This document shows, one piece after another, positions 1 to 64,000 of a stretch of DNA of 64,000 nucleotides. Within the stretch, counting starts at the first letter, position 1; every line of letters starts with the position of its first letter. Origin of the DNA: Acidobacteriota bacterium (GTDB lineage Bacteria; Acidobacteriota; Aminicenantia; JBFLYD01). Location of the stretch: positions 162 through 64,161 of the forward strand of contig JBFLYD010000057.1 of NCBI GenBank assembly GCA_040756905.1, given 5' to 3'. The notes beneath the pieces are model-generated. The model was not told the DNA's origin. It searched no databases and saw only the letters and a list, made by a program, of their open reading frames with translations. A program made the translations under genes and the position numbers.

Positions 1-85
1 TATCTCATATTTTCTCTTCCGAGATAGAGGAATGATACTCCTTTGGTTTTTTCTTATCCAATGAAATTGAAAAATTTAGCTGACT

Positions 86-2779
86 TCAAATTTCTATTTC
101 CTCATAAATTATTTCTCTAAAACAAACCTGGTTGCGACCGCTATTTTTGGCTTCATAAAGAGCATCGTCCGCTGCCTTAATTAAATTGTCTATAAGTCTT
201 TCATGGAAAAATCTGGGAGACCTAACAATTCCTATGCCAAGGCTAATGGTTATTTTGAATAATTGATCATCAAATTGAAAAGAAGTATTTTTAACTGATT
301 GTCGCAAATCTTCAGCTAAAGTTTGAGCCCCTTTTAGATCAGTAGAGGGAAGAATAACAGAAAATTCTTCCCCTCCATACCGAGCTAAAGTATCATTGCT
401 TCGTATGCGATTCTTGAGGATTTTGACCATGCTTGTCAGAATATAGTCTCCTGTTCGATGACCGTACTTATCGTTGAATCTTTTAAAGTGATCAATATCC
501 AGTATGATTAGAGCTAAGGAATCTGGATGTTTCCTGCGTATCATTTTTCTTATTTCCTGATTCAGAGTCTCCATAAAAAACCGGCGATTATATATCTTTG
601 TTAACTCATCAGTGATTGCTAGCTCATTTAAGAGTTTACTTTTTTCTTCGAGTTCCCTTGTTCTTTCTCTAATTATTTCTTCAAGAATCTTTTTTTCTCT
701 TTTTATTTTATTAACTCTATATCTGTAACCAGCAACAACCAAAACCAAGAGGCCTATTATTGATACTCCAATAAACCACCAGGTTTCCCAAAAAGGAGGC
801 AGAATGGTAAAATACAATTGAGCCGGAGTTTTTGACCAGTAGCCATCTCCATTTCTCGCTGTAATTTTAAAAGTGTAATGACCATTATTTAGATTGGTAT
901 ATCTTATTTCTCTTTTTTCAGTAATCTTTGACCAATCTTTATCATAACCTTCAAGTCTGTATTGATAGCGAACATCCTGTTCATCTTTAAAGGATAAACC
1001 TATATAGAAGAAATCAATATTGTTTTGGTTATACTTAAATTTTAAATTTTCACTTTGCTCAATGGGTGAATTATTAACCAAAAACTTTTCTATATAAACT
1101 GGAGGAGGCACTTTATTAGGAATATCATTTTGAGGAATATATTTGATCACTCCTTTAGTGATGCCAAACCATATATTCCTTTGAATATCAAGATATAAAG
1201 AATTAGGGGTACATGTTTCATCTCCTACTAAACCTTTTTTTTGATTGTACACTTTAATTACTTTTTCGCCATCAAATATATTTAATCCTTTATCCGTTCC
1301 TAACCATAAATTCCCATCATATTCAATAACAGAAACAATATTATTATCTGATAGGCCATTTTTAGTAGTATAAATGGTAAAATTTTTACCATCAAATTTA
1401 TTTATTCCAAGATTTGTTCCCAACCACAGAATACCTTTTCTATCTCTAAAAATCGTATTTACACGATTATTTGATAATCCCTCATTGGTGGTGTAATTTT
1501 TAAATTTTTTGCCATCGAAACAGGAGGCTCCTCCCTCAGTCGCAAACCAAATCTTATTTCCATCTTGGTAGATGTATCTGACATAATTGTTAACTAAACC
1601 ATTTTTAGTAGTGTAATTAATAAATTTTTTGCCATCAAATTTACTTATTCCTTGAGCTGTAGCTAACCATAAGAAATTCTCAGTGGATAAAATATCTACC
1701 ACAGCGTTGGAAATCAAACCGTCCTTTTGGGTATATTTTTCAAATCTTTTTCCGTCAAAACTATTTAAACCTTCAAATGTAGCAATATAGAGTTTATCCT
1801 TAAATTCAGCTAAATCCCAAATTTGATTACTTGATAATCCATTTTTAGTAGTGTAGGTAATAAAGTCAGTATCAAATTTTATTAAACCATCTTGATACGT
1901 CCCAAACCAAATCGCATTTTTATAATCATAAATTGACATTACTATCTTATTTTCTAAATAATTTAAAAATTTATCAGAGAGAATCTTGCTTATTCCATTA
2001 TTAGTAGTTAACCACACTGAATTTTCTTTATCAATTAGAATGGAATAGATATTATTAGCTATTAAGCCATTTTGAATGTCATATCTTTTAAAATTATCTT
2101 TATGTCGGATAATTCCATCTCCTATTGTCCCAAACCACAAATCTTTACCTAAAGCAGCACAGTAAATATCATCTTCTGGAAAATAATTTATAAATTCGTT
2201 GTTTTCAAATTTAAATAGTCCTCTATCTCTTGTTCCTACCCATAAAATAGAACCCTGTTTTAATAAAGCTCTTACAGTCTTACCATAAAATCCTTCTTTT
2301 TCTCCATAATTCATAAAATTTTTTCCATCAAATCTGGAGAGTCCACCACCACTTGTGCCAATCCAAAGATATTTATCATCAGAGAGAAGGGAATAAATAT
2401 AATTATTCGGCAAGCCATCTTGTGTAGTGTAGGTAATAAATCTTTTTCCATCGAATCTGGAAAGACCTCCTTCACTTGTGCCAAACCATAAATATCCCTG
2501 AAATCTTGATATACACCAGATAGTACCTTTGCCTAATCCATCATTGAAAGTATAATTTCTGAATGTCTTTCCATTAAATTGGCTGAGCCCATTATTCGTT
2601 CCAACCCAGAGAATTTCATTGTCTTTTAATATAGCTCTAACTGTATTATTAATTAAACCATCTGAGACCGTGTAGGTAATAAATTCAGCTCCATTATATT
2701 TTACCAATCCCCCACCAGTACCCAACCAGATATACCCTTTACTATCTTGTAAAATGCACCAGACCTGAGCGCTTGGCAA
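86..2779 (-). CDS. Sensor diguanylate cyclase: long periplasmic beta-propeller/Y_Y_Y-type repeat region, one TM segment, C-terminal GGDEF domain
   Basis: About 15 repeated W/Y-x-GT-x-x-GL blades (GYIWLGT, ILWVGT, LWFGT and similar). TM segment FWETWWFIGVSIIGLLVLVVAGY. Motif RSNDTLARYGGEEF gives an RxxD I-site plus GGEEF active site. The track ORF starts at TTG, but the in-frame upstream sequence (to ~2887) encodes a signal-peptide-like stretch, so the true start is probably upstream. Confidence 0.8.
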   Translation of the reverse strand: MPSAQVWCILQDSKGYIWLGTGGGLVKYNGAEFITYTVSDGLINNTVRAILKDNEILWVGTNNGLSQFNGKTFRNYTFNDGLGKGTIWCISRFQGYLWFGTSEGGLSRFDGKRFITYTTQDGLPNNYIYSLLSDDKYLWIGTSGGGLSRFDGKNFMNYGEKEGFYGKTVRALLKQGSILWVGTRDRGLFKFENNEFINYFPEDDIYCAALGKDLWFGTIGDGIIRHKDNFKRYDIQNGLIANNIYSILIDKENSVWLTTNNGISKILSDKFLNYLENKIVMSIYDYKNAIWFGTYQDGLIKFDTDFITYTTKNGLSSNQIWDLAEFKDKLYIATFEGLNSFDGKRFEKYTQKDGLISNAVVDILSTENFLWLATAQGISKFDGKKFINYTTKNGLVNNYVRYIYQDGNKIWFATEGGASCFDGKKFKNYTTNEGLSNNRVNTIFRDRKGILWLGTNLGINKFDGKNFTIYTTKNGLSDNNIVSVIEYDGNLWLGTDKGLNIFDGEKVIKVYNQKKGLVGDETCTPNSLYLDIQRNIWFGITKGVIKYIPQNDIPNKVPPPVYIEKFLVNNSPIEQSENLKFKYNQNNIDFFYIGLSFKDEQDVRYQYRLEGYDKDWSKITEKREIRYTNLNNGHYTFKITARNGDGYWSKTPAQLYFTILPPFWETWWFIGVSIIGLLVLVVAGYRYRVNKIKREKKILEEIIRERTRELEEKSKLLNELAITDELTKIYNRRFFMETLNQEIRKMIRRKHPDSLALIILDIDHFKRFNDKYGHRTGDYILTSMVKILKNRIRSNDTLARYGGEEFSVILPSTDLKGAQTLAEDLRQSVKNTSFQFDDQLFKITISLGIGIVRSPRFFHERLIDNLIKAADDALYEAKNSGRNQVCFREIIYEEIEI

Positions 2780-3094
2780 GCCATCTTTAGTGGTATAATT
2801 CCTTATATGAAGTCCCTGGGCTAAAATAATATTTTCTAAGACTAAAATTGAAAAAAGGAGGGAATATTTTTTATCATTCTTTTTAATATGGAATCACCTC
2901 AACTCTTCATTTATAATATAATAATTAAAACATAAATTTTCAATATGTAGACTTATTTTCCTTTAATTTAATCTTACTAATTGGTCTTTTTAGCATTTGA
3001 CATCAATTTCTTCCTGTGATATAAACAAAAGATTGATACAGAGCGAGAATCAAAAATATCCACGTCCAAAAAAGAAGACTTTCTATCTAAGGGC

Positions 3095-3119
3095 GTAAAC
3101 CTAATTTTTTAAGGTTTGC
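3095..3119. promoter_or_regulatory. BirA operator-like inverted repeat (GTAAACC-N11-GGTTTGC) just upstream of the bioB start and overlapping its RBS region
   Basis: Imperfect palindrome gtaaacc taattttttaa ggtttgc at 3095-3119, ending 4 nt before the bioB ATG. It resembles the TGTAAACC/GGTTTACA half-sites of bio operators. Confidence 0.3.
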
Positions 3120-3123
3120 AATT

Positions 3124-4071
3124 ATGAGTATCGGAGCAAAAGAGGCTTTAGAACTTCTTAAAGCTGAAGGGCGAGAATTTTTTGAACTCATGCATACTGC
3201 AAATACTAAGAGAATTGAAAACAAGGGAAACGAAATTTCCTTATGCGGAATTGTAAATGCAAAGAGTGGTCTATGCGGTGAAGACTGTAGCTTTTGTGCC
3301 CAATCAGTACATCATGATACTGATGTAAAAACTTATCCGCTTTTAGGAGAAACGGAAATTTTAAGAGCCGCCAGGGAAGCTCAAGATAATGGCGTGAGGG
3401 AATTTTCAATCGTTACAAGTGGTAAAGGCATTCGTAGAAAGAAGGAAATCGAGTCATTAAAAAAAACTATCAGTGAGATTGCAAAAAAATTGAAATTGGA
3501 GCGCTGTTCTTCTCTCGGAATCGTAAGGAGAGAAACCCTCCTTGCCCTTAAAGAAGCCGGGCTTCAATCCTATCATCACAATCTTGAAACAGCACGGTCA
3601 TTCTTCCCGAAAATCTGTACAACTCGTTCCTACGATGAGAATATTAAGGTTGTTATCAATGCAAAAGAATTGGGGCTTAAGGTTTGCTGTGGAGGGATTT
3701 TTGGAATGGGAGAAAGTGATGAGCAAATTGTGGAATTCGTTCAGACACTTAATGAACTTGATATTGATAGTATTCCAATAAATTTCTTAAATCCTATACC
3801 AAAAACCCCGTTAGCTAATACAAATTTCCTCAATCCGGAAAGGTGTCTTAAAATAATTGCTGTTATACGGATTCTTTTCCCAAAAAAGGACATTTTTGTC
3901 TGTGGAGGAAGAGAGGTGAACTTAAGGCAACTCCAACCTCTTATCTTTCTGGCTGGTGCTAATGGAATGATTACTGGAAACTACCTCACTACCAAGGGAA
4001 GAGGATACCTTGCTGACATGGAAATGATAAATGACATGGGGCTCAAAGTAAAGGGATATGAGAGAACATAA
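3124..4071 (+). CDS. bioB: Biotin synthase (radical SAM)
   Basis: CGEDCSFCAQS radical SAM CxxxCxxC motif, typical BioB length, first gene of a bioBFAD cluster. Confidence 0.9.
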   Translation: MSIGAKEALELLKAEGREFFELMHTANTKRIENKGNEISLCGIVNAKSGLCGEDCSFCAQSVHHDTDVKTYPLLGETEILRAAREAQDNGVREFSIVTSGKGIRRKKEIESLKKTISEIAKKLKLERCSSLGIVRRETLLALKEAGLQSYHHNLETARSFFPKICTTRSYDENIKVVINAKELGLKVCCGGIFGMGESDEQIVEFVQTLNELDIDSIPINFLNPIPKTPLANTNFLNPERCLKIIAVIRILFPKKDIFVCGGREVNLRQLQPLIFLAGANGMITGNYLTTKGRGYLADMEMINDMGLKVKGYERT

Positions 4072-5230
4072 ATTTAAAGACCAACTAAAGATTGAATTAA
4101 GAAAGCTTGCATCTAAAAATCTTTTAAGAGATATGGTGGAAATTTCAAGTCCACAGGGGAGTAATGTTAGTATCATGGGAAGGAATTTCTTGCTTTTCTG
4201 CAGTAATAACTATCTCGGGCTTGCAAATCATCCCGATATCATAAGAGCTTCAATTGAATATGCCAAGCGCTACGGCGTTGGCAGTGGAGCGAGTCGTCTG
4301 ATATCCGGAACAATGACCCCTCATGTTGAGCTTGAGGAGAAATTAAAGAAATTTTTGAGTGCTGAGAAAACTCTTCTATTCAATAGCGGTTATCATGCGA
4401 ATGTTGGAACAATCTCGGCCATCGCTCAAGAAGGGGACACAATATTTTCTGACGAGCTCAATCACGCGAGCATAATTGACGGCTGCAGACTCTCAAAAGC
4501 AAAATGCATTATTTACCCTCACAGAAATGTTGAAGTGCTAGAGAATTTGATGAAGAAGGAAAGGAAAAGAAATGGGAAGGGGAAATCCATTATCGTAAGT
4601 GAAAGTTTATTCAGCATGGATGGGAACATTGCACCAATTGTGGAGCTTGTCGCTCTGAAGAAGAGATTTGGTGCAGTGCTCATTCTTGACGAAGCACATG
4701 CTTTTGGGGTAATAGGAAAAGGGGGGAAAGGTGTGGCTGAGCAAAATGGGGTTGAAAGAGAGGTTGATATTAAAATAGGAACACTCGGAAAAGCATTTGG
4801 ATGTTTTGGGGCTTTCGTAGTTTCAGATGCAACTACAATCAATTTTTTAATGAACAAAGCACGATCTTTCATCTACACAACATCCTTGCCTCCTCCCATT
4901 GTTGGTGCGGCGATAAAAGCAATTTCTCTCGCAGAAGAAGCTGAAGACAAGAGAATACAAATAAGAAAAAATATTGAGCAAATAAGAGGTGCGCTCAGCA
5001 ATCTTAATGGAATAAAAGTAGAAAATCATATATTCACGATTATTTTTGGAAGTTCAAAACAGGCCCTAATGCAAGCATGGAAACTATTTGAAAAAGGCAT
5101 ATTTGCGCAATCAATAAGACCACCAACAGTAAAACCAGGAACAGCCAGAATAAGATTTTCCATCACTTCAGAACATAAGGAAGAGGATATATATTTTCTG
5201 ACTCAAAGTCTTTTCTCAATATTTAATTAA
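4058..5230 (+). CDS. bioF: 8-amino-7-oxononanoate synthase (PLP-dependent)
   Basis: Class II aminotransferase-like alpha-oxoamine synthase motifs (GSGASRLISGT; the GTLGKA lysine region). Sits between bioB and bioA. Confidence 0.8.
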   Translation: MREHKFKDQLKIELRKLASKNLLRDMVEISSPQGSNVSIMGRNFLLFCSNNYLGLANHPDIIRASIEYAKRYGVGSGASRLISGTMTPHVELEEKLKKFLSAEKTLLFNSGYHANVGTISAIAQEGDTIFSDELNHASIIDGCRLSKAKCIIYPHRNVEVLENLMKKERKRNGKGKSIIVSESLFSMDGNIAPIVELVALKKRFGAVLILDEAHAFGVIGKGGKGVAEQNGVEREVDIKIGTLGKAFGCFGAFVVSDATTINFLMNKARSFIYTTSLPPPIVGAAIKAISLAEEAEDKRIQIRKNIEQIRGALSNLNGIKVENHIFTIIFGSSKQALMQAWKLFEKGIFAQSIRPPTVKPGTARIRFSITSEHKEEDIYFLTQSLFSIFN

Positions 5231-5327
5231 ACGCTCATGAGTCAGAGGCTCGTAAAGAAGCATGAAAATATTATTCCTCCTCCCTGCATCTCAAATAAAA
5301 GAGTGAGAGGGTAAGGGTATTTGCGGA

Positions 5328-6701
5328 TTGAAGTTACAAAAGAGTTCAGAAAAAAAGCGCCTAATTGAATGGGATAAACGCTACATCTGGCATCCATTCA
5401 CACAAATGTCAGAATGGCTTGCCTCTGAGCCTCTCATCATAGAAAAAGCTGAAGGGAACTACCTAATTGACATTGAAGGTAGACGCTACCTTGACGGTGT
5501 CTCATCTTTGTGGGTGAACAGATGGGGACACAATAACAGAGAAATCAACTCTGCCATCGTAAAGCAGATTGAGAATGTTTCCCACACAACTTTTTTAGGA
5601 CTATCCTCCCCTGCCCCTATAATACTCGCAAAAATGCTCACAGAGTTTCTGCCCAAAAGCCTGTCAAAAGTTTTTTTCTCCGATAATGGTTCAACTGCAG
5701 TGGAAGTCGCCCTGAAGATTTCATTCCAGTACTGGCAAAATAAGGGAGGTAAGGCAACAAAAAAGACAAAGTTTGTATCACTCAAATATGGCTATCATGG
5801 GGACACTATTGGCGTGGTATCTATTGGAGGGATTGACCTTTTTCACAAAATTTATCGTCCCCTCCTTTTTGAGTCTTACAAAGTTGAATCCCCATATTGC
5901 TACAGATGCGCATATAGTCTGAATCCCATAGACTGTGACCTTCGCTGTGCAAACTATGTTGAAGAAATCTTTGCAGAAAGAAAAAGTGAGATAGCCGCTC
6001 TCATTATGGAGCCTTTAGTTCAAGCTGCAGGAGGGATAATTGTGCATCCGAAAGGCTTCCTGAAGAGAATTTCGGAATTTTGTGCTGAGTATGGCGTACT
6101 ACTTATTCTGGATGAAGTTGCAACAGGTTTTGGAATAACTGGAAGCCTTTTTGCCTTTGAACAGGAAAATGTCATCCCTGACATTTTATGCATTGCAAAA
6201 GCGCTTTCAGGTGGATATCTTCCAATTGCGGCAACCATTACCAGCGAAAAAATCTTCCGAGAATTTTTGGGACTCTATTCGGAAAAAACTTTTTTCCACG
6301 GACATACATACACCGCAAATCCTTTGGCAGCAGCCGCAGGAATTGCAAATCTAAAACTTTTTAGGAATGTCACCAAAATCAAAAAAAAGATTTTGGTTTT
6401 CCAACAACTTCTTACACGGTTAAAGAACTTTCCTTTTGTAGGTGATATAAGACAGAAAGGATTAATTGCAGGGATTGAACTTGTGGCAAACAAAGAAACC
6501 AAAGAAGAATTTCCAATCGAAGAGAGAGTTGGGCACAAAGTTTGTATGAAAGTTAGAGAAAAGGGAGTAATCCTTAGGCCTCTCGGAAATGTCATCGTAA
6601 TTATTCCGCCTCTATCCATAAAGGAGGTAGAATTAAAAAAAATAATTGATGCCATTAGATGGGCATTGGAAGAAACTTTCAAAGGGCTGAAAGGGAAGTG
6701 A
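5328..6701 (+). CDS. bioA: Adenosylmethionine-8-amino-7-oxononanoate aminotransferase
   Basis: Class III aminotransferase signature (DEVATGFGITG, AKALSGGYLPIAA, FFHGHTYTANP). Operon context. Confidence 0.85.
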   Translation: MKLQKSSEKKRLIEWDKRYIWHPFTQMSEWLASEPLIIEKAEGNYLIDIEGRRYLDGVSSLWVNRWGHNNREINSAIVKQIENVSHTTFLGLSSPAPIILAKMLTEFLPKSLSKVFFSDNGSTAVEVALKISFQYWQNKGGKATKKTKFVSLKYGYHGDTIGVVSIGGIDLFHKIYRPLLFESYKVESPYCYRCAYSLNPIDCDLRCANYVEEIFAERKSEIAALIMEPLVQAAGGIIVHPKGFLKRISEFCAEYGVLLILDEVATGFGITGSLFAFEQENVIPDILCIAKALSGGYLPIAATITSEKIFREFLGLYSEKTFFHGHTYTANPLAAAAGIANLKLFRNVTKIKKKILVFQQLLTRLKNFPFVGDIRQKGLIAGIELVANKETKEEFPIEERVGHKVCMKVREKGVILRPLGNVIVIIPPLSIKEVELKKIIDAIRWALEETFKGLKGK

Positions 6702-7423
6702 TGGGAGGGGGCGTTTTCATCACAGGAACTGACACAAATGTGGGAAAGACTTTTGTGGTTTGTGCTCTCGGACACGCATTGAAAAAAAAATTTTCCAATC
6801 TATTTTATTTTAAGCCAATAGAAACTGGCTGCAGGAAAAGAGGCGGAAAGCTCATCCCCTCTGACACAATAAGTGTATTAAACTCCCTTCGATTGAAGAT
6901 GCCTATCAGTCAGGCATCCCCCATAAGATTTGTAACTCCAGCGGCTCCCTATATCTCGGCTAAAGTTGAACACAAAAAAATATCTATAAGAAGAATCCTT
7001 AGCTGCTACAAAAAAATCAGAAAAAAAAGTGATTTTGTTATTGTTGAAGGAGCAGGTGGAATTAATGTTCCAATAACAGAAGACTATTTTTACATAGATT
7101 TGATCAACGATATGAAAATTCCAGCGCTTCTCGTAGTAAAAGAAAAATTGGGAATGATAAATCATACCCTTTTAACTCTTGAAGGATTAAGCTCCAGAGG
7201 AGTAGAAGTGGTCGGCGTTATTTTTAACCGAAGCGAGAACTACAAATATCAAAAAGACGAGTATGAATTAAGGTCCAAAGACATTGAATTCATAGCCAAC
7301 CACGCCGGGATTAAAATTTTAGTTAGAATACCATTTGTAAAGGAAAGAAAAAACATCCAGGAAATTCCAGAGGTGCTTAAGCCTATCATTTTAAATCTAT
7401 GTCTTCAGAAAATCTCTTTATAA
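6701..7423 (+). CDS. bioD: Dethiobiotin synthetase
   Basis: P-loop GTDTNVGKT near the N-terminus. The ATG at 6701 overlaps the bioA stop (TGATG), suggesting translational coupling. The track ORF began at 6659 inside bioA. Confidence 0.8.
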   Translation: MGGGVFITGTDTNVGKTFVVCALGHALKKKFSNLFYFKPIETGCRKRGGKLIPSDTISVLNSLRLKMPISQASPIRFVTPAAPYISAKVEHKKISIRRILSCYKKIRKKSDFVIVEGAGGINVPITEDYFYIDLINDMKIPALLVVKEKLGMINHTLLTLEGLSSRGVEVVGVIFNRSENYKYQKDEYELRSKDIEFIANHAGIKILVRIPFVKERKNIQEIPEVLKPIILNLCLQKISL

Positions 7424-7551
7424 TCTTCAGAGAAAGAACCAGAGTAATAGTTCTATAATCAATTTTCTTCTGGGGCACCATATATCTTTTCCACTAATCA
7501 AGCATATAGTCTATTGCATTCAATTTTCCTTTCTTTTGTGTTGTTACTTTT

Positions 7552-8487
7552 TCAGAGTTTCTGGAGATGATAAGTGTAGCTATCCTTTATAAATTCCTTT
7601 TTTCTCTTATAATTTGTTATATATTGCCCACAGTTACTGCCAATATAATTCTCTTCCAATTCTCCTATGCTCAGGAGAACCTCATAGCCAGCTCTACATA
7701 GGGCATCAATTATTGGGTATTCCTTTTTCTCTGGCAAAATATGGGAAGATATTTTATTTTTGGTCGCCTGATGTGTAGGATTTACTGGAGTTATCTTGAT
7801 TAAAAATTTATCTGGGTTAAAATGGTGTAAAAGAATATCTGGGTTAACAGGCATCCCATTAGCCAAAGCAAAATTAAGGGCTATTTTTCTGTCACCCTTT
7901 TCATAAAATATATCTCCGTATTCTGCCATTTTTCCAAAATCCCATTTTTTTACAGGAACAAGCCACTTCCTTAATTTTACATCTGTGGTATGAATAGAGA
8001 ACTGAAATTGAAATTTTCCTCTATAATATCTCTTTTTAATATCCAGCAATCTTTTAAAAAATTTATCTGTCCCCTCAGGTGCAATTGTAGAAATAGATGG
8101 TATAAGCCCAGGAGCATTGCATAAATCAGGGAGCTCCATAAGTACATCAAGGACATCTTGATTAAAGGCTGGTTCCCCCATTCTTGCAAATTGAATCTTA
8201 AACTTTTCAACAGACACTCTCCTTTCAGGGAAACGCATTTTTATTAGATAATCAATCTGAAATACTATCTCATCTTTAGAAAGCTTTCCCTGAAAATTAC
8301 CCCCAGCATCACAAAAGCGACAGCTTACCGGGCAACCATACAAGGTGGATACAATCAAAACCCATTTCTTTTCTCGTGGCAGTGGAGGTTGAACCGATTC
8401 AACAAATTCTATTTGTTTACCTTTATCCATTTCTGCGATATAGATCATGGCAATATCTTCTCTTCCAACTTTTGCAACTATCTTCAT
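7552..8487 (-). CDS. Radical SAM protein of unknown function (no SPASM-type extra Cys cluster)
   Basis: CPVSCRFCDAGG gives a CxxxCxxC motif, plus a glycine-rich GEPAFN region. Last gene of a 4-gene minus-strand operon. Confidence 0.65.
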   Translation of the reverse strand: MKIVAKVGREDIAMIYIAEMDKGKQIEFVESVQPPLPREKKWVLIVSTLYGCPVSCRFCDAGGNFQGKLSKDEIVFQIDYLIKMRFPERRVSVEKFKIQFARMGEPAFNQDVLDVLMELPDLCNAPGLIPSISTIAPEGTDKFFKRLLDIKKRYYRGKFQFQFSIHTTDVKLRKWLVPVKKWDFGKMAEYGDIFYEKGDRKIALNFALANGMPVNPDILLHHFNPDKFLIKITPVNPTHQATKNKISSHILPEKKEYPIIDALCRAGYEVLLSIGELEENYIGSNCGQYITNYKRKKEFIKDSYTYHLQKL

Positions 8488-9377
8488 GAGTTTTCTCCTA
8501 TTATTTTTTTGTGAATTTCCATAGCAGATTTAACACCATCTCCTACACAAATAGCAGTTTGTCTATAGACTTCATTTTTAACATCACCCACCATAAAAAG
8601 CATTTTTACCTTTATAAGTTTTTCAAATTTTTTCTTAAGATTAATACTCAAAAAATCAAGATGAGGCCTTCTTCCAATAGAGATAACCAGATAATCTACA
8701 TAGATTTGCTCTTTTTTCCAGTTTCCATAATGATTACAAATTATCAGTAGCCCATTCTCTACATCTTTTATTTCCTCCACATTAATGCTATCCAAATAGG
8801 AAATATTCTCGGTTTTCATACATCTATTCCATAAGGCAGGAATACACCTCGCTTTATTATTCTTGTTTAAGATTATAACCTCATTCCTTTGAGAGAGAGT
8901 AAGAGCATAATCGAATGCTCCATCACCACCTCCAATAATCGCAATCTTCTTGTTTATTGCTTCAGCCATAGAATGAATCTCATAAAATACTCGGTTTTTG
9001 AGCTCTTCTGGGATTTTTGGAACTGAAAGTCTCAGAGACTCTGTGCCAGAGGCAATAACTACAATGCGAGAGATTATTGTTCTTTTATCAGTGCGAACAA
9101 AAAATACTTTGTTCATATAATCGAGTTCTAACACCTCCTCAAAATGGACTTTAATTCCAGCATTTTCCAGTTGTTTTCTAAAAAGTTTTACAAGTTCTTG
9201 TCCAGGAATTCCCTCTGGAAAGCCAGGATAGTTCTCTACCAAATTAGCATTCCTTAGAAGTCCACCAATTTCATCTTTTTCTAAAAGAATGGGTTCAATT
9301 TCATAACGCTTTAGCTGAATTGCTGTTGCTATTCCTGAGGGTCCTGCCCCTATTATAACCACATCGTTAATATCCAA
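8484..9377 (-). CDS. FAD/NAD(P)-binding oxidoreductase with a thioredoxin-reductase-like fold, lacking a redox-active CxxC
   Basis: N-terminal VVIIGAGPSGIATAI dinucleotide motif and a second IAIIGGGDGAFDYA motif. No CAxC disulfide pair. Overlaps the radical SAM start by 4 nt. Confidence 0.6.
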   Translation of the reverse strand: MDINDVVIIGAGPSGIATAIQLKRYEIEPILLEKDEIGGLLRNANLVENYPGFPEGIPGQELVKLFRKQLENAGIKVHFEEVLELDYMNKVFFVRTDKRTIISRIVVIASGTESLRLSVPKIPEELKNRVFYEIHSMAEAINKKIAIIGGGDGAFDYALTLSQRNEVIILNKNNKARCIPALWNRCMKTENISYLDSINVEEIKDVENGLLIICNHYGNWKKEQIYVDYLVISIGRRPHLDFLSINLKKKFEKLIKVKMLFMVGDVKNEVYRQTAICVGDGVKSAMEIHKKIIGENS

Positions 9378-9378
9378 T

Positions 9379-10035
9379 TTAAGATGCCTCTAAGCATTTT
9401 TGTAGTTCTTTAATGAGAATAGGTATGGAAAAACCATGAGACAGATTAAGGAAAGCCGCCCAATGAAATTCTTGGCTATAGGTTGCAGTCCCATCTATCG
9501 GGAAAAAGACCCTATAACCTCTAACAAAGGCAGATCTTGCTGTTGTCTCACAGCAAAGGTGCGTCATTACTCCAGTTATTACAACCTGTGTTACCCCTTT
9601 TTCTTTTAGCAAATTTTCAAGGGGTGTATTGTAGAATGCGTCATATTGCGTCTTTTTGATAACTATTGCCCTGGGAAGACTAAACTCAGGAATAATCTCA
9701 CTCAAGACATTTTCTTCCATTATCAAATCTTTCCACCATTCTCTCATAAGCTTTGCATCCCGATGATTGTTAAGATGGCGCGTTAAGATAACTGGCAGAT
9801 TCGCTTTGAGGAAGGCATTCGATAGATCTTTAATCCTTGGTATAATTGGTAAAGAGCTTGGAACATAGGCATGGGAGCTTCCATCGAGAAAATATCGTTG
9901 CATGTCAAGAATTAAAAGGGCAGAATGCTCAGGAATGAAGGTAATTTTGTGTTGTTCTCTATATTTCCTCAATTTCTGAAGCATTTGCCAAGATCTTTCA
10001 TCAATAGTTTCCGAACTAAAATAACTTTCTCTCAT
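9379..10035 (-). CDS. Isochorismatase-family cysteine hydrolase (nicotinamidase-like)
   Basis: VVITGVMTHLCCETTARSA conserved catalytic Cys region of the isochorismatase/PncA family. Confidence 0.6.
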   Translation of the reverse strand: MRESYFSSETIDERSWQMLQKLRKYREQHKITFIPEHSALLILDMQRYFLDGSSHAYVPSSLPIIPRIKDLSNAFLKANLPVILTRHLNNHRDAKLMREWWKDLIMEENVLSEIIPEFSLPRAIVIKKTQYDAFYNTPLENLLKEKGVTQVVITGVMTHLCCETTARSAFVRGYRVFFPIDGTATYSQEFHWAAFLNLSHGFSIPILIKELQKCLEAS

Positions 10036-10221
10036 TTAATCTTCCTCGCTATTATGAAGACGTATTTTCTTTCGATTAGTAATTAGAATTTCATATTTTA
10101 ATTTATCAAGATTTAACACTTCTATTTCTTTTATGACATTTCCTTTCTCTTCGTCTTTAAATTGACCTGCCTTTATTTCCATTCTTAAAATTTTATCATT
10201 TTTCTTTTTTTTATTAAACAA
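10036..10221 (-). CDS. Small K/E-rich hypothetical protein (61 aa), stop abutting the start of the hydrolase gene
   Basis: ORF only. Its position directly upstream in the same operon is the sole support. Confidence 0.2.
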   Translation of the reverse strand: MFNKKKKNDKILRMEIKAGQFKDEEKGNVIKEIEVLNLDKLKYEILITNRKKIRLHNSEED

Positions 10222-10371
10222 TATGAATTCTGAAAGACCTCACTACATAATACAATAATATTTGACCCTTCCTGAGTCCTTAGAAATAATTAAAATTCCT
10301 ACCGAAAATAATTTTAGTTTGAATATCTAAATCATTAGATTCTGAAAATATCTGAATTTAAAATATATTTT

Positions 10372-12489
10372 TTATTGAATGGAAAAAATTTTGAAGTTAT
10401 TGAATCTTTTTTTATTTAATTTGTCTTCTAATATAATATAAAGAGAATAATTTCCAGGTTTTAATTCAACTGGGTCAAATTCAACCAAATATATAATTTT
10501 GGTTTGCTGTTCGATTTGATTTAAAATTTTGCAACTAATACTTTTACTTTCTCCTGTGGACAAATTAACTAAAAATGTAAGAATGTTAAACTCAGGTTTA
10601 ATTTCGTTTTCTTCTTTTTCAAATCTTATAACTGCAAATAGATTTGAACTCCCTGGGATATATACTCCAATCAAAGGAATAAATTCACTTTGATTGAATG
10701 GATAAGGCTCTTCATGGAAAGGGTAATTCTTGGTATGTTTATATCTATCGGAGGTAAAACCCGCTAAGAAATTTTGATTGGTGTTTTTTATAAGTAAAAG
10801 AGGTTGAGAAAGTCTTCTATTTCCTCCTTCATCTGAGGCCTTAAAAGATATCGATGCTTTTCCTGATTTTCCCGTTGAAAGATTCCTTATTACAATTCTA
10901 AAGAGATTTTCACCTTTTTTCACAGGTAGAATATTATAAAAAAATAAATTTTGTCCTCTATAATAAGAAACGTCTATCTTTAAATTCTGGAGCAATGTTA
11001 AATCTCCTTCTTTTTCAAGAGAAAGTGTAATAATTTCTACTTTACCTTCTCCCTCGATGAATTTATTCATTGGAATCTCTGTAAATATCAGAGCATTCTC
11101 TTTGCCTTCATCAGAGAACAAAACAGCATCAGAGCTTAGTTTTAATACTTCTCCTGTTATAATTGATTCATCATTTAATGCTAAATCAATCAGATGTAAA
11201 TCTTTTTCAAATTTTGTAAGCTGGGAAAATGGTTTTGGATTAAAATATCCTTTAAGTGTTAAAATTTCTGTACCTTTCCTCTTTACTTTTACTTTTATAC
11301 TATGGAACTTACCATCAGCTACCTCTTCTTTAACATAATATCCGAGCACATAATAATAATCTGTCATTTCTGAGATTTTTTTAACTACAGATTTTAAATC
11401 ATATGTTCCTCCGAAGTATTTTCCTCCAGTTGTATTAGAAAGTTGCATGAGGGAATAATTTACTGAACCAGGATTTGAAGATCTGAGGCTTTCTTCCCCG
11501 GCTGATAATCCTTCTGTGTTTACTGCATAAACAATCGAGCCTGATGCAGCAAGTTCTTTTGCCATCAGTTCATACTCATTAACAAGATCAGTATTTCCTG
11601 CCATTGATTCATCATCAGAGCGACGTACAAAATCCCATATAAATTCTTCCATCCTTTCAGCACTACTAAATTTATCTCCATAGAAAATTCTATTGTTTAT
11701 TCCAGATGAAAATAAAACAATATGCTTAACTCCAGGGATATATTTCAAAGCTTTTGCTAATTCTTTGAAAACAAGAGTAAAATTTGTAACATTGCGTTTA
11801 TATATTTGTATATTAAATTCCTTATCAAACCTTTCTAAATTTTCAATAATTTCGTCTGGCTCTTCCTGAGAGCTTAAGCCTTTTGGAGCAAGTTGATCCA
11901 TTGAGCCTGAATATTCATTACGAAGTTTTTCAGCTCTTCCAAGAAATTTTTGGATTCCAATTTTTTCTATCTCTTTTTTAATTTTTTGATGGTCATCTGT
12001 CAGATATTCAATCATTTTAAAGCCTGACATAAATGAATAAGTCAGTATTCCAACCAAATCTTCAGGCCTTACCTGAGTGTTTATGAAATGAAGGGCTGCT
12101 TCTTTAGCTCTTTTTATTCCCTGAGGAGTATTAAATCCAAAATCAAAAAGAAGGAATATTTTTCTTCTTTCTTCAGGTTTCAAACTCTTCACTTCATCCT
12201 CTGGCTGAATTGTCTCTTCTTTCTTTAATGATTTTCTCTCAAAGTAAGCAACAGTCTTTAATTTACCATCAATGTATATTTCAAAATCTGATTCCTTTAA
12301 ATCTTTAACTGGTTCTCCTTTTTTATTCACTACATATACTTCTACAAGTTTTAGAATAACTTTAACTTCATATTTAAGTTTTTCCTGTTCTTTCTCCTGG
12401 GATGATAATATGTAAGATGGAAAAATAAGGAGAACTATTAGAAGGGAGATAAGACATATATTCAATTTAATTTCATAAAAAGTTTTCAT
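10372..12489 (-). CDS. Large secreted protein, possibly a VWA-related domain protein
   Basis: Probable true start MKTFYEIKLNICLISLLIVLLIF (signal peptide) at complement 12489. The track ORF extended to 12759 through the promoter of the neighbouring gene. The function call is weak. Confidence 0.35.
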   Translation of the reverse strand: MKTFYEIKLNICLISLLIVLLIFPSYILSSQEKEQEKLKYEVKVILKLVEVYVVNKKGEPVKDLKESDFEIYIDGKLKTVAYFERKSLKKEETIQPEDEVKSLKPEERRKIFLLFDFGFNTPQGIKRAKEAALHFINTQVRPEDLVGILTYSFMSGFKMIEYLTDDHQKIKKEIEKIGIQKFLGRAEKLRNEYSGSMDQLAPKGLSSQEEPDEIIENLERFDKEFNIQIYKRNVTNFTLVFKELAKALKYIPGVKHIVLFSSGINNRIFYGDKFSSAERMEEFIWDFVRRSDDESMAGNTDLVNEYELMAKELAASGSIVYAVNTEGLSAGEESLRSSNPGSVNYSLMQLSNTTGGKYFGGTYDLKSVVKKISEMTDYYYVLGYYVKEEVADGKFHSIKVKVKRKGTEILTLKGYFNPKPFSQLTKFEKDLHLIDLALNDESIITGEVLKLSSDAVLFSDEGKENALIFTEIPMNKFIEGEGKVEIITLSLEKEGDLTLLQNLKIDVSYYRGQNLFFYNILPVKKGENLFRIVIRNLSTGKSGKASISFKASDEGGNRRLSQPLLLIKNTNQNFLAGFTSDRYKHTKNYPFHEEPYPFNQSEFIPLIGVYIPGSSNLFAVIRFEKEENEIKPEFNILTFLVNLSTGESKSISCKILNQIEQQTKIIYLVEFDPVELKPGNYSLYIILEDKLNKKRFNNFKIFSIQ

Positions 12490-12574
12490 CTTTACATTTA
12501 ATTTAATACTTTTTTTAAACTTTTTCAATATCCTATTTTGGTCATCCTTGCTGTTCAAATTTTTTAGTTTTAAA

Positions 12575-12603
12575 TTGACACAGGTTTTACTGTAAAATAA
12601 AAT
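12575..12603 (+). promoter_or_regulatory. Sigma-70-like promoter (TTGACA-17 nt-TAAAAT) for the aminotransferase gene
   Basis: TTGACA at 12575-12580, a 17-nt spacer, TAAAAT at 12598-12603. AGGAGG RBS follows at ~12630 and the ATG at 12643. Confidence 0.35.
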
Positions 12604-12642
12604 TTTCTTGGACTTATAAAAACAAAGAAGGAGGACTAATAA

Positions 12643-13842
12643 ATGAAAATATCCAAAAGAGGTAAAGAAATCCAAGCTTCCCCCATAAGAAGACTTGTTC
12701 CCTATTCGGATGAGGCAAAAAAAAGAGGAATTAAAATATACCACCTGAACATCGGTCAACCTGACATTCCAACTCCAAGGCCCATAATCGATGCAATAAA
12801 AAAATACAATGATGAAGTATTAAGCTATGGACCATCAACCGGCTTACCCGAATTAAAAAGACAAATCTCTTTTTATTTTCAAAGATATGGAATCCCTATA
12901 AATGAAGATGAGGTAATCATTACAGTTGGCGGAAGTGAAGCAATTTTATTCTCATTCAATGTAGTGGCTGATCCCGGTGATGAGATTATCGTCCCAGAGC
13001 CATTCTACACTAATTATAATGGTTATGCTTCAATGGCAAATTTGAAAATAAAGCCTGCCACAATGAAAGCAGAGGATGGATTCAGACCGCCAAAAATAAA
13101 AGATTTTGAGAAAAAAATTTCAAAGAGAACAAGGGCAATGTTATTAAATTCTCCAAACAATCCAACTGGAACTGTTTACACAAAAGAAGAGCTTTCAGAA
13201 ATTGTAACCCTGGTAAAAAAATATGACCTTTTTCTTATAAGCGATGAAGTCTATAAAGAATTTATTTATGATGGTATAACTCACACAAGTATTTTAGAGT
13301 TCCCTGATATCTATGACAGGGCAATTGTAGTTGATTCTATTTCAAAAAGGTTCAGTGCATGCGGGGCGAGGGTGGGAGCTGTGGTTTCAAAAAATCAAAA
13401 GGTAATTGAATCCTTAACAAAGTTTGCTCAAGCAAGACTCTGTCCTCAGACAATTGAGCAGCTGGGTGCGATTGCTGCCTATAAGATGGACCCAAGTTAT
13501 TTTGAGCCCATCAAGAAAGAATACGAAAGAAGAAGAAACCTTATGTATGAAGAACTTTCAAATGTAGAAAAGGTTATTTTGAAAAAGCCCCAGGGTGCTT
13601 TTTATATGATTGTAAAATTGCCGGTAAAAAATGCTGAGGATTTCGCCATCTGGTTAATGAAGGATTTTTCTATCGATGGAGAATCTGTTATGGTTGCGCC
13701 TGGAAATGGATTCTATGCAACTCCTAACTCTGGAGAAGATGAAGTAAGAATAGCTTATGTTTTGAAAGAGGAAGATCTAAAGAAAGCTTTAAGAATTTTT
13801 AAAGAAGGACTTAACAAGTATAAAGAAATTAAAGAAGAATAA
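12643..13842 (+). CDS. Class I/II PLP-dependent aminotransferase (aspartate/aromatic aminotransferase-like)
   Basis: NSPNNPTG motif and the SISKRFSACGARVG lysine region. Length 399 aa. Confidence 0.8.
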   Translation: MKISKRGKEIQASPIRRLVPYSDEAKKRGIKIYHLNIGQPDIPTPRPIIDAIKKYNDEVLSYGPSTGLPELKRQISFYFQRYGIPINEDEVIITVGGSEAILFSFNVVADPGDEIIVPEPFYTNYNGYASMANLKIKPATMKAEDGFRPPKIKDFEKKISKRTRAMLLNSPNNPTGTVYTKEELSEIVTLVKKYDLFLISDEVYKEFIYDGITHTSILEFPDIYDRAIVVDSISKRFSACGARVGAVVSKNQKVIESLTKFAQARLCPQTIEQLGAIAAYKMDPSYFEPIKKEYERRRNLMYEELSNVEKVILKKPQGAFYMIVKLPVKNAEDFAIWLMKDFSIDGESVMVAPGNGFYATPNSGEDEVRIAYVLKEEDLKKALRIFKEGLNKYKEIKEE

Positions 13843-14614
13843 TTTGGCTTAAGGGGCAAACTTCAACACCGAGTTTATCCAATTTTTCTCTGGCTGATTG
13901 AATTAACTCAACCGCTCCAGGTGTGTCTGAATGAAGACTAAGTGTATGAAATTTAATTGGAATCTCCCCTCCTTCAACAGTTTTAATTTTTTGGTATAAA
14001 ACCATTCTCTCAAGTTGATTTAATATTTCTTCTCTGTTTTCAATTAAACTTCCTTTAACAGTTCTCGGGACAAGCTCACCTTTTGAATTATAACGCCTAT
14101 CGAGAAAAGCTTCATAAGCGACTCTACATCCTTCATCTTCTGCTGTTTTTGCAAATTGTGAGTTAGCTAAAGCAACAAGCATATAATTTTTATTTATTTT
14201 TTTTATCGCTCTTGAAATTATTCTGGCTAACTCTTTGTCTTTGACTGCCATATTATACAAAGCTCCATGAGGTTTTACATGCTGGATTTCCATTCCCTCT
14301 ATTTCTACCATGGCTTCTAAAGCTCCAATCTGATAGATTAAGATATTTTCAAGGTCGAACTCTTCAATTTTCATTTCTCTCCTTCCAAACCCCATCAAAT
14401 CAGGAAAAGAAGGATGAGCTCCGATTGAAACATTGTGTATTTTTGCAAGCTGAACTATTTTTCTCATGGTAGTCGGATCTCCTCCATGAAAACCGCAACC
14501 AATGTTTATAGATGTCACAAAATTCAATATTCTTTCATCTTCTCCAACTTTCAAATTTCCATAGCTTTCTCCATAATCTGCATTTAAATCTACCTTCATA
14601 TATCCTCTCCTCAA
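13829..14614 (-). CDS. pxpA: 5-oxoprolinase subunit A (LamB/YcsF family)
   Basis: N-terminal MKVDLNADYGESYGN is characteristic of LamB/YcsF. Follows pxpB and pxpC. Confidence 0.8.
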   Translation of the reverse strand: MRRGYMKVDLNADYGESYGNLKVGEDERILNFVTSINIGCGFHGGDPTTMRKIVQLAKIHNVSIGAHPSFPDLMGFGRREMKIEEFDLENILIYQIGALEAMVEIEGMEIQHVKPHGALYNMAVKDKELARIISRAIKKINKNYMLVALANSQFAKTAEDEGCRVAYEAFLDRRYNSKGELVPRTVKGSLIENREEILNQLERMVLYQKIKTVEGGEIPIKFHTLSLHSDTPGAVELIQSAREKLDKLGVEVCPLSQIILL

Positions 14615-14620
14615 ATCTTA

Positions 14621-15556
14621 TTACAATAATTCATAAATATTCTCAATCCTCCTGATATATTCTTCCCTTTTTTTGTATGCTTCCTCAAAGGAAACTCTTC
14701 TAAAAATTATTTTATCCCCTGGCTTCATCTGACCGAATTTATCAAGGTCAGAAACTAAAACCGTCCCTATCTTTGGATAACCTCCTATAGTTGGGCCATC
14801 TGCTAAGATTACAACTGGATTTCCTTCTTTTAGAATCTGAATTGTTCCTGTATTTAATGGCTCGGAGAGAATTTCTCTCTTTTTAAAAGGATAAACCTCA
14901 ATTCCTTTGAGCCTATAACCTGACCTGTCAGATTCAGGCTTTACGATCCATATTTCACTCAAAAATTTTTCATACTCTGAAAAAATTAATTCATCCTCTT
15001 TCTCTAAAATGAAGTCAACTTTAAACGGACTCAAAAAATTCTTCTGATAATTTACCTTGATTTCTTTATGCTTAACAAATTGCCTTATCTCTTTCAATTT
15101 TATAATATCGCCCTCGCTTAACTGCCTTTCCTCATAACCACCTATTTTTCCTTTTGTATAGGTAGAATAAGATCCAAGTGCTACCGGAATATCAAGAAGT
15201 CCTGATACCACAAGATAAGCTCTCGCTCCTTTTTTAACGAAACCCAATTCGAGAAAATTCCCTTTCTTAACAGAAATAGTTTGATTCATTTCAACTTCTT
15301 TCCCATTTAATCGAATTTCGATCTCTCCTCCTGTTATTGCAAAAGCTAAATCTGAGAGAAATTCAATTTTTGGACCGAGCAGAGTAATTTCAAAAGCAGG
15401 GAAATTCCATGGATTCTCTACAAGGGAATTTGCAAGATAGAATGAGAATCTATCCAGAGCTCCTGAGGGCGGCACGCCATAAGCTCTATATCCTTCTCTA
15501 CCTCTGTCCTGAATTGTTGTAAATAAGCCTGGTTTTATGATTCGTATAGCATCCAT
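14621..15556 (-). CDS. pxpC: 5-oxoprolinase subunit C (KipA / allophanate hydrolase subunit 2 family)
   Basis: Family-typical size and sequence. Overlaps the pxpB stop. Confidence 0.7.
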   Translation of the reverse strand: MDAIRIIKPGLFTTIQDRGREGYRAYGVPPSGALDRFSFYLANSLVENPWNFPAFEITLLGPKIEFLSDLAFAITGGEIEIRLNGKEVEMNQTISVKKGNFLELGFVKKGARAYLVVSGLLDIPVALGSYSTYTKGKIGGYEERQLSEGDIIKLKEIRQFVKHKEIKVNYQKNFLSPFKVDFILEKEDELIFSEYEKFLSEIWIVKPESDRSGYRLKGIEVYPFKKREILSEPLNTGTIQILKEGNPVVILADGPTIGGYPKIGTVLVSDLDKFGQMKPGDKIIFRRVSFEEAYKKREEYIRRIENIYELL

Positions 15557-16257
15557 TCTTTCTCCCCTTTTTCAATCCTCGAGTAAGCTTGAGAGTCTAT
15601 GGGCTTAAATTTAACATTATCACCAGGTGAAAGTAAAAATGGATTCTCCTGATTTAAGTCAAAAATTTTTAAAGGAGCTCTTCCGATTATCCTCCATCCT
15701 CCAGCAGTTTCAACAGGATAGATTCCTGTTTGCTTTTCTGCTATCCCCACTGAACCAGGGGGTATTTTAATTCTCGGAGTCTCTCTCCTTGGAACCTGAA
15801 TCCTCTCATCAAGAATTCCCATGTAGGGAAAGCCTGGAGAAAACCCAAGCATAAAAACTCTGTAAATCTTCGACGAGTGAATTTCAATGAATTCTTCTTT
15901 TTTTATGCTGCAAATTTCAGTGACAATATCCAAATCAGGAGAAAAATCTTCCCCATAACAAACAGGAATAACAATGTTTCTTTGAAAACTTTCCTCCTCT
16001 TTATCTAAATTTTCTGAACTATTAACGATATTTTCAATTAAATTTCTTATCTGTTCATACTTTATCGATTCAGGTTTGTAAAAGATTGCAAGCGAAGAAT
16101 ATGCAGGAACTATCTCCTTTATCTCTTTAATTTGTAGGTCTTTAATTCTTCTGGCTATGTTCCATATGATTCTATTTTCTTCAATGTTAATCTCATTTCC
16201 AATTACAAAAAGAATCCCATCCTCGCCAAGGGGAAAATATTTTGCATTCTCAAGCAT
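15535..16257 (-). CDS. pxpB: 5-oxoprolinase subunit B (KipI / allophanate hydrolase subunit 1 family)
   Basis: Family-typical sequence. First gene of the pxpBCA arrangement. Confidence 0.7.
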   Translation of the reverse strand: MLENAKYFPLGEDGILFVIGNEINIEENRIIWNIARRIKDLQIKEIKEIVPAYSSLAIFYKPESIKYEQIRNLIENIVNSSENLDKEEESFQRNIVIPVCYGEDFSPDLDIVTEICSIKKEEFIEIHSSKIYRVFMLGFSPGFPYMGILDERIQVPRRETPRIKIPPGSVGIAEKQTGIYPVETAGGWRIIGRAPLKIFDLNQENPFLLSPGDNVKFKPIDSQAYSRIEKGEKEWMLYES

Positions 16258-16323
16258 GTAATGTATACTTAAAAAATCAAATTTATATATATATTAATCA
16301 TTATTGTTATTCAATATTAATAT

Positions 16324-16451
16324 TTAATACGAACGCACTAATATTTGTTACACCTTACTCGTTTTCCCCCCTCACCTCAATCCTCTCCCCACAGGGGAGA
16401 GGGAGGGGTGAGGGGACAGGAATGCATCGGAATTAAATGCGTTTGTATTAG
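16324..16451. repeat. Repeat family A copy 1: ~128-nt element with TAATAC(G/A)AACGCA terminal inverted repeats and a long GC-rich internal palindrome
   Basis: Near-identical to the reverse complement of 52682-52807. Internal palindrome ccccctcacctcaatcctc ... ggggagagggaggggtgagggg. Confidence 0.65.
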
Positions 16452-16647
16452 TATTATAGTATTAATTTCCTTAACGCCGTAATATCGGTGTCAGGCTTAA
16501 CTTTTTGACACCGTACACGTACAATTAATAGAAACATTTAAAAAGGTTGCAAATAAAAAAGTAGCCTGTCCCCTTTTTCCCTTTTTTGTCTAAATTTGAC
16601 CTTTGTATTAAAAATTATTTATAATCTTTTGAAAAAGAGGAGGAGGA

Positions 16648-17382
16648 ATGAAAAACATATTCTACGGAGCTATTTGTTTATTTTGTATTTCAGTAATTTC
16701 CTTTTCACAGGATGTTGGGAAAATAATGACTGAGGCTGACAATCTTTTTTCGATGAGAGAAGAGTTGAACAAGGCAAAAGAAGCAGCTTCAATATATGAA
16801 AAAATAATCAAATCAGACCCTAAGAACTTTGAAGCTCACTGGAAGTTAGCAAAAACAATTTACTACATCGGAAACCATTCGCCTGAAAAAGAAAGGGTAG
16901 AAATTTTTAATAAAGGTGTTGAAATATCAAAAAAAGCAATAGAAATAAACCCTGATAAAGCAGAAGGTCATTTCTGGCTCGCTGTTTTATATGGAGTCTA
17001 TGGAGAAGCCCGTGGAGTATTAAAAAGCCTTTTTCTTGTTGATGACATAAAAGAAGAAGCTAATAAATCATTGAGCATAGACCCAAATTTAGAAGGCGCT
17101 GGAGCTTACAGGTTACTTGGCAGGATGTACTATAAGCTTCCTGGAATTGCAGGAGGCTCAAAGGAAAAAAGCCTTGAATACCTTTTAAAATCAAAAGAAA
17201 TGTGTCCGACAAATGCATTAACAAGAATCTACCTTGCCGATACATATTTAAAACTCAAGAAAAAAGAAGAGGCAAAAAAAGAATTGCAGGAAGTTATAAA
17301 CATGGAGCCAGATTCAAGATGGATTCCTGAAACAAAAGAATTAAAAAAGAAGGCTGAACAAATGTTAAGGGAGATAAAATGA
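16648..17382 (+). CDS. TPR-repeat protein with N-terminal signal peptide (probable lipoprotein or periplasmic protein)
   Basis: Signal-like MKNIFYGAICLFCISVISFSQ and tetratricopeptide-like helical repeats. Immediately precedes the pseudopilin genes. Confidence 0.55.
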   Translation: MKNIFYGAICLFCISVISFSQDVGKIMTEADNLFSMREELNKAKEAASIYEKIIKSDPKNFEAHWKLAKTIYYIGNHSPEKERVEIFNKGVEISKKAIEINPDKAEGHFWLAVLYGVYGEARGVLKSLFLVDDIKEEANKSLSIDPNLEGAGAYRLLGRMYYKLPGIAGGSKEKSLEYLLKSKEMCPTNALTRIYLADTYLKLKKKEEAKKELQEVINMEPDSRWIPETKELKKKAEQMLREIK

Positions 17383-17393
17383 AACAATTAGTG

Positions 17394-17576
17394 TGCTGTC
17401 CCATAGATATCCTCGCACACAAACAATCTCTGATGAAGCACACTGAATGGGTATTGGGAAGAGGCTTCCCCATGTCTGGGGTGTTTTCAGCGAAGCGTCT
17501 AAAGGGAGCTTGCCCCCAGAGGGAAAGTGCCGTGTCACATCAAAATAACAAAAGGTATTTAGGTGAGACGACACTA
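17394..17576. repeat. Repeat family C copy 1: ~180-nt hairpin-rich element
   Basis: Shares ATAAAGCACACTGAA..GGGGAAGnnnCTTCCCC..CATGTCTGGGG ... AGGGAAAG..GTCACA..GACACTA with 43885-44063 and 48960-49326. Confidence 0.55.
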
Positions 17577-18170
17577 AAAGGCTTTACTCTAATTGAGGTA
17601 ATCGTTGTGCTGGCAGTCATTGCAGTTTTAGCTGCAATCCTCACTCCAATAATCATTAAAAACATAGAAGATGCAAAGATTGCCAGAGCGAAGAGTGATG
17701 TAGAATCTATAGGAAAAGCTATTGTGGAATACAGAAATGACATAGGGTTCTGGCCTTCAAAACATAGAAACGGAGCTTCAAATCCATGGCAAGCGATTAA
17801 TGTTATTGCATCAGAGGATATAACAAAAATCGCTCCTCCTGATGATGGCTCTGATTATGACTGGAACAGGGGGCAGATAAGAACCATGGAACAATTTCTT
17901 ATCAACAATGATAGCCAGATTGTAGAAATAAGCCCTAATCCCCATGGGCTTCCAGCGTGGGAAGGTCCTTACATAACTAAATTGGAATTAGACCCATGGG
18001 AGTATGCTTATGTGGCTAATGTGGGATGGCTTCCTGAAGGAGCTGATTATTCAACTTCGAGCACAAGAAGGGTGTGGGTAATCTCTTCTGGTCCTAACAT
18101 GACAATTGAAACAAAATACACAGGCGAAGGCTCAATAGGTGGAGATGATATTGGATTTGGAATAAAATAA
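17472..18170 (+). CDS. GspG/PulG-like pseudopilin (prepilin-type N-terminal cleavage/methylation domain), paralog 1
   Basis: KGFTLIEVIVVLAVIAVLAAI class III signal, DPWEYAY plus SSGPN GspG-like C-terminal motifs. Start uncertain: the ATG at 17472 lies inside repeat C, an alternative GTG is at 17532. The track ORF (from 17379) is an artefactual fusion with the repeat. Confidence 0.55.
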   Translation: MSGVFSAKRLKGACPQRESAVSHQNNKRYLGETTLKGFTLIEVIVVLAVIAVLAAILTPIIIKNIEDAKIARAKSDVESIGKAIVEYRNDIGFWPSKHRNGASNPWQAINVIASEDITKIAPPDDGSDYDWNRGQIRTMEQFLINNDSQIVEISPNPHGLPAWEGPYITKLELDPWEYAYVANVGWLPEGADYSTSSTRRVWVISSGPNMTIETKYTGEGSIGGDDIGFGIK

Positions 18171-18204
18171 ATTTTTATGATTAAATATAAAAAATGAGTT
18201 TTAA

Positions 18205-19029
18205 ATGGAAATAAAAAAGAAAAACCAAAAAGGATTAACTTTGATTGAAATGATTATTGTTATAGCAATAATCGCTCTTTTAGCAGGTCTCTTTACTCCC
18301 TTAATCTTCAGGAATATTGACCAGAAGAGATTTGACACAACAAGGGAGAAAATGAAAATGATTAAGCAGGCTATCGTTGGAGACCCAACTCACATATTGT
18401 ACAGACAGAGGACATCATTTGGGTACATTGGAGATATGGGAATTTTGCCCAATGCCCTCACTGATTTAATCGTCCAGGGAACCCAGCCAAACTACCAGCA
18501 AGATGGAACATCAGGATTATGGTGGGGATGGAAAGGGCCTTACCTTGAGACAACTCAGACCACAATAAGCGGAAACACTAAATATGTGGCATTGATAGAC
18601 GCATGGGGAAATGACATTCAGTATACAAAAAATTTATCAGGAAATCCTGTTGTTACCCTTCAATCCTATGGTCCTGATGGAGCCTCAGGAGGAGGCGATG
18701 ATGTATTTGTTTATATCTTTTTCCAGGAAGCATTCTCCTACTTACAAGGAAACTCTCAGGATGAATGTGGAATGGGAATTCTATTTGGAGCAATAAGATT
18801 ATATTATCCAAATGGAACAACAGTGACATATGCAACTGCAACAAACTCCACCGGTAATTTTACGTATTCATTAACTACATTTCCTGCAGGTGTTAGAAAA
18901 TTGATTGCCGATGCAAATAACAATGGAAGCTTTGCTGATTCAGTAGATTTGAATCAATTCTGCGTCATAAACAATGGACCTGTCAATGGAATTAACTTGA
19001 GAAGAAAAGGAACCTGCGCCTGGCCATAA
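18205..19029 (+). CDS. GspG/PulG-like pseudopilin, paralog 2
   Basis: Leader MEIKKKNQKG then LTLIEMIIVIAIIALLAG. DAWGNDIQY and SYGPDGASGGGDD GspG-type motifs. Confidence 0.7.
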   Translation: MEIKKKNQKGLTLIEMIIVIAIIALLAGLFTPLIFRNIDQKRFDTTREKMKMIKQAIVGDPTHILYRQRTSFGYIGDMGILPNALTDLIVQGTQPNYQQDGTSGLWWGWKGPYLETTQTTISGNTKYVALIDAWGNDIQYTKNLSGNPVVTLQSYGPDGASGGGDDVFVYIFFQEAFSYLQGNSQDECGMGILFGAIRLYYPNGTTVTYATATNSTGNFTYSLTTFPAGVRKLIADANNNGSFADSVDLNQFCVINNGPVNGINLRRKGTCAWP

Positions 19030-19123
19030 AACAATACAAACTCAAGTGCTATACGCTTTTTTTGAGAAAATTTGTTGGTAAAAATATTCAGGAGACTCTA
19101 ATATTAAATCATCATAAAAAATA

Positions 19124-20518
19124 ATGTCTTATAAAAAATCCAAACTAAAAGGAATTGTTCTTCTTCAGGTATTGGCAGTAATAATCATTCTATTGATTGG
19201 TATAGCAATTTTTCTTCCTTTAATCGTAAAATCAATCGAGAAAAGGGAAACTCTTAAAACAGAGGAGAAATTAGAGATAATAAAAGAGGCAATCGTAGGA
19301 AAAGAGGAATTGATGGGTTCTAATCTTAGAACCTCTTATGGTTTTGTTGGAGATTTAGGAATTCTTCCAGCAACTCTAAATGAGTTAATGGTTCAGGGTT
19401 CATATCCATCCTGGACAATTGATGCAACAACAAAAGTTGAATTCGGCTGGAGAGGACCTTATTTGAATACAATTCAGCATAATGGTAACTATGTTGCTTT
19501 TCTGGATACATGGGGAAATCTAATTCAATATGAAAATGGAACTGGAGCTGTTTTAAAAGTTTTAAGAAGCTATGGCCCTGACGGACAATCAGGTACCACA
19601 GATGATATCACTCTTAACATAGAAGAAGATGAAGTCAGAGGTTATGTAAAAGGAACTATTAAAAACGGTGCGGGAGTTCCAAGAATGATTGACCAGATAG
19701 ACATATACTACCCAAATGGAACATCTACCTTGCAAAAATTAACAGTTTACCCTGATTTTGGAGATTACAGCACTGAAACTGATACTTGCTCTCCACCATG
19801 CCCTGTAAAAATCCCTATTGGCAAAAGAAAAATTATAACTGATATAGACAACCAACCCCCTCAAAATTTAGATTATTATTTAGGCCCTGGGCAGAGAGTT
19901 GGGCAGTATGCGAAACTTCCTCCAATTCCTCAAATTCCTCCTGGAGCATGGGCATGTGATTTTTATTTGCCTGTGAATGGTGGTCCTTACATGAACTGGA
20001 ACCTGAGATGTGGAGTACCTGGCGTCCCCGGATATTTAATTTACATAGAAAAATCAAGAAAACATCAGAAATTCCACTGTCCTGAAAAAGGAGATGGAAA
20101 AAATATGTGGGATAAAGTTATAATAACCATCCAGAATGTGTTCAATTTCACGGTCAAATTAAAAGCATTTTCCTTCTATTCAAACAGTCCTAATCCTTTA
20201 TATCTTGAATATGCATTCTTTGGAAAAAAGAAAGGGTTTCCGACTGATTTTGTCGGATGGGACTATATGGTTGTTAACGGTGGGGTTAGAGCTGCAGAAA
20301 AACAGAGAATAAATATATATGCAATAGATGCTCCTAACTATACTCCCTACACAGTTGAGATAGAACCTTGCGAAGATATTGAATTCAGTTTTCTTGGTTT
20401 TAACTACAGCCAAACAGGTCCGGAATACTGTATCGATGTAAGATGTATTGTTTTTACAATTGCTTTTTCAGATGGCTCTACCATTGAAATTCCTGTTGAC
20501 CCAGGGGATTGCAAATAA
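19124..20518 (+). CDS. Pseudopilin-like protein with a degenerate prepilin signal and a large Cys-rich C-terminal domain, paralog 3
   Basis: Leader MSYKKSKLKG followed by IVLLQV (Q instead of E at +5). Central region paralogous to gene 2 (DTWGNLIQY, SYGPDGQSGTTDD). C-terminal ~250 aa has about 10 Cys (CSPPCPVKIP, WACDF, HCPEKGDG, DPGDCK). Confidence 0.55.
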   Translation: MSYKKSKLKGIVLLQVLAVIIILLIGIAIFLPLIVKSIEKRETLKTEEKLEIIKEAIVGKEELMGSNLRTSYGFVGDLGILPATLNELMVQGSYPSWTIDATTKVEFGWRGPYLNTIQHNGNYVAFLDTWGNLIQYENGTGAVLKVLRSYGPDGQSGTTDDITLNIEEDEVRGYVKGTIKNGAGVPRMIDQIDIYYPNGTSTLQKLTVYPDFGDYSTETDTCSPPCPVKIPIGKRKIITDIDNQPPQNLDYYLGPGQRVGQYAKLPPIPQIPPGAWACDFYLPVNGGPYMNWNLRCGVPGVPGYLIYIEKSRKHQKFHCPEKGDGKNMWDKVIITIQNVFNFTVKLKAFSFYSNSPNPLYLEYAFFGKKKGFPTDFVGWDYMVVNGGVRAAEKQRINIYAIDAPNYTPYTVEIEPCEDIEFSFLGFNYSQTGPEYCIDVRCIVFTIAFSDGSTIEIPVDPGDCK

Positions 20519-20649
20519 AGTAGGTTTCTTGGCCACTCCTCCTATCTCAGAAATACATTAAATTCCCCCCTCCTAATCAAAACTTTAGATGATTACTGCA
20601 AATCAAGTTAATTGAAAAAAGAAAAGGATTAGATTAAAATTTTTCATCT

Positions 20650-21255
20650 ATGAAAAAAGATGCTGAAAAAAATCAAAGACCTTCGAAGGATAGATATTAT
20701 TTAAATATTGCAAAAGAAGTTTCTCGAAGGTCAACATGCCTTAAAGTTTTAATCGGAGCAATAATTGTAAGGGATGACCAGATCATTGCAACCGGATATG
20801 TGGGAGCACCAAGAAAGACAAAAAGCTCTTTAGAACACGGATTCTGCCTCAGGCAGATGCTTGGTATTCCTTCAGGTGCTCAGTATGAACTATGCAGGTC
20901 TGTCCATGCAGAACAGAATGCCATAATAAATGCTGCAAGAGCAGGCGTTTCCCTTCTTAATGGAGATATGTTTATCTATGGAGAAAAAAGAGATTCCTCT
21001 ATTTCTCAATCCTTGGAAAATGAAAAAGAGGTTACAGGGAATGTAAAATTGCTGAATGCCTATCCCTGTTTTATCTGTAAAAAAATGATAATAAATTCAG
21101 GATTGAAAAGAGTCGTCTGCTCGACAGAAGATGGAAAATTCAGAATATTTTCAGTCGATAAATGGGTTAAAGAATGGCAGATAACAGATATAATAGAGGA
21201 TAAATATCAGTATGGAGAATTGCTGCATCAATTGAATAAACTTAAACAAAAATGA
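20650..21255 (+). CDS. dCMP/cytidine deaminase zinc-binding family protein
   Basis: HAEQNAI and PCFICKK zinc ligand motifs, with ~52 residues between them (longer than typical bacterial ComEB-type spacing). Confidence 0.7.
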   Translation: MKKDAEKNQRPSKDRYYLNIAKEVSRRSTCLKVLIGAIIVRDDQIIATGYVGAPRKTKSSLEHGFCLRQMLGIPSGAQYELCRSVHAEQNAIINAARAGVSLLNGDMFIYGEKRDSSISQSLENEKEVTGNVKLLNAYPCFICKKMIINSGLKRVVCSTEDGKFRIFSVDKWVKEWQITDIIEDKYQYGELLHQLNKLKQK

Positions 21256-21818
21256 AAATCGGAGTAACCGGTCCGATTGCCTCTGGAAAAGGAGAGGTTG
21301 TTAAGTTCTTCAGGAAAAATAATTTCAAATACATTTCTCTTTCAGACATGGTCAGAGAGGAAGCAAAAAAAAGAAACATTCCAGTTACAAGAGAAAACCT
21401 TCAGAACATAGGAAATAGCCTGAGAAAAGAATTTGGAGCAGGTGTTTTAGGAATGAAAGTAAGAGAGATAATTGAAAGCTTCCCTGAAAAAAACTGGATT
21501 ATCGATGGAATAAGAAACCCTGCTGAAATAGAAGAATTGAAAAAAATGAAGGGTTTCTATCTTATCGGAATTATCGCACCCCTTAACATTTTGATAGAAA
21601 GAATATTGAAAAGAGAAAGAGAAGATGACCCGAAAAAGAAAGAGGAAATTATAGAAAGAATCAGACAGGACATAGGTGTTAATGAGCCCGAAGATGGCCA
21701 GCAGGTTGGCAAATGCATTAAGATGGCAAACTTTACAATCATTAACGAAGGCTCGTTATTAGATTTACAAGAAAAATTAAAGAGAATCTATTCCACAATT
21801 TTAAAAAAATCTATTTAA
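21252..21818 (+). CDS. P-loop NMP/nucleoside-kinase-like protein with an atypical Walker A (GPIASGKGE)
   Basis: MKIGVTGPIASGKGEV P-loop, adenylate-kinase-superfamily-like size. Its ATG overlaps the deaminase TGA (ATGA), suggesting translational coupling. Exact substrate unknown. Confidence 0.4.
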   Translation: MKIGVTGPIASGKGEVVKFFRKNNFKYISLSDMVREEAKKRNIPVTRENLQNIGNSLRKEFGAGVLGMKVREIIESFPEKNWIIDGIRNPAEIEELKKMKGFYLIGIIAPLNILIERILKREREDDPKKKEEIIERIRQDIGVNEPEDGQQVGKCIKMANFTIINEGSLLDLQEKLKRIYSTILKKSI

Positions 21819-21892
21819 TAAATACTTTATCCTTATATAATATTTTTAAAATTCAAGATAAAGGAATATGGTATTGGATGCAAAGATTGTAG

Positions 21893-22435
21893 TCATTTTC
21901 TCGTGCCATATTGAATATTAAACCAATATATGAACAAATCTTTCTCTAAATTTCTGTAGTTATTAAACCTTTTGGAGACTATTTTCCAAAAATTTTCGTT
22001 ATGTCTTTTTTCTATTAAATGGGTAATTTCGTGAAAGATTACATACTTTATCAAATACTTGGGCAACTTTTGCATCAGTATATTTATAGTCAGATTTCTC
22101 TTGGGACTCAAGCTTGCCCATTTTGTTTTCATATTTCTGAAATAGATATTATTCAATCCAATACTTAATTCTTTGGAGATTTTTTTAACAAATTTCTCAA
22201 TGAGAGTCCTGAATTCCTTTTCACTTCTCTCAATCAATCTTTTATTTGAAGAAAGATTTAAACATTCCCTTATAAATTCATTCTTTTTAAAAATCCAATT
22301 CTTGTGCTTTTCAAGAATAATATCAGGTTTTAATCTCACAGGCAGTACTAAAAGAAGCTCACCTGTTGTAAATTCTAACCTTGGATATTTTATATTCCTG
22401 TAAGAAGTTTTATATCTTATGTTATGCATTTCCAT
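21893..22435 (-). CDS. DUF45 / WLM / SprT-like zinc metallopeptidase (often annotated M48-family) associated with type I R-M loci
   Basis: HEITHLIEKRH HExxH motif near the C-terminus. Start overlaps the hsdR stop. Confidence 0.65.
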   Translation of the reverse strand: MEMHNIRYKTSYRNIKYPRLEFTTGELLLVLPVRLKPDIILEKHKNWIFKKNEFIRECLNLSSNKRLIERSEKEFRTLIEKFVKKISKELSIGLNNIYFRNMKTKWASLSPKRNLTINILMQKLPKYLIKYVIFHEITHLIEKRHNENFWKIVSKRFNNYRNLEKDLFIYWFNIQYGTRK

Positions 22436-25427
22436 AATTTTTCACACTTTCAATGAGTTTCCCATATAGAGTATTCATTTCATCTAAAGAGAGAGCATGC
22501 TTGCTTTTAAGCCTCCTAACAAATCTTCTTATCTCACGCTCTACTTCCTTTCTTGCAGTAGCTTGATTAAACCAGCCTAAAAACATACGCTCTTGAAGAT
22601 TTTGTGAGAGTTCCATCACTTCTTTTGTAAGCTGTTCTCCATTTTCCAGTTTCTGCTCAAGTTGAAGGAGCATTGCATATTCAAGATTGGAAAATCCTAA
22701 AGACTTTTGTCTCTCTGTAAGAGTATTGATATCCTTAAGTATTCTTACACCTTCAGTATAAATCTTTGCGTAATCTCTAGTCTTTTCTTTCCAGAGCTCA
22801 AGAAGCCTTTCGACTTTTTCAATCAATGACTCATAGATGGGATTTCTGTGTCTTTCTACAAGAACTAACTTGTTAAGGGTAAAGAGGATATTCGCTGCTT
22901 TCTCCTCTTTTCCTTTAATTTTCTCTTCTAGCTTCTCGAGATACTCTTTATCAAAAGCTATAGTTGGAAGTTCTCGCTCAAGTGTATCTATTTCAGTAGC
23001 CCTATGAACAAATCTTATAGTTTTATCGTAGTATTTTTGAATATAGCCTTCATAAACAGATTTTTGGATGACTACTTTCATGTAATATGCGTAAATTGCA
23101 GAGAGCCATTTATAGGAATCAAAATGTTCCAATTTGATCTCATTGGGCCCAAGAAGTTCGAAAGTTTTACTTAATTTTCTGTACTTTTCAAGAAATTCTT
23201 TCCCTTTCTCTTCATCTAAAGTAAGAACTTCTATAGTTTTCAATAAGGTTTCCCTTTTGTAATCAATCGATACTTCTTTAAGAATTTCCAAAATCTCTCT
23301 AATAAGAGTTACAAATTCCTCTATAACATTGTCCTGACTAAAGAGAGCACCTTTGATATCTTCTTCGCTGTACATTTCAAGGGCTCTCTTAAATTCTTTT
23401 AAAATACCCACATAATCAATTACAATTCCAGACTCTTTTAAATCATTAAAAGGTCTGTTTGTTCTTGCTATTGCTTGAAGAAGCCTGTGTTCCTTGAGGA
23501 GCTTATCAAGATACATTACCTGGAGAGAAGGGCAGTCAAAACCAGCAAGCAGCATTTCAGTAACAATCAATATGCTGGGTAAGGGTTCTTCTTTGAATTT
23601 TTCGATAATTTCTTTTCTGATATCCCCTATATCTTTGCCTCCGTATTGTGCCCTGAGTTCAGCGACTGCGTTCTTTAATAACAGTTCATCTTCTCTATCA
23701 AACGTTATGACTACTTTGCTATACTCTTCAGGCAAATGTTTATTCAATTCCAGTCTGTAAAGTTCACATGCCTTTCTGCTTCCAGCTACCACCATAGCCT
23801 TAAACTTTCCATCAATATTCTCTTTGAAATGTTGAGCTATATCTTCGGCAATTACTTTAATCCTATTGGGATTTTCAAGAAAGAGTTTTATGGCATTAAG
23901 TCTTTTCTTTATCCCTTCCTCAACATCTTCGCGGATCTCCTCTGGAAGTTCCTCAAGTTCTGTTTCCAAAAATGCTTCCAGCATCTCCTTTTTTAAATGG
24001 ACCTCTTTTTCAAGTCTTGGCTGATAGACGATTTTCACTGTAAAACCGTCTTTGATAGAATCCGTTATGAAATATCTGTCAAGATAAGGTTCTTCTGTCG
24101 GATAGCTGAATTCTAAATAGGTGTCTCTTCCTCTCTTTGAAATGGGAGTGCCTGTGAGGGCAAAAAAGAAGGCGTTCTTGAGTATTGATTTCATCTGAGC
24201 TGCAAGAGTTCCATATTGAGTCCTATGCCCTTCATCTATAAAGGCAATGACATTCTTCCTGTTCATTATTGTTTCTTTGTGTTTTGATATTTCCTCTAAT
24301 TCTTTCTCTACCTCTTTGAGTTCTTCATATCTGAATTTATGAATAAGCACTATAAAAACTCCTCTCTTGCCTCTGTAGTCCTCATGTTTGAGGATTTCTT
24401 TGAGTTCCCACACTGAACTAATAATTTCAGGTTTTACAATATCTAGAGAGTTGAATTCACTATAAAGCTGATCTTCCAGCTCAATCCTGTCAACAATGAA
24501 AAATATTGTGGGATTTTCAAGCTCTTTCATGTAGTAAAGCTTATGAGCTGCAAATATCATGGTAAGGGTTTTTCCGCTTCCCTGCCAGTGCCAGATAAGT
24601 CCTCTATTCTTTTCCTCTTGACCCGTGAGATTCGCCATGACTCTATTAACGATTTTATTGGCAGCGCTGTATTGCATATATCTGGTTATCGCCTTAGAGG
24701 CATTTCCAAATTCTATCCTGAAAAAGAGGAAATGTTTGAGTATATCGAGTAAAGATTTTCTTGATAGAATTTCGATGACAGAGTCAATGGAATCTTTTCC
24801 TTCCTCTTTCCATTCGTGCGTTTTCACTTCATCCTGCCACGGAACAATAGGAAAATACTTAGCCCTACTTTCTGCAGCTACTCCAATTTGGACATACTTA
24901 TAAAGCTCTGGAACGATTTTTTCGTAATCTTTTACCTGTTTATAAGCGTTGTACCAGCTTTCGGATATACTTGCAGGGTTCTTACATTCTATATTTACAA
25001 GAGGGATGCCGTTAACATAGAGCATAAGATCTATCCGAATTCTTTCTCTGCCGTCATAATTGATCTGCGTTGTTACAATGAACTCATTATTCTCGATGTC
25101 CTTGAAATCGAATAATTGAATGTACTTTACCACTCTCTCTTTTTCAAACTTCACAGGAATGCCAAATTTATAGAAATTCAAAATTTTCTTTGCTCCTTCA
25201 ATGCCTGAGCTTGTTAAAGTTAGTTCATTCAGAGCTTTATTTATCTCTTCATCGCCGATGTTAGCTTCTTTGTTTATTCTTTTTAATGCTCTTACGAGAT
25301 TCGGCACAAGGAGAGGCTCTTTATAGTTTTCTCTCATAAGATTATCAGATGGAACAAATTCCCACTCCTTTTCTATAAGTCTGCGGAGGAGATACTCTTC
25401 TACAATAGATTTTTCAGTAAATTTCAT
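22422..25427 (-). CDS. hsdR: Type I restriction enzyme R subunit (SF2 helicase plus endonuclease)
   Basis: 1001 aa. WQGSGKTLTM Walker A, DEGHR-type DEAH box (IDEGHRTQ), N-terminal nuclease region. Operon with hsdS and hsdM. Confidence 0.9.
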   Translation of the reverse strand: MKFTEKSIVEEYLLRRLIEKEWEFVPSDNLMRENYKEPLLVPNLVRALKRINKEANIGDEEINKALNELTLTSSGIEGAKKILNFYKFGIPVKFEKERVVKYIQLFDFKDIENNEFIVTTQINYDGRERIRIDLMLYVNGIPLVNIECKNPASISESWYNAYKQVKDYEKIVPELYKYVQIGVAAESRAKYFPIVPWQDEVKTHEWKEEGKDSIDSVIEILSRKSLLDILKHFLFFRIEFGNASKAITRYMQYSAANKIVNRVMANLTGQEEKNRGLIWHWQGSGKTLTMIFAAHKLYYMKELENPTIFFIVDRIELEDQLYSEFNSLDIVKPEIISSVWELKEILKHEDYRGKRGVFIVLIHKFRYEELKEVEKELEEISKHKETIMNRKNVIAFIDEGHRTQYGTLAAQMKSILKNAFFFALTGTPISKRGRDTYLEFSYPTEEPYLDRYFITDSIKDGFTVKIVYQPRLEKEVHLKKEMLEAFLETELEELPEEIREDVEEGIKKRLNAIKLFLENPNRIKVIAEDIAQHFKENIDGKFKAMVVAGSRKACELYRLELNKHLPEEYSKVVITFDREDELLLKNAVAELRAQYGGKDIGDIRKEIIEKFKEEPLPSILIVTEMLLAGFDCPSLQVMYLDKLLKEHRLLQAIARTNRPFNDLKESGIVIDYVGILKEFKRALEMYSEEDIKGALFSQDNVIEEFVTLIREILEILKEVSIDYKRETLLKTIEVLTLDEEKGKEFLEKYRKLSKTFELLGPNEIKLEHFDSYKWLSAIYAYYMKVVIQKSVYEGYIQKYYDKTIRFVHRATEIDTLERELPTIAFDKEYLEKLEEKIKGKEEKAANILFTLNKLVLVERHRNPIYESLIEKVERLLELWKEKTRDYAKIYTEGVRILKDINTLTERQKSLGFSNLEYAMLLQLEQKLENGEQLTKEVMELSQNLQERMFLGWFNQATARKEVEREIRRFVRRLKSKHALSLDEMNTLYGKLIESVKNYGNA

Positions 25428-25428
25428 C

Positions 25429-26559
25429 TCAGGTTTCCAATTTCACTCTCTTTCTCCCTGTCAGTAAATCATTCATCAATCCCTTCTTAATTCTCTCAAA
25501 CTTTCCCTTTTTCTCTTTCAGCATCTCCAGCCTTCTATCCCCTGTGCTCAGGATTTCAGCGATTTTTTTCTGTTCAGGGAGAGGAGGAAGAGGGAGTTTC
25601 AGCACATGTACCAATTCTCTTTTAAGTCCAGGGACTACATCAGCCAAACTTAGTTTTGGCAAATTTAAATGATTTAATACAAAAAATAACCACTTCAATT
25701 CAATATCTTTTATTAAGGTATTTATATAATAAGTTGTATCTATAGGCCAAAAATCTGAGTTTATCCAAGAGACAGCTCCTATTGTCCCCTTTCTGCCTAT
25801 AACTATACCTGGCCCCTTAACTAAAGCTTCTTCATGGTATCCCACTATTCCATTAGAACCTACCACTGGATACATTCCAGCTTTTCTTTCTCTTTCAGAT
25901 AATCCTTTGCCATACTCTAACGTTAGTATTTTCCCCAACCTCACCACCTCCCACTCCTTCGGTATCCTTCCAATCTCTGTTTCTTTAAACTCTTTATAAC
26001 CTATGCCCTTGGTCAGTAGCTCATGCATCAACCCCTTTTTTAGCCTTTCGGTCTTCTCAATAGTTTCATCTACCTTCTCAATAGCCTCATCAACCGTTGA
26101 AAGAATCTTAGCAATTTTTTTCTGTTCAGGGAGAGGAGGAAGAGGGAGTTTCAGCACATGTACCAATTCTCTTTTAAGTCCAGGGACTACATCAGCCAAA
26201 CTTAGTTTTGGCAAATTTAAATGATTTAATACAAAAAATAACCACTTCAATTCAATATCTTTTATTAAGGTATTTATATAATAAGTTGTATCTATAGGCC
26301 AAAAATCTGAGTTTATCCAAGAGACAGCTCCTATTGTCCCCTTTCTGCCTATAACTATACCTGGCCCCTTAACTAAAGCTTCTTCATGGTATCCCACTAT
26401 TCCATTAGAACCTACCACTGGATACATTCCAGCTTTTCTTTCTCTTTCAGATAATCCTTTGCCATACTCTAACGTTAATATTTTCCCCAACCTCACCACC
26501 TCCCACTCCTTCGGTATCTCGCCAATTTCGGTTTGTTTAAATTTCTTTTGTTTAGTCAT
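25429..26559 (-). CDS. hsdS: Type I R-M specificity subunit with two nearly identical target recognition domains
   Basis: Two ~150-aa TRDs of identical sequence (EIG(E/R)IPKEWEVVRLGKILTLEYGKGLSERE...PLPEQKKIA) separated by the conserved central coiled-coil region. Typical HsdS size. Confidence 0.85.
   Translation of the reverse strand: MTKQKKFKQTEIGEIPKEWEVVRLGKILTLEYGKGLSERERKAGMYPVVGSNGIVGYHEEALVKGPGIVIGRKGTIGAVSWINSDFWPIDTTYYINTLIKDIELKWLFFVLNHLNLPKLSLADVVPGLKRELVHVLKLPLPPLPEQKKIAKILSTVDEAIEKVDETIEKTERLKKGLMHELLTKGIGYKEFKETEIGRIPKEWEVVRLGKILTLEYGKGLSERERKAGMYPVVGSNGIVGYHEEALVKGPGIVIGRKGTIGAVSWINSDFWPIDTTYYINTLIKDIELKWLFFVLNHLNLPKLSLADVVPGLKRELVHVLKLPLPPLPEQKKIAEILSTGDRRLEMLKEKKGKFERIKKGLMNDLLTGRKRVKLET
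25563..25985. repeat. Direct repeat copy 1 inside hsdS (TRD-encoding, ~423 bp, near-identical to 26114-26536)
   Basis: Read directly: the sequence from tttttttctgttcagggagaggagg to ccactccttcggtatc recurs with a ~552-nt period and only a few substitutions. Confidence 0.85.
26114..26536. repeat. Direct repeat copy 2 inside hsdS
   Basis: See copy 1. Confidence 0.85.
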
Positions 26560-27551
26560 TTCTTAAATTCCAATATGTCAAAAATACTCAATTGTCCTGC
26601 ATTTGAAATTTCAATTTTTCTGGTTGTAATATTCTCAAATTCCCATCCAGTATTTGGGATAAGCGCTTTAGAAATAGTAAATGCTCTATAATGACTACTA
26701 TTCTTAAATCCACTGCCCCGCTTTCGTTTATCAAGCATCTCTTTTACAGGATATGCAATAATTCCTTTTTTATCTTCTATTGGGTTACCGATCTGAGGAT
26801 TTATATTCTTGATTTTTGCATCTTTAAGGCAGCAATGAATCGCACAACCAAGTAACATATCCGCCAACTGAAGCATATTGGCGTGCTTGTATTCTTCCGA
26901 TCCTTCATTATAATTCCTATGATTAGAATTCAAATGTACTAACTCTGCATCCTTGGGAATTTGCACATATTCCCGAACTTCTCCTGTAAGTCTATCCAGT
27001 ATTCTAAACTCGTTTAATCTTCGATGATGTGGCTGACCATCAGTAATAATTTTTAAGATTTTCACTTTGTGACTATTGTCATAAAGGTAATGAACCGTTC
27101 CCTTTAATAACATTCTAAGCAATGTTTCTCCAAACCTTAATTCTCTTTCATTCCTATCTTTACCACCATAACTTGCAATTTGATCTGGCCTTGGCTTTTC
27201 ATGAAAAATTATACCTAACTTGCAAAAAGTTTTATTCTGCTTTAAATACTTTACACCTATTTGAACTATCTGTTTATCGGCATTATTTCGCTTTGCCCAT
27301 TTCCGTCCAGATATCTCTGAAAAATGGAATTTATGATCTACGCCAAAATCACTTCTTATCTTCTTAATTTCCTCAAATAGAATATTTAAGGGTTCAACTT
27401 GTCTTATCTGTGTGTCAAATAAATCACCTGTCTCTTCAATAATTGTTTTAATCGGTACAAAAAGCAAAGCATGTCCCTTTGATATTTCTGTACCAGCGCT
27501 TTTTGTTTCATCATGATATACTATTACTTCACTTTCAATACTTCTTCTCAT
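26556..27551 (-). CDS. Hypothetical 331-aa protein embedded between hsdM and hsdS, tentatively DUF3800-like
   Basis: N-terminal VIVYHDETKS (acidic motif on a predicted first strand) and C-terminal ANMLQLADMLLG resemble what I recall of DUF3800. Not verifiable here. Overlaps the hsdS start by 4 nt. Confidence 0.3.
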   Translation of the reverse strand: MRRSIESEVIVYHDETKSAGTEISKGHALLFVPIKTIIEETGDLFDTQIRQVEPLNILFEEIKKIRSDFGVDHKFHFSEISGRKWAKRNNADKQIVQIGVKYLKQNKTFCKLGIIFHEKPRPDQIASYGGKDRNERELRFGETLLRMLLKGTVHYLYDNSHKVKILKIITDGQPHHRRLNEFRILDRLTGEVREYVQIPKDAELVHLNSNHRNYNEGSEEYKHANMLQLADMLLGCAIHCCLKDAKIKNINPQIGNPIEDKKGIIAYPVKEMLDKRKRGSGFKNSSHYRAFTISKALIPNTGWEFENITTRKIEISNAGQLSIFDILEFKK

Positions 27552-27576
27552 TTTTCTATTTTGCCTCTCACCACAT

Positions 27577-27870
27577 TTATTTCTTCCCCCCTGCTCTCTT
27601 TATAATATTTCCTTTTTCATCCATGACCCCTATCCCGTTTCCCTTGGTACCATCTAAAGCATTCTGTAGATTCCTTTCGTTTACAGCAATATACCTTGCT
27701 TTTGAGGATCTTTTTACCTGATTTATTCCTTGATATATTCCACTTTTCGTGGTCTCAACTTCAATCACTCTATTGTCTGTAACTATATCAATCCCCTTTT
27801 GCTTTCTATATTCTGTTCCAAACCTTTTTGCCAACTTTTCCCCAATTTGATCGTGTTTATTTTTAGCCAT
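27577..27870 (-). CDS. Small 97-aa hypothetical protein, possible minimal PD-(D/E)xK (Hjc/VRR-NUC-like) fold
   Basis: GIDIVTDNRVIEVETTK resembles a D...E-x-K nuclease core. Weak, by eye only. Confidence 0.2.
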   Translation of the reverse strand: MAKNKHDQIGEKLAKRFGTEYRKQKGIDIVTDNRVIEVETTKSGIYQGINQVKRSSKARYIAVNERNLQNALDGTKGNGIGVMDEKGNIIKRAGGKK

Positions 27871-27967
27871 TATTTAACCTCCTCAAATTAATAATCATCA
27901 ACTTAATCATCAACCTTATCTAAGTTAATAGCCGAGGCTTCTACATTTCCAAGCGGTTTCGTCTCTC

Positions 27968-28504
27968 TCACTCCCTTCCGAACCCGATCATCTTTCTCGG
28001 CTTTTGAGGTGGAGTCATGAGTTGGCGAATGGCATCGAAAATAGCCTTTATCTTTTCCTCTTGCCTTTCTATTTTTCTTTCAAGCTCCGTTAACTTGTGA
28101 GCAAGTTCTTTGTGTGCTGAAAGGATTTCTCTAAGCCTTATAAAGGCCCGCATGATGGCTATATTCACATGAATGGCTCTTTCGCTATGCAATACACTGG
28201 AAAGCATGGCAACACCTTGTTCAGTAAAGGCATAAGGGCGGGCACGTCTTGCTCCTCCCCAACTTGAAATCACAATTTGTGACTTCAAGATTTTATACTC
28301 TTGTTCATTAAGCTGGAACATAAAATCTTCAGGGAATCTCTCGATATTGCGTTTTACTGCCTGGATAAGCACACGAACTTCAACCTCATAGAGTTCCGCA
28401 AGGTGTGTGCTAAGCATAATTTTCTTCCCTCGGATAAAACAAATTTTTCTCTCAATCTGTTCTATTGGAACAATTGCTTGATTAAGCATTTCCAGTTCCA
28501 TCAT
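27968..28504 (-). CDS. ORF6N-domain (KilA-N-like) DNA-binding protein, a common type I R-M passenger
   Basis: N-terminal [45 protein letters not shown] is typical of ORF6N proteins. C-terminal coiled coil. Confidence 0.55.
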
Positions 28505-28686
28505 CCTTGACTTTTTACATAATCTTTAATTTTTTTTATATTTTCTGCCGTCGTAGTTGCCTGCCAATTAACCTTTTTGCATCAAAATATAATAAATTTA
28601 TGCCTCTTAGAAAATGACAACTTAAATGACAACCATTGTCAAACCAGCTCATAATAAGCTCCTCTGTACTTTTCTTTGAACTTTCA

Positions 28687-30231
28687 TCATCTATCTCTTT
28701 CCCCTTTCTTTATTGCAATATATTTTTGAAATCTACTTTTTGGTTTATCCGGAATCGTTCTTTTTAAATAGTCCTTTTCCAATAGAGGATTGAGGATTTT
28801 CTCTATAAAGTGTTTTCTGTCTCTTAAGTTTAGGTGCACCATGATTTCTTTCAGGGATCTCGGAGTTTGGCAATAACTTAGAGTCAGAGCAATTCTATCC
28901 ATTATTTCGACTTGTGGGGTGACTTGTGGGGTGACTTGTGGGGTGACTTGTTCGGTTGGATGACGCAGTGTGAAGGTAAAAGTATCAGATTTTATATCAT
29001 TTGAATAATCTGGAATTGGATATCCTTCTTTTTTCAGGAGCTCAACGGTAGTTCTAATGCCTGTTCCTTTTGTTTCTGCCCATCCGATATCATAAAAAAC
29101 AGCGGCTATTAGAGGGTTGCGCAATTCAGATCCAGGAGAACTAAAGAGAGAAGGATCTTTTAGAGAGTAGCCAGGGTTATAAAATTCCACTCTATCATTA
29201 TAGACTCTTATCTGAGCAGGGCTTGGGTGAAAATAGTTTTGATGCATTAAAAGATTAGTGAGGGCTTCTCTTAAAGCCTTTCTATGGGCATGCTCTTCTG
29301 TGCGAATGAGCTTCTCATCCAATTTAAATGGAATCAAGAAGAAACGATCAAGGATGTCGAGAGCAGAAGACCAGAGAGTTACGAGATTTCCTGTCAAATC
29401 CTGTGAGAGAAAGGGATTCTTTTCTTTTCCCCATTCTGACCCTTTTATCCTGATTATATCCAGGCGCTTTGCTGGAAAATATCGTTTTACAATTCCTTCC
29501 TTACCAAAAAGAAGGATGCCAGCTACGATTAAAGTCCTGCCATCTTGTGCCAGCAGATTGTACGCTTTCAATAATTCGGCATTGTCAAATGTGAGTTCCG
29601 GAGCATCAGGTTTTATGAGCTTACGCAGATTTCTGAAGACAGAAATAGCCTTGATATCAATATCTTCTAATGTAGTACCAATAACAGATTGTGCATCAGG
29701 AGCTCCCATTCGCTCTTGATAATATCTCTGGACATCAGAATCTGTTAATCTTATGTCGGTAGCTCCTATTCGTTTAAAACCTCCTTTAATTGGGCCTAAG
29801 TCTTTTATGTAGATTGGCTTTTGATATCTCGGTGCTTCTTTTACTTCAATCAAAATTATCGGCATACCTTTATCCTCTGTTATCCCCGCTCTTACAACAG
29901 GACAATAATTAAATTTCTGCCCAATGGTGGAGGTAAAGTCATCCAATATCTTTGAAGGATTCTCTACGCCCACAGGGATGTAGTTATTGTCTGCCTTCTC
30001 ATACCCAAGAAGTATCATTCCACCGCCTTCATTTGAAAAAGCTGAAACGGTCTCCCATAAATCCTTAGAAAGTTTCGATTTGCAAAGTTTATACTCAATC
30101 TTTGAACTTTCCCATCTGCTCCTCTCTTCCATTATCTTCATTTTTTGTGGTTCTCCGTTCTCTATCAATTTGACTCTTTTTTCAGCTCCAGACTCAATAG
30201 AATCTTGATTCTCAGATTTTTTCTTCATCAT
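28687..30231 (-). CDS. COG2865-type protein: Schlafen-like AlbA_2 domain plus HATPase_c_4-like domain plus C-terminal wHTH
   Basis: LWETVSAFSNEGGGMILLGYE (AlbA_2 / divergent AAA region). Central ALREALTNLLMHQNY. C-terminal HTH-like tail. A (VTPQ)x3 tandem repeat lies in the linker. Confidence 0.65.
   Translation of the reverse strand: MMKKKSENQDSIESGAEKRVKLIENGEPQKMKIMEERSRWESSKIEYKLCKSKLSKDLWETVSAFSNEGGGMILLGYEKADNNYIPVGVENPSKILDDFTSTIGQKFNYCPVVRAGITEDKGMPIILIEVKEAPRYQKPIYIKDLGPIKGGFKRIGATDIRLTDSDVQRYYQERMGAPDAQSVIGTTLEDIDIKAISVFRNLRKLIKPDAPELTFDNAELLKAYNLLAQDGRTLIVAGILLFGKEGIVKRYFPAKRLDIIRIKGSEWGKEKNPFLSQDLTGNLVTLWSSALDILDRFFLIPFKLDEKLIRTEEHAHRKALREALTNLLMHQNYFHPSPAQIRVYNDRVEFYNPGYSLKDPSLFSSPGSELRNPLIAAVFYDIGWAETKGTGIRTTVELLKKEGYPIPDYSNDIKSDTFTFTLRHPTEQVTPQVTPQVTPQVEIMDRIALTLSYCQTPRSLKEIMVHLNLRDRKHFIEKILNPLLEKDYLKRTIPDKPKSRFQKYIAIKKGERDR
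28909..28950. repeat. 12-nt tandem repeat (GACTTGTGGGGT x3.5) encoding the VTPQVTPQVTPQV linker
   Basis: Read directly from the sequence. Confidence 0.85.
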
Positions 30232-31993
30232 TAGATACCTTTAGTTCCTTAAGATAATTCTCTATCTTTTCGCTTACTTCTGTTAGCTCCTTTTCAAGTA
30301 TGCGAAGCTCTTCCCACTCTTTTGCCGCATCAATCTCCTCTGTCTCTTCCTCAGGAAAAACATACAGCGTAACATTCAGGTTATAGTCATTTTCTTTTAT
30401 CTTTTCATGCTCTACAATCCTTGCAAATCCATCTATATCCTTAAACTCTCTGTATGCAATAACAATTTTATTTATGTGCTCATCTCCTAATCTGTTGAGT
30501 TTTCTGACCTCTGGATGTTGTTCATATTCTCTGCTTGCATTTATAAATAAAATCTTGTCTTTCCTTTCCTCTGGTTTATTCTTATTGAGAATGAGGATGG
30601 CTCCTGGTGCACCTGTATTGTAGAAAAGTTTTTCAGGGAGGAGAATGACTGCTTCCATCAGGTTTTCGCTAATAATAGCTGTTCTCACCGCTTTTTCTTT
30701 TCCACCCCTAAAGAGACAACCATTATCTATGACAATACCTACTCTACCTTTTTCGGTGTTTGCAGAGGATAGCATGTGTTGAATCCAAGCCCAGTCTGCG
30801 GATTGATTTGGAGAGAATCCGTACTTAAATCTTTCTCTCCAGAACTCACCCTTTTTCAAAATATCCTCACCATAGCCATCTTGATTCCATGGGGGATTGG
30901 CTATGACGACATCGAACGTTTTGGCACGTTCAGCATCTTTAAATTTGGGATAAAGCAGAGTATCGCCAAGCACAAGTTGGGCATTCCTTATATCATGGAT
31001 GTAAAGATTCATCTTCGCTAAGGCGAGAGTCTTGTGATTGGCTTCCTGTCCGGACAAGAAAAGTTTTTCAGCCTCACTTTTTCCCTTTTCATTTTCAATA
31101 TGTTGATAGGAGGCTATTAACATGCCTCCTGAACCACAAGCAGGATCATAAACACTTTCTTTTGGCTGGGGATCAAGAATTTCTACGAGGAGTTTTATAA
31201 CCTCTCTTGGCGTGTAAACTTCTCCTTCTTTTGCCTTTTGGGGAGCGAAATATTTTAAAATCCATTCGTAGGCATCACCAAGTATGTCAGGAGAGACATG
31301 ATGAAGTGGCTTTGCGCTGAAGAGCTCGACAAGTTGCCTTAATATCTCTACATTCTCTCTGTTTGTGGTGAACTGGACAAAATCAACATTCTCAAAGACA
31401 TCTTTTAACTCAGGATTTTTCTCTGAGAGAAGCTTCATTGCCTTGGAAAAGTTTTCTGGTAATCGCGCAGGTTCTTTTCTTATGTTTTCCCAAAGAAGTT
31501 CATCCGAAATATCGAAATCATGATATATGGAGTTTTTTGCCTCTACTTTTGCCTCTTCCTCACTAAGACCATCTGCAAGGGCTTCCTTATAGGCCGCCTC
31601 GTATTCTATTTCCCATTTGTCGCTTATCCTTTTATAGAAAAGAAGGAAAAGTATAAATGTATAATCGACCCTTGTTCTGATAAGATCCGCAGCTTTTTTT
31701 AGTAGATTATCAAGATCGTCTCTTGTTAGAGTATCATTCCTTATCGTAAATAATTCCGATAATATTTTTTCTCGGCTTATCAATGTGTAGATACGCTTTC
31801 TTGCATCTTTAGGGTCAAGTTCAACTTTGAGCCAATCTCTTTTTCGTAACTCTGAAAGAATAACATTGACCTGCTCCTCTGAGTCCTGCAACTTCTCCTT
31901 GAGAATCTTTTCTGCTTCTTCAAAACGGAATAAAGAATCCTTGAAGGCTTCCACGAGCATCCCATATCTTTTTTCGAGCCATTTAGGTATCAT
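30212..31993 (-). CDS. hsdM: Type I R-M N6-adenine DNA methyltransferase subunit
   Basis: DPACGSGGML SAM motif, VVIANPPWN catalytic motif, N-terminal HsdM_N-like region. Confidence 0.9.
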   Translation of the reverse strand: MIPKWLEKRYGMLVEAFKDSLFRFEEAEKILKEKLQDSEEQVNVILSELRKRDWLKVELDPKDARKRIYTLISREKILSELFTIRNDTLTRDDLDNLLKKAADLIRTRVDYTFILFLLFYKRISDKWEIEYEAAYKEALADGLSEEEAKVEAKNSIYHDFDISDELLWENIRKEPARLPENFSKAMKLLSEKNPELKDVFENVDFVQFTTNRENVEILRQLVELFSAKPLHHVSPDILGDAYEWILKYFAPQKAKEGEVYTPREVIKLLVEILDPQPKESVYDPACGSGGMLIASYQHIENEKGKSEAEKLFLSGQEANHKTLALAKMNLYIHDIRNAQLVLGDTLLYPKFKDAERAKTFDVVIANPPWNQDGYGEDILKKGEFWRERFKYGFSPNQSADWAWIQHMLSSANTEKGRVGIVIDNGCLFRGGKEKAVRTAIISENLMEAVILLPEKLFYNTGAPGAILILNKNKPEERKDKILFINASREYEQHPEVRKLNRLGDEHINKIVIAYREFKDIDGFARIVEHEKIKENDYNLNVTLYVFPEEETEEIDAAKEWEELRILEKELTEVSEKIENYLKELKVSNDEEKI

Positions 31994-32354
31994 AAACTAT
32001 TTCCATATAAATAAATTAGATAAGTTTTTAATTTCATACTTATATAATAGTATAAAAAAAATCCTTTGTCAAATTTTTCTATTTAAAATATACCCTTTCT
32101 TTTAAAAGATAATCCCTCGATGTGATTAGGCAAGATTTATATGGCAATGTAGAGGTGCTATTTTTTACGAAAGGCCCTCATGTTTAATGGTGGAAGCGTC
32201 TAAAAATAAATCTATATAAGAATTTCTAATTAGAATTTATAACATTTCAGTTACTTTTTGTGTGATTTAACTAATACATCTTAAGATACTTTAAATGACT
32301 TAAATTTTGGAATGGAATTTGTTTTGCATTTATGATAACATTTGAAATTTAAAA

Positions 32355-33773
32355 ATGGAAAGCTTTGGCTGGCTTTCAATAATTCCTCCCTTAGTAGCAA
32401 TTGCTTTAGCTCTGATCACAAGACACATTTATATCTCCCTTTTCCTTGGAATCTACTCTGGAGAGCTTATAATTTCCAAAGGAAGAATATTTTATTCTTT
32501 CTACCTCACATTAGAAGAAATCCTAAATGTCTTCTCAAAAAAAGAAAATGTTCAGGTAATCTTTTTCTGTATGCTCGTGGGAAGTTTAATCGCCCTTGCC
32601 CAGAGATCCGGTGGAATAGAGGGGTTGATAAATTATGTTACTTTAAAGGGTATAATCAAGACAAAGAGAAAAGCTCAGGCTCTGGCAGGGATAATAGGAG
32701 TTCTTGTATTCATTGAATCAAGCATCACCTCCCTCATAGTCGGGTCAATCTTTAGACCAATTTTTGATAAGTTAAAAATTTCCCGGGAGAAGCTTGCCTA
32801 CATTTGCGATTCAACCTCTGCTCCTGTCTGTATGATGATACCTCTAAATGGATGGGGAGCTTTTGTTATCGGCCTTCTTTTAGCTCATAACATAAAAGAC
32901 CCGGTTCATGTGCTTATTAAATCCTTGCCCTTAAATTTTTACTCAATCTTGGCAATTTTAATGGTTTTTATAATCGCTTTTTTAAACAAAGATTTTGGGC
33001 CGATGAAGAAGGCAGAGGAAAGAGTAGAAAAAGAGGGAAAGATTTTCAGAGATGGATCTAACCCTCTTATCGCCTATGATATAATTAATTTAAAAACTAA
33101 AGAAGGAGTTAAGCCAAATCCATTTAATTTAATTATTCCTGTTTTTGTGATGATCTCTATTATACCCTGTGCTCTTTACATTTCCGGAAATGGAAATATA
33201 TTCAAAGGCTCAGGGTCCACTTCAGTTTTATGGTCGGTTTTGATTTCGATTCTAATTGCTTCAGTCATCTATTTAATCAAAAAGAATCTAAACATCCATG
33301 ATTTAACTGATTTAATCATTAAGGGAATGTCAGGGCTTCTCCCCGTTACTATTCTTGTTGTATTTGCATATGGCATCGGGAGTATCTCAAGGGAGCTCCA
33401 TACGGGTGAATTTGTCGCTTCTCAATTTTCAAGAGCACTCCCTCCTTTTCTTCTTCCTGCAATTCTTTTTGCTGCAACATGCTTTATAGCTTTTGCTACC
33501 GGAACTTCCTGGGGTTCATTTGCGATAATGGTACCGATAGGAATCTCTGCTGCAATAAATTTAAATTTAAGCATTCCTCTTGTTTTATCTGCAATATTGG
33601 GAGGGGGAGTCTTTGGAGATCATGCTTCTCCTCTTTCAGACACTACAATAATTTCTGCAATGTCTTCTGCTTCTGACCTCATGGATCATGTCACCACCCA
33701 GCTTCCCTATGCTCTGTTTTCTGCAGGAGTAAGTTTATTTCTTTACATATTAATAGGAATTCTTTTCGTTTAG
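32355..33773 (+). CDS. Na+/H+ antiporter NhaC-family membrane transporter
   Basis: 472 aa polytopic membrane protein with the NhaC-family pattern of two repeated hydrophobic halves around a hydrophilic loop. Confidence 0.65.
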   Translation: MESFGWLSIIPPLVAIALALITRHIYISLFLGIYSGELIISKGRIFYSFYLTLEEILNVFSKKENVQVIFFCMLVGSLIALAQRSGGIEGLINYVTLKGIIKTKRKAQALAGIIGVLVFIESSITSLIVGSIFRPIFDKLKISREKLAYICDSTSAPVCMMIPLNGWGAFVIGLLLAHNIKDPVHVLIKSLPLNFYSILAILMVFIIAFLNKDFGPMKKAEERVEKEGKIFRDGSNPLIAYDIINLKTKEGVKPNPFNLIIPVFVMISIIPCALYISGNGNIFKGSGSTSVLWSVLISILIASVIYLIKKNLNIHDLTDLIIKGMSGLLPVTILVVFAYGIGSISRELHTGEFVASQFSRALPPFLLPAILFAATCFIAFATGTSWGSFAIMVPIGISAAINLNLSIPLVLSAILGGGVFGDHASPLSDTTIISAMSSASDLMDHVTTQLPYALFSAGVSLFLYILIGILFV

Positions 33774-34421
33774 GAGTAGTGTTTTAGTAATTCTAAAATG
33801 TTTTTTTGCTATTCTATCGAGTACTTCAGTCCCTTTTTCCTCTATCAATTTCTTTGCAATTTCTTTTACTTCCTGGGATGAACCTTTTTTAAGCTCAACT
33901 CCAATCTCTGAAGAAATTTTCTCCATTTCATTTAGAAATTGGGCTCGAGCAAGAATTGAGGCTGCTGCCACAGCTAAATCTTCCTCAGCCTTTTCCTTCT
34001 GTTCAATTATTATCTGTTTGCCCTTTTTCATAAGAGCTCTCTCTATGAACTTTTCATCTCCAAACTTATCAGAAATAGCTCTATCACAATAAGTTAATTG
34101 AAGTATATTCTCGATAACTCTTGCATGGCCCCAGGCAAGAATTCTATTCAAATTTTTCATCCTTCCCCATAATTTATTATATTTCTCCGGACTTATCGTA
34201 ACCAGGGAATTTATGAATTCCTTCTTAATTATTTTAGAAAGTTCCTTTATTTTATTATCTGAGAGTTTTTTACTATCTTTTACTCCCAGCTCTTTCAAAC
34301 GATTTATCTGGTTCTTATTTACAGAAACCCCTGCTATTACTAAAGGTCCAAAATAATCTCCTTTTCCTGATTCATCAGTCCCTATCCAGCACGTCCGCCC
34401 GTTCATAAAAAGATGCAACAC
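33750..34421 (-). CDS. Type 2 ribonuclease H with an RNase HIII-like catalytic motif, but short (223 aa, no N-terminal substrate-binding domain)
   Basis: GTDESGKGDYFGPLVIAGV (HIII-type DESGKGDYFGP) and GVKDSKKLS motifs. Confidence 0.7.
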   Translation of the reverse strand: MLHLFMNGRTCWIGTDESGKGDYFGPLVIAGVSVNKNQINRLKELGVKDSKKLSDNKIKELSKIIKKEFINSLVTISPEKYNKLWGRMKNLNRILAWGHARVIENILQLTYCDRAISDKFGDEKFIERALMKKGKQIIIEQKEKAEEDLAVAAASILARAQFLNEMEKISSEIGVELKKGSSQEVKEIAKKLIEEKGTEVLDRIAKKHFRITKTLLLNEKNSY

Positions 34422-34446
34422 GTCTTTACAATAGTTATAGAAATTA

Positions 34447-35745
34447 TTATTTTAAAAGTTTTCTTTCTTTTGCAGCTTTTTCAAGTTCTTCTCTGAAATC
34501 AGGATGGGCAATCTCTATGAGAGCTTTTGCCCTCTCATTCAAATTTTTTCCATGTAAATAAGCAACACCATACTCAGTTACGACATACCATACATCGGCT
34601 CTTGTGGTGACAACCCCGGCTCCCTGTTTTAAGAACGGCACTATTCTTGAAACTTCTCCTCCCTTTGCAGTGGAAGGAAGTGCTATAATTGGCTTCCCTC
34701 CTTTAGAATGGGCAGCGCCCCTTATGAAATCAACCTGGCCTCCAAATCCACTGAAAATATACGGTCCAATTGAATCAGCGCATACCTGACCTGTTAAATC
34801 CACCTCTATTGCTGAATTTATCGCAACCATTTTATCATTTTGGGCAATGATAAAAGGATGATTTGTATAATCTGTAGGATGTAACTCAAACAATGGATTG
34901 TTATCCACAAATGTGTAAAGGTTATCTGAGCCAAGGATGAAAGTAGCAATCACTTTACCAGGATGAAGAGTTTTCTTTGCTCCTGTTATTATTCCCTTCT
35001 CGATACCTTCAACAATTCCATCGGAAACCATTTCAGTATGAATTCCTAAATCTTTCTTTCCCTCCAATGAGGCAAGAACAGCATCAGGAATGCCCCCGAT
35101 CCCCAATTGTAAAGTGGAGCCATTTTCGATTAATTTTCCAACATATTCTCCTATTTTTTTCTCCATATCGGTAAAAGTTTTTCTTTCAAGCTTTGGGAGC
35201 TCTTGGGATGTTTCTATTACTTTAGAAACTTTAGATACATGTATAAATGAATCACCAAGAACCCGAGGCATTTTATCATTCACTTGAGCTATAACTATTT
35301 CTGCGCTTTCTACAGCAGCTTTTGAAACAAGAACCTCGACTCCAAGACTCATAAACCCATGAATGTCAGGAGGAGAAACCTGAACCATTGCTACATCAAG
35401 CTTCATCTGTCTCGAAAGAAATAAATTTGGGATTTGATGAAGGAATACAGGAATATAATCTGATTTTCCTTCATTAACTGATTTTCTGTCTGCTGGGCCC
35501 ACAAACAATGAATTATGCCTGAAATGACCCTCCATGTCCGGACTGGAAAAAGGATCTTCTCCTAAAAGGAGAACATGAATAAGTTCCACATTGAACAATT
35601 CGTCTTTTCTTTTTGCAAGGGCATTCAACAATACATATGGAGCTGCAGCATTACCACTCATAAAGACTCTGTGATTGCTTTTTATTAAAGACACTGCCTC
35701 TTCAGGAGAACAAAGTTTCTTCTTATAATCCTCATGCCATGACAT
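34447..35745 (-). CDS. Acetyl-CoA hydrolase/transferase family protein (4-hydroxybutyrate or succinyl-CoA:acetate CoA-transferase-like)
   Basis: 432 aa. Family-typical glycine-rich segments (GIGGIPDAV, FSGFGGQVDF). Confidence 0.7.
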   Translation of the reverse strand: MSWHEDYKKKLCSPEEAVSLIKSNHRVFMSGNAAAPYVLLNALAKRKDELFNVELIHVLLLGEDPFSSPDMEGHFRHNSLFVGPADRKSVNEGKSDYIPVFLHQIPNLFLSRQMKLDVAMVQVSPPDIHGFMSLGVEVLVSKAAVESAEIVIAQVNDKMPRVLGDSFIHVSKVSKVIETSQELPKLERKTFTDMEKKIGEYVGKLIENGSTLQLGIGGIPDAVLASLEGKKDLGIHTEMVSDGIVEGIEKGIITGAKKTLHPGKVIATFILGSDNLYTFVDNNPLFELHPTDYTNHPFIIAQNDKMVAINSAIEVDLTGQVCADSIGPYIFSGFGGQVDFIRGAAHSKGGKPIIALPSTAKGGEVSRIVPFLKQGAGVVTTRADVWYVVTEYGVAYLHGKNLNERAKALIEIAHPDFREELEKAAKERKLLK

Positions 35746-35767
35746 CGCTTACTCTTTAGTTATTAGT

Positions 35768-35863
35768 AGGGCAACCCTTCAGAGCCTGCCCCGAACTTGG
35801 TTCGGGGGTTGCTTAATGCATGGTTAAAGCCATGCCCTACATGTCAATTTATTTAATTCATTT
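35768..35863. repeat. Repeat family B copy 1 (degenerate): TAGGGCAACCC..CCCCGAAnnnnnTTCGGGG..GCCCTACA hairpin element with a partial right TIR
   Basis: ~85% identical to the core of 48841-48930. Ends in catttgtattag. Confidence 0.5.
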
Positions 35864-35870
35864 GTATTAG

Positions 35871-37370
35871 CTAACGACTATTTTTATTCTTTAAATATAA
35901 ATCAATGCTGTATGCAGCCATTCTTCCATCTCCCATTGCCAAAATAACAGTTGCTCCTCCTCTCACTATATCTCCTCCTGCATATATCCCTTCAATACTT
36001 GTTGCCATTGTATTAAAATCCACTTTTATCGTTCCCCATTTTCCAACTTCAATACCCTTTGTTGTTTGAGGAATTAAAGGATTCGGGCTTGTTCCTACAG
36101 CATTTATAACAAGATCCACTTCGATTCTAAATTCTGAGCCTTTTATGGGAATAGGTCTTCTTCGTCCTGATGCATCAGGTTCTCCCAGTTCCATTCTCAG
36201 ACATTCCATCTCCTTGACCCATCCTCTTTCATCTTCAATGAATTTTACAGGAAGAGTTAAAAAAAGAAATTCAATACCTTCTTCTTCAGCATGCTTAACC
36301 TCTTCCACTCTTGCAGGCATTTCTTTTCTTGTACGTCTATAAACGATTGCTGCCCATTCAGCTCCCAATCTTTTTGCGGATCTGACTGAATCCATCGCTG
36401 TATTTCCTCCTCCGATTACTGCAACCCTTTTCCCTTTTGGCAAAGGCGTATCATAATTCGGAAACTCAAAAGCTCTCATAAGATTTATTCTTGTCAAATA
36501 TTCATTAGCAGAATAAATTCCATTTAAATTTTCTCCCTCTGCATTCATAAAAGTTGGCAGTCCTGCGCCTGAGCCGATAAAAAATGCTTCATAGCCTTCT
36601 TTCTTTAAATCATCTATCGTTGCAGTTCTTCCTACAACGAAATTATTGAGTATTTCCACCCCTAATTTCTTTAGATAATCAACCTCAGCATCGAGAATTC
36701 TCTTTGGTAATCTAAACTCGGGTATTCCATAAGCAAGAACGCCTCCTGATTTATGAAGAGCTTCAAAAACAGTTACTGAATGGCCTTTTTTTGAAAGCTC
36801 TCCTGCTACAGTTAGACCAGCAGGACCAGCACCTACTATTGCCACTCTTTTTCCTGTAGGATTAGCTAATTGAGGAATCAATATCTCTTCTTTTTCTCTT
36901 TCCCAGTCAGCAACAAACCTTTCAAGGTTCCCTATTGCCACTGAAACCCCAGTGGACTTAAAAACTATACACTGAACCTCGCATTGACTTTCCTGAGGGC
37001 AAACTCTTCCACATATTGCTGGAAGAGAATTGGTTTCCTTTATTTTTCTTGCAGCTTCAGAAAATTTGCCAATTTCAATTAGTTTAATAAATGAGGGAAT
37101 ATCAATTGCCACAGGGCAACCAATTACACAAAATGGATTTGGACAATCTAAGCATCTTCTTGCTTCTTCTACAGCCTGGTCAGGTGATAAACCAAGGTTT
37201 ACCTCAAAAAAATCTTTATTTCTGACATCATGTTCTCTTTCAGGCATTTTCTGTCGAGGGATCTTCATTCTCTCTTTTACTGGAATCGCTTTCTTGAGCT
37301 CTTTTCTCCACTCTTTCTGAGCCTCTTTTTTTAAGTCATCAAATCTTGGAATCTCTTTTTTCTCTTCCAT
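35871..37370 (-). CDS. GltD-like NAD(P)H-dependent FAD/Fe-S oxidoreductase (NfnB / SudA-like large subunit)
   Basis: N-terminal CLDCPNPFCVIGCP and CGRVCPQESQCEVQC clusters, two dinucleotide-binding motifs (VAIVGAGPAGL, VAVIGGGNTAMD). Confidence 0.75.
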   Translation of the reverse strand: MEEKKEIPRFDDLKKEAQKEWRKELKKAIPVKERMKIPRQKMPEREHDVRNKDFFEVNLGLSPDQAVEEARRCLDCPNPFCVIGCPVAIDIPSFIKLIEIGKFSEAARKIKETNSLPAICGRVCPQESQCEVQCIVFKSTGVSVAIGNLERFVADWEREKEEILIPQLANPTGKRVAIVGAGPAGLTVAGELSKKGHSVTVFEALHKSGGVLAYGIPEFRLPKRILDAEVDYLKKLGVEILNNFVVGRTATIDDLKKEGYEAFFIGSGAGLPTFMNAEGENLNGIYSANEYLTRINLMRAFEFPNYDTPLPKGKRVAVIGGGNTAMDSVRSAKRLGAEWAAIVYRRTRKEMPARVEEVKHAEEEGIEFLFLTLPVKFIEDERGWVKEMECLRMELGEPDASGRRRPIPIKGSEFRIEVDLVINAVGTSPNPLIPQTTKGIEVGKWGTIKVDFNTMATSIEGIYAGGDIVRGGATVILAMGDGRMAAYSIDLYLKNKNSR

Positions 37371-37384
37371 CTTAATTTTTCCTT

Positions 37385-38218
37385 TCAGGGATATACATCA
37401 CATTCATACTTTTGCAGAGAATCCAGTTCTTCATTTATATATGCTGCCCGTCGGAAGAAAAGTTCTTCCCAGTCAACCTGATGACCATCAAAATCAGGAC
37501 CATCAACACATGCAAATCTTGTTGAGCCTCCGACTGACACTCGACATGCTCCGCACATTCCAGTTCCATCCACCATCACGGGATTCAAGGCCACAATAGT
37601 TTTGATCCCTGACTCTCTGGTTGTTTCTGAAGCAATCATCATCATAAAGGTACAGCCAATTGCCACGACCCTGTCTATCTTTTTCCCATCAGAAATCATT
37701 TTTCTCAATATTTCAGGAACATGTCCCTGGTATTTAGTTGTTCCATCTCTTGTAACAGCCATCAACTCATCACTAACTTTTTTTATCCTATCTTCCCAGT
37801 AAATTAAAAATTTACTTCTTCCTTCTATCATTGAAATAACTCTGTTTCCTTTCTCTTTAAGGGCCCTTGCCATAGGGTATATATTGCCGATCCCATAGCA
37901 TCCACCTACACATAAAACAGTTCCAAAATTCTCAATTTCACTTGGCATTCCCAAGGGGCCCAGCAATGCATAAAGATAATCGCCTGATTTCATGTTTGCT
38001 AACTTCTTTGTGGAAGTACCCACTTCCATGAATACTATTGTTATCGTTCCTCTTTCCTGATTCCAATCAGAAATCGTCAGAGGGATTCTTTCACTTTTTT
38101 CATCTGTCATGACGATAACAAACTGTCCTGGCAAAGCCTTTTTTGCCACAAAAGAGGCTCCCACTTCTAATAAATGCATATTTGGAACAATCTGTTCTCT
38201 CCTTAAGATTTTAAACAT
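37385..38218 (-). CDS. PyrK-like ferredoxin-NAD(P) reductase subunit with a C-terminal 2Fe-2S cluster (NfnA / SudB-like)
   Basis: 277 aa. FAD/NAD-binding beta-barrel region and CGACRV ... C motif near the C-terminus. Confidence 0.7.
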   Translation of the reverse strand: MFKILRREQIVPNMHLLEVGASFVAKKALPGQFVIVMTDEKSERIPLTISDWNQERGTITIVFMEVGTSTKKLANMKSGDYLYALLGPLGMPSEIENFGTVLCVGGCYGIGNIYPMARALKEKGNRVISMIEGRSKFLIYWEDRIKKVSDELMAVTRDGTTKYQGHVPEILRKMISDGKKIDRVVAIGCTFMMMIASETTRESGIKTIVALNPVMVDGTGMCGACRVSVGGSTRFACVDGPDFDGHQVDWEELFFRRAAYINEELDSLQKYECDVYP

Positions 38219-40580
38219 TTTTTCCTCTTACAACCCTTTCTAAAGATTTCGATTCTTTTAAGATAAAAACATTCCTGTATCTGTATAGACTATTTTCTTT
38301 ATTTTCCTCTGTGGCTGAAGGGTTCAAGTAATCAGTGCTTAAAATTTCTTCCAGCTTTTCAGGATTTATCTCAAACAATTGAGATTTCTTCAAAACCTCT
38401 GAGAAAGAAGGCAGGTTGATAAAAGCGCTTCCTTTTTCTCTGAGATTTTTATAAGAAATGTTTTTGTAAAGCTTAATTTGACTCGAAATTTCCTCCATTA
38501 TCTCTTCAGAATTCTTATAATCAAAACCAGTTGCTCCCATTTTTTCAGAAATTTCACTTATTATCCACCAATCTGGCTTTGCCTCTCCAACAGGTTCAAT
38601 TACCTTACTTAGCAATTGAACTCTTCCCTCCACGTTTGTATAAGTTCCCTCTATTTCTGCAAAAGAAGCAGCAGGAAGAATAACATCTGCAAATTCTGAT
38701 AATTCAGAGGGAAAAATATCCTGAATTACAAGGAATTCTATTCCGGATTTCTCCTGTAATTGGAACTCTCCAGCTAAATAGAGACATTTTATTTCATTTT
38801 CTTTAATTTTTTTCTTGACCTCAGAAAAATCTCCAGCCTTATTCCTATGGTAAAACTCTGACACCACTCCCATATCAAAAGAGCCCCTGAAATTATTCTC
38901 AACTACAAGGGGAAATAAAACAGCCCCTGAAGAAATAGCTAAATTCATGAGGATTTTTATATTTTCAGTATCAAAGCCATTCTGGATTAAATCAGGTTCG
39001 TAAAATAAAAGCGAATCCGGGCTCTTAAAAAGAATCCCTGAGATTTCCTCTATTTTCTCAAAATTAATTCCCGTTGATTTCTCTATTCTCTCCCTGGAGA
39101 CCTTTTCCAGAATGGATTTGATGAGTTCCGAATTCTTTAATTTTAAAAAATACCTTTCATTTATATTCCCATTTTTTAAGGCTGACTTCATCAACCCGAT
39201 AAAGAAGGCTATCTCTGAGCCTGATTTTATTTTCAGAGTTTCATAAGCATAGTTAATCAATCCAGTTTCTTCATTGTTAATCAGGATAAGCCTTGAGCCA
39301 TTCCTCGAAGCTTTTTTTATCTCAAGAGAAATGATCGGGAATGATTTTGAAAACAAAGGCCCGACCACAAAAATTGTCTTAAATTTTGATACATCTTCAA
39401 TTGAATTTTTAAACAGAAGTGGTTTATTTTCATTTTCAAAATATTTTAAAGAAGAGGCATACGAAAATCCCTGTGTAAATTCTAAATACCCAGATTTCAT
39501 CACTTCCTTTACAAATTTTCGAATTACAAAATTATCCTCATTTGTAAGGTTAGTTGATGTAATAAAACCAAATTTATTTCCCTTATATTTTTCAAGATTT
39601 TCAGAAATAAAATTAATCGCCACCTCCCAGGAAACTTTCTGAAGATTTCCATTCCTCCTTATCATTGGATGAAGTAATCTCTTAGGGCTATGAATTATTA
39701 AAGGAAGGGTAAACCTTCCTTTTACACAAGCCTGACCTTTATTAACTTCTCCATCCATATCAGGAACTACACTTATGACTTTTCCAGATTTGACTTTAAA
39801 ATCCATCACACATCCAATTGAACAAAGAGCGCAGATAGATTTTACAGATTTCTCTGGGACACCTGCCCATTTGCTTGCTCTTTCTATAAGTGAACCGGTA
39901 GGACATACATCCACACATGCTCCGCAGAACTGACAGTTAGCCTCGATGTGGCTCATGTTAAATGCAGTGCCAACTATAGTTTTGTTTCCTCTGTTAACAA
40001 AGTTTAAAACCCCTGCTCCCCTTATTTCATGACAAACTCTCACACATCTATTGCAGAGAATACACAAATTATAGTCCCGGTCAAAGAAAGGGTCTTCTCT
40101 TTCAATCGTAAAATCTCTGTACAAAAAGGGGAGGTCCACTTCTTTTATCCCAACATATTCAACTACATCCTGAAATTCGCATTGCTGGTCTTTCGGACAG
40201 AATCTACAACCTGTCGTAACACCAACTTTTCTTATACAACCCTGATATTTTATACATCTATCTTTTTCAGTGCAGATAAGACATGCATTAGGATGTTCAG
40301 TCAATAAAAGTTTTACCACTTCTCTTCTTAAATTCTGAATCTCTTCATTTATCGTAACAACCTTCATTCCATCCGAGGCAGGAGTTGTGCATGAAGTTGG
40401 GTATCCTCTCATCCCTTCAATCTGAACTATGCACAATCTGCAACCTCCATAGGGAGAAAGATATGGATGATAGCAGAGAGTTGGCACATATATTTCTGCT
40501 TTTTTTATTGCATCAAGAACTGTTTTTCCTTCCTCTACCGCGACTTCTTTTCCATCTATCGTTAATCTTAGCTTTTTCAC
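38211..40580 (-). CDS. NuoG-like Fe-S subunit: N-terminal 2Fe-2S plus several 4Fe-4S domains plus a degenerate molybdopterin-oxidoreductase-like domain
   Basis: CYHPYLSPYGGCRLCIV (2Fe-2S), CILCNRCVRVC and CQFCGACVDVCP (4Fe-4S), MopB Fe4S4 CALCSIGC...GQACVKGRF. No Cys/Sec-His catalytic motif and a shortened C-terminus. No H-cluster motifs. Confidence 0.7.
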   Translation of the reverse strand: MKKLRLTIDGKEVAVEEGKTVLDAIKKAEIYVPTLCYHPYLSPYGGCRLCIVQIEGMRGYPTSCTTPASDGMKVVTINEEIQNLRREVVKLLLTEHPNACLICTEKDRCIKYQGCIRKVGVTTGCRFCPKDQQCEFQDVVEYVGIKEVDLPFLYRDFTIEREDPFFDRDYNLCILCNRCVRVCHEIRGAGVLNFVNRGNKTIVGTAFNMSHIEANCQFCGACVDVCPTGSLIERASKWAGVPEKSVKSICALCSIGCVMDFKVKSGKVISVVPDMDGEVNKGQACVKGRFTLPLIIHSPKRLLHPMIRRNGNLQKVSWEVAINFISENLEKYKGNKFGFITSTNLTNEDNFVIRKFVKEVMKSGYLEFTQGFSYASSLKYFENENKPLLFKNSIEDVSKFKTIFVVGPLFSKSFPIISLEIKKASRNGSRLILINNEETGLINYAYETLKIKSGSEIAFFIGLMKSALKNGNINERYFLKLKNSELIKSILEKVSRERIEKSTGINFEKIEEISGILFKSPDSLLFYEPDLIQNGFDTENIKILMNLAISSGAVLFPLVVENNFRGSFDMGVVSEFYHRNKAGDFSEVKKKIKENEIKCLYLAGEFQLQEKSGIEFLVIQDIFPSELSEFADVILPAASFAEIEGTYTNVEGRVQLLSKVIEPVGEAKPDWWIISEISEKMGATGFDYKNSEEIMEEISSQIKLYKNISYKNLREKGSAFINLPSFSEVLKKSQLFEINPEKLEEILSTDYLNPSATEENKENSLYRYRNVFILKESKSLERVVRGKNV

Positions 40581-42520
40581 ATCTTCTCTCTTTCTTTTGC
40601 AATCTTTTCCCTGTATTCCTTATAAGGAACAGGTTCTTTAAGAGTTTCAATTTTCTGACCAGTTACTTTAACAACAGCGCTTACCTTTACAGGACAAACA
40701 TCAAGGCAGACACCACATTTAATACATTTTTCCTGGTCGATTATATGGATCAATTTATTGCCGCCTCTAATTGCATCAGAGGGACAATTTTTGAGGCAAA
40801 GTAAACAGCCCACACATTTTTCTGGCAAAATGTAGTAATTTATCAGCTCCTTGCAAACAAGAGCAGGGCAGATTTTCTTTTCAATATGAGCTTCATACTC
40901 ATCCCTGAAATATCTGAGTGTGGTTAATACCGGGTTTGGAGCTGTCTGGCCAAGCCCACAGAGGGAACCTTCCTTAACCGTATGAGCTAATCTTTCAAGT
41001 CTCGGAATATCTTCTGGTATACCTTTCCCATCTTTTATTTTTCTTAAAATTTCAACCATATGCCTTGTTCCAACTCTGCATGGCACACATTTTCCGCAGG
41101 ACTCTTTTTGTGAAAAATCAAGAAAATAATGGGCAACATCCACCATACAGGTTTCTTCATCCATTACAATCATCCCGCCTGAACCCATCATTGAGCCTGC
41201 ACTTTTCAATTTTTCAAAATCAACCGGTAGATCAAGTAATTCTTTAGGAATACATCCTCCGGAAGGTCCTCCAGTTTGAACAGCTTTAAACTCCTTACTC
41301 TTTGGAATTCCACCGCCTATTTCAAAAATTATTTCTCTCAGGGTTATTCCCATCGGAACTTCTACAAGTCCGGTATTGTTTATTTTCCCAACGAGAGAAA
41401 AAATTTTTGTTCCTTTGCTTGTCTCTGTTCCTATGCTTTTATACCAATCAGAGCCTTTGTTAATGATAGCAGGAACATTAGCCCAGGTTTCCACATTGTT
41501 TATGTTTGTGGGTCTGTTCCACAGTCCCATCTGAGCTGGATAAGGTGGTCTTGACCTTGGCTCACTCCTTCTTCCCTCAATCGATGCGATAAGGGCTGTT
41601 TCCTCTCCACTCACAAAGGCACCAGCTCCTCTTACAATTTTTACATCAAAGCTGAATTTAGTTCCCATAATGTTATTTCCAAGAAGTTCTGAAGCTTTAG
41701 CCTGATTGATTGCAATCATTGCATTTTTTACAGCAAGGGGATATTCATTCCTTACATATATATAGCCTTCTTTTGCGCCAATTGCATAGGCCCCTATAAC
41801 CATTCCTTCTATAACACTATGGGGATTACCTTCTAATAAACTTCTATCCATGTATGCACCAGGGTCACCCTCATCGCAGTTACAAATTATATACTTTATC
41901 GAATCTTTTTCTTTTTTGCATATTTCCCATTTCAATCCTGTAATAAATCCCGCACCACCTCTTCCTCTCAAGCCTGATTTTTTTATCTCCTTGATTACTT
42001 CCATATCAGTCATCTCTTTTAGAACTTTTGCTAATGCTTCGTATCCACCTATGGCAATGTAATCCTCGATGCTTGTTGGATCTATAAATCCATTATTTCC
42101 GAAGATTATTCTTCTCTGCTTTTTGTAGAAAGGAACATCTCTTTCCCTTGTAATTTTTTCACCTGTGTATGGGTCTTCATAAAGAAGGCGATCAACAATT
42201 CTCTGATTTTCAATCGTCTCTTTTATAATTTCATTAACATCCCCCATCTTCACTCTCTGATAGAAAATACCACTCGGATGGATCACAACAATTGGTCCTC
42301 TTTCACAAAATCCATGACAGCCTGTTTTCCTCACATCAACCTTGTCTTTCATCCCATTCTGGCTGATTTTAGATATAAAATTCTGAGTTACTTTCTCGCA
42401 GCCATAAGCCTGACATCCTGTTCCATTACAGACTGTGATTACTGGTTTCTCGTCTGACCTTGTTCTTAATATATCTTCTTTTACTCTTTTCAAATCATCA
42501 AAACTTTGTATTTTAAACAT
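40577..42520 (-). CDS. NuoF-like NAD(H)-binding flavoprotein subunit (HndC/HydB-type) with N-terminal thioredoxin-like and C-terminal 2x[4Fe-4S] ferredoxin domains
   Basis: GLRGRGGAGFITGLKW, CGKCVPCRVGT, CVGCLLCLKNCP and CIKCGVCLDVCP. Confidence 0.85.
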   Translation of the reverse strand: MFKIQSFDDLKRVKEDILRTRSDEKPVITVCNGTGCQAYGCEKVTQNFISKISQNGMKDKVDVRKTGCHGFCERGPIVVIHPSGIFYQRVKMGDVNEIIKETIENQRIVDRLLYEDPYTGEKITRERDVPFYKKQRRIIFGNNGFIDPTSIEDYIAIGGYEALAKVLKEMTDMEVIKEIKKSGLRGRGGAGFITGLKWEICKKEKDSIKYIICNCDEGDPGAYMDRSLLEGNPHSVIEGMVIGAYAIGAKEGYIYVRNEYPLAVKNAMIAINQAKASELLGNNIMGTKFSFDVKIVRGAGAFVSGEETALIASIEGRRSEPRSRPPYPAQMGLWNRPTNINNVETWANVPAIINKGSDWYKSIGTETSKGTKIFSLVGKINNTGLVEVPMGITLREIIFEIGGGIPKSKEFKAVQTGGPSGGCIPKELLDLPVDFEKLKSAGSMMGSGGMIVMDEETCMVDVAHYFLDFSQKESCGKCVPCRVGTRHMVEILRKIKDGKGIPEDIPRLERLAHTVKEGSLCGLGQTAPNPVLTTLRYFRDEYEAHIEKKICPALVCKELINYYILPEKCVGCLLCLKNCPSDAIRGGNKLIHIIDQEKCIKCGVCLDVCPVKVSAVVKVTGQKIETLKEPVPYKEYREKIAKEREKM

Positions 42521-42523
42521 TTC

Positions 42524-43009
42524 TTATTCTTTTTTGTTTCTTAAATTCTCCGTGAGATCATCAATTTTTGTCTTGTTCATCTGACCGAAATATTCATCAT
42601 CCACAACAACTATGGGTCCGAGAGCACATGCTCCAAGGCAATTCACTGACTCTAAAGTAAACATGTTGTCTTCAGTTGTTTCTCCCTCTTTTATATTTAA
42701 CTTCCTTTCAAGCTCCTCTAAAATATGAGGAGCCCCTCTCACATGACAGGCTGTTCCAAGGCAGACAGTTACTGAATGTTTTCCTCTCGGTTTTAGTCTG
42801 AAAGATGTGTAGAAAGTCGCAATACTGAATATGTTACTTAAAAAAATTCCCAGTTTTTTTGAAAGATAATCCAACGCCTCCTGAGGAAGCCAGTTAAACT
42901 CTGATTGAACATCCTGTAGAATAGCTATGAGGGCATCTTTTCTCTTTCCGTATTTATCTAATATTGGATCAATCTTTTCTTTTAGCTCCGATATATCTAC
43001 CGATTTCAC
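42524..43009 (-). CDS. NuoE-like thioredoxin-like [2Fe-2S] subunit
   Basis: CLGTACHVRG ... CLGACALGP motifs. Start reassigned to the GTG at complement 43009, which has a GAGGG SD. The track ORF overlapped ccsA. Confidence 0.7.
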   Translation of the reverse strand: MKSVDISELKEKIDPILDKYGKRKDALIAILQDVQSEFNWLPQEALDYLSKKLGIFLSNIFSIATFYTSFRLKPRGKHSVTVCLGTACHVRGAPHILEELERKLNIKEGETTEDNMFTLESVNCLGACALGPIVVVDDEYFGQMNKTKIDDLTENLRNKKE

Positions 43010-43025
43010 CTCAATCCCTCTCTTT

Positions 43026-43865
43026 TTATTGATATGTATGAAGGCTCTCCTGTGCTGAAGGAAGAACATTAACTCCCAGATATGTGATTATCACTGCTAC
43101 AAAACCAGCAATGGCAAAATAGGCAGATCTCTTTCCCCTCCAGCCTTTAACAAACCTTAAGTGCAAATAGATAAGATAGACAAGCCATGTTATAAGAGAC
43201 CAGTTTTCTTTAGGATCCCATCCCCAGTAATCTCCCCAAGCTTCTTTAGCCCATACCCCTCCAAGGAGAAGACCAAGGGAAAGAAAAATGAAGCCAAAAT
43301 TTATTATCTTGTATGTGTAAGATTCAAAATCGAGAAATTCCTGTTCCAACCAATGTCCTTTTGGAAGTTTCTTCTTATCAGGAAATTTTAAATAAAGAAT
43401 AGCTGTTACGAAAGAAAGAAACAATGCTGCATACGCAATAAAATAAATTATAACATGAGGGATAAACCAGAAACTTTGAAGGGCTGCCGGCAAATTTATT
43501 CTATCAACATCAACTTTAAATATAGCATATATCAGAGAAATCACTGAAAAAAGTGAAGCAAATATTCCTATAATCCTTAGCTTTGTAATAAGTTCAATGA
43601 TTAAGTATATAAAAGCCACTGTCCAGGTGAAGAAGACTAAAGTCTCATACAATGTTCTTATGGGTGGCTGTTTATATGTAGCCCAGCTGAATACAATTAG
43701 AGCTGTGTTAAAGGCAAAAGCAATAAATATAGAAAGAGTCGGAAAATACTTGGGAATCCATTTTCTTTTTAGAAATAAAAAAAGATAAACCAAAAAAGAA
43801 ATCAAGTAAAATAAAAACGACAATTTAAAAAATAAATGCATCCTTGAGAATACAAGTAAAGTCAT
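43026..43865 (-). CDS. ccsA: Cytochrome c assembly protein CcsA/ResC (system II heme handling)
   Basis: WGDYWGWDPKENWSLITW tryptophan-rich WWD motif, polytopic membrane protein. Confidence 0.75.
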   Translation of the reverse strand: MTLLVFSRMHLFFKLSFLFYLISFLVYLFLFLKRKWIPKYFPTLSIFIAFAFNTALIVFSWATYKQPPIRTLYETLVFFTWTVAFIYLIIELITKLRIIGIFASLFSVISLIYAIFKVDVDRINLPAALQSFWFIPHVIIYFIAYAALFLSFVTAILYLKFPDKKKLPKGHWLEQEFLDFESYTYKIINFGFIFLSLGLLLGGVWAKEAWGDYWGWDPKENWSLITWLVYLIYLHLRFVKGWRGKRSAYFAIAGFVAVIITYLGVNVLPSAQESLHTYQ

Positions 43866-43884
43866 TCAATCCTCCTCGTGGTGC

Positions 43885-44063
43885 TGTTCCATAAATATCT
43901 TAACAAACAAATAATTTCTCATAAAGCACACTGAAGGGGTATGGGGAAGAGACTTCCCCATGTCTGGGGGTGCTCAGCGGAGCATCTAAGAAGATCTTTC
44001 TCCCATAGGGAAAGGTCATGGCACAATAAAATAACAAAAACAATTTTGAGTGCCATGACACTA
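43885..44063. repeat. Repeat family C copy 3
   Basis: Shares its 5' and 3' conserved blocks and hairpins with copies 1 and 2, in the same orientation. Confidence 0.55.
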
Positions 44064-44067
44064 GTTT

Positions 44068-45996
44068 TTACTCCTCGATTACTTCAGGCAATAATATTCT
44101 TCTCTTTATGAAAAATATATGTAAAAGCCCAAGAAATAACATCACAAACCCAAGCCACACTACATTTACTCCAGGATCTTTAACAATCTGAATTCCAGAA
44201 TATTCCGGGTTTTTGGGATCATAATTAGACTGATAAAATTCATACCCTTCAAATTTTAAAGGATGATTAACTTCTACCTCTGTTGATTTCATTTCTTTAT
44301 CATTTTTATAAACCTTTAATGTGCTCACATAATCTTTAATTTCATCAGATTTTCTTTCAAAAGAAATTGCAAATTTTCCATTTTCAAGAAAAATTGGTTC
44401 AGGATTGTTGCCTACAAGAAGATATTGTTCTTTGTTATCTCCTGAATAAACGCCAATTAACACAGCTGGGTTTAAAGGGTTACTAGATTTACTTCTATAT
44501 ATTTCTTTCCTTTCAGCTTCTGGATAAACATCAAGGAAACTTATTTTTGAGCCATCAATTTCAATCTTTTCTTCTGGTTTCATTGGAATTGAAACATTTT
44601 TTTCCCTTCCAAATCTTAATATCTCCTTTGTTTTTCCTAAAAAAACAAGATGTGTTTTTACTCCTCTTTTATGTTCTAAATACTTATATCTAAGATTAAG
44701 ACGATTGTTGAATAAACTCTGTCTTTCAAACCCTCCTACCTTTGCAAATATCCATATTCTATTAGTCTCTTTAGCCTTTGAATCCTCAATCTCAATTCTC
44801 AAAGCGGGGTTCTTTGGTTCATCAGAAAGAGATAGAGCCTGTTTCCTTTCAGCGTCATAAGTAAAATCAGGGTAGAATCCCAGGATCCTTATGATAAAAT
44901 CTCCATATTTATATTCTTTTCCATTTTCTACATAAATTTCCTCTTTCATACTATTCTGGCTTATTTCAAGAAGATTTTTCCCTGCCTGTTCTTCATATGA
45001 AAGATTCCTCAAAAATTCATCATCTTTTTCCCATAAAAAGTGAATCGCAAAATTGCTGCTTAAATCAAAATAACTTTTGTCCTCATTTAGAAAAATCCAC
45101 TTTTCATTTATTGTTCCATTTTTTTCAACAGAAAACTTAAGAACAGGGTTTAAAGGTTTCTCTGACTTTTTCGAGATTATTTCAATTCTTTCAAAATCAG
45201 GGTAATAATCAAGTATTTTAAAAGAATGAAATGAACCCGGTATCTTATTTAGTGTCCTTTCCTCGGGCTTGTATGAGATGGCTAATTTGTAAGTATCTTT
45301 TCCAGGCTTATGTTTGTAAAGTAACACTCTGTATTCAGGATTATATTCCTCAATCCTGAATTTAACTAATTCCACTTCAAATCCAAGGTTTACGAATTTG
45401 TTAGTTTTTACCCCTCTTTCAACTATGTTTATTTTATTCTTTGTCTCTCCAATAAACATATCCATGTAACCTTTAACTCCCCAAATGTGACCGATCAAAG
45501 CTCCTAAAAGAATTACAATGATTCCAAAATGATTAAGATAAAACCCTAGTTCCTTCCAGTTTAGTTTCTTTTTCGTTACTGTGCAGAAAAATAAAGAAAA
45601 TGAAAGTATTATCAGAAAGAAATTAAACCACCAGTTTCTATAAATTGTATCCAGAAAAAAAAGGATGGCAATTTTCGAAAAAAAATTACCCAAGTATTTC
45701 TGGTAAAATTCAAAAGGCTGATCCTGAACTAAAAAAGTTCCTAAAATTGTAAAAAAGGTTATTAACATAAACAAAGATATCGCAAATTTTACAGATTTTA
45801 AGTAGGTGAATATTTCATCTCTCATAAAATAAAAAAATGTCAATAAAGGAAAAAAAACGAAACCAAATATTACCAATATGATTGTCCTGTTCTGAATTGT
45901 CTGGATGTAGGATTTATAAATTATCTGACATAGATTCACGAATAATGCAAGAATCAACAAGATTAAAAAGCTCTCTTTAAAAGTGACCCTTCTCAT
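44068..45996 (-). CDS. Cytochrome c biogenesis protein ResB/CcsB-like (system II)
   Basis: N-terminal TM helices, large periplasmic domain, C-terminal TM helix (VVWLGFVMLFLGLLHIFFI). Directly upstream of ccsA. Confidence 0.55.
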   Translation of the reverse strand: MRRVTFKESFLILLILALFVNLCQIIYKSYIQTIQNRTIILVIFGFVFFPLLTFFYFMRDEIFTYLKSVKFAISLFMLITFFTILGTFLVQDQPFEFYQKYLGNFFSKIAILFFLDTIYRNWWFNFFLIILSFSLFFCTVTKKKLNWKELGFYLNHFGIIVILLGALIGHIWGVKGYMDMFIGETKNKINIVERGVKTNKFVNLGFEVELVKFRIEEYNPEYRVLLYKHKPGKDTYKLAISYKPEERTLNKIPGSFHSFKILDYYPDFERIEIISKKSEKPLNPVLKFSVEKNGTINEKWIFLNEDKSYFDLSSNFAIHFLWEKDDEFLRNLSYEEQAGKNLLEISQNSMKEEIYVENGKEYKYGDFIIRILGFYPDFTYDAERKQALSLSDEPKNPALRIEIEDSKAKETNRIWIFAKVGGFERQSLFNNRLNLRYKYLEHKRGVKTHLVFLGKTKEILRFGREKNVSIPMKPEEKIEIDGSKISFLDVYPEAERKEIYRSKSSNPLNPAVLIGVYSGDNKEQYLLVGNNPEPIFLENGKFAISFERKSDEIKDYVSTLKVYKNDKEMKSTEVEVNHPLKFEGYEFYQSNYDPKNPEYSGIQIVKDPGVNVVWLGFVMLFLGLLHIFFIKRRILLPEVIEE

Positions 45997-46014
45997 TCAA
46001 TCTCCTTTTTAAAT

Positions 46015-47121
46015 TTAAAACAGCTCTGTATATTCAAGATCAAAAAGCTCACAGATTCCTTCTCTCACACACTTTCCCTTATAAAGATAAACACCCCTTG
46101 CTAAGCACTTTTCTTTTCTCAAAGCTTCATCGATATTCATATCAGCAATGGCTTCCACATAAGGACAAAGCACATTGGAAAGCCCAATAGAAGCTGTTCT
46201 GCTCACAACTGATGGAATGTTTGGAACACAATAATGAATCTTTTCATCGTAAGTATAAATCGGGTCTTCTATCGTGGTAGGTCTTGAAGATTCAATACAT
46301 CCTCCCTGGTCTATCGAGATATCAATTATTACAGCTCCGGGCTTCATACTCTTTATCATCTCTTTAGTGACAACTTTAGGAGCTCTCTCTCCAGGAATTA
46401 AAATTGACCCGATCAAAACATCAGCGTACTGAATGTATTTTGAAATGTTGTAGGGATTTGCAAGAGCAGTAATCACAGTTTTTGATGTTGACTCCTCTAA
46501 TTGCTTTAGCTTATTTAAATCCTTGTCCAAAACTATAACATGAGCACCTAAATCAAGACAAGCCCTTGCAGCACTTTTCCCCACAACTCCACAACCAATA
46601 ATCATTACTGTTGCAGGAGGAACAGAAGTTATACCTCCTAAAAGAAGTCCTTTTCCTCCCCTGTCACTCTGAAGGTAATGCCCTGCAATGATGGGAACCA
46701 TCGCTCCTGCAATTTCTGACATCAAAACAAGGCAGGGAAGCGTTCCTCTATCATCCTGAATTATCTCATATCCAATTGCGATAACTTTCTTATTTAACAA
46801 TTCTTCTACTAAACTCCTCTTTGCAACAGCCATGTGATGAAAAGCAAAAATTACCTGATTCTCTCTGAGTCTTTTTACCTGATTTTCACTAAGGGAGGAA
46901 ATTTTTAATATTATATCTGACCTTACTATTGCCTCATCTTCACTGTATACCTTATGGGCTCCTACTTTTGAAAACTCCTCATCATGATATCCAGCTCCTT
47001 CCCCAGCTCCTGCTTGAAAAAATACTGTGTGGCCGTCTTCAATTAAGGATTGAATGGAAGAGGGAGTTAATGGAATTCTTTTTTCCCTTCTCTCCGACTC
47101 TCTTAAAATACCTATATTCAT
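46015..47121 (-). CDS. Alanine dehydrogenase / PNT-family NAD-binding protein (probably alanine dehydrogenase)
   Basis: N-terminal MNIGILRESERREKRIPLTP and Rossmann IIGCGVVGKSAARAC. 368 aa. Confidence 0.65.
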   Translation of the reverse strand: MNIGILRESERREKRIPLTPSSIQSLIEDGHTVFFQAGAGEGAGYHDEEFSKVGAHKVYSEDEAIVRSDIILKISSLSENQVKRLRENQVIFAFHHMAVAKRSLVEELLNKKVIAIGYEIIQDDRGTLPCLVLMSEIAGAMVPIIAGHYLQSDRGGKGLLLGGITSVPPATVMIIGCGVVGKSAARACLDLGAHVIVLDKDLNKLKQLEESTSKTVITALANPYNISKYIQYADVLIGSILIPGERAPKVVTKEMIKSMKPGAVIIDISIDQGGCIESSRPTTIEDPIYTYDEKIHYCVPNIPSVVSRTASIGLSNVLCPYVEAIADMNIDEALRKEKCLARGVYLYKGKCVREGICELFDLEYTELF

Positions 47122-47225
47122 TTATTATTCCTTTTAGAATTAAAGAAATATTTGACATAGTTTTTTAATATACAATATTGGGGAATAAATTTCAAATAAA
47201 CTTAAAATTAATAGGCAGGCAAAAA

Positions 47226-48530
47226 TTAATTTTTGAGTATTCCTTGGGCTGCAAGTATTCCTGAGGCAGCTGATCCAACAATTCCCCTGCTTAAACCTGC
47301 TCCATCTCCAGCCACATAAATGCCTGAAAGGGAAGTCTGCAAATTTTTATCAGTAATTACTCTCAACCCATGAAACTTAATTTCAGTAGCATAAATAAGG
47401 GTGCTATTATCAGCCACTCCGGGAATCAACCTATCTAAAATCTCAAGACCTTCAAGGATGTCCTTTACAAAACGATAGGGCATTGCCATTGCAATATCAC
47501 CAGGTGTAACATCCTTTAAAGTTGGAAGTACATAACTTTTCTCCAGCCTTCCCCATGTGCTTCTCCTTCCAACTCTTAAATCACCAAGCCTCTGGAGTAT
47601 TGGCTTATGGCCTCCAATGGTTGTAGCCTGGAGTGCAATACTTTCACCGTAAAGGTTTGTGTTTTCAAGGGGCTCGGTCAGTTTAACTTTAATCAAAAAA
47701 GCAAAATTTGTATTGGAGCTTCTGAAATCCTTCCTCGAATGACCATTTACCAGACAGAAATTATCAAAAACTTCTTTCACCACATATCCATAGGGAGAAA
47801 CACAGAAGGTTCTTACAAAATCATCATAGGCTGGAGTTCTTATATGAACTTTAGGATCCCAGTTTACTCCACATATTTCTTCCATTATTATCGCAGGAAC
47901 CTCAACCCGAACTCCTATATCAATGGGATTGTAAATATAATTCATGTTTTTTCCCTTTACAATTCCTTCGAGCCACCTGGCTCCACTTCTTCCAGGTGCA
48001 AGCAATATCTTGTCAAATTTATATTTATCTTTATCTATAAATATTTCTCCCTGGTTAAGGTCGTTGACCTCTGAATTGCACAGAAATTCAACGCCCCTTT
48101 TCTTTAAATCTTTAGATATTTCCTTGATAAAATAAGGAAGATGGTCTGAACCAACATGAGCCTGTCTTACAGGAAGATACTTCATTCCTGAATGAGCTGC
48201 TTGAGTCTCTAAAGCTTTAACCTTTTCTTCATCCATTTCTTTTGCTTTGATGTCGTAAAAGGAGAAGATTTCTTCAACTTTCTTGACAAGGTTTTCAATT
48301 TCTTTAAGATTAATTAAATCAGTTAAATTATTTCCTATCTCTGGAGAAAAATTAAGTTTACCGTCAGAAAAAAGCCCTGCTCCACCAACTCCAAAAAGAA
48401 TGTTAGAAGAGCTTTTGATTCTCTCTTCTGCATCCGGACCTTTATCGATTATAGTTACATCTACTTTTTCTGATAGCTCATATGCAGCAAAGAGTCCAGC
48501 TGGACCTGCTCCCACTATTCCTATTTTCAT
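47226..48530 (-). CDS. FAD-dependent oxidoreductase (COG2509-like uncharacterised flavoprotein)
   Basis: MKIGIVGAGPAGLFAAYELS FAD-binding motif at the proposed ATG start (complement 48530). Confidence 0.6.
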   Translation of the reverse strand: MKIGIVGAGPAGLFAAYELSEKVDVTIIDKGPDAEERIKSSSNILFGVGGAGLFSDGKLNFSPEIGNNLTDLINLKEIENLVKKVEEIFSFYDIKAKEMDEEKVKALETQAAHSGMKYLPVRQAHVGSDHLPYFIKEISKDLKKRGVEFLCNSEVNDLNQGEIFIDKDKYKFDKILLAPGRSGARWLEGIVKGKNMNYIYNPIDIGVRVEVPAIIMEEICGVNWDPKVHIRTPAYDDFVRTFCVSPYGYVVKEVFDNFCLVNGHSRKDFRSSNTNFAFLIKVKLTEPLENTNLYGESIALQATTIGGHKPILQRLGDLRVGRRSTWGRLEKSYVLPTLKDVTPGDIAMAMPYRFVKDILEGLEILDRLIPGVADNSTLIYATEIKFHGLRVITDKNLQTSLSGIYVAGDGAGLSRGIVGSAASGILAAQGILKN

Positions 48531-48573
48531 GAGTATTAAATAATGACCCAAAATCCTTCATCTGTCAATAAAA

Positions 48574-48801
48574 TCAAGTAAGTGGATTTTCCCTTCCAAG
48601 AACTTCCTGATAATATTCAGGGCCAGTTGAAATCAAAGAATTTACATAATGATAGTATGCAATCTCAGGAGAAGAATACTTTTCAATATATTCTTTTGTA
48701 AAATACTTCTTATCATAATTAGGCTTTGTAATAAAATATCCAAGAATAATTAAGAATATTATTAAAAAGATAATAATTAAAATCAGTCTTCCAGCTTTCA
48801 T
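48574..48801 (-). CDS. Small single-TM hypothetical protein (75 aa)
   Basis: ORF with a hydrophobic N-terminal segment only. Confidence 0.25.
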   Translation of the reverse strand: MKAGRLILIIIFLIIFLIILGYFITKPNYDKKYFTKEYIEKYSSPEIAYYHYVNSLISTGPEYYQEVLGRENPLT

Positions 48802-48826
48802 CTTCTCTCTTAAAAATATTAAATAC

Positions 48827-48955
48827 TAATACAAACGCAATATATAATTTGTAGGGCAACCCTTTAGAGCCTGCCCCGAACTTGATTCGGGGGTTGCTTA
48901 ATGCAAGGCTAAAGCCTTGCCCTACATGTAAAAATATTTTGTGCGTTTGTATTAG
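48827..48955. repeat. Repeat family B copy 2 (complete): flanked by CTAATACAAACGCA / TGCGTTTGTATTAG inverted repeats
   Basis: Same TIRs as family A. Core hairpins ccccgaacttgattcgggg and gcaaggctaaagccttgc. Confidence 0.6.
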
Positions 48956-48959
48956 TGTG

Positions 48960-49326
48960 CTGTCCCATAAATATCTTTATAAATAAACAATTTCTCATAA
49001 AGCACACTGAAGGGATATGGGGAAGGAACTTCCCCGAACATAGAGGGGTGTCGGAATACATATTCCACACCCTCCTACATGCACCATTCTGGTGCATGGA
49101 AATAGATGATTTAAATTTAAATAAAGACCTTTTACACACTGCCCTTAAGGGCAGTGCTAGGAGCCTTTCGGATAAAAGAGAAAAGATTAATTCTTCTGAC
49201 ATTTCAGTTCTCCGAAAGGCTCCTATGAGCTGCTCAGAGAAGCGTCTAAGGAGATCTTTCTCCCATAGGGAAAGTGTCATGTCACAAAAGAATAAAGAAA
49301 GATATTTAAGTGACACGACACTAGCG
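48960..49326. repeat. Repeat family C copy 2, carrying a ~190-nt internal insertion made of further perfect hairpins
   Basis: The conserved C ends are interrupted by gcaccattctggtgc, cactgcccttaagggcagtg and ggagcctttcgga...tccgaaaggctcc. Directly abuts repeat B copy 2. Confidence 0.5.
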
Positions 49327-49343
49327 TCCTATAGTTATAATAA

Positions 49344-52300
49344 TTACAGGTATCTGAGCTTTTTTAATGCTGAAATTTTTATTTTTTCAGATAAGTAGTA
49401 GAAAATTGGGATGAAAAGAAGGATAAATACTGTTGAGGAAATAAGGCCTCCTGTAATGGACAAGGCCAGAGTGGACCAGATGTTTCTCTTCTGTTCAACC
49501 TGAAAGACAACAATCACAAAAGGAAGCATTCCCAGAATTGTAGTTGTTGTGGCAATGAAAATGGGCCTTATTCTTTCTGATGCACCTTTAACAATTGCTT
49601 CAACAAAATCAAAGCCATTGGTCCTTTTATGATTTATACTATCAACCATCAATATAGCATTATTGACAACTATTCCTCCCATGAGTATCAAGCCTATATA
49701 AGCTGATGAATCAAATGGAAAATCTGCTACTATAAAAGCTATAAACACTCCAATCAATGCAAGGGGAACGGATAAAAGCACTACAAATGGCTGGACTATT
49801 GATTCAAAAAGAGATGCAAGAATCATAAATATAAGCAACAGCGAAATTATTATTGCAAATTCTATCTTTTTCTCCTCCTCAAGGGTAATTCTCCAAAGCT
49901 CCTCCAATGTGGCAGAAAATCCAGATGGAAGAGTTAAATTGTTAAAGATTGCTTTCTGATATCTTTCTCCAGCTTTATAAGGGCCTCGATAGTCCCACAT
50001 GACTATTTGTTGAAATCTCTGATCTTCTCTCTCTATATCTCCTTCAATCGGAATCTCCTCTAAATCCGCTATCTCATTCAGCCTTAAAAGTTCTCCTTTG
50101 GTTGTTCTTAGCACAATATTTTTCAATTTTTCGATGTCCATATCCTCAGCTTCTTTTATCTTCACTGAAAAAAGAATCTCCTTCCCATCCAATTTTAAAG
50201 ATCTCCTGCTGCCAGTTCTCCCTGGGATTGCTGAAGATATGAACTGCGATAGCTCGGATGGAGAAATTTTATATTTATTTAAATTATCTCTGTTTATCTT
50301 AAAAGCCACTTCATAGTAATCAAGGCCTGACCAGTACCATCTCGAGGAGACAATTTTTGTCTCTTTAATTCGAGGGCTCTTGAGTAATGTCTTTTCCACC
50401 TGGGAGGTGATATCCTTCAATTTTTTGAAATTATATCCATAAAACTTTATTCTAAAAGGAAGATAAGAGCCTCCATAAAGTCCACTGTAATAGCTCTGGG
50501 GGTCAAAACCATAAACTGAGATCCCTATTCCAGCGAAATTCGTTGCAAGATTGATTAGTTCTTCTTTAAGAACATATGGAATAAATGAACGCTCTACCTG
50601 GGAAGGGAAGGTAATCCTGATAAACGCTCTTTCTGGAAATACATATGTATTCACTTCTTTTCTGTATTGTTTCTCCAATACCTTATTCTCAAATTGTTTT
50701 ATCACTTCATCAGTTTTTTCAATCGGAGTTCCTGGAGGCATTGTAACATGGACATTAAGAGTATCTTTTATGTACCACTGAAAAAAAGTTCCAAACGATA
50801 CTTCTTTCCTGAACCATTTAAAAGTTAAATAAAAAATTGCAGCAATTAACAGGATAAAAATTAAAGATCTTTTCAGGGAGAATTTAACAAATTTTTCATA
50901 AAATTGAGTGATTTTCCATCCTTTTTTATCTATTTTTTTAATTGAGAATTTTAAACTTAGAGATGGAATCAGAGAAAAAGCGATGAAAAAAGATGAAATC
51001 AATGAAAATGAGATAACAAATGCAAGGGGAAGATAATAAATTCTAAGCCTTCCCTGAAAATATGGAAATGCAAAAAATACTGCGATTGTTGTAAGGGTTG
51101 CTGCAAGGACTGCTTTAAGTACCACCTTACTTCCGAGTAATGCAGATTCCTTAGTCGCCAGGCCCTCTTCCCTTTTCCTGTAAATACTCTCAAAGACAAC
51201 AACAGAATTATCCACAAACATGCCAAATCCAAGGGCAAGCCCTGATAAAGTCAGGAGATTTAATGGAATTTTAAAGAAATATATAAGATTCATAGTAAGA
51301 AAAACTGAAAAGATTATCGAGGATAAAATTAAAATTGATGGCAAAATTCTTCCGATGAATATGTAAAGCAATATAAATATTATTGAAATAATAAGTGCAA
51401 TTAAAAAATAAAGATTTTGAAGCCTTTTCTTTATTTCTTTGCTCTCATCTTCCACAAAACGAAATGTCAAGTCCTTAGGTACTTGTTTCTGAATCTCGAT
51501 GAGTTTTTCTTTTACTCTTTTTGCAACTCTTAAAGTGCTCTCGCCTGGCTCCTTTAATATCTCAATCTCTACTGTTGGCTCTCCATTTATTCTTCTTATA
51601 GATTGAACATCTTCAAAACTCTGTTCAACTTTTGCAATGTTTCCTAATCTTATAGGAATGCCCTGGAAATATTTAACAACAGTGTTCTTTAAATCTTTAA
51701 TTTCTCGAATTGACTGGGATACCTTGAAAACATATTCTTTATCCTCTTTTTTTATTTTTCCTGCAGGAAATATTTTGTTGTTCTGAATCAAGTTGGAAAT
51801 AATCTCCTGGGGATACATGTTATAAAAATCAAGTTTTTCTTTCTCCACTATAATTTTGATTTCAGGTTGGGAGCCTCCTCTAATTAAAACGTCTGAGACT
51901 CCTTTGATGGAGCGAATAGGAATTTTTATTCTTTCCTCAGCAATCTGTCTTAGCTCATGAAGAGTGTAATCTCCTGAAATGGTGAAAGATAAAAAAGGCT
52001 TTATTTCAAACTCTTTTGGAATATAAGGAATGATTCTTGGTGAATATGCTCCTGCTGGAATATTTTCGATGAAGGAAGCAATCTTTTCTCCTAACTCCAC
52101 AGAAGCAAAATCCATGTTGGTTTTTTCATTGAATTCAAGGACAATCTGGGACCTTCCGATGGAGGAAGTGCTGGTAATTTTCCTTACTCCTCTCACAGTG
52201 GAAGATATTTCTTCAAGGGGAGACGTGATGGAGGTCTGGACATTTTCAGGAGGTGCTCCTGGGTAGAGAGTTTCAATTGTAATTCTGGGATAATCCTCCT

Positions 52301-52406
52301 TAGGAGCTAATTCCACGGGAATGTTTATCGTTGAATATATGCCAAGAACAATAACTGCAAGAAAAAACATCGAAGTTGTAACTGGATGCTCAACAAAAAA
52401 TTTCAT
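49344..52406 (-). CDS. RND family efflux permease (AcrB/HAE-like), no adjacent MFP gene
   Basis: 1020 aa, 12-TM RND architecture with two large periplasmic loops. Confidence 0.85.
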   Translation of the reverse strand: MKFFVEHPVTTSMFFLAVIVLGIYSTINIPVELAPKEDYPRITIETLYPGAPPENVQTSITSPLEEISSTVRGVRKITSTSSIGRSQIVLEFNEKTNMDFASVELGEKIASFIENIPAGAYSPRIIPYIPKEFEIKPFLSFTISGDYTLHELRQIAEERIKIPIRSIKGVSDVLIRGGSQPEIKIIVEKEKLDFYNMYPQEIISNLIQNNKIFPAGKIKKEDKEYVFKVSQSIREIKDLKNTVVKYFQGIPIRLGNIAKVEQSFEDVQSIRRINGEPTVEIEILKEPGESTLRVAKRVKEKLIEIQKQVPKDLTFRFVEDESKEIKKRLQNLYFLIALIISIIFILLYIFIGRILPSILILSSIIFSVFLTMNLIYFFKIPLNLLTLSGLALGFGMFVDNSVVVFESIYRKREEGLATKESALLGSKVVLKAVLAATLTTIAVFFAFPYFQGRLRIYYLPLAFVISFSLISSFFIAFSLIPSLSLKFSIKKIDKKGWKITQFYEKFVKFSLKRSLIFILLIAAIFYLTFKWFRKEVSFGTFFQWYIKDTLNVHVTMPPGTPIEKTDEVIKQFENKVLEKQYRKEVNTYVFPERAFIRITFPSQVERSFIPYVLKEELINLATNFAGIGISVYGFDPQSYYSGLYGGSYLPFRIKFYGYNFKKLKDITSQVEKTLLKSPRIKETKIVSSRWYWSGLDYYEVAFKINRDNLNKYKISPSELSQFISSAIPGRTGSRRSLKLDGKEILFSVKIKEAEDMDIEKLKNIVLRTTKGELLRLNEIADLEEIPIEGDIEREDQRFQQIVMWDYRGPYKAGERYQKAIFNNLTLPSGFSATLEELWRITLEEEKKIEFAIIISLLLIFMILASLFESIVQPFVVLLSVPLALIGVFIAFIVADFPFDSSAYIGLILMGGIVVNNAILMVDSINHKRTNGFDFVEAIVKGASERIRPIFIATTTTILGMLPFVIVVFQVEQKRNIWSTLALSITGGLISSTVFILLFIPIFYYLSEKIKISALKKLRYL

Positions 52407-52416
52407 TTTCCAAATT

Positions 52417-52605
52417 CTATAATGAAAAAAGAAATTCTACAAGTATTCTTAAAATATTCCACCACCCTATTAAAATCCCCAATGGAACAAAAACAAGCGC
52501 AATAAAAAAAGTAATCATTGAAACCTTCCATGAAAAATATAATCCCAACCCATAGCCAACAACAATAACAACAATAGAAACTGCGTATTTAAAAACATTC
52601 TTCAT
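52417..52605 (-). CDS. Small two-TM hypothetical membrane protein (62 aa) immediately upstream of the RND gene
   Basis: ORF with two hydrophobic helices. Confidence 0.25.
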   Translation of the reverse strand: MKNVFKYAVSIVVIVVGYGLGLYFSWKVSMITFFIALVFVPLGILIGWWNILRILVEFLFSL

Positions 52606-52681
52606 TTTATTAATATCATCTATTTTTCATTTAATGATTTAATTCTATTACCTAAATAAATTTTTCTCAACCTCATTTAAT

Positions 52682-52807
52682 TTAATACAAACGCATTTAA
52701 TTCTGATGCATTCCTGTCCCCTCACCCCTCCCTCTCCCCTGAGGGGAGGATTGAGGTGAGGGGGAAAACGAGTAAGATGTAGCAAATATTAGTGCGTTTG
52801 TATTAAA
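52682..52807. repeat. Repeat family A copy 2 (inverted relative to copy 1)
   Basis: Reverse complement matches 16324-16451 apart from a few substitutions and a 2-nt indel. Confidence 0.65.
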
Positions 52808-52902
52808 TAGAATCTTATGAAATTTTCTTGTGATTAATTATTAAGTAGGGTAAAATTTGAGGTCAAATAAATTATAATTTAAATTAAAAAAGGAGGCGTG
52901 AG

Positions 52903-53190
52903 ATGGCAACCTATATTATTCTGAGTAAAATTTCTCCTGAAGCATTCAGAGATCCCAAAGATTTTAAGAAATTAGCAGCTGATGTATCTTCAAAAATTAA
53001 GAGTGAATGCCCTGGAGTTGTCTGGAAGGATAGCTACGCAACCACAGGACGGTTCGATATAGTTGATATTGTAGAATCTGATGATCCAAAGCAAGTAATG
53101 AGAGCAGCCATGATTATTCGAGCCTATGGACATTCCACTACTGAGACATTATCTGCAACCCCATGGAAAGAATTCCTCGAAATACTTTAG
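52903..53190 (+). CDS. GYD-domain protein
   Basis: MATYIILSKISPEAFRDPKDFKKL ... AYGHSTTETLSATPWKEFLE matches the GYD family pattern. Strong AGGAGG RBS. Confidence 0.6.
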   Translation: MATYIILSKISPEAFRDPKDFKKLAADVSSKIKSECPGVVWKDSYATTGRFDIVDIVESDDPKQVMRAAMIIRAYGHSTTETLSATPWKEFLEIL

Positions 53191-53894
53191 GCATATTCCT
53201 ATTAAAGGTTTTTCAATATAGTTCCTTAACCTCTTTTTCTTTCTCAATACCATGTTCAAATCTTTATCTTTATGTCTAAATCAATGAAATTGAGGGGAAT
53301 TTTCTTAGGCGAATAAGCTTTTGGAGGAATCTTTATTCCTATAAATAATTTTTCACCTCTTCTAAAAGTAAATCAAAACTACCCGATTTTTCCTGAAGTG
53401 TTTTACCAGAGACACTTTCATTAATTAAAAAAAAGCTCAATATAATAAAAACAATTGCAAGAAATAATTTAACTTTCCTCATTAAAACCTCCAACTTTCT
53501 TTTAATTATATTTTAACAAAAAATGTTATAGATTAGTATGAGTCTATGCTTCTCTTCTGAGCTCATCTCTTAATTTCCTGTTTTAGCCTCCAGTAATCCT
53601 CAGTAAAATTTCTGAAATCCTTTGTTTTATTTATCTTATTTCAATTTGGTATCTTACAATCTCTGGGAAATTTTCTTCTTCAGCAAAATATATTCCCCCT
53701 TCATTATCAATTGCATCGGCATATCCTTTTACATCTATTGTTCCTTTGTAACTATAATTTTCAAATATATCCATCTTATATTTGTTTTTTTCTTTTTCCT
53801 TACATTCCTTTGTAACAAAAATTAAATTTTTATATGGAATAACTTTAGGATTATCAAAAATTATTCCAATTCCTTTTTTCCATTCAGTTTAATA

Positions 53895-54350
53895 TTAATC
53901 CTTTATTCCAAATAAACTAATAACCTTTTTTGTTATCTCATAAGATTTATTAGCTTTGAATAGGAGTTCTTTAGCGATGATTTCTGTACATAATTCTGAA
54001 GTGGATTGCCAGCCTTTTTCAGTTTCTCTACTGTAAGTAGACCAGGCGTGCCATGGTGCTGCCTCTTTTACATATTTAGCGAGCTCATTAATTTCTTTAT
54101 AAAATAAATCCGCTTTTCCCGTTGTTTTTGTCTTTAGTCTTTTAATAACCTTTAAAAGCTGATCACTGGGATTGTGACTCCAGATGGGTTCTTCGAAATA
54201 CGAAATAATAGACTTAGCACAAAGTTCGATTGTTAGCTGAGAATTTTGAACAACTACAACATGGTCTTTAAGAGCAATATTCCTCTCAGCTCTTCTAAGG
54301 CATTCCTCCGCTTCCTTAATCCTCCTTCTTACTTCTTCTATATTGGTCAT
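53895..54350 (-). CDS. HEPN-domain protein (putative toxin partner of the upstream nucleotidyltransferase)
   Basis: All-helical 151-aa protein whose N-terminal region resembles HEPN. Its start overlaps the MNT stop by 4 nt. Confidence 0.45.
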   Translation of the reverse strand: MTNIEEVRRRIKEAEECLRRAERNIALKDHVVVVQNSQLTIELCAKSIISYFEEPIWSHNPSDQLLKVIKRLKTKTTGKADLFYKEINELAKYVKEAAPWHAWSTYSRETEKGWQSTSELCTEIIAKELLFKANKSYEITKKVISLFGIKD

Positions 54351-54850
54351 TTGAGCTTTATTTCTATGGAAGTCCCAGGTTTAAGAAATGGAATTGTCCA
54401 CACCTTATAATTTCCTCTTTTCTCTTCAACCAAACCTGCATCCAGAGCAGTTTGAATAATCTCTTTAAAAAGCTCTTTAACATTGCCCTTATCAAAAATA
54501 ATAATACCCTCTGAAACAAGTCTTAATACATACCAATTGGAAATCTCCCTCAGGCTTTTCAAAGAATACACCATAACTGTAACATCTCTTCCAAAACCCT
54601 TTAAAACCTCAAAAATTTCATTATACCAGTATTGATCTGTATCTGATTTTTTTTCTTTCACTATCACAAAAATATCGATATCGCTTCTATTGGTAAAATT
54701 CTTTCCTCTCGCTAAAGAGCCAAAGACTCCAATAGCCTCAGCTTTTTCAAGAGTTTTACCCAAAGAAAGAATCTTTAGTTTAATTTCATTTAATAAATTT
54801 TTGATTTCTTTCATTGCCTTAATTTTATTGGCTCTATATTTTAAGGTCAA
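54347..54850 (-). CDS. Nucleotidyltransferase-domain protein (MNT-like putative antitoxin)
   Basis: GVFGSLARGKNFTNRSDIDIFV GS-x9-DxD minimal nucleotidyltransferase motif. Confidence 0.6.
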   Translation of the reverse strand: MTLKYRANKIKAMKEIKNLLNEIKLKILSLGKTLEKAEAIGVFGSLARGKNFTNRSDIDIFVIVKEKKSDTDQYWYNEIFEVLKGFGRDVTVMVYSLKSLREISNWYVLRLVSEGIIIFDKGNVKELFKEIIQTALDAGLVEEKRGNYKVWTIPFLKPGTSIEIKLK

Positions 54851-55043
54851 GAAAAATGGGAAGAATGTAATTTCTGAATAATTAATGAATTCTTAGGATT
54901 TTGCGGATAATCTTAACAAATGGGTCAGACTGGATAAAGTAAAAATTGTAAGAGGAATCAATCATTGAAAGCATTGTACCTTCTGGTAATTTAATGGAGC
55001 TGAGAAATTGACCTTTGTTGTTAAAAAAATCAATATAGTTTTC

Positions 55044-55976
55044 CTAAAAAGGCTTCTTTTCGTTTCCCCTAACAAAACTGACAGAATTTATTATCATTCC
55101 ATCTTTAAACGGAAAACATGGTCCTGAAATATCCTTAGGTCGCATAGTTATTCTTCTTCCCTCAGCAAATATTCTAAATTCAGGAGATTTAAGACTAACA
55201 TTCCTTATAATCTTTCTTAAAGTCTTTCCATTTAAATCATATTCTCTAATCTCATATTTTTCAGGAAGACTGAGATAAATTTTATCTTTAGAAAGCTTAA
55301 ATGCTCCTCCCATAGAGAACCCAACTCCTGGTGGTATTTTTGGCCCATAGTAGTATTCATCAGGAAATTTTTTCAAAAATTTCCCATCCTTTGAATAATA
55401 TTCAGCAGTAATACCAGGCTGACCCCTAACAAATATATTCACAAACATTGTTCCATGTCTTAGGAATTCGATTTCATGGAAAGATTTATCCAACCTCATT
55501 GTATTTACAAACTTTCCATCTGGATTGAAATAATGAATCAAACGTCCACCATCTAAAACTGCCAAATTACCCTCTTGTGTAATTTTTATCCCCATAGAGT
55601 ATTGAAATTCTCCTGGCCCCTGACCTTTTCTTCCAGCCTGCCAGAGGAATTTTCCATTCTTATCAAACTTCAAAACTCTGTGATTCTGATGGTCTAACAG
55701 ATATATATTTTGTGAAGGATCGACATCAATTGAAACCTCACGTCCAAACATTAAATAATCTTCTCCTTCTTCCACTCCAAGAGATAATGTTTCTTCGAAT
55801 TTTATTTTTTCTTCAATCTTCTTTCCCCATAATCCATCCCCTTCATTTTCTATGATTGTAATTTCTCCCTCTTTAAAGACCTTTCCCTTCCATTTTTCTT
55901 TACCTAAAGAAGAACTCATTGATGCAATTCCAAGAACCAGTGTCAATAAAATAATTTTCTTGACTTTATCTTTCAT
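55044..55976 (-). CDS. Beta-propeller lipoprotein (6-bladed NHL/TolB-like, DUF5128-like), paralog of 61708-62850
   Basis: Signal peptide ending in ASMSSSLG, YLLDHQNHRVLKFDKNGKFLW-type blade motifs. Confidence 0.45.
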   Translation of the reverse strand: MKDKVKKIILLTLVLGIASMSSSLGKEKWKGKVFKEGEITIIENEGDGLWGKKIEEKIKFEETLSLGVEEGEDYLMFGREVSIDVDPSQNIYLLDHQNHRVLKFDKNGKFLWQAGRKGQGPGEFQYSMGIKITQEGNLAVLDGGRLIHYFNPDGKFVNTMRLDKSFHEIEFLRHGTMFVNIFVRGQPGITAEYYSKDGKFLKKFPDEYYYGPKIPPGVGFSMGGAFKLSKDKIYLSLPEKYEIREYDLNGKTLRKIIRNVSLKSPEFRIFAEGRRITMRPKDISGPCFPFKDGMIINSVSFVRGNEKKPF

Positions 55977-56194
55977 CCCTTCTCCTTTTCCTTATTATTA
56001 TATATTCTCATCTATTTTCTGACAAAAATTCAAAAAAATAAGTTCAATTTGTGTTTTTATTTTTTTATATCTTTTCATTTATTATAATTTTATATCTTAC
56101 TATTTGAGAAAAGTAAGGCAATGGAAATAAATACTAAAATCAAACCAAAATTAAAAATTAAAGTTTTTTTCATTGCCTTAATTTTATTGGCTCT

Positions 56195-59100
56195 TTATTT
56201 TTTGTCTTTTCTCTTTTCTAATATCTCATATATTACTGGGATTAGGATTATTGTGAGGATTGTGGCAACTGTTAATCCTCCGATAAAGGCGATTGCTAAG
56301 GGCTGCTGGAGTTCAGAACCCGCTCCTAATCCAATCGCAGTAGGAAGAACTCCAAACACATCAGTAATTGTGTTCATTACAACGGGTCTTACTTTTACCT
56401 CCGATGCCTTTAAAATAGCACTTCTTGGGGAAAGTCCATTCTTTCTAAGATAATTCATATAATCTACCTTAACAATTGCGTCATTAACAACAACTCCTGC
56501 CATTACAATTGTTCCAATCACTGCCATCACATTTATCGATTGATTTGTTATAAATAATCCTAATATTACACCCACAAGCCCCATCGGGATTGTTAAAACA
56601 ATGATAAAAGGGTGAAATAAGGATTCAAACTGGGACGCGAGAATCATGAAAACAAGAATGGATGCGAGTAGAAATGCCATCTGCAGGCTTTTAAACGACT
56701 TACTCGCCTCCTCCCTTTCTCCCCCAATTACTACTCTATACCCAGAGGGAAGTCCAATTCTTCTTATTTCCCTTTCAATTTCAGGAATGACTTTTGAGAG
56801 TTTTTCTCCTGAAAGATTTGCTTTCAAAATCAGCTCTCTCTGTTGATTTTCTCTTCTTATCTCATCAGGCCCTTGAATTATTTCATAATAGACTAAATCT
56901 CTTAAAGGAATTAAATTTCCCTTAAATGCAGCCTGCTGATTCATCAATGTTTCAATTCTTTCCCTGTATTCAGGGTCAAACCTCACAACCACATCGATTT
57001 TTTTATCAAATTCTTTAAATTGTGTGGCATCCTTTCCTCTTACAGAATTTACAAGATAATTTCCCAATTCTGCCGGAGAAATCCCAAACTTTTGAAGGGA
57101 AGAATAATTCATCTTAACAAGAATCTCAGGTTTTCCTTCTCCAATGTTTGTATTCAGATCAGTTATTCCTCTCACATTTTCCATGTTATTCATCAGCTCC
57201 TGAGAAATCCCTTTTAATTTATCGAGGTCATCTCCGAATATTTTAAGTTGAATCCCTGTTCCAGCAAATTGAAGAAATTCTGTCATCACAGATTCTTCTT
57301 CCCTTATTGAATAACTTATCTGAGGATATTTTTTTAGAATATCTCGAACAAAAGAAAGGACCTCAGGAAGCTCGTGATAACTTTTTGTCTTTCCAACCAG
57401 CTTTCCTGAATTGATTGAAACATCATACCTCAGGCTCTCTGCTCCTCCTATGATGCCAACCTGGGAAAAAACAAACTCCATCGATTCATTCTCAAGAATA
57501 TCCTTCTCAATCCTTGAGAAAATCTCCTGGGTTTCCTCAAAAGAAAATTGAACAGGCGTTCTAATTTCCACCTCAAAATATGATGTTTTTGGCCTCGGCA
57601 TAAGCTCCCTTTTCAGGTTTATTCCTATAAAAAAAGTAAGGGCTAAGATTAAAGCCATTACCAACAATACTTTTCCTTTATTATCAAGACTCCATTCGAG
57701 AAATCTGTGGTAAACAGAATAAAATTTACTGTAGCCAGAGTTAAACACTCGGAAGCCAAAATTAAAAAATGGTCTAAGGATTTTTGTAATAAGTTTCCAT
57801 ATAAATTGGATTGCCTGAAAGATGCTTGATAATATAAAATCAAACACAAAAGATATTATTTTCTTAATCAGTGATATAAAAGCTCTGAAAAATTTCCTCT
57901 CTTTTTTTTCTTCCTTTTTTTCTATGATTCCAATTTCTTTTATTTTAACCTCACGGGAAGTGAGCATCGGAAGAAGCATCAGTGCAACAAATAACGAAGC
58001 AAGAAGGGAGAATGTAACAGTCAACGATTGATCTCTAAAAAGCTGACCTGCAACTCCATGAACATAAACAACAGGGAAAAATACAGCAATTGTTGTAAAA
58101 ATAGCTGCAACAATTGCCATCGCAACTTCTTTTGTCCCATAATAAGATGCATCTTCAGCACCCATTCCTTCTACCTTTCGTCGATAAATGCTTTCAACTA
58201 CCACAATAGAGTTTTCAACAAACATTCCTATTCCAAGCGCAAGCCCTCCAAGAGACATTATGTTCAATGTAATATTTCTGAAATACATAAGGTTAAAAGT
58301 TGAAATCACTGCTATGGGAATTGCTACTGCAATTATTATTGAGTCCTTGAAATTCTGGAGGAAAAAGACAAGGACAAAGAAAACTAACAAAGCTCCTATT
58401 AGAATTGATTGGGTTAAAGATGAAACTGAATCCTCAATAAGCTTTGAATCCTGCTGGATTACTTCCAAATCTGTTCCAGGGTTTTCCTTTTTAATTTCTG
58501 CAAGAACTTGCCTGATTTCTTTTGTAACTTTTACTGTGTTTGCCTGAGCTTCTTTGAACAGAAGGACTCCGAGACATTCTGCTCCATTCAATCTAACAAC
58601 TCCTTCTCTTTCCTTTATCGATTCATAAGTCCTTGAGATGTCACCAAGGCGAATCAGCCCACCTTCTTCTGTCCTTTTCAGAGGAATACTTTCTATATCT
58701 TTTACCGATTCAAGTTCTCCTTTGACCCGGAAGGCATACTTGAATCTTCCTTTTTTTATAAATCCTCCCTGAAGACTTGCATTGAAAGCATCTATTTTTG
58801 ATGCAACTTCTGAAATATCTAATTTATAAAGTTCCAAAAGCTTGGGATCAATATCAACGTAAATCTCTCTCTCAACACCTCCTGAAATTTCAGCTTCTGC
58901 AACTCCATAAATCTGCTCTAATCTTGGCTTTAGCATTTCAACGGCAAAAGAATTCAATTCTACAATTGATGTAGTTTTTGAACCTGAAAGAGCCAATGTC
59001 ATTATCGGTCTGCTCTGGGGGTCATACTGAATTATCGTTGGCCTTCCAGCATCCTGGGGCAAAAAATACCTTGCACTGTCCAATTTTTCCCTTGTATGAA

Positions 59101-59419
59101 GGAGTGCAAAATCCATATCTGTTCCCCATGCAAATTCCAGTGTAATTACCGAAAGCCCTTCTTTCGAAACAGATTCAATGTTTTTTATTCCAGGAATTGT
59201 GTTGAGCATTGCCTCAAGGGGAGCTGTGATAAAGCTTTCTATCTCCTCTGGTGCTGCCCCCCTGTATGTTGTTCTTACTGTTAGCTTTGGATATCTTATA
59301 TCAGGAAGAAGGTCAACGCTAAGTTCTCGAAGGGATACAAACCCAAAAAGAATTATTGCAAGGAAAATCATCGAAACTGTAACAGGTCGCTTTATTGAAA
59401 ATCCTATCAACCCTTTCAT
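56195..59419 (-). CDS. RND family efflux permease (AcrB/HAE-like)
   Basis: 1074 aa, RND 12-TM architecture. Confidence 0.85.
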   Translation of the reverse strand: MKGLIGFSIKRPVTVSMIFLAIILFGFVSLRELSVDLLPDIRYPKLTVRTTYRGAAPEEIESFITAPLEAMLNTIPGIKNIESVSKEGLSVITLEFAWGTDMDFALLHTREKLDSARYFLPQDAGRPTIIQYDPQSRPIMTLALSGSKTTSIVELNSFAVEMLKPRLEQIYGVAEAEISGGVEREIYVDIDPKLLELYKLDISEVASKIDAFNASLQGGFIKKGRFKYAFRVKGELESVKDIESIPLKRTEEGGLIRLGDISRTYESIKEREGVVRLNGAECLGVLLFKEAQANTVKVTKEIRQVLAEIKKENPGTDLEVIQQDSKLIEDSVSSLTQSILIGALLVFFVLVFFLQNFKDSIIIAVAIPIAVISTFNLMYFRNITLNIMSLGGLALGIGMFVENSIVVVESIYRRKVEGMGAEDASYYGTKEVAMAIVAAIFTTIAVFFPVVYVHGVAGQLFRDQSLTVTFSLLASLFVALMLLPMLTSREVKIKEIGIIEKKEEKKERKFFRAFISLIKKIISFVFDFILSSIFQAIQFIWKLITKILRPFFNFGFRVFNSGYSKFYSVYHRFLEWSLDNKGKVLLVMALILALTFFIGINLKRELMPRPKTSYFEVEIRTPVQFSFEETQEIFSRIEKDILENESMEFVFSQVGIIGGAESLRYDVSINSGKLVGKTKSYHELPEVLSFVRDILKKYPQISYSIREEESVMTEFLQFAGTGIQLKIFGDDLDKLKGISQELMNNMENVRGITDLNTNIGEGKPEILVKMNYSSLQKFGISPAELGNYLVNSVRGKDATQFKEFDKKIDVVVRFDPEYRERIETLMNQQAAFKGNLIPLRDLVYYEIIQGPDEIRRENQQRELILKANLSGEKLSKVIPEIEREIRRIGLPSGYRVVIGGEREEASKSFKSLQMAFLLASILVFMILASQFESLFHPFIIVLTIPMGLVGVILGLFITNQSINVMAVIGTIVMAGVVVNDAIVKVDYMNYLRKNGLSPRSAILKASEVKVRPVVMNTITDVFGVLPTAIGLGAGSELQQPLAIAFIGGLTVATILTIILIPVIYEILEKRKDKK

Positions 59420-59567
59420 GTTGATTAGCCTTTAACTTTTAGCCATTAGTCTTTCAGTTCTTAGTTCTTTACTCCATCCTTAATTCTGAATCTTTTTTCT
59501 AATTTATTTTTAATTGTTAATTTTTTATCTTCTTTCCGAGTACTGTTTACAGTTCATTGTTTACTGA

Positions 59568-60837
59568 TTATTTTATAATTTTTACTTTCGAATCATGCGC
59601 TAAAGTGAAATGTCCTTCAACAATTACTTTTTCTCCTGCTGTGACTCCATTTAAAACTTCTACATATTCCTCATTCTCTAAACCTGAATCTATGTATCTC
59701 CATTTAGCAAGCTCTCCTTCCACAACAAAACAGAGCCTTCTTCCTCCTCTTACAAGAACAGCTTCCTGAGGGATGATCAATCTCTCTTTATAAATCTCTG
59801 AATCAATGAAGACCTCACAGTGCATTCCAGATTTAATTCTTTCTTCAGGATTGGCAATGCTTATAAATACCTTACAGGTTTTATCCTCTGGGTTGACAAG
59901 GGGACTTATGCTTTTAACCTTTCCCCTGAAAAATTTGGAAGGATAGGCAGAGAATTTCATCAAAGCTTCTCTCCCAGGAAAAACTTTTCCTATTTCGCTT
60001 TCAAGTATCTTTGCCTCTATTTCTACTGAATCTAAATCCACAATCGTGAAAAGCTCCCTCCCAGTCTCACAATTCTCCTTCTCTGAAACTTTTATATCTG
60101 TGATAATCCCTGGAAAAGGTGAGATGATCTTGGTTCTATCCAAGTCAATTTTAGCTCTTTTATACTCAATCTCAGCTTGTGTCAATTGAGTGCTTGCAGC
60201 AAGGATATCTTCCCTTTTCTCACCTGCTTCAATCAATGAGATTTCGTATTCTCTTTTTGCCTCTTCAACCTGTTTCTCAGAGGCTTTTCCATTTCTAAAT
60301 AGACTAAGAATTTCTTCAAATTTCTTTCTGTTATCTTCAATTTTTCTTCTCTCTTCTTCGGTCATTTGAGTTTCCTTTACAGCATATTGATTCTGAATGT
60401 AAAACTGGCTCAATCGATTTAGTCTCGTTGCCTCTGTTTCTTCTAATTTTAGCCTGTATTCTCTGTCATCAAACTCTAATAATAGATCTCCCTCTTTTAC
60501 ATTGAACCCTTCTGCTACATAAATCTTTTTAACGATCCCCCTTATCTCAGATTTCATTTTCACATTCCTTCTTGCAACTACCTCTCCTACAGTCTTTAGC
60601 CTCATTATCAAATCCCCATATTTTGCATCGATTACTCTCACAGGAAGAGGTGCTTCTTCTTTTTTACTCATAGGGGCTGAAGAAGAAACTGAGGTTGAAC
60701 CTGAGGATGTAACTCCTTCCTTATTCTCCTCTGATGAGGTTTTTTTAAAATAAAGATAGGACCCAACCATCAATAATACAAGGATTACAATACCAGTTAA
60801 AACTCTCAATATATCTTTACTCTTCATTTCACCCACC
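59568..60837 (-). CDS. RND efflux membrane-fusion (periplasmic adaptor, HlyD/AcrA-like) protein
   Basis: N-terminal anchor MKSKDILRVLTGIVILVLL (start at complement 60837), coiled-coil and beta-barrel segments. Directly upstream of the RND permease. Confidence 0.75.
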
Positions 60838-61043
60838 AAATTTCCTGAAAATATTATCACTAAATTCTTTTAGTTGCAAGATTTTTTTCGAATTCAGAGA
60901 GCTTTTTTCCTATCTCTCCTCTTCGAGTTTTAAATCTTTCTTCTAAATTCTCTATAAATTCATAAGTTCCAGAAAGTTATGTGTTTCTATAAGTTTTTGC
61001 ATGAGATTTTTCTTTCTTATATTTTTAAAAATATCTCAAATTC

Positions 61044-61505
61044 TTATTGTTTTGAGCTTTTATTTAAGAAAACAATGATAATTCCTGGAATGAGTATTAA
61101 TAGATCTCTTGTGATTAATAAAAATCCGCTTATTTTAGATTCATATGGATTAACTGAAAAACATCCACAGTTAATATCAATACCTCGAATGGTATTTATT
61201 AGAATTGCTATGATAAAAATAATCAGAAGAGATGAGAGTATGAGAGCTGAATATCTTACAAGAATTCCTAAAATTAGAAGTATTCCAGATATAAGCTCTA
61301 TCCATGGGAGTATGATTGCTGTTATCCCAATTAGATAATCAGGAAGTATTTTGTAGTTATAGATTATTTCTGCAAATTCCAAAGGATATGCAATTTTTCC
61401 AATGCTTGCATAGATAAATATTCCACCAAGGATAATCTGAGAGAAGGTCTGAATTGGAGAGGAACTTAAAAGGGTTAATATTTTATTCTTCATAGTCATT
61501 TTCAT
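61044..61505 (-). CDS. MauE/DoxX-family redox-associated membrane protein
   Basis: Four-helix membrane protein with a C-terminal CGCF motif, typical of the MauE/DoxX family. Confidence 0.55.
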   Translation of the reverse strand: MKMTMKNKILTLLSSSPIQTFSQIILGGIFIYASIGKIAYPLEFAEIIYNYKILPDYLIGITAIILPWIELISGILLILGILVRYSALILSSLLIIFIIAILINTIRGIDINCGCFSVNPYESKISGFLLITRDLLILIPGIIIVFLNKSSKQ

Positions 61506-61707
61506 ACAAATTTTTTTAATGTACTCACATTTGTAATTAAATACTTAATTTTTATTTCCACAAATTAATTTATAAAACTCTATTTAATGAATTTTCAGTT
61601 TGAATTCTAAAATGATTGATTTTTAAATATCACTATTCATCTTTATAAACAGTATGATATTCTATTTTAATTTATATTCTATGGGGAAAATTATTATCTC
61701 CTATTTC

Positions 61708-62850
61708 TCAATAAACATAATATTTTGAAGATGGCGGCCAATTTTTTATTTTAAATTTTTTTATAAGAATATTTCCAGTCTCATCATCTTCATATATTGT
61801 ATATATAAATTCACCTTTTATGACTTTAGGTACAAATTCCGGAGATAATTGAGATGTTCGATAAATATATCTGCCTTGAGAGTCAAAGATATCGCAAAAA
61901 TATAAATCTTTAGAAACCCCCTCTCGAACAACCCAAATCCAACCGAAGTCATCAATCAATATCCATGAAATAAAGGGTTTAAAGGGAGGAAGTGTATAGT
62001 CTTTCCGCCAGGTTGGAGGTATTTTTTCTATGTTTTTAAGATGCTCCCTTTTCTCTTCCTCTGAATAAGGTATTGGAGATACCTCACAATTTACCTCTAC
62101 ATTTAGGTCTTTGTCATCGGTAATAAAAAATTTATATTCATTCTTGCGTCCATATACGAGCATCCCTTTATCACTTCGAAACATCAGATAATCACTTCTC
62201 AGATCCAATCTTCTAAAAGAAGAATACTCTTTTATTATTTTATTATTCTTGATTTTGGCGATTCTTCTGGCTTCCCCCTTCTCATCCCATATCGCTGACT
62301 CAGCAAAAATATTTTCTTTACTGTCAATATAAAAAACGCCAGTATAAGGTAGAATTTTAATACTTTTCAAATAAGTACCTTGAAGATCGAATTTATCTAT
62401 TCTATCGTGGTTAATAAAAAGCACATAAATAAAATCTTTGACAATTTGTATTCCAAAAGGTTCTTCAGGAAATTCCCCAGGGCCCTGCCCTATTCTTCCT
62501 ATTGTGTTTACATGTCTTCCCGAATGGCTAAAAACTTTGATTTGACAATTTTTGCTATCCAGAATATAAATGTTTCCCCTATTATCTAAAGCAATGTGAT
62601 TTACTCTTTCAAATATGTAATTTTCGTCTTCCTGATGCCCAAGTGTAAACTGGTCTTCTAAATCCAGCCTAAACTTATCTATTACTGGTCGAGAGGGATT
62701 ATATACAATCATTGTATTCCCTCTCAACATTTTGGAGCCTTTCCATTGAAGTTTGTTTTGGCTTTTTTTACATGAAGCAATAGAAAAAATTAAGATTAAT
62801 ATTATTAAACTTTTTTCTAGTGTTTTACTTTCTTTTCTCATAGAATTCAT
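61708..62850 (-). CDS. Beta-propeller lipoprotein (6-bladed, DUF5128/NHL-like)
   Basis: Lipobox-like ILIFSIASC. Motifs YILDSKNCQIKVFSHSGRHV and GQGPGEF are shared with 55044-55976. Confidence 0.45.
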   Translation of the reverse strand: MNSMRKESKTLEKSLIILILIFSIASCKKSQNKLQWKGSKMLRGNTMIVYNPSRPVIDKFRLDLEDQFTLGHQEDENYIFERVNHIALDNRGNIYILDSKNCQIKVFSHSGRHVNTIGRIGQGPGEFPEEPFGIQIVKDFIYVLFINHDRIDKFDLQGTYLKSIKILPYTGVFYIDSKENIFAESAIWDEKGEARRIAKIKNNKIIKEYSSFRRLDLRSDYLMFRSDKGMLVYGRKNEYKFFITDDKDLNVEVNCEVSPIPYSEEEKREHLKNIEKIPPTWRKDYTLPPFKPFISWILIDDFGWIWVVREGVSKDLYFCDIFDSQGRYIYRTSQLSPEFVPKVIKGEFIYTIYEDDETGNILIKKFKIKNWPPSSKYYVY

Positions 62851-62905
62851 ACTTTTATTAATTTAATACTTTTTCAGATCTTTATCAACATTACTCTCAT
62901 GGAGG

Positions 62906-62948
62906 GTTTAGCAGGAGGTTTTTGAACCCCTCCTGCTAAACCTTTTTA
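62906..62948. terminator. Perfect 14-bp stem hairpin (GGTTTAGCAGGAGG...CCTCCTGCTAAACC) followed by TTTTT on the + strand
   Basis: Read directly. Lies between the 74-aa Cys-rich gene and the propeller gene. T-run on the + strand, A-run on the - strand. Confidence 0.4.
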
Positions 62949-62956
62949 GAGAAGTC

Positions 62957-63181
62957 TTAGTTGACAAGCTCGCCACAACTTGCTTGACCACCACTCGCAC
63001 AGTAACACGAACACGCCCCCTTATCAGCATCGCACCTACAAGAAGTATCACTACAAGAACACCTGCATGATCCGCTACCGCAGGAAGCGTAATCTGAGTA
63101 AAGATAAGGTGTGATTAGAGTAAGAAAAACAACGAGAGTCAAAACAACTGCTAATGCAAATACAGCCACTCTCACTTTCAT
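62957..63181 (-). CDS. Membrane-anchored Cys-rich mini-protein (74 aa, 10 Cys), paralog A
   Basis: Strong RBS AAAAGGAGGTG. N-terminal hydrophobic anchor MKVRVAVFALAVVLTLVVFLTLITPYLYS. Core CGSGSCRCSCSDTSCRCDADKGACSCYCASGGQASC. Confidence 0.55.
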   Translation of the reverse strand: MKVRVAVFALAVVLTLVVFLTLITPYLYSDYASCGSGSCRCSCSDTSCRCDADKGACSCYCASGGQASCGELVN

Positions 63182-63303
63182 TATTAATCACCTCCTTTTT
63201 TAAAGACTATTCAACCACCCGCGGAGGCTTTTAAATAGAACCCCGTCTTTATAAAAATTTTTAAAAATTAACTGTAGAAGACGAGTTTGATCTTGTTAAG
63301 ATC

Positions 63304-63546
63304 CTATATAGCTACAGCCTGACAACTCGTACCGGTTCCATCATCACACCAACACGCACAATTTCCATTTTCCCACATTATGCATGTGCATTCAGAAGCT
63401 TGAGGAGTACTCCTACAATAACACTGGCAGGGCCCAGTTACACATATAACCGATATTTGTGAATAAATATAAGGTGTGATTAGAATAAGAAGAAGCGTTA
63501 AGGTCAGAGCCACTACTAAAGAGAGTACCACGTCTCTTCGTTTCAT
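63304..63546 (-). CDS. Membrane-anchored Cys-rich mini-protein (80 aa, 10 Cys), paralog B
   Basis: Strong RBS AAGGAGGTG. Anchor MKRRDVVLSLVVALTLTLLLILITPYIYS. Core CVTGPCQCYCRSTPQASECTCIMWENGNCACWCDDGTGTSC. Same Cys spacing pattern as paralog A. Confidence 0.55.
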   Translation of the reverse strand: MKRRDVVLSLVVALTLTLLLILITPYIYSQISVICVTGPCQCYCRSTPQASECTCIMWENGNCACWCDDGTGTSCQAVAI

Positions 63547-63703
63547 TATATATTCACCTCCTTTTATTGAGACTGTTCAATAATTTGCAATTGATTGTAA
63601 GTGAATGTTTTCCACCCTTTTTGTTTACCGCAAATTTGATTTTGAGGATATATCATTTAAACCATTGATTTTAATTACTTTCCAATTTGCATTAGTTCTG
63701 TTT

Positions 63704-64000
63704 TCAATTCAACACCTCATAAAAATCCTCTTTTATTTTCTTATTAGAAATAATACAATTGGTGAAAGGATTTGTTCCTAAAATCTTTGTAGATCCTAAA
63801 GAAAATATTTTAAAAAGCCCTATTTCTTTTTTACCTCCGTTTTCAGAATAATAACAATGATATACCTTCTCTTTGTTCCCTTCTCTGTTGTATTGATATA
63901 TATAGGGAGCTCCTAAGGCTATTAAAATATTTCCATTTTCATCAACTCTGATATCATGCGTTATAGCAATTATATTGGATACAATTTGTTTTTTGTGATC
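63704..64000 (-). CDS. Partial CDS (C-terminal ~98 aa; N-terminus beyond the window edge), hypothetical
   Basis: Open frame on the minus strand from the window end to the TGA at complement 63704-63706. Not matched to a family. Confidence 0.3.
   Translation of the reverse strand, partial: DHKKQIVSNIIAITHDIRVDENGNILIALGAPYIYQYNREGNKEKVYHCYYSENGGKKEIGLFKIFSLGSTKILGTNPFTNCIISNKKIKEDFYEVLN

What the first reader, a model, noticed from the sequence alone, without database searches (positions are those of the whole stretch)
20650..21818. Translationally coupled dCMP-deaminase-like plus atypical P-loop kinase pair at the edge of the R-M island
The deaminase has the HAE and PCxxC zinc motifs but ~20 extra residues between them. 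Its TGA overlaps the ATG (ATGA) of a 188-aa P-loop kinase-like protein with an unusual Walker A (GPIASGKGE). Kinase-domain plus dC-deaminase-domain proteins are known anti-phage effectors that deplete dCTP. Here the two domains are separate genes in the opposite order, next to the DUF45, hsdR, hsdS and hsdM cluster. Housekeeping dCMP deaminase plus a dNMP kinase, or a comEB-like gene near pilin genes, is an alternative.
Basis: partly seen in the sequence, partly recalled or inferred. Interest (0 to 1): 0.55.

Follow-up and report, generated by a model that had tools for sequence, protein, structure and literature searches.

The report
Housekeeping dCMP deaminase and nucleotide-kinase pair
The two overlapping genes are real, but they look like an ordinary, widely conserved pair for making DNA building blocks (dCMP to dUMP to dTTP); they are distant relatives of a known anti-phage enzyme rather than a defence system.

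Summary
A 201-aa zinc dCMP deaminase (20650-21255) overlaps by ATGA a 188-aa P-loop kinase (21252-21818), convergent with a type I R-M island.

The defence reading is not supported.
- In 86 related loci, 50 have a dCMP deaminase linked to the kinase, in either gene order or fused.
- These loci come from Aminicenantes, Peregrinibacteria/Patescibacteria and DPANN archaea.
- Their neighbours are dNTP-synthesis genes (thyA/thyX, DHFR, tmk, dut, MazG, nrdR-nrdD-nrdG) or core genes (rpoBC, coaD). No defence family recurs.
- The kinase is also found fused to the unrelated dUTPase-fold dCTP deaminase and to dUTPase.

The kinase has an SSO1041/UPF0200-like NMP-kinase fold and keeps its catalytic Lys and Arg residues. 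It is homologous to the N-domain of anti-phage dCTP deaminases (hhalign 98.5%). Three such defence proteins lack those residues.

A known housekeeping dCMP deaminase scores as well on the defence model as the window's deaminase does. The R-M island has no counterpart in relatives.

Best reading: a housekeeping deoxypyrimidine pair. The kinase probably interconverts deoxycytidine nucleotides; that substrate is inferred, not shown. The family is uncharacterised, so there is modest residual interest.

The parts
20612..20640 (+). Promoter-like site (TTGAAA-17-TAAAAT, 10 of 12) 10 nt upstream of the deaminase ATG. Weak evidence only.
   Evidence: The scan found fewer sites than the shuffles did (4 against 7.4), so this is a consensus match, not evidence of function.
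20650..21255 (+). Zinc-dependent dCMP deaminase of the 'long-type' clade, 201 aa. Catalytic H86-A-E88 (nt 20905-20913) and P139-C-x-x-C143 (nt 21064-21078). Structural-zinc cysteines C30, C66 and C82.
   Evidence: PF00383 scores 65.1 bits. The closest folds are dCMP deaminases 2HVW, 1VQ2 and 7FH4. It is 68-86% identical to relatives from several phyla.
20977..21054 (+). Extra loop between the HAE and PCxxC motifs (residues 110-135, about 26 aa more than S. mutans dCMP deaminase). Residues 119-133 (nt 21004-21048) are specific to this lineage.
   Evidence: alignment A2. Low pLDDT: the 118-129 segment is below 50.
21252..21255 (+). ATGA stop/start overlap of the two genes. Translational coupling is inferred from the overlap, not tested.
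   Evidence: The same 4-nt overlap occurs in the closest relatives that have context, L086 and L087.
21252..21818 (+). NMP-kinase-fold P-loop kinase, 188 aa, of the SSO1041/UPF0200-related family. P-loop G7-PIASGKG-E15 (nt 21270-21296). Invariant K13, R35, R47, R58, D85-G86-x-R88, LID R117/R121/R123, and G149-Q150.
   Evidence: AlphaFold pLDDT is 93.8. TM-score to 3LW7 is 0.80/0.88.
21893..31993 (-). Adjacent, convergent type I R-M island: YgjP/DUF45, HsdR, HsdS, an unknown 330-aa protein, ORF6N, SLFN-AlbA_2/Fic-like_C, HsdM. This is context only and is judged not to be part of the pair.
   Evidence: No homologous island occurs in the other related loci. Only L083 has an R-M gene nearby.

Best explanation
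This is a housekeeping deoxypyrimidine-nucleotide gene pair.

The deaminase converts dCMP to dUMP, the precursor of dTMP. This function is inferred from family membership.

The co-transcribed, probably translationally coupled kinase is a catalytically competent NMP-kinase-fold enzyme of an uncharacterised family related to SSO1041/UPF0200. It works in the same pathway. Most likely it interconverts deoxycytidine nucleotides (dCMP + ATP <-> dCDP + ADP). That would either feed dCMP to the deaminase from RNR-made dCDP/dCTP, or partition dCMP between the dCTP and dTTP branches. The substrate is inferred, not shown.

The R-M island next door is an unrelated, lineage-specific neighbour.

The anti-phage dCTP deaminases (AvcD/DcdV type) are distant relatives of the fused form of this module. 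The three examined here have lost the kinase catalytic residues.
For: Linkage.
- 50 of 86 kinase loci carry a dCMP deaminase on the same strand: 23 fused kinase~deaminase, 16 deaminase->kinase as in the window, 9 kinase->deaminase, and 2 with thyX in between.
- Among the best 150 family representatives there are 17 K~D fusions and 1 D~K fusion.
- There are also 2 fusions to the non-homologous dUTPase-fold dCTP deaminase (PF22769) and 1 fusion to dUTPase.

Context.
- L071: deaminase-kinase-thyA-DHFR-MazG-tmk.
- L073 and L069: deaminase-thyX-kinase-(MazG)-tmk-(dut).
- L076: tmk, dut, thyA, deaminase, kinase, DHFR.
- L035/36/25/31/37: (tmk)-nrdR-nrdD-nrdG-fused protein.
- L043: nrdR-class II RNR-thioredoxin-kinase.
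- Closest relative with context (79%/57% identity): rpoB-rpoC-deaminase-kinase with the same 4-nt overlap, followed by homologues of the window's pilin-like genes.
- In 121 flanking proteins from 37 loci, no PADLOC family occurs more than twice. The hits look like housekeeping cross-hits (IscS-like SspA/DndA, UvrD-like GajB, NrdG-like pVip). The commonest Pfam neighbour is CoaD.

The kinase looks active.
- P-loop Lys, NMP-site Arg and LID Arg residues are invariant in 27 sequences.
- The family profile matches adenylate and UMP/CMP kinases across the NMP-binding and LID segments.
- The fold model is confident.

The deaminase has all dCMP-deaminase motifs and is 68-86% identical across phyla. 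This suggests strong purifying selection rather than arms-race evolution (inference).

Controls: the known housekeeping S. mutans enzyme and SSO1041 score on the defence model about as well as the window's genes do.
Against: - No biochemistry exists for this kinase family. Literature searches for UPF0200, SSO1041 and PRK08356 found nothing on function.
- The substrate assignment rests on guilt by association. The best curated kinase models all score below cutoff: (d)CMP kinase TIGR02173 22.5 against 102, ADK 21 against 26.8, CoaE 17.6 against 27.
- The window itself and one Peregrinibacteria-like locus (L083: serine recombinase, R-M, transposase) do place the pair beside mobile or defence genes.
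- 36 of 86 kinase loci show no deaminase within 1.5 kb, partly because some loci are truncated.
- Whole genomes could not be screened for a second cmk, dcd or dCMP deaminase.
Confidence: 0.75

Rival explanations
1. A split, reverse-order version of the AvcD/DcdV-type anti-phage dCTP deaminase. It would be part of the R-M defence island and would deplete dCTP on infection.
For: - Both proteins hit the defence models: PADLOC dCTPase 4e-23 and 3.7e-25; NF041025 55 and 57 bits.
- The kinase family is truly homologous to the defence N-domain.
- It shares a G-Q motif with that domain which SSO1041 lacks.
- The deaminase shares with the defence clade an insert before HAE that ComEB lacks.
- The pair is adjacent to type I R-M in the window. 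In L083 it lies close to a serine recombinase, with an R-M gene about 6 kb upstream.
Against: - Scores are 7-fold below the NF041025 cutoff.
- Housekeeping controls score about the same.
- The deaminase lies in a separate clade, 29-31% identical to defence enzymes.
- The three defence N-domains lack the P-loop Lys position, R35, R88 (K instead) and the LID Arg cluster, all of which the window kinase keeps.
- Neighbours in relatives are dNTP-synthesis or core genes, and no defence family recurs.
- The R-M island is convergent and has no counterpart in the related loci.
- There is no GC anomaly.
Confidence: 0.04
2. The kinase is a dephospho-CoA kinase (a CoaE analogue). Its pairing with the deaminase would be mere operon packing.
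For: - In 10 Aminicenantes-type loci, coaD (TIGR01510, 194 bits) follows the kinase. In most of them the two genes overlap by about 8 nt.
- JGI names many members 'dephospho-CoA kinase'.
- There is N-terminal similarity to CoaE structures (4TTP 1.4e-6).
- Some members pass the Pfam CoaE cutoff over the first 45-90 residues.
Against: - The CoaE similarity is confined to the P-loop region. The family profile aligns with adenylate and UMP/CMP kinases across the NMP-binding and LID segments.
- The window protein scores 17.6 bits on CoaE, below the cutoff of 27.
- All domain fusions found are to deoxypyrimidine enzymes (dCMP deaminase, Dcd, Dut) and none to CoA enzymes.
- The thyA, thyX, tmk, dut and nrd operons point the same way.
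- The coaD linkage is confined to one lineage.
Confidence: 0.07
3. The kinase-like protein is mainly a nucleotide-sensing regulatory subunit of the deaminase, an allosteric dCTP/dTTP sensor, rather than a metabolic kinase.
For: - Repeated fusion to three different dUMP/dUTP-forming enzymes fits a shared regulatory module.
- In the defence relatives the domain lacks the canonical NMP-kinase catalytic residues, yet mutations in it abolish function.
Against: - Complete conservation of the P-loop Lys, NMP-site Arg and LID Arg residues in the non-defence family argues for catalysis.
- Many members occur without an adjacent deaminase.
Confidence: 0.12

Closest known systems
Anti-phage dCTP deaminase (AvcD/DcdV; NCBIfam NF041025; PADLOC dCTPase; Tal et al. 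bioRxiv 10.1101/2021.04.26.441389; Hsueh et al. bioRxiv 10.1101/2021.03.31.437871)
   Same: - The same two domain families, a P-loop-kinase-like domain and a zinc dC-nucleotide deaminase. hhalign of the kinase family against the defence N-domain gives 98.5%.
- A shared G-Q motif.
- A shared insert before the HAE motif.
- Fused kinase~deaminase relatives of the window pair have the same domain order.
   Different: - Two separate genes in the opposite order, 201 + 188 aa instead of about 500-576 aa.
- 55 and 57 bits against a cutoff of 400.
- The canonical kinase catalytic residues are kept here but are missing in three defence proteins.
- Relatives sit in housekeeping operons, not defence islands.
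- No upstream antitoxin RNA is evident (this is not a decisive test).
Housekeeping dCMP deaminases (S. mutans 2HVV/2HVW, B. subtilis ComEB, T4 Cd 1VQ2, PBCV-1 bi-DCD 7FH4, human DCTD 2W4L)
   Same: - The fold.
- The HxE, NA and PCxxC motifs and the structural-zinc cysteines.
- The inferred reaction, dCMP to dUMP.
   Different: - Only 27-34% identity, and below the ComEB equivalog cutoff (63 against 219 bits).
- It belongs to a distinct, very conserved 'long-type' clade. That clade has the CLRxxLGIPSG insert, an extra loop between HAE and PCxxC, and a conserved C-terminal WVKEWQxxDIIxDKxxYG extension.
SSO1041 / UPF0200 'adenylate kinase-related protein' (PDB 3H0K, 3LW7) and NCBIfam PRK08356
   Same: - The best sequence match (4.8e-17 single sequence, 1.9e-26 profile) and the best structural match (TM-score 0.80/0.88).
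- A short-LID NMP-kinase fold.
- Function unknown in both.
   Different: - About 25-29% identity.
- The window family has a 7-residue insert carrying the invariant G149-Q150.
- PRK08356 scores 66.8 bits against a cutoff of 189.
Adenylate and UMP/CMP kinases (AK1, 1UKE/2UKD, 1TEV)
   Same: - The P-loop G-x-x-x-x-G-K-G.
- The S-x-x-D-x-x-R NMP-site motif.
- D-G-x-R after strand 3.
- A short Arg-rich LID.
   Different: Low scores (Pfam ADK 21 against 26.8). Base-specificity residues cannot be assigned.

Membership tests
Anti-phage dCTP deaminase (AvcD/DcdV, NF041025) | A single polypeptide of more than 350 aa with an N-terminal kinase-like domain and a C-terminal deaminase domain (criterion of Tal et al., read) | tested here: not met
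   Two ORFs of 201 and 188 aa, deaminase first.
Anti-phage dCTP deaminase (AvcD/DcdV, NF041025) | Score at or above the curated NCBIfam cutoff (400 bits) | tested here: not met
   55.0 bits (deaminase) and 57.4 bits (kinase). Even natural fusions of this family reach only 119-165 bits.
Anti-phage dCTP deaminase (AvcD/DcdV, NF041025) | Homologues lie preferentially next to defence systems (defence score above 0.33) | tested here: not met
   In 121 flanking proteins of 37 loci, no PADLOC family occurs more than twice. Neighbours are thyA, thyX, tmk, dut, nrd, coaD and rpoBC. Limitation: only +/-2 genes were scanned and there is no formal background.
Anti-phage dCTP deaminase (AvcD/DcdV, NF041025) | The deaminase domain groups with the defence clade | tested here: not met
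   In an NJ tree on 154 columns the window sits in the 'long-type' clade. The three defence enzymes form a separate clade at 29-31% identity.
Anti-phage dCTP deaminase (AvcD/DcdV, NF041025) | The kinase-like domain is homologous to the defence N-domain | tested here: met
   hhalign 98.5%, E 1.6e-15, 180 columns. However, K13, R35, R88 and the LID Arg residues are present here and absent in three defence proteins.
Anti-phage dCTP deaminase (AvcD/DcdV, NF041025) | A cognate upstream antitoxin RNA (AvcI), and infection-triggered dCTP depletion | not testable with these tools
   There is no Rfam hit in 16000-34000 apart from a chance-level snoRNA match. AvcI homologues share no sequence similarity, so absence cannot be shown in silico.
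Zinc-dependent dCMP deaminase (PF00383; dCMP deaminase/ComE clade) | Pfam gathering score; HxE, NA and PCxxC motifs; structural-zinc cysteines; dCMP-deaminase fold | tested here: met
   65.1 bits against 25. H86, E88, N90-A91, C140, C143, C30, C66 and C82 are invariant. These features are as listed by Iyer et al. 2011. The top Foldseek hits are all dCMP deaminases.
ComEB (TIGR02571 equivalog) | Score at or above 219.45 bits, and a comEA-comEB-comEC operon | tested here: not met
   63.4 bits. The upstream genes are TPR and pilin-like proteins; none is comEA or comEC.
SSO1041/UPF0200-like NMP-kinase-fold proteins | Sequence and fold similarity, with P-loop and LID present | tested here: met
   3LW7/3H0K at 4.8e-17 (single sequence) and 1.9e-26 (profile). 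TM-score 0.80/0.88. The PRK08356 equivalog cutoff is not met (66.8 against 189), so this is a related family, not the same one.
Dephospho-CoA kinase (PF01121 / TIGR00152) | Score at or above the curated cutoff over the full domain | tested here: not met
   Pfam CoaE 17.6 against 27, residues 2-57 only. The profile match to CoaE structures is limited to about 60 N-terminal residues.
Cytidylate / (d)CMP kinase (TIGR02173, PF02224) | Score at or above the curated cutoff | tested here: not met
   TIGR02173 scores 22.5 against 102.1. The '(d)CMP kinase-like function' is therefore an inference from context, not family membership.

The most novel reading that the evidence does not exclude
The SSO1041-related kinase is an uncharacterised but catalytically active partner. 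It would associate physically with whichever enzyme makes dUMP or dUTP (zinc dCMP deaminase, dUTPase-fold dCTP deaminase or dUTPase) and supply or partition deoxycytidine nucleotides. That would be an unrecognised housekeeping 'dC-nucleotide to dUMP' module of Aminicenantes, CPR bacteria and DPANN archaea. AvcD/DcdV-type defence enzymes would have evolved from it by fusion, N-terminal extension and loss of kinase catalysis.
Probability: 0.3. Interest if true: 0.55.

Novelty: new variant of a known kind. Interest (0 to 1): 0.33.

Why it matters
For this window the result is mostly deflationary. The pair is not a new defence system, and its position beside the R-M island has no counterpart in the related loci examined.

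Three things remain useful.
1. A large kinase family has no known function: 3,722 clusters at E<=1e-10. It is now tied by gene order, operons and three kinds of domain fusion to dUMP/dTTP synthesis. That gives a concrete, testable hypothesis for a missing or alternative (d)CMP-kinase-like step in CPR, DPANN and Aminicenantes genomes.
2. It identifies a likely housekeeping relative of the AvcD/DcdV-type defence enzyme. It also suggests that the defence 'kinase' domain is a degenerate nucleotide-binding domain.
3. It warns that the PADLOC dCTPase model scores fused kinase-deaminase proteins at 166-220 bits. One of the three tested (L025) lies in an nrd/tmk operon, and another (L001) lies among non-recurrent neighbours. 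Defence censuses of CPR and DPANN genomes may therefore over-call this system.

Tried and rejected
- An exact-sequence look-up of the window kinase found no contig on record.
- tblastn of the kinase against 50,697 phage records gave no match. There is therefore no sign of a phage origin.
- Literature searches for UPF0200, SSO1041, 3LW7 and PRK08356 gave nothing on function. No solved AvcD structure turned up by sequence or fold search.
- The Rfam scan of 16-34 kb gave only a sub-threshold snoRNA hit. No intrinsic terminator is predicted after the kinase, and only a weak promoter-like site lies upstream.
- Homologues of coaD, tmk, nrdR, nrdG, thyA, DHFR and PEPCK from related loci were searched for in the window. 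None was found, so the window does not carry the dNTP operon itself.
- The ComEB reading is rejected. It scores below the equivalog cutoff, and none of the adjacent genes scanned against Pfam is comEA or comEC.
- The CoaE reading was considered because coaD lies downstream in 10 loci. It is judged unlikely.
- P0023 looked at first like a deaminase->kinase fusion. The alignment shows it is an N-terminally truncated kinase~deaminase fusion.
Full report
**1. What is in the sequence**

The two ORFs are as described: 20650..21255 (+, 201 aa) and 21252..21818 (+, 188 aa). The second ATG overlaps the first TGA as ATGA at 21252-21255.

Exact matches identify the window as an NCBI MAG contig labelled 'Acidobacteriota bacterium'. 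There the proteins are annotated 'dCMP deaminase family protein' and 'AAA family ATPase'.

The genes around the pair are as follows.
- Upstream on the same strand lie a TPR protein and three to four pilin-like genes.
- Downstream, after 74 bp, a type I R-M island begins on the opposite strand: YgjP/DUF45, HsdR, HsdS, an unknown 330-aa protein, ORF6N, a SLFN-AlbA_2/Fic-like_C protein and HsdM.
- Beyond the island lie a Na+/H+ antiporter and RNase HII.

GC content is flat across the region. There are no tRNA genes, no credible Rfam hit and no predicted terminator after the kinase.

**2. The deaminase**

It is a bona fide member of the zinc dCMP-deaminase superfamily.
- PF00383 scores 65.1 bits against a cutoff of 25.
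- H86-A-E88, N90-A91 and P139-C140-x-x-C143 are invariant, as are the structural-zinc cysteines C30, C66 and C82. These are the features listed for dCMP deaminases by Iyer et al. 2011.
- The best solved relatives by sequence and fold are dCMP deaminases from S. mutans, T4, PBCV-1, cyanophage S-TIM5 and human.

It is not ComEB: TIGR02571 scores 63.4 bits against a cutoff of 219.

It belongs to a distinct 'long-type' clade that is strikingly conserved. Identity is 68-86% to proteins from Aminicenantes, Peregrinibacteria, Nitrospirota and others, but only 27-34% to ComEB and the S. mutans enzyme, and 29-31% to defence dCTP deaminases.

- About 11 of the extra residues are typical of the whole clade.
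- Fifteen (residues 119-133) occur only in this protein; a shorter version occurs in its 93% relative.
- AlphaFold models this segment with low confidence (the 118-129 segment is below pLDDT 50), so it is a variable surface loop.

**3. The kinase**

- Pfam gives only the generic AAA_17 and AAA_18 families, with weak ADK and CoaE hits.
- The best solved relative is the uncharacterised Sulfolobus 'adenylate kinase-related protein' SSO1041/UPF0200 (4.8e-17 single sequence, 1.9e-26 with a family profile).
- The AlphaFold model is confident (pLDDT 93.8). It superposes on 3LW7 with TM-scores of 0.80/0.88. CoaE, UMP/CMP kinase and adenylate kinases follow at TM-scores of about 0.6-0.65.
- In an alignment of 27 family members the following are invariant: the P-loop Lys (K13), R35 in an S-x-S-D-x-V-R motif, D85-G86-x-R88, the LID arginines R117/R121/R123, and a family-specific G149-Q150.
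- The family profile aligns with adenylate and UMP/CMP kinases through the NMP-binding and LID segments. It aligns with CoaE only over the first 60 or so residues.

The 'unusual' GPIASGKGE is the family consensus. It is also the G-K-G form normal for adenylate-type kinases (own knowledge). The protein therefore looks like an active short-LID NMP kinase.

**4. How the two genes are linked elsewhere**

A scan of one genome per species found 80 loci encoding the kinase. They come from Peregrinibacteria/Patescibacteria, Aminicenantes/Acidobacteriota and DPANN archaea (Woese-, Pace-, Aenigm- and Nanoarchaeota), plus scattered others.

Loci fetched by exact protein look-up bring the total to 86 kinase loci. 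Of these, 50 have a dCMP deaminase on the same strand:

| Arrangement | Loci |
|---|---|
| Kinase~deaminase fused | 23 |
| Deaminase->kinase, separate (as in the window) | 16 |
| Kinase->deaminase, separate | 9 |
| thyX between the two | 2 |

An exhaustive profile search found 565 clusters at E<=1e-30 and 3,722 at E<=1e-10. The best 150 representatives break down as follows:

| Architecture | Representatives |
|---|---|
| Stand-alone kinase | 123 |
| Kinase~dCMP deaminase fusion | 17 |
| Deaminase~kinase fusion (P0294, the window's order) | 1 |
| dUTPase-fold dCTP deaminase (PF22769)~kinase fusion (P0303, P0343) | 2 |
| dUTPase~kinase fusion (P0273) | 1 |
| Tandem kinases | 2 |
| Other long proteins: weak methyltransferase N-domain (P0287); no recognised second domain (P0323, P0326, P0359) | 4 |

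Fusion to two non-homologous enzymes that both turn deoxycytidine nucleotides into deoxyuridine nucleotides is the strongest single clue to the pathway.

**5. Neighbourhoods**

Clustering of flanking ORFs, followed by Pfam and NCBIfam scans, gave these contexts.
- L071: deaminase-kinase-thyA-DHFR-MazG-tmk.
- L073 and L069: deaminase-thyX-kinase-(MazG)-tmk-(dut).
- L076: tmk, dut, thyA, deaminase, kinase, DHFR.
- L061: DHFR-thyA-SHMT near the kinase.
- L035, L036, L025, L031, L037: (tmk)-nrdR-nrdD-nrdG-fused kinase~deaminase.
- L043: nrdR-class II RNR-thioredoxin-kinase.
- Ten Aminicenantes-type loci: deaminase-kinase-coaD, tightly packed.

The closest relative with context is L086 (79% deaminase and 57% kinase identity). 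It reads rpoB-rpoC-deaminase-kinase with the same 4-nt overlap. A lyase follows, then homologues of the window's 274-aa and 464-aa pilin-like proteins. Part of the neighbourhood is therefore conserved, while the R-M island is not.

Other contexts:
- A 72%-identical deaminase also occurs alone, in a tgt-yajC-secDF context.
- A kinase occurs alone after PEPCK.
- Only L083 looks mobile, with a serine recombinase, an R-M gene and a transposase.

Across 121 proteins flanking the pair in 37 loci, no PADLOC family occurs more than twice. The hits are typical housekeeping cross-matches. The commonest Pfam neighbour is the CoaD family.

**6. Relation to the anti-phage enzymes**

The relation is real but distant.
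- Both window proteins hit PADLOC 'dCTPase' (80 and 87 bits) and NCBIfam NF041025 (55 and 57 bits; cutoff 400).
- In the controls, a fragment of the housekeeping S. mutans dCMP deaminase scores 82.7 bits and archaeal SSO1041 scores 72.5 bits on the same PADLOC model.
- Three annotated plasmid-borne examples were retrieved from Vibrio, Pantoea and E. coli; two are annotated 'anti-phage dCTP deaminase' and the E. coli one 'deoxycytidylate deaminase'.
- hhalign of the kinase family against their alignment gives 98.5% probability and E 1.6e-15 over 180 columns.
- The G-Q motif is shared with the defence N-domains and absent from SSO1041.
- In these three defence proteins the P-loop Lys position, R35, R88 (Lys instead) and the LID Arg cluster are not conserved.

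This fits published work. Mutations in that motif abolish defence, but kinase activity has never been shown.

The defence deaminase domains form their own clade.

On current evidence the window pair is therefore a housekeeping relative of the module, not a member of the defence family.

**7. Mechanism proposed**

Shown:
- The gene structure.
- Family memberships.
- Conservation of catalytic residues.
- Linkage by gene order and fusion.
- The operon contexts.

Inferred:
- The deaminase makes dUMP from dCMP for thymidylate synthesis.
- The kinase catalyses phosphoryl transfer on a deoxycytidine nucleotide. The most economical proposal is dCMP<->dCDP. This would deliver dCMP from RNR-made dCDP/dCTP to the deaminase, or deliver salvaged dCMP upward to Dcd in the Dcd-fused forms.
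- The ATGA overlap suggests stoichiometric co-expression, and perhaps a complex.

Rival readings:

| Reading | Confidence |
|---|---|
| Dephospho-CoA kinase (coaD linkage, N-terminal similarity) | about 0.07 |
| Purely regulatory nucleotide sensor | about 0.12 |
| Split defence effector | about 0.04 |

**8. Verdict**

The defence interpretation is not supported.

As an instance the pair is ordinary. As a family, the kinase is uncharacterised and now has a well-supported pathway assignment and an evolutionary link to AvcD/DcdV. That justifies a modest interest score.

Noticed in passing
P0303, P0343, P0273 (representatives): The same kinase family is fused to the dUTPase-fold dCTP deaminase (PF22769; 399 and 401 aa) and to a dUTPase (316 aa). 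These enzymes are unrelated to the zinc dCMP deaminase but act in the same dC->dU step.
   Followed up: partly
L001:6001-7017, L005:6001-7095, L025:5992-7029: Fused kinase~deaminase proteins score 166-220 bits on the PADLOC dCTPase model and 119-165 bits on NF041025. L025 is from a DPANN archaeon; L001 and L005 are from Peregrinibacteria. L025 sits in an nrd/tmk operon, while the neighbours of L001 and L005 are not dNTP genes. Defence-system censuses may over-call them.
   Followed up: partly
window 18205-19029 and 19124-20518 (+): A pair of pilin-like proteins (274 aa with an N_methyl motif; 464 aa with no Pfam hit). Homologues (280 aa and 475 aa) lie next to the deaminase-kinase pair in the relative L086, on the other side. 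This is a partly conserved, rearranged neighbourhood.
   Followed up: partly
window 26556-30231 (-): Three extra genes separate hsdS from hsdM in the type I R-M island: an unknown 330-aa protein with no Pfam hit, an ORF6N/KilA-N-like protein (27968-28504), and a SLFN-AlbA_2 + HATPase_c_4 + Fic-like_C protein (28687-30231).
   Followed up: no
window 10372-12759 (-): A 794-aa ORF with no Pfam match at E<=0.001.
   Followed up: no
L043:1244-5344: A class II ribonucleotide reductase interrupted by a LAGLIDADG intein, in a Nanoarchaeota MAG. It is flanked by nrdR, thioredoxin and the kinase.
   Followed up: no
L007, L008, L019, L022, L026, L038, L041, L048 (about 6550-7050 in most): In Aminicenantes-type relatives, coaD follows the kinase directly, overlapping it by about 8 nt in most of these loci (L007 and L026 show a short gap). 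This gives a deaminase-kinase-coaD operon. The window lacks it and has the R-M island at that position instead.
   Followed up: partly
L070:5325-6582; P0245, P0258: Tandem duplications of the kinase: two adjacent genes in a Chloroflexota MAG, and two-domain proteins of 379-395 aa.
   Followed up: no

Follow-up and report, generated by a model that had tools for sequence, protein, structure and literature searches.

The window, a 64,000-nucleotide stretch of contig JBFLYD010000057.1 from an Acidobacteriota bacterium, carries on its minus strand a 10-kb operon (21893-31993) flanked by housekeeping genes. The open reading frame list and the Pfam and PADLOC scans give the order hsdM, COG2865, ORF6N, p97, p331, hsdS, hsdR and YgjP/DUF45 (Table 1). 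This is the gene order of the original prediction, and the type I restriction-modification (R-M) system is complete, as claimed there, with hsdM, hsdS and hsdR all identified by Pfam. In this R-M lineage the YgjP-like gene is conserved as the final gene, and it follows hsdR in about 30 related loci. In hsdS, the two target-recognition halves are near-identical, a 405-nt block recurring at an offset of 552 nt with 1 mismatch.

Table 1. Features of the type I R-M operon and its surroundings, in window coordinates
Feature	Coordinates	Strand	Description
Best sigma-70-like promoter match, upstream of hsdM	32044..32072	-	TTGACA-17-TATTAT, 11/12 consensus positions; pattern match only
hsdM, type I methyltransferase subunit	30212..31993	-	593 aa; Pfam N6_Mtase 8.6e-115, HsdM_N 2.4e-15; PADLOC MTase_I 7e-105
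Passenger 1, COG2865-type protein	28687..30231	-	514 aa by ORF; Pfam SLFN_AlbA_2 + HATPase_c_4 + C-terminal winged helix (Fic-like_C)
Intergenic gap COG2865/ORF6N	28505..28686	-	182 bp; tandem 10-nt repeat at 28612-28633; two weak promoter-like matches
Passenger 2, ORF6N/KilA-N-like protein	27968..28504	-	178 aa, C-terminal coiled coil; Pfam PF10543 4.9e-33
Tandem 12-nt direct repeat, putative operator	27892..27915	-	GGTTGATGATTA AGTTGATGATTA on coding strand; 21-44 nt 5' of p97 start
Passenger 3, p97	27577..27870	-	97 aa, pI 10.0, small, basic; unnamed; PD-(D/E)xK-like topology
Passenger 4, p331	26556..27551	-	331 aa; divergent DUF3800, predicted RNase H2-like fold
hsdS, specificity subunit	25429..26559	-	376 aa; Pfam Methylase_S, 2 stretches = two target-recognition domains
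hsdR, restriction/translocase subunit	22422..25427	-	1001 aa; Pfam HSDR_N, SWI2_SNF2, ResIII, T1R_D3-like; PADLOC REase_I 9e-112
YgjP-like (DUF45) metallopeptidase	21893..22435	-	Pfam YgjP-like 6.2e-25

It had been proposed that stops and starts abut or overlap throughout and that the operon is one transcription unit. The former does not hold among the passengers, which are separated by 182 bp (COG2865 to ORF6N), 97 bp (ORF6N to p97) and 25 bp (p97 to p331); hsdM and COG2865, as defined by their ORFs, share 20 nt, p331 and hsdS overlap by 4 nt, hsdS and hsdR are spaced by 1 nt, and hsdR overlaps the YgjP-like gene. A single transcript is nevertheless plausible, since no minus-strand terminator-like site was found within the operon and the best promoter-like site lies just 5' of hsdM. 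The consensus scan covered an 11-kb region, in which the total of promoter-like sites is not above the shuffled expectation. Internal promoters are possible in the 97- and 182-bp gaps, and the 12-nt repeat upstream of p97 is possibly an operator, two such short copies being something that chance could also produce.

Passengers at the hsdM-hsdS junction

Relatives of the HsdM with 65-79% identity were found in 80 metagenome loci, 46 of which hold both hsdM and hsdS. The gap between the two genes ranges from 35 to 8679 bp, and 43 of the 46 carry inserts (489-8679 bp), which bears out the claim that this junction is a passenger hotspot in the lineage. The genes found in related loci are Fic/DOC (29), COG2865 types (at least 10), AbiJ_NTD4 (7), ORF6N (5), p97 (5) and YhcG (2), as well as KAP NTPase, SDH/ClpP protease and DUF3644; the recurrence of COG2865 and ORF6N in this position had been anticipated. 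The conserved four-gene set that the original prediction implied has given way to a mosaic of combinations: hsdM-COG2865-p97-p331 (L072), hsdM-ORF6N-p97-p331 (L073, L127), hsdM-p97-p331 (L016), hsdM-COG2865-p331 (L121) and many more in other relatives. The passengers form a pool, and the set in the window is a mix drawn from it, with no fixed module.

Copies of the COG2865 gene, 61-76% identical, lie directly after hsdM in six loci (L017, L021, L044, L072, L090 and L115), and homologue alignments suggest that the true start is possibly at M31 or M34, later than the ORF start. The ORF6N protein belongs, by its profile matches, to the PADLOC candidate PDC-S05: three PDC-S05 models matched, PDLC04856 over the full length (4.3e-57), alongside a PHROG anti-repressor match (4e-28). 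Its gene precedes p97 in six further loci (L011, L015, L032, L055, L073 and L127).

Family and fold of p331 and p97

The fourth passenger is a real gene with 145 homologues at E<=1e-3. Its own match to DUF3800 (PF12686) falls under the 21-bit cut-off (E=0.003, 18.7 bits), and 42 of 59 relatives match the family at E<=0.01. D14, D171, Q228 and D231 (QxxD) are invariant and E15 (DE motif) is near-invariant. The AlphaFold2 model (mean pLDDT 88.7) has RNase HII 1eke_B as its best Foldseek match (E=1.4e-4, prob 1.0); the next matches are RNase H2/H3 entries. The motifs, the matches of the relatives and the modelled structure together place p331 in the DUF3800 clade with a predicted RNase H2-like fold and a conserved carboxylate set, and the suspicion of an RNase-H-like or DUF3800-like protein proved well founded. 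The protein probably serves as an effector, a metal-dependent nuclease with RNA/DNA hybrids or structured nucleic acid as its target; no DUF3800-associated RNA motif was found near it. Relatives lie in hsdM-hsdS gaps (L016, L072, L073, L109, L120-L122, L127), adjoin a type ISP enzyme (L002-4), or sit within a PglZ/DUF1156-methylase/helicase operon (L005, L006, L123).

The third passenger, p97, is likewise a real gene (109 close homologues at E<=1e-2). It has no match in Pfam, NCBIfam, PADLOC or PDB sequences; as had been said, the defence models of PADLOC, NCBIfam and PHROGs match neither of the two ORFs. By sequence clustering, p97 defines an unnamed family of 179 clusters at 50% identity, nearly all of them stand-alone proteins of 90-130 aa from bacteria, CPR and archaea, with H6, D7, D28, E37, Q51, Y60, G81-V-M83, G87 and K91 conserved. 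The earlier suggestion of a minimal PD-(D/E)xK core is weakly supported. The AlphaFold2 model (mean pLDDT 92.5) has the topology alpha-beta-beta-beta-alpha-beta, at least 90% of the broad family retain D28, most members also have E37 (consensus IEVE), and distant members show a canonical PD...EVK. On the other side, Foldseek gave no significant match against the PDB, and the canonical Lys is not conserved, being E39 in this clade and A/K/G elsewhere. The best BFVD matches are MmcB-like proteins (prob 0.99, borderline), and matches to Pfam UPF0102 are faint. These observations hint at a PD-(D/E)xK fold, in which case p97 could be a nucleic-acid-binding protein or a nuclease.

Neighbourhood and possible role of p97

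Across the genome-wide p97 loci surveyed (L011-L039), 13 have the gene in a type I hsdM-hsdS gap. In the 11 informative loci outside such gaps, it adjoins a methylase gene in 10 (raw count): LexA-S24-methylase fusions in L018, L023, L024, L029, L035 and L036, and other methylases in L020, L022, L025 and L033. The gene almost always adjoins a DNA methyltransferase gene. The next gene in the same direction, 0-110 nt away, is of effector type and differs between loci; the Pfam assignments are Abi_C, DUF3644, SIR2_2, KAP_NTPase, DUF6680, AbiJ_NTD4, GIY-YIG, S24+RE_endonuc, CLP_protease, AAA_15+OLD-TOPRIM and DUF3800. In L031 a ThsB_TIR gene is second downstream, behind a membrane-protein gene. It is p97, and not p331, that has the unusual distribution, with a constant methylase linkage and a variable effector gene downstream. 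This makes the small gene a promising candidate for a new component of defence or regulation.

The reading that we favour, with roughly even confidence, is that of a mobile type I R-M operon with a cassette hotspot, in which p97 serves as a generic partner. The 10-kb operon would be a horizontally mobile system, and the four passengers separate cassettes from a shared pool, co-expressed with the R-M genes. By analogy with PrrC and DarTG in other type I loci, their function is most likely a second-line one, of abortive-infection type or regulatory, that backs up restriction. In such a scheme, the level at which p97 might work is that of nucleic acid, where it could be a trigger, a processing factor or a gate on expression; its translation would be coupled to that of the effector cassette behind it, whichever that is, and it would not be the cognate protein partner of any one effector. 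Cassettes may be exchanged by recombination within or next to its conserved 3' end, where the basic-tail codons could double as a Shine-Dalgarno sequence for the gene that follows; the tail codons do hold an SD-like AGGAG, with stop/start overlaps with that gene. No conserved operator or RNA element for cis control was found in the searches made.

An unlikely alternative is that p97, associated with R-M, acts autonomously as a small nuclease or DNA-binding protein (a nicking, repair-type or cassette-exchange factor), and that the next gene varies, uncoupled, because of a recombination hotspot at the 3' end. A DNA methylase gene is indeed its sole constant neighbour class, with no single effector; the effectors are also found without p97, which is present in only 5 of the 80 related R-M loci, the AbiJ_NTD4 and p331 families occurring without it; L036-L039 have no effector behind p97 and a GIY-YIG gene in front; and the MmcB-like proteins matched in BFVD are repair proteins. 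However, in about 20 loci, unrelated in their context, the junction with the next gene is very short or overlapping, a natural p97-PRTase-CE fusion is found on 6 contigs, and a shared enzymatic partnership with three unrelated methylase classes is hard to picture.

Quite improbable is a controller (C-protein-like) role, whereby p97 would delay or gate the toxic next gene relative to the methylase on entry to a new host. PvuII-type control uses an arrangement in which the methylase gene diverges from a C-R operon. Some p97 loci mirror it, with divergent promoters between the methylase and p97 and an overlap of the small gene with the toxic one; direct repeats resembling operators, CTTTCG(A/G)TTT, lie in LexA-methylase/p97 intergenic regions, and the 12-nt repeat of the window would fit too. 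RptR provides the precedent of a small R-M-proximal repressor (PMC12255303). Against this, the p97 model is not a helix-turn-helix and its conserved acidic residues suggest catalysis over operator binding, the LexA-locus repeats are more simply sites of the LexA-like repressor itself, the type I contexts share no upstream motif, and in L036 a C protein of canonical HTH type is already present.

A type II-like toxin-antitoxin (addiction) pair of p97 and p331, with p97 binding and neutralising the nuclease and so stabilising the operon, is decidedly improbable, even though a small basic gene lies directly 5' of a larger putative nuclease at 25 nt, the two overlap at stop and start in L072, L073 and L127, and the pair recurs on at least 6 contigs (the window, L016, L072, L073, L127 and L128). 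Behind p97 copies that are nearest neighbours in the tree stand genes of unrelated fold (DUF3644, a 285-aa unknown, Abi_C, DUF3800), and other members of the type I clade precede SIR2 and a 1263-aa ATPase-like protein; such variety is implausible if p97 is a specific protein antitoxin. Relatives of p331 with 41-65% identity occur without p97 (L002-L010, L109, L120-L123). Moreover, p97 is truncated or interrupted beside an intact next ORF in L032, L034, L055 and L090, and in L019 it may hold an in-frame stop, so the effectors have no strict need of it.

Least probable is that the passengers are hitch-hikers without a defence role, such as transcription factors or decaying remnants, at a site tolerant of insertion. 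COG2865 and Fic proteins, with their winged-helix domains, could be regulators of an ordinary kind, pseudogenes occur among the p97 copies, and the passengers are not conserved as one set. Against this, the pool consists mostly of abortive-infection and defence families (AbiJ, Abi_C, SIR2, OLD, KAP, HEPN/MNT, PDC-S05), and both p97 and p331 show strong conservation across phyla with motifs intact and recur beside other methylase-based systems.

Comparison with known systems

Several known systems come close to the operon or to its parts. The PanA-type antitoxin domain is hyper-promiscuous, one small conserved gene being found with many unrelated toxic genes downstream. The pairing of p97 with many unrelated genes is similar; however, p97 stays nearly identical from one partner to the next, unlike an antitoxin that diversifies. 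With C proteins it shares a small gene 5' of or overlapping a toxic gene and divergent from the methylase, and with RptR a strong association of a small protein with type I R-M. RptR, in contrast, is helical and has 79 aa, whereas p97 is neither helix-turn-helix nor all-helical, and p97 is located within the operon instead of upstream. Among minimal PD-(D/E)xK proteins (YraN/UPF0102, MmcB-like, Hjc-type resolvases), the size class, the alpha-beta-beta-beta-alpha-beta core, the Asp at the second strand and the Glu in the third agree with p97, which differs in its conserved G-x-G-V-M-D ... G-x-I-x-K C-terminal hairpin and basic tail.

The DUF3800 proteins of other defence loci, namely the retron type VII partner, the TPR-DUF3800 of Cas12a2/a3 loci and Csx32 of the Cas13 CASK operon, share with p331 the N-terminal DE, the C-terminal QxxD, the RNase H2-like fold and the place in defence loci; for the retron partner, the best template reported is 1EKE, as for p331 (PMC7736814; PMC10910872; PMC13594972). 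In contrast, p331 is stand-alone with an extra C-terminal region, without TPR or RT, and is linked to methylase-based systems, not to CRISPR or retrons. A representative of PDC-S05 cut T7 and T5 plating about 1000-fold, and protection of E. coli against T7, T5 and T4 is reported for a PDC-S05 gene (bioRxiv 10.1101/2024.09.26.614923). The ORF6N protein of the window matches the PDC-S05 models end to end; the tested gene, however, is described with a Virulence_RhuM domain, and the 178-aa ORF6N and coiled-coil protein may not be equivalent.

The closest parallels to the operon as a whole are PrrC embedded in EcoprrI (PMC12707154), RloC, and DarTG2 embedded in a type I system, the RRDM island (PMC12255303). 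The passengers of the window have neither the ABC-ATPase and anticodon-nuclease domains of PrrC and RloC nor the DarT/DarG domains of DarTG2 (Pfam, PADLOC), and they lie at hsdM-hsdS, not at hsdS-hsdR as in those loci. The design is nonetheless shared, with accessory genes inside a complete type I operon, co-oriented with it, and the likely logic being a back-up for restriction. The RRDM operon even ends, as this one does, with a metallopeptidase gene, of the M48 family there and YgjP-like in the window.

The operon and its setting

Central to the locus are eight co-oriented minus-strand ORFs that extend from 31993 to 21893 of the window in the ORF listing. The gene order anticipated in the original prediction, with a COG2865-type gene, an ORF6N gene, a 97-aa ORF (p97) and a 331-aa ORF (p331) as passengers between hsdM and hsdS, and hsdR and a metallopeptidase gene thereafter, is correct by that listing, Pfam and PADLOC, and the observation behind it is real. 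All three type I R-M components are present: HsdM, an HsdS with two target-recognition domains, and an HsdR with its nuclease and SF2 translocase. The flank on one side encodes a dCMP deaminase together with a small kinase, and that on the other a Na+/H+ antiporter, an acetyl-CoA hydrolase and a true RNase HII; with housekeeping genes on both sides, the operon is an insert of about 10 kb. The RNase HII gene, 1.8 kb away and beyond the antiporter gene, is a housekeeping neighbour outside the operon, and its product has the same fold as the DUF3800-like passenger p331. The exact p97 and p331 proteins of the window are on record from one Acidobacteriota MAG contig only.

Coordinates of the operon genes and of associated features in the window
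Feature	Position	Strand	Evidence or description
hsdM	30212-31993	-	Pfam N6_Mtase 8.6e-115, HsdM_N 2.4e-15
COG2865-type gene	28687-30231	-	SLFN_AlbA_2, HATPase_c_4 and C-terminal winged helix (Pfam, PADLOC)
ORF6N gene	27968-28504	-	Pfam, PADLOC
p97	27577-27870	-	97-aa ORF
p331	26556-27551	-	331-aa ORF
hsdS	25429-26559	-	Pfam Methylase_S, two stretches for two target-recognition domains
hsdR	22422-25427	-	Pfam HSDR_N 6.9e-34, SWI2_SNF2 1.4e-57, ResIII, T1R_D3-like
YgjP-like/DUF45 peptidase gene	21893-22435	-	Pfam, PADLOC
Tandem direct repeat, 12 nt x2	27892-27915		just upstream of p97
Tandem direct repeat, 10 nt x2	28612-28633		upstream of ORF6N
RNase HII gene	33750-34421		Pfam RNase_HII 1.2e-37

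The stops and starts had been thought to abut or overlap throughout, which is wrong, as gaps of 182 bp (COG2865-ORF6N), 97 bp (ORF6N-p97) and 25 bp (p97-p331) separate some of the genes. A single transcript is plausible, given that the site most like a promoter in the region sits immediately upstream of hsdM and that no terminator-like sites were found on the minus strand inside the operon; internal promoters are also possible. The two larger gaps carry the tandem direct repeats, which could be operator sites or chance. Within hsdS, the two halves are near-identical in DNA (a 405-nt block repeated at a 552-nt offset with one mismatch), so that both target-recognition domains are the same, and a symmetric (palindromic) recognition site is predicted. 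The repeat itself suggests a recent duplication or gene conversion.

The passenger pool and p331

Among 80 metagenome loci with an HsdM at 65-79% identity, 46 hold both hsdM and hsdS. The two genes abut in three of these, and the remaining 43 hold 0.5-8.7 kb of passengers. Most often the first passenger is a Fic/DOC protein of 345 aa, found in 29 loci (L045:11766-12803 and 28 others within L041-L118), and COG2865-type passengers, which share a C-terminal winged helix with it, occur in at least ten; the two types seem to alternate in the first position after hsdM. AbiJ_NTD4 (seven loci, often with a 510-aa partner), ORF6N (five), p97 (five) and YhcG/DUF1016 (two) follow, and the remaining pool includes a KAP NTPase, an SDH/ClpP-like protease, DUF3644 and many singletons. 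The idea of conserved passengers therefore stands insofar as the genes recur and are not randomly placed, but they form a mosaic and not a conserved four-gene module: the order is hsdM-COG2865-p97-p331 in L072, hsdM-ORF6N-p97-p331-hsdS-hsdR-YgjP in L073 and L127, and hsdM-COG2865-p331-hsdS in L121. The passenger set of the window combines elements that are seen separately in these relatives. Moreover, MNT/HEPN pairs (NTP_transf_2 with HEPN/HepT) lie between hsdS and hsdR in L001:10301-10959 and L122:7514-8073, making that junction a second cassette site in this R-M lineage.

The ORF6N protein matches the PADLOC defence candidate PDC-S05 over its full length (PDLC04856, 4.3e-57 over residues 6-175 of 178; PDLC04869, 1e-55). 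One PDC-S05 gene, described with a RhuM domain, lowered T7 and T5 plating about 1000-fold in E. coli (bioRxiv 10.1101/2024.09.26.614923). For COG2865, others have noted that HHpred shows similarity to the C-terminus of RecG (PMC7641849).

The guess that the 331-aa protein is DUF3800-like or RNase-H-like proved a good one. Across the 145 homologues of p331, an alignment of 59 sequences shows D14, D171, Q228 and D231 to be invariant and E15 to be kept in at least 90%, so that the N-terminal DE and C-terminal QxxD motifs by which DUF3800 is described (PMC7736814) are both present. The window protein scores 18.7 bits against Pfam PF12686, under the 21-bit gathering cut-off (E=0.003); 42 of the 59 family members match at E<=0.01 (best 5.1e-5), and five relatives carry a precomputed match. 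The AlphaFold2 model (pLDDT 88.7) finds M. jannaschii RNase HII as its top Foldseek match in the PDB (1eke_B, E=1.4e-4, prob 1.0), with many RNase H2/H3 entries ranking next; the TM-scores are a modest 0.3-0.4, so that only the core is matched. The same template, 1EKE, is likewise reported as the best for the DUF3800 partner of retron type VII (PMC7736814). On the strength of the motifs, the PF12686 matches of its relatives and the RNase HII fold match, p331 is a divergent branch of the DUF3800 clade with an RNase H(2)-like fold, in which D14, E15, D171 and D231 may form an RNase H-type carboxylate site. No usable PADLOC, NCBIfam or PHROGs match to p331 was obtained, its family alignment retrieved nothing at E<=10 in a PDB sequence-profile search, and tblastn did not find it in PLSDB plasmids or INPHARED phages.

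DUF3800 is an RNase H-fold domain that occurs with retrons (PMC7736814), in TPR fusions with Cas12a2/a3 and, as Csx32, in a Cas13 kinase operon (PMC10910872, PMC13594972). Eleven structured RNA motifs adjoin DUF3800 genes, such RNA being frequent and not obligatory; no match to these or any other Rfam RNA was found in window positions 20000-34000 at E<=5, nor in eight related loci at gathering score. Within this R-M lineage, relatives of p331 occupy the hsdM-hsdS gap (L016/L001, L072, L073, L109, L120, L121, L122, L127/L128). Others adjoin a type ISP enzyme (L002-L004) or an SbcCD-like pair and a SLFN_AlbA_2 gene (L007-L009) or, with overlapping junctions, lie inside a PglZ/DUF1156-methylase/DUF8076/helicase operon (L005, L006, L123); the context in L010 is uninformative. 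These contexts tie the DUF3800 clade of p331 to methylase-based systems, and p97 lies upstream of its closest relatives only. The PglZ operon is conserved (L005:6717-13813, L006:1274-8389, L123:1600-10722) and encodes a protein of 805-814 aa as well as PglZ, the DUF3800-like protein, a DUF1156 N6_N4 methylase, DUF8076 and an SF2 helicase. It has the appearance of a BREX/DISARM-like methylase system to which the DUF3800 gene is integral.

The p97 family and its neighbourhoods

It is p97 that is most worth follow-up. The protein has 109 close homologues at 55-83% identity, and a profile search of 1.8 billion representatives returned 179 clusters, nearly all of stand-alone proteins of 90-130 aa. 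It belongs to no named family. It has no Pfam, NCBIfam, PADLOC or PDB-sequence match and no usable PHROGs match, and its family alignment retrieved nothing at E<=10 in a PDB sequence-profile search. The known members so far are all from uncultured organisms. As p97 was not found in PLSDB plasmids or INPHARED phages by tblastn, or in IMG/VR by a pattern scan, it looks like a cellular gene.

The minimal PD-(D/E)xK core suggested for this basic protein (pI 10.0) is plausible, with weak support from structure. The AF2 model (pLDDT 92.5) consists of a helix, three strands, a helix, a strand, a helix and a C-terminal hairpin (DSSP: H5-16, short strands at about 21 and 28-29, E34-39, H42-52, E58-63, H65-74), and thus contains the alpha-beta-beta-beta-alpha-beta core order. 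Across the broad family, at least 90% of sequences retain D28 and most retain E37, and the distant members P0281 and P0335 have a canonical PD..VEVK. Against this, Foldseek of the model gave only noise in the PDB, and position 39 is variable (E in the window clade; K, A, G or V elsewhere). In BFVD, MmcB-like repair proteins match at a borderline level (prob up to 0.99, E=5e-3), and Pfam UPF0102 is faintly matched by 5 of 53 members. The ORF6N gene immediately precedes p97 in seven loci. The weak BFVD matches of p97 include a KilA-N-domain protein and several nuclease-type proteins, so that the two might be a split pair of DNA-binding protein and nuclease.

When one genome per species was scanned, p97 appeared in 25 loci, from Desulfobacteraceae, Omnitrophota, Syntrophaceae, Planctomycetia, Aminicenantia, WOR-3, Elusimicrobia, Parcubacteria, Saccharibacteria, Berkelbacteria, Aenigmatarchaeota and Pacearchaeota. 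Copies with 66% or more identity to that of the window lie between hsdM and hsdS in this R-M lineage (L011-L017, L019, L021, L032, L034). Others are divergently oriented from a fusion of LexA_DNA_bind, Peptidase_S24 and a methylase (L018, L023, L024, L029, L035, L036-39), in which the LexA-S24 part is 45-60% identical and the methylase class varies. N6_N4 methylases adjoin p97 in L022 and L033, an Eco57I-type methylase in L020, and a stand-alone LexA-like gene with a C5 methylase in L025; the one informative exception is L028, in which p97 is next to a CD-NTase.

The fusions (L018:8067-9710, L023:2259-3851, L024:120-1556, L029:8422-9876, L036:2562-4427) carry a methylase of N6_N4 or N6_Mtase class, and that of L036 is the methylase of an MvaI/BcnI-type R-M system with its own C protein. 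Such an arrangement suggests that methylation is under damage-responsive control; no description of it was found in the open-access literature. In L018, L023 and L029, CTTTCG(A/G)TTT direct repeats lie about 60-100 nt upstream of p97, in the intergenic region common to the fusion and p97, where they overlap a good -35/-10 pair and are probably the operator of the LexA-like repressor.

Directly downstream of p97, on the same strand and 0-110 nt away, often with an overlapping ATGA, lies a gene that varies by locus.

Genes downstream of p97
Partner	Locus
DUF3800	window, L016, L072, L073, L127
Abi_C	L011, L034
DUF3644	L014, L090; L013 by reading
SIR2_2	L017
KAP NTPase	L055
1263-aa ATPase-like protein	L015
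DUF6680	L019
AbiJ_NTD4	L021
GIY-YIG	L020
S24 + RE_endonuc (second ORF downstream)	L022
ClpP	L024
AAA_15 + OLD-TOPRIM	L025
Membrane protein, then ThsB-TIR	L031

Moreover, p97 is fused to PRTase-CE in a 578-aa protein found on six contigs that come from three or more samples (L124:1941-4531, L125, L126), with a Peptidase_M78 (ImmA/IrrE-type) gene after it, and to HTH_3 and Peptidase_M78 in a 674-aa protein (P0343, a cluster of two sequences). The purine-rich codons of its conserved KRARRKK tail hold AGGAG-like sequences at ribosome-binding-site distance to the next gene, and on our reading these codons may serve as the ribosome-binding site of that gene. No N-terminal docking motif common to the partners was seen by eye or in all-against-all BLAST, and no description of the methylase linkage with swappable downstream effectors, as seen in bacteria, CPR and archaea, was found in the open-access literature.

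Roles for p97 and known systems

The role that fits better is one in which p97 acts via nucleic acid, or independently of the gene downstream. Neighbouring copies in the p97 tree, which is too poorly resolved for a rigorous co-diversification test, precede unrelated folds, and this makes a specific protein-protein antitoxin or adaptor role unlikely. Truncation, frameshift or internal deletion affects several p97 copies beside an intact effector ORF (L032:1635-1790, L034:5164-5500, L055:2546-2809, L090:3250-3504), and another has a possible in-frame stop before an intact ORF (L019:10001-10291). Since effector families also occur without p97 (AbiJ_NTD4 in seven loci, p331 in many), the effectors do not require it. 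That p97 and the effector behind it are truly coupled in function is much less likely than the overall explanation, somewhere between improbable and tentatively possible. The recurring LexA-S24 and ImmA/IrrE-type M78 neighbours suggest that p97 operons may be induced by DNA damage or stress signals.

The most ambitious reading, which we consider unlikely, is that p97 is the conserved core of an unrecognised methylase-linked defence architecture of bacteria, CPR and DPANN archaea. From beside LexA-S24 or ImmA/IrrE-type regulators, or from inside R-M operons, a minimal nuclease-fold protein would sense or process a signal in nucleic acid that marks infection or DNA damage and license the effector cassette plugged in behind it, be it DUF3800, SIR2, TIR, HEPN, OLD, KAP, ClpP or PRTase. 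If true, p97 would be a universal 'socket' for swappable abortive-infection effectors.

A type II toxin-antitoxin pair is unlikely, as p331 occurs without p97 in L002-L010, L109 and L120-L123, and because p97 has some 17 other partner families and stands degraded beside intact partners; a strict p97-p331 module fails as each is found without the other. As a cognate restriction endonuclease, p97 would not be expected near-identical beside three methylase classes, or in L036 with its MvaI/BcnI enzyme already present. Presence in 5 of 80 relatives argues against a constant role in the R-M lineage of the window, the mixed alpha/beta model without an HTH Pfam match against an R-M controller (C) protein, and the 79-aa, all-helical RptR (PMC12255303) against homology to that protein.

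We give the overall explanation about an even chance of being right. Genes embedded in R-M systems have repeatedly proved to be new immune functions, as with PrrC, DarTG, BrxU and the PADLOC 'embedded candidates', and the locus offers two leads: a clade of DUF3800 proteins linked with methylase-based systems, in a domain otherwise known from retron, Cas12a2/a3 and Cas13 loci, and an unnamed 97-residue family with the unusually clean signature of an adjoining methylase and an effector behind it that changes from locus to locus. Should p97 be functionally coupled to these effectors, it would define a modular design of defence and yield a set of candidate effectors; if not, the locus is still a well-populated cassette hotspot for mining new defence genes.

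Among known systems, the small conserved gene with many effectors resembles the promiscuous antitoxin domains, although p97 lacks co-variation, and the p97-effector pattern recalls C-protein/R gene pairs, although p97 lacks an HTH. PrrC/EcoprrI, RloC and the RptR-R-M-DarTG-M48 island likewise present accessory genes in a type I operon and a terminal metallopeptidase gene (PMC12707154, PMC12255303). However, the four passengers have none of the defining domains of PrrC, RloC or DarTG; the ABC-type ATPase N-domain and anticodon-nuclease C-domain of PrrC/RloC were not found in them by Pfam, PADLOC or NCBIfam. Overall, the locus is one case of a known phenomenon, that of defence cassettes embedded in R-M operons, with two uncharacterised components.

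What the first reader, a model, noticed from the sequence alone, without database searches (positions are those of the whole stretch)
25429..26559. hsdS built from two essentially identical TRDs (~552-bp-period near-perfect direct repeat)
The ~423-bp blocks at 25563-25985 and 26114-26536 are almost identical at the nucleotide level. They encode TRD1 and TRD2 with the same sequence. Normal HsdS subunits carry two different TRDs, one for each half of a bipartite asymmetric site. Identical TRDs imply a symmetric recognition sequence and a very recent duplication or gene conversion. The repeat is also a substrate for RecA-mediated deletion to a half-size HsdS, a possible on/off or specificity switch.
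Basis: seen in the sequence. Interest (0 to 1): 0.6.

Follow-up and report, generated by a model that had tools for sequence, protein, structure and literature searches.

The report
Type I hsdS with twin TRDs
A restriction-enzyme specificity gene has had one of its two DNA-reading domains overwritten by a copy of the other, so the enzyme should read a symmetric DNA site; this is a clean natural case of a process already described in other bacteria, not a new kind of system.

Summary
Window 25562-25966 and 26114-26518 are 405 bp with one synonymous mismatch, period 552. They lie inside an intact 376-aa hsdS (25429-26559, minus strand) of a complete Type I restriction-modification operon. Residues 15-150 equal residues 199-334.

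Only the TRDs are alike. The two helical spacers (CR1, CR2) share 61% of residues, and each resembles the same-position spacer of homologues more than the other-position one. So an old TRD1-CR1-TRD2-CR2 gene had one TRD recently overwritten by the other, through the conserved sequences flanking each TRD. This is the "domain movement" (DoMo) route described in Helicobacter pylori.

It recurs. The same TRD type sits at position 1 in many homologues and at position 2 in others. Seven or eight other hsdS genes, including those beside hsdR orthologues, have TRD pairs 64-95% identical.

A palindromic bipartite target is inferred from engineered TRD duplications (PacII, BsaXI) and from half-size S dimers. 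It was not measured here.

The "deletion switch" idea is weak. The in-frame 192-aa product should dimerise and read the same or a similar palindrome, and the deletion is irreversible. No variant was found.

Verdict: new member of a known kind, of modest interest.

The parts
25429..26559 (-). hsdS, 376 aa: leader, TRD1, CR1 helix, TRD2, CR2 helix
   Evidence: ORF. Pfam Methylase_S, E 3.5e-45, two stretches. PADLOC Specificity_I, E 4e-90. AF2 model pLDDT 93.7 with helices 143-184 and 327-367. Foldseek best hit 1yf2_A, TMq 0.75.
26114..26518 (-). Repeat copy encoding TRD1 with its conserved flanks (aa 15-148)
   Evidence: 404/405 identical to 25562-25966.
25562..25966 (-). Repeat copy encoding TRD2 with its conserved flanks (aa 199-332)
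   Evidence: The only mismatch, at 25926, is synonymous.
25990..26113 (-). Central conserved region CR1 (helix aa 143-184) plus the linker to TRD2. Unique sequence, not part of the repeat. Contains the family-wide heptad pair VDEAIEK/VDETIEK (21-nt tandem at 26053-26095).
   Evidence: CR1 is 80% identical to the CR1 of homologues and 55% to their CR2.
25432..25561 (-). C-terminal conserved region CR2 (helix aa 327-367) and tail
   Evidence: CR2 is 69% identical to the CR2 of homologues and 56% to their CR1. CR1 versus CR2 within this gene is 61%.
30212..31993 (-). hsdM (593 aa, catalytic motif NPPW). First gene of the operon, with a promoter-like site at 32072-32044.
   Evidence: Pfam N6_Mtase E 8.6e-115 and HsdM_N. 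TIGR00497 hit below its curated cut-off (223.2 vs 242.75 bits). Motif. Promoter scan, 11/12 match.
22422..25427 (-). hsdR (1001 aa). Its start lies one base after the hsdS stop.
   Evidence: Pfam HSDR_N, SWI2_SNF2, ResIII, T1R_D3-like. TIGR00348 E 8e-201.
21893..22435 (-). YgjP-like metallopeptidase gene overlapping the hsdR end. The same gene follows hsdR in related locus L002.
26556..30231 (-). Four cargo genes inserted between hsdM and hsdS: 514 aa AlbA_2/HATPase_c_4, 178 aa ORF6N (PDC-S05), 97 aa, and 331 aa. The stop of the 331-aa gene overlaps the hsdS ATG.

Best explanation
This is an intact, operon-embedded Type I specificity gene (hsdS). One target recognition domain has very recently been replaced by a copy of the other through intragenic (or sister-copy) homologous recombination. 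The recombination ran through the conserved sequences that flank each TRD. Upstream, this is the segment encoding F-K-x-T-E-I-G-x-I-P-K-E-W-E-V-V. Downstream, it is the segment encoding P-L-P-P-L-P-E-Q-K-K-I-A-x-I-L-S-T. The layout is the x-(TRD1)-y-x-(TRD2)-y organisation of 'domain movement' (DoMo).

The two TRDs sit in opposite orientation on an antiparallel coiled coil of two equal-length spacer helices. The resulting M2S (and R2M2S) enzyme should therefore read an interrupted palindrome: half-site, N spacer, reverse-complement half-site. It should methylate the symmetric adenines.

Shown here: the repeat, its limits, the intact gene and operon, the diverged position-specific spacers, the high-confidence HsdS fold, and recurrence in relatives.

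Inferred: the palindromic specificity, the recombination mechanism, and the activity of the system.
For: - **Repeat:** 404/405 nt identical with a sharp fall to ~50% in the spacers. Residues 15-150 equal residues 199-334.
- **Old scaffold:** CR1 and CR2 are 61% identical to each other. CR1 is 80% identical to the CR1 of homologues versus 55% to their CR2. CR2 is 69% versus 56%.
- **Mobile TRD type:** it occurs at position 1 in many homologues and at position 2 in many others, at 57-78% identity. The nearest outside relative is 78%, against 100% between the two copies, so the copies coalesced long after the type diverged.
- **Independent parallel case:** L001/P0002 has TRD copies 93% identical in nt (95% aa) with the same boundaries. 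Its TRD type differs (63% to the window's). That same 63% is shown by the position-1 TRDs of P0048, P0049 and P0063 and the position-2 TRD of P0054. One search gave distance 0.0 to P0048 and P0054, but that figure was not re-checked.
- **Flanking repeats in a relative:** the hsdS of L006, with unlike TRDs, has flanking direct repeats of 45 nt (78%) and 52 nt (83%).
- **Fold:** AF2 pLDDT 93.7 with spacer helices of 42 and 41 residues. Foldseek 1yf2_A TMq 0.75, PacII S 0.70, EcoR124I S 0.68.
- **Operon:** complete hsdM, hsdS, hsdR.
- **Precedent for a palindromic site:** PacII TRD1 duplication gives CCC-N5-GGG (PMC5100572). BsaXI 2xTRD1 gives AC-N5-GT (bioRxiv 10.1101/2022.03.14.484276). Half-S dimers read palindromes (PMC3874165, PMC6158711, PMC12418389).
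- **Precedent for the mechanism:** DoMo model and an allele with the same TRD at both positions (PMC3077401). A TRD keeps its half-site at either position (PMC3983042).
Against: - No methylome, no reads and no conspecific alleles were available. The nearest hsdS in 5.8 billion proteins is 67% identical, so donor, recipient and timing cannot be traced.
- The contig is from a metagenome-assembled genome. A 405-bp near-exact repeat is the kind of structure that short-read assemblers can mis-resolve.
- Morgan et al. (PMC5100572) report that some engineered same-TRD constructs (all-m6A versions of PacII and DbaKI) were inactive. Activity of a twin-TRD S subunit is therefore not guaranteed.
Confidence: 0.8

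Rival explanations
1. Assembly artefact. The true gene carries two different TRDs, or only one. The metagenome assembler threaded the same TRD sequence twice, or built a chimera of two strains' alleles.
For: The source is a MAG contig (NCBI 'MAG: Acidobacteriota bacterium', 66,187 bp). The repeat is longer than typical k-mers and reads. The exact protein is not on record on any other contig.
Against: - The unique CR1 segment (25990-26113) is joined to a TRD end on one side and a TRD start on the other. Two passes through the TRD are therefore needed to place it.
- The two copies differ at one base and in graded fashion at both edges.
- The product is in frame and folds as a canonical HsdS.
- An independent relative, assembled elsewhere, has the same architecture with copies 93% identical in nt. 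That cannot be a collapse artefact.
Confidence: 0.1
2. The identical direct repeats act as a programmed switch. RecA-mediated deletion to a half-size hsdS turns the system off or changes its specificity in part of the population.
For: - 405 bp of direct identity 147 bp apart is a good recombination substrate.
- The deletion is in frame and gives a 192-aa TRD+CR2 protein.
- Single-TRD alleles formed this way are described in H. pylori and Mycoplasma (PMC3077401).
- A complete 219-aa single-TRD HsdS of the same TRD family exists (P0232/L050).
Against: - The deletion is one-way, so it is not a reversible switch.
- The product keeps the same TRD. By precedent it homodimerises to read the same or a closely similar palindrome, at most with a one-base spacer change as in CC398-1 half-S (PMC6158711).
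- There is no second hsdS and no spare TRD in the 64 kb. hsdS has no inverted repeat, the locus has no simple-sequence tract, and the genes scanned at the locus include no recombinase.
- No half-size variant with this TRD at high identity was found in the databases.
Confidence: 0.07
3. Ancient symmetric HsdS. The gene arose by tandem duplication of a half gene (TRD+CR), and its TRDs are kept identical by continuing concerted evolution under selection for a palindromic target.
For: A graded series of TRD-pair identities occurs in relatives: 95, 78, 73, 70, 67 and 64% aa. Repeated homogenisation would look like this.
Against: - The spacers show position-specific orthology with homologues whose TRDs differ, so the two-position scaffold predates the twin state.
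- Each twin pair belongs to a different TRD type. Those types have closer relatives in non-twin genes, which points to independent events followed by divergence rather than a conserved symmetric lineage.
Confidence: 0.03

Closest known systems
Domain movement (DoMo) of TRDs in Type I / Type IIG S genes of Helicobacter pylori, Streptococcus pyogenes and Mycoplasma agalactiae (Furuta et al. 2011, PMC3077401; 2014, PMC3983042)
   Same: - The x-(TRD1)-y-x-(TRD2)-y layout with short conserved repeats flanking each TRD.
- The same TRD type found at either position.
- One described allele (HPV225_1544, a Type IIG S gene) with the same TRD at both positions.
- Single-TRD deletion forms.
   Different: - This case is in an uncultured, low-GC (35%) organism labelled Acidobacteriota, in a different HsdS sequence family (nearest structure M. 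jannaschii 1YF2).
- No conspecific alleles are available, so movement is inferred from within-gene identity rather than from allele comparison.
- The twin state is caught almost at time zero (1 difference in 405 nt).
Engineered TRD duplications: PacII-mut1 (TRD1-CR1-TRD1-CR2, CCC-N5-GGG; Morgan et al. 2016, PMC5100572) and BsaXI 2xTRD1 (AC-N5-GT; bioRxiv 10.1101/2022.03.14.484276)
   Same: - Same architecture: one TRD at both positions on the native pair of spacer helices.
- The S subunits share the PLPPL junction motif.
- PacII S is a structural match to the model (7vru_C, TMq 0.70).
   Different: - Those are laboratory constructs. This one is natural.
- PacII uses two different methyltransferases (m4C/m6A). 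Only one hsdM (motif NPPW) is in this operon.
Homodimeric half-size S subunits: EcoR124I(delta50), EcoDXXI truncations, natural NgoAV, CC398-1 half-S, lactococcal truncated S (PMC3874165, PMC6158711, PMC12418389)
   Same: Two copies of one TRD in the enzyme, so the bipartite target is palindromic. This gene's predicted recombination product (192 aa) would be of this kind.
   Different: Here both TRD copies are in one full-length polypeptide with two distinct spacer helices. The stoichiometry and spacer geometry are fixed as in ordinary HsdS.
Phase-variable Type I systems with hsdS shuffling (e.g. SpnD39III-type inverting loci)
   Same: Specificity change by recombination between repeats inside hsdS genes.
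   Different: In the window there is no second or silent hsdS, hsdS has no inverted repeat, and the genes scanned at the locus include no recombinase. The repeats are direct, so the outcome is conversion or deletion, not reversible inversion.

Membership tests
Type I R-M specificity subunit (HsdS, Pfam PF01420 Methylase_S) | Two TRDs of the Methylase_S type | tested here: met
   PF01420, E 3.5e-45, 154.6 bits (cut-off 22), two stretches. PADLOC Specificity_I, E 4e-90.
Type I R-M specificity subunit (HsdS, Pfam PF01420 Methylase_S) | Two long helical conserved regions (central and C-terminal) able to form the antiparallel coiled coil | tested here: met
   AF2 pLDDT 93.7, pTM 0.82, helices 143-184 and 327-367; 1yf2_A E 9e-28, TMq 0.75. 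Also 1ydx, 2y7c_A, 7vru_C and 7bst_A.
Type I R-M specificity subunit (HsdS, Pfam PF01420 Methylase_S) | Encoded with hsdM and hsdR | tested here: met
   hsdM 30212-31993 and hsdR 22422-25427 on the same strand. The hsdS stop lies one base before the hsdR start.
Type I R-M specificity subunit (HsdS, Pfam PF01420 Methylase_S) | Directs sequence-specific methylation and restriction of a bipartite site | not testable with these tools
   Needs a methylome or biochemistry.
DoMo-type TRD movement (Furuta et al. 2011) | x-(TRD1)-y-x-(TRD2)-y: short direct repeats flanking both TRDs | tested here: met
   graded identity in the flanks encoding EIGxIPKEWEVV and PLPPLPEQKKIAxILST; relative L006, with unlike TRDs, has 45-nt (78%) and 52-nt (83%) flanking repeats.
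DoMo-type TRD movement (Furuta et al. 2011) | One TRD homology group found at both positions among related genes | tested here: met
   the window's TRD type is at position 1 in e.g. P0007, P0016 and P0032 (77-78%) and at position 2 in e.g. P0011, P0023 and P0046 (73-75%).
DoMo-type TRD movement (Furuta et al. 2011) | Movement between alleles of the same locus within a species | not testable with these tools
   No conspecific allele was found. The nearest hsdS is 67% identical, and the hsdR orthologues are at most 75% identical.
DoMo-type TRD movement (Furuta et al. 2011) | Predictable change of recognition sequence | not testable with these tools
   Needs a methylome.
Phase-variable (shuffling) Type I hsdS locus | Additional or silent hsdS copies, inverted repeats and a site-specific recombinase; or a simple-sequence tract in hsdS or hsdM | tested here: not met
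   no other hsdS or TRD copy in 64 kb; no inverted repeat involving hsdS; no mono- to penta-nucleotide tract; no recombinase among the operon genes and the six flanking ORFs that were scanned.
Half-size homodimeric HsdS (NgoAV-like) | Single TRD plus a single dimerisation helix in the polypeptide | tested here: not met
   The gene encodes two TRDs and two helices. Only its hypothetical 552-bp deletion product (192 aa) would qualify.

The most novel reading that the evidence does not exclude
This Type I family, found in Aminicenantes-like and other sediment or subsurface microbes, may routinely make new specificities by a two-step cycle. First, TRD homogenisation creates a palindromic-site enzyme. 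Then the two copies diverge into a new asymmetric pair, or the gene collapses to a half-size S. The window would hold the youngest stage of a series seen at 100, 95, 78, 73, 70, 67 and 64% TRD-pair identity. If so, twin-TRD genes are the birth stage of new TRD2 or TRD1 lineages rather than dead ends. The rate of this cycle could then be measured from metagenomes.
Probability: 0.25. Interest if true: 0.45.

Novelty: new member of a known kind. Interest (0 to 1): 0.3.

Why it matters
This is a natural, nearly time-zero example of a TRD copied onto the other position of a full-length HsdS. It gives a clean test case, because one half-site is predicted to be read twice. A single methylome would therefore reveal the TRD's half-site and the spacer set by this family's 41-42-residue helices. 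It extends the DoMo mechanism from a few cultured pathogens to uncultured environmental lineages. It also suggests that same-type TRD pairs are not rare in this family: about 1 in 7-9 of the hsdS genes beside hsdR orthologues. It does not reveal a new mechanism or a new class of system.

Tried and rejected
- **Other hsdS copies.** I looked for a third TRD copy, a second hsdS or a silent cassette in the window with tblastn and blastn. None was found, so a shufflon reading was dropped.
- **Other repeats.** I looked for inverted repeats and simple-sequence tracts. None was relevant. The 21-nt tandem in CR1 is a family-wide heptad pair (VDxAIEKVDExIxK in the consensus), and CR1 and CR2 have equal length. 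It is not a spacer-length polymorphism.
- **Conspecific alleles and deletion variants.** The protein search, the exact-protein look-up (not on record), and hsdR-based scans of genomes and metagenomes found nothing closer than 67% (HsdS) or 75% (HsdR).
- **Half-size relatives.** The representative search gave two candidates. P0149 (198 aa) begins inside CR1, so it is a fragment or the C-terminal half of a split gene. P0232 (219 aa) is complete on its contig, but the contig is only 788 bp. It is only a lead.
- **Half-gene tandem duplication.** Rejected because the spacers are diverged and position-specific.
- **Predicting the half-site.** I did not attempt this. No characterised TRD close enough was available in the tools.
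- **Literature.** Searches for a natural full-length Type I HsdS with identical TRDs found DoMo, engineered duplications and truncated S subunits. The only same-TRD-at-both-positions allele found was the H. pylori Type IIG S gene.

Full report

Yes. At an offset of 552 bp, window 25562-25966 and 26114-26518 agree at 404 of 405 positions. The repeat finder reports the core as two 300-nt copies at 99% with spacing 552.

The single difference (25926 G, 26478 A) is a synonymous Leu codon. Outside the 405-bp core, identity decays over about 20-25 bp on each side. It then drops to 12-15 matches per 30 nt, about 50%. No third copy exists in the 64 kb.

Its 423-bp block includes about 20 bp of the already diverging N-terminal flank.

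**2. What is it?**

The repeat lies in an intact 376-aa ORF on the minus strand (25429-26559). The ORF has two Pfam Methylase_S stretches (E 3.5e-45) and strong PADLOC Specificity_I matches. Residues 15-150 are identical to residues 199-334.

An AlphaFold2 model built on 58 homologues is confident (pLDDT 93.7, pTM 0.82). It shows the canonical order: TRD, long helix (143-184), TRD, long helix (327-367). Its best solved-structure matches are HsdS proteins:

| Structure | Protein | TMq |
|---|---|---|
| 1yf2_A | M. jannaschii S subunit | 0.75 |
| 7vru_C | PacII S | 0.70 |
| 7bst_A | EcoR124I S | 0.68 |

The gene sits in a complete same-strand Type I operon:
- A promoter-like site at 32072-32044.
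- hsdM (30212-31993, motif NPPW).
- Four inserted cargo genes (26556-30231).
- hsdS.
- hsdR (22422-25427, starting one base after the hsdS stop).
- A YgjP-like peptidase gene.

The protein is recorded once, as 'MAG: restriction endonuclease subunit S [Acidobacteriota bacterium]', on a 66,187-bp contig. The window has 35% GC.

**3. Which event made the repeat?**

Only the TRDs and their short conserved flanks are alike. The two spacer regions share 61% of residues. Each is closer to the same-position spacer of homologues than to the other-position spacer:

| Spacer | Identity to homologues' CR1 | Identity to homologues' CR2 |
|---|---|---|
| CR1 | 80% | 55% |
| CR2 | 56% | 69% |

So the TRD1-CR1-TRD2-CR2 scaffold is old, and one TRD has been overwritten by the other. 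A tandem duplication of a half gene is excluded, because it would have made the spacers as similar as the TRDs.

The limits of identity fall in the conserved segments that flank every TRD in this family. On one side is the segment encoding FKxTEIGxIPKEWEVV. On the other is the segment encoding PLPPLPEQKKIAxILST. A related Aminicenantes hsdS with unlike TRDs (L006) carries these flanks as direct repeats of 45 nt (78%) and 52 nt (83%).

This is the x-(TRD1)-y-x-(TRD2)-y layout. Furuta et al. proposed that recombination at such repeats moves TRDs between positions, deletes one, or adds a third (DoMo; PMC3077401).

**4. Is it a one-off?**

No.

- **The TRD type occupies both positions.** In the protein database the window's TRD type (57-78% identity) is at position 1 in many HsdS and at position 2 in many others.
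- **Other same-type pairs among the best hits.** Among the 120 best hits, four others have TRD pairs of the same type. P0002/L001 is 95% identical in aa and 93% in nt, with the same boundaries as here. P0004/L002 is 73% aa; P0021 and P0022 are 64-70%.
- **An independent sample.** Loci were chosen only by similarity of hsdR (48-75% identity). Of about 27 full-length adjacent hsdS genes, four have clearly related TRD pairs (three distinct sequences, since L027 and L028 are identical): L035 at 78%, L037 at 67%, and L027/L028 at 64%. The background is about 20-35%.
- **The events look independent.** The twin pairs belong to different TRD types, and each type has closer relatives in non-twin genes.

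The window is the youngest member of a graded series.

**5. How it most likely works**

In HsdS the two TRDs are related by a pseudo-twofold axis, and each reads one half-site. A TRD moved to the other position reads the reverse complement of its half-site (shown by methylomes in H. pylori, PMC3983042).

Experimental precedent agrees:
- Replacing TRD2 with a copy of TRD1 in PacII S gave the palindrome CCC-N5-GGG (PMC5100572).
- The same operation in BsaXI S gave AC-N5-GT.
- Half-size S subunits that dimerise also read interrupted palindromes (PMC3874165, PMC6158711, PMC12418389).

With identical TRDs and spacer helices of 42 and 41 residues, this enzyme is expected to recognise and methylate an interrupted palindrome. 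That step is an inference. Neither the half-site nor the spacer length could be predicted here. Some engineered same-TRD constructs were inactive.

**6. The deletion-switch idea**

Recombination between the two copies would remove 552 bp in frame. It would leave a 192-aa TRD+CR2 protein. Such single-TRD alleles are known (PMC3077401). A complete 219-aa single-TRD HsdS of the same TRD family exists on a short contig (P0232/L050).

Three points count against a switch:
- The product keeps the same TRD, so it should read the same or a very similar palindrome.
- The deletion cannot be reversed.
- The window has none of the hallmarks of phase-variable hsdS loci.

I rate this as possible background instability, not a switch.

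**7. Artefact?**

This cannot be excluded without reads, but it is unlikely.
- The unique CR1 is joined to a TRD end on one side and a TRD start on the other.
- The copies differ at one base and, gradually, at both edges.
- The gene is in frame and folds well.
- An independently assembled relative shows the same architecture at 93% nt identity, which a collapse cannot produce.

**8. Comparison and novelty**

The closest known phenomenon is DoMo. It already includes one allele with the same TRD at both positions, in a Type IIG S gene. The closest functional analogues are the engineered PacII and BsaXI TRD duplications and the half-size S dimers.

The 2013 review (PMC3874165) knew only NgoAV, a truncated S, as a natural palindromic Type I system. 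Palindromic Type I-like motifs have since been seen (e.g. RGAN7TCY in H. pylori F32, PMC3983042).

I file this as a new member of a known kind. It is a natural twin-TRD, full-length HsdS in an uncultured lineage, caught almost immediately after conversion. Interest is modest (0.3). It is a tidy test case and hints at a duplicate-then-diverge cycle, but it shows no new mechanism.

Noticed in passing
window 26556-30231 (- strand): Four genes are inserted between hsdM and hsdS. The first is a 514-aa AlbA_2/HATPase_c_4/Fic-like_C protein. The second is a 178-aa ORF6N protein matching the PADLOC candidate defence family PDC-S05 (E 4e-57). The third is a 97-aa ORF with no match. The fourth is a 331-aa ORF with only a sub-threshold DUF3800 hit, and its stop overlaps the hsdS start. 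Related hsdM..hsdS..hsdR loci hold different cargo in the same slot: L002 has Fic plus an 808-aa SMC_N/AAA protein, and L001 has SIR2_2. The slot looks like a variable defence-gene insertion site.
   Followed up: partly
window 28909-28951: A perfect 12-nt tandem repeat (GACTTGTGGGGT, 3.6 copies, 100% matches) lies inside the 514-aa AlbA_2/HATPase_c_4 gene. It is in frame (4-aa unit), so copy-number change would alter a linker, not the reading frame.
   Followed up: no
window 20650-21818 (+ strand): Next to the RM operon, a dCMP/cytidine deaminase-domain gene (201 aa) overlaps a P-loop AAA_17/adenylate-kinase-like gene (188 aa). From memory, this resembles a split form of anti-phage dCTP deaminases. 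Not tested.
   Followed up: no
L047 1182-2398: Upstream of an hsdR orthologue, the hsdS is split into two overlapping half-size ORFs: 203 aa (TRD1 plus part of CR1) and 202 aa (TRD2 plus CR2). This is either a frameshifted gene or a natural two-polypeptide S subunit.
   Followed up: no
L050 67-726 (protein P0232): A complete 219-aa single-TRD HsdS whose TRD is 55% identical to the window's. Its single spacer starts CR1-like and ends CR2-like. The contig is only 788 bp, so it could be a true half-size S or a collapsed assembly of a twin-TRD gene.
   Followed up: partly
window 26053-26095: A 21-nt tandem (86% identical) in CR1 encodes the heptad pair VDEAIEK/VDETIEK. The pair is conserved across the family, and CR1 and CR2 have equal length. 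It is therefore not a recent spacer-length change like the TAEL repeats of EcoR124I/II.
   Followed up: yes
L035 1338-2615; L037 1802-3124; L027/L028 2740-3999: hsdS genes beside hsdR orthologues (59-65% identical to the window's HsdR) carry TRD pairs 64-78% identical to each other. Their TRD types differ from the window's. They look like older instances of the same kind of event.
   Followed up: partly
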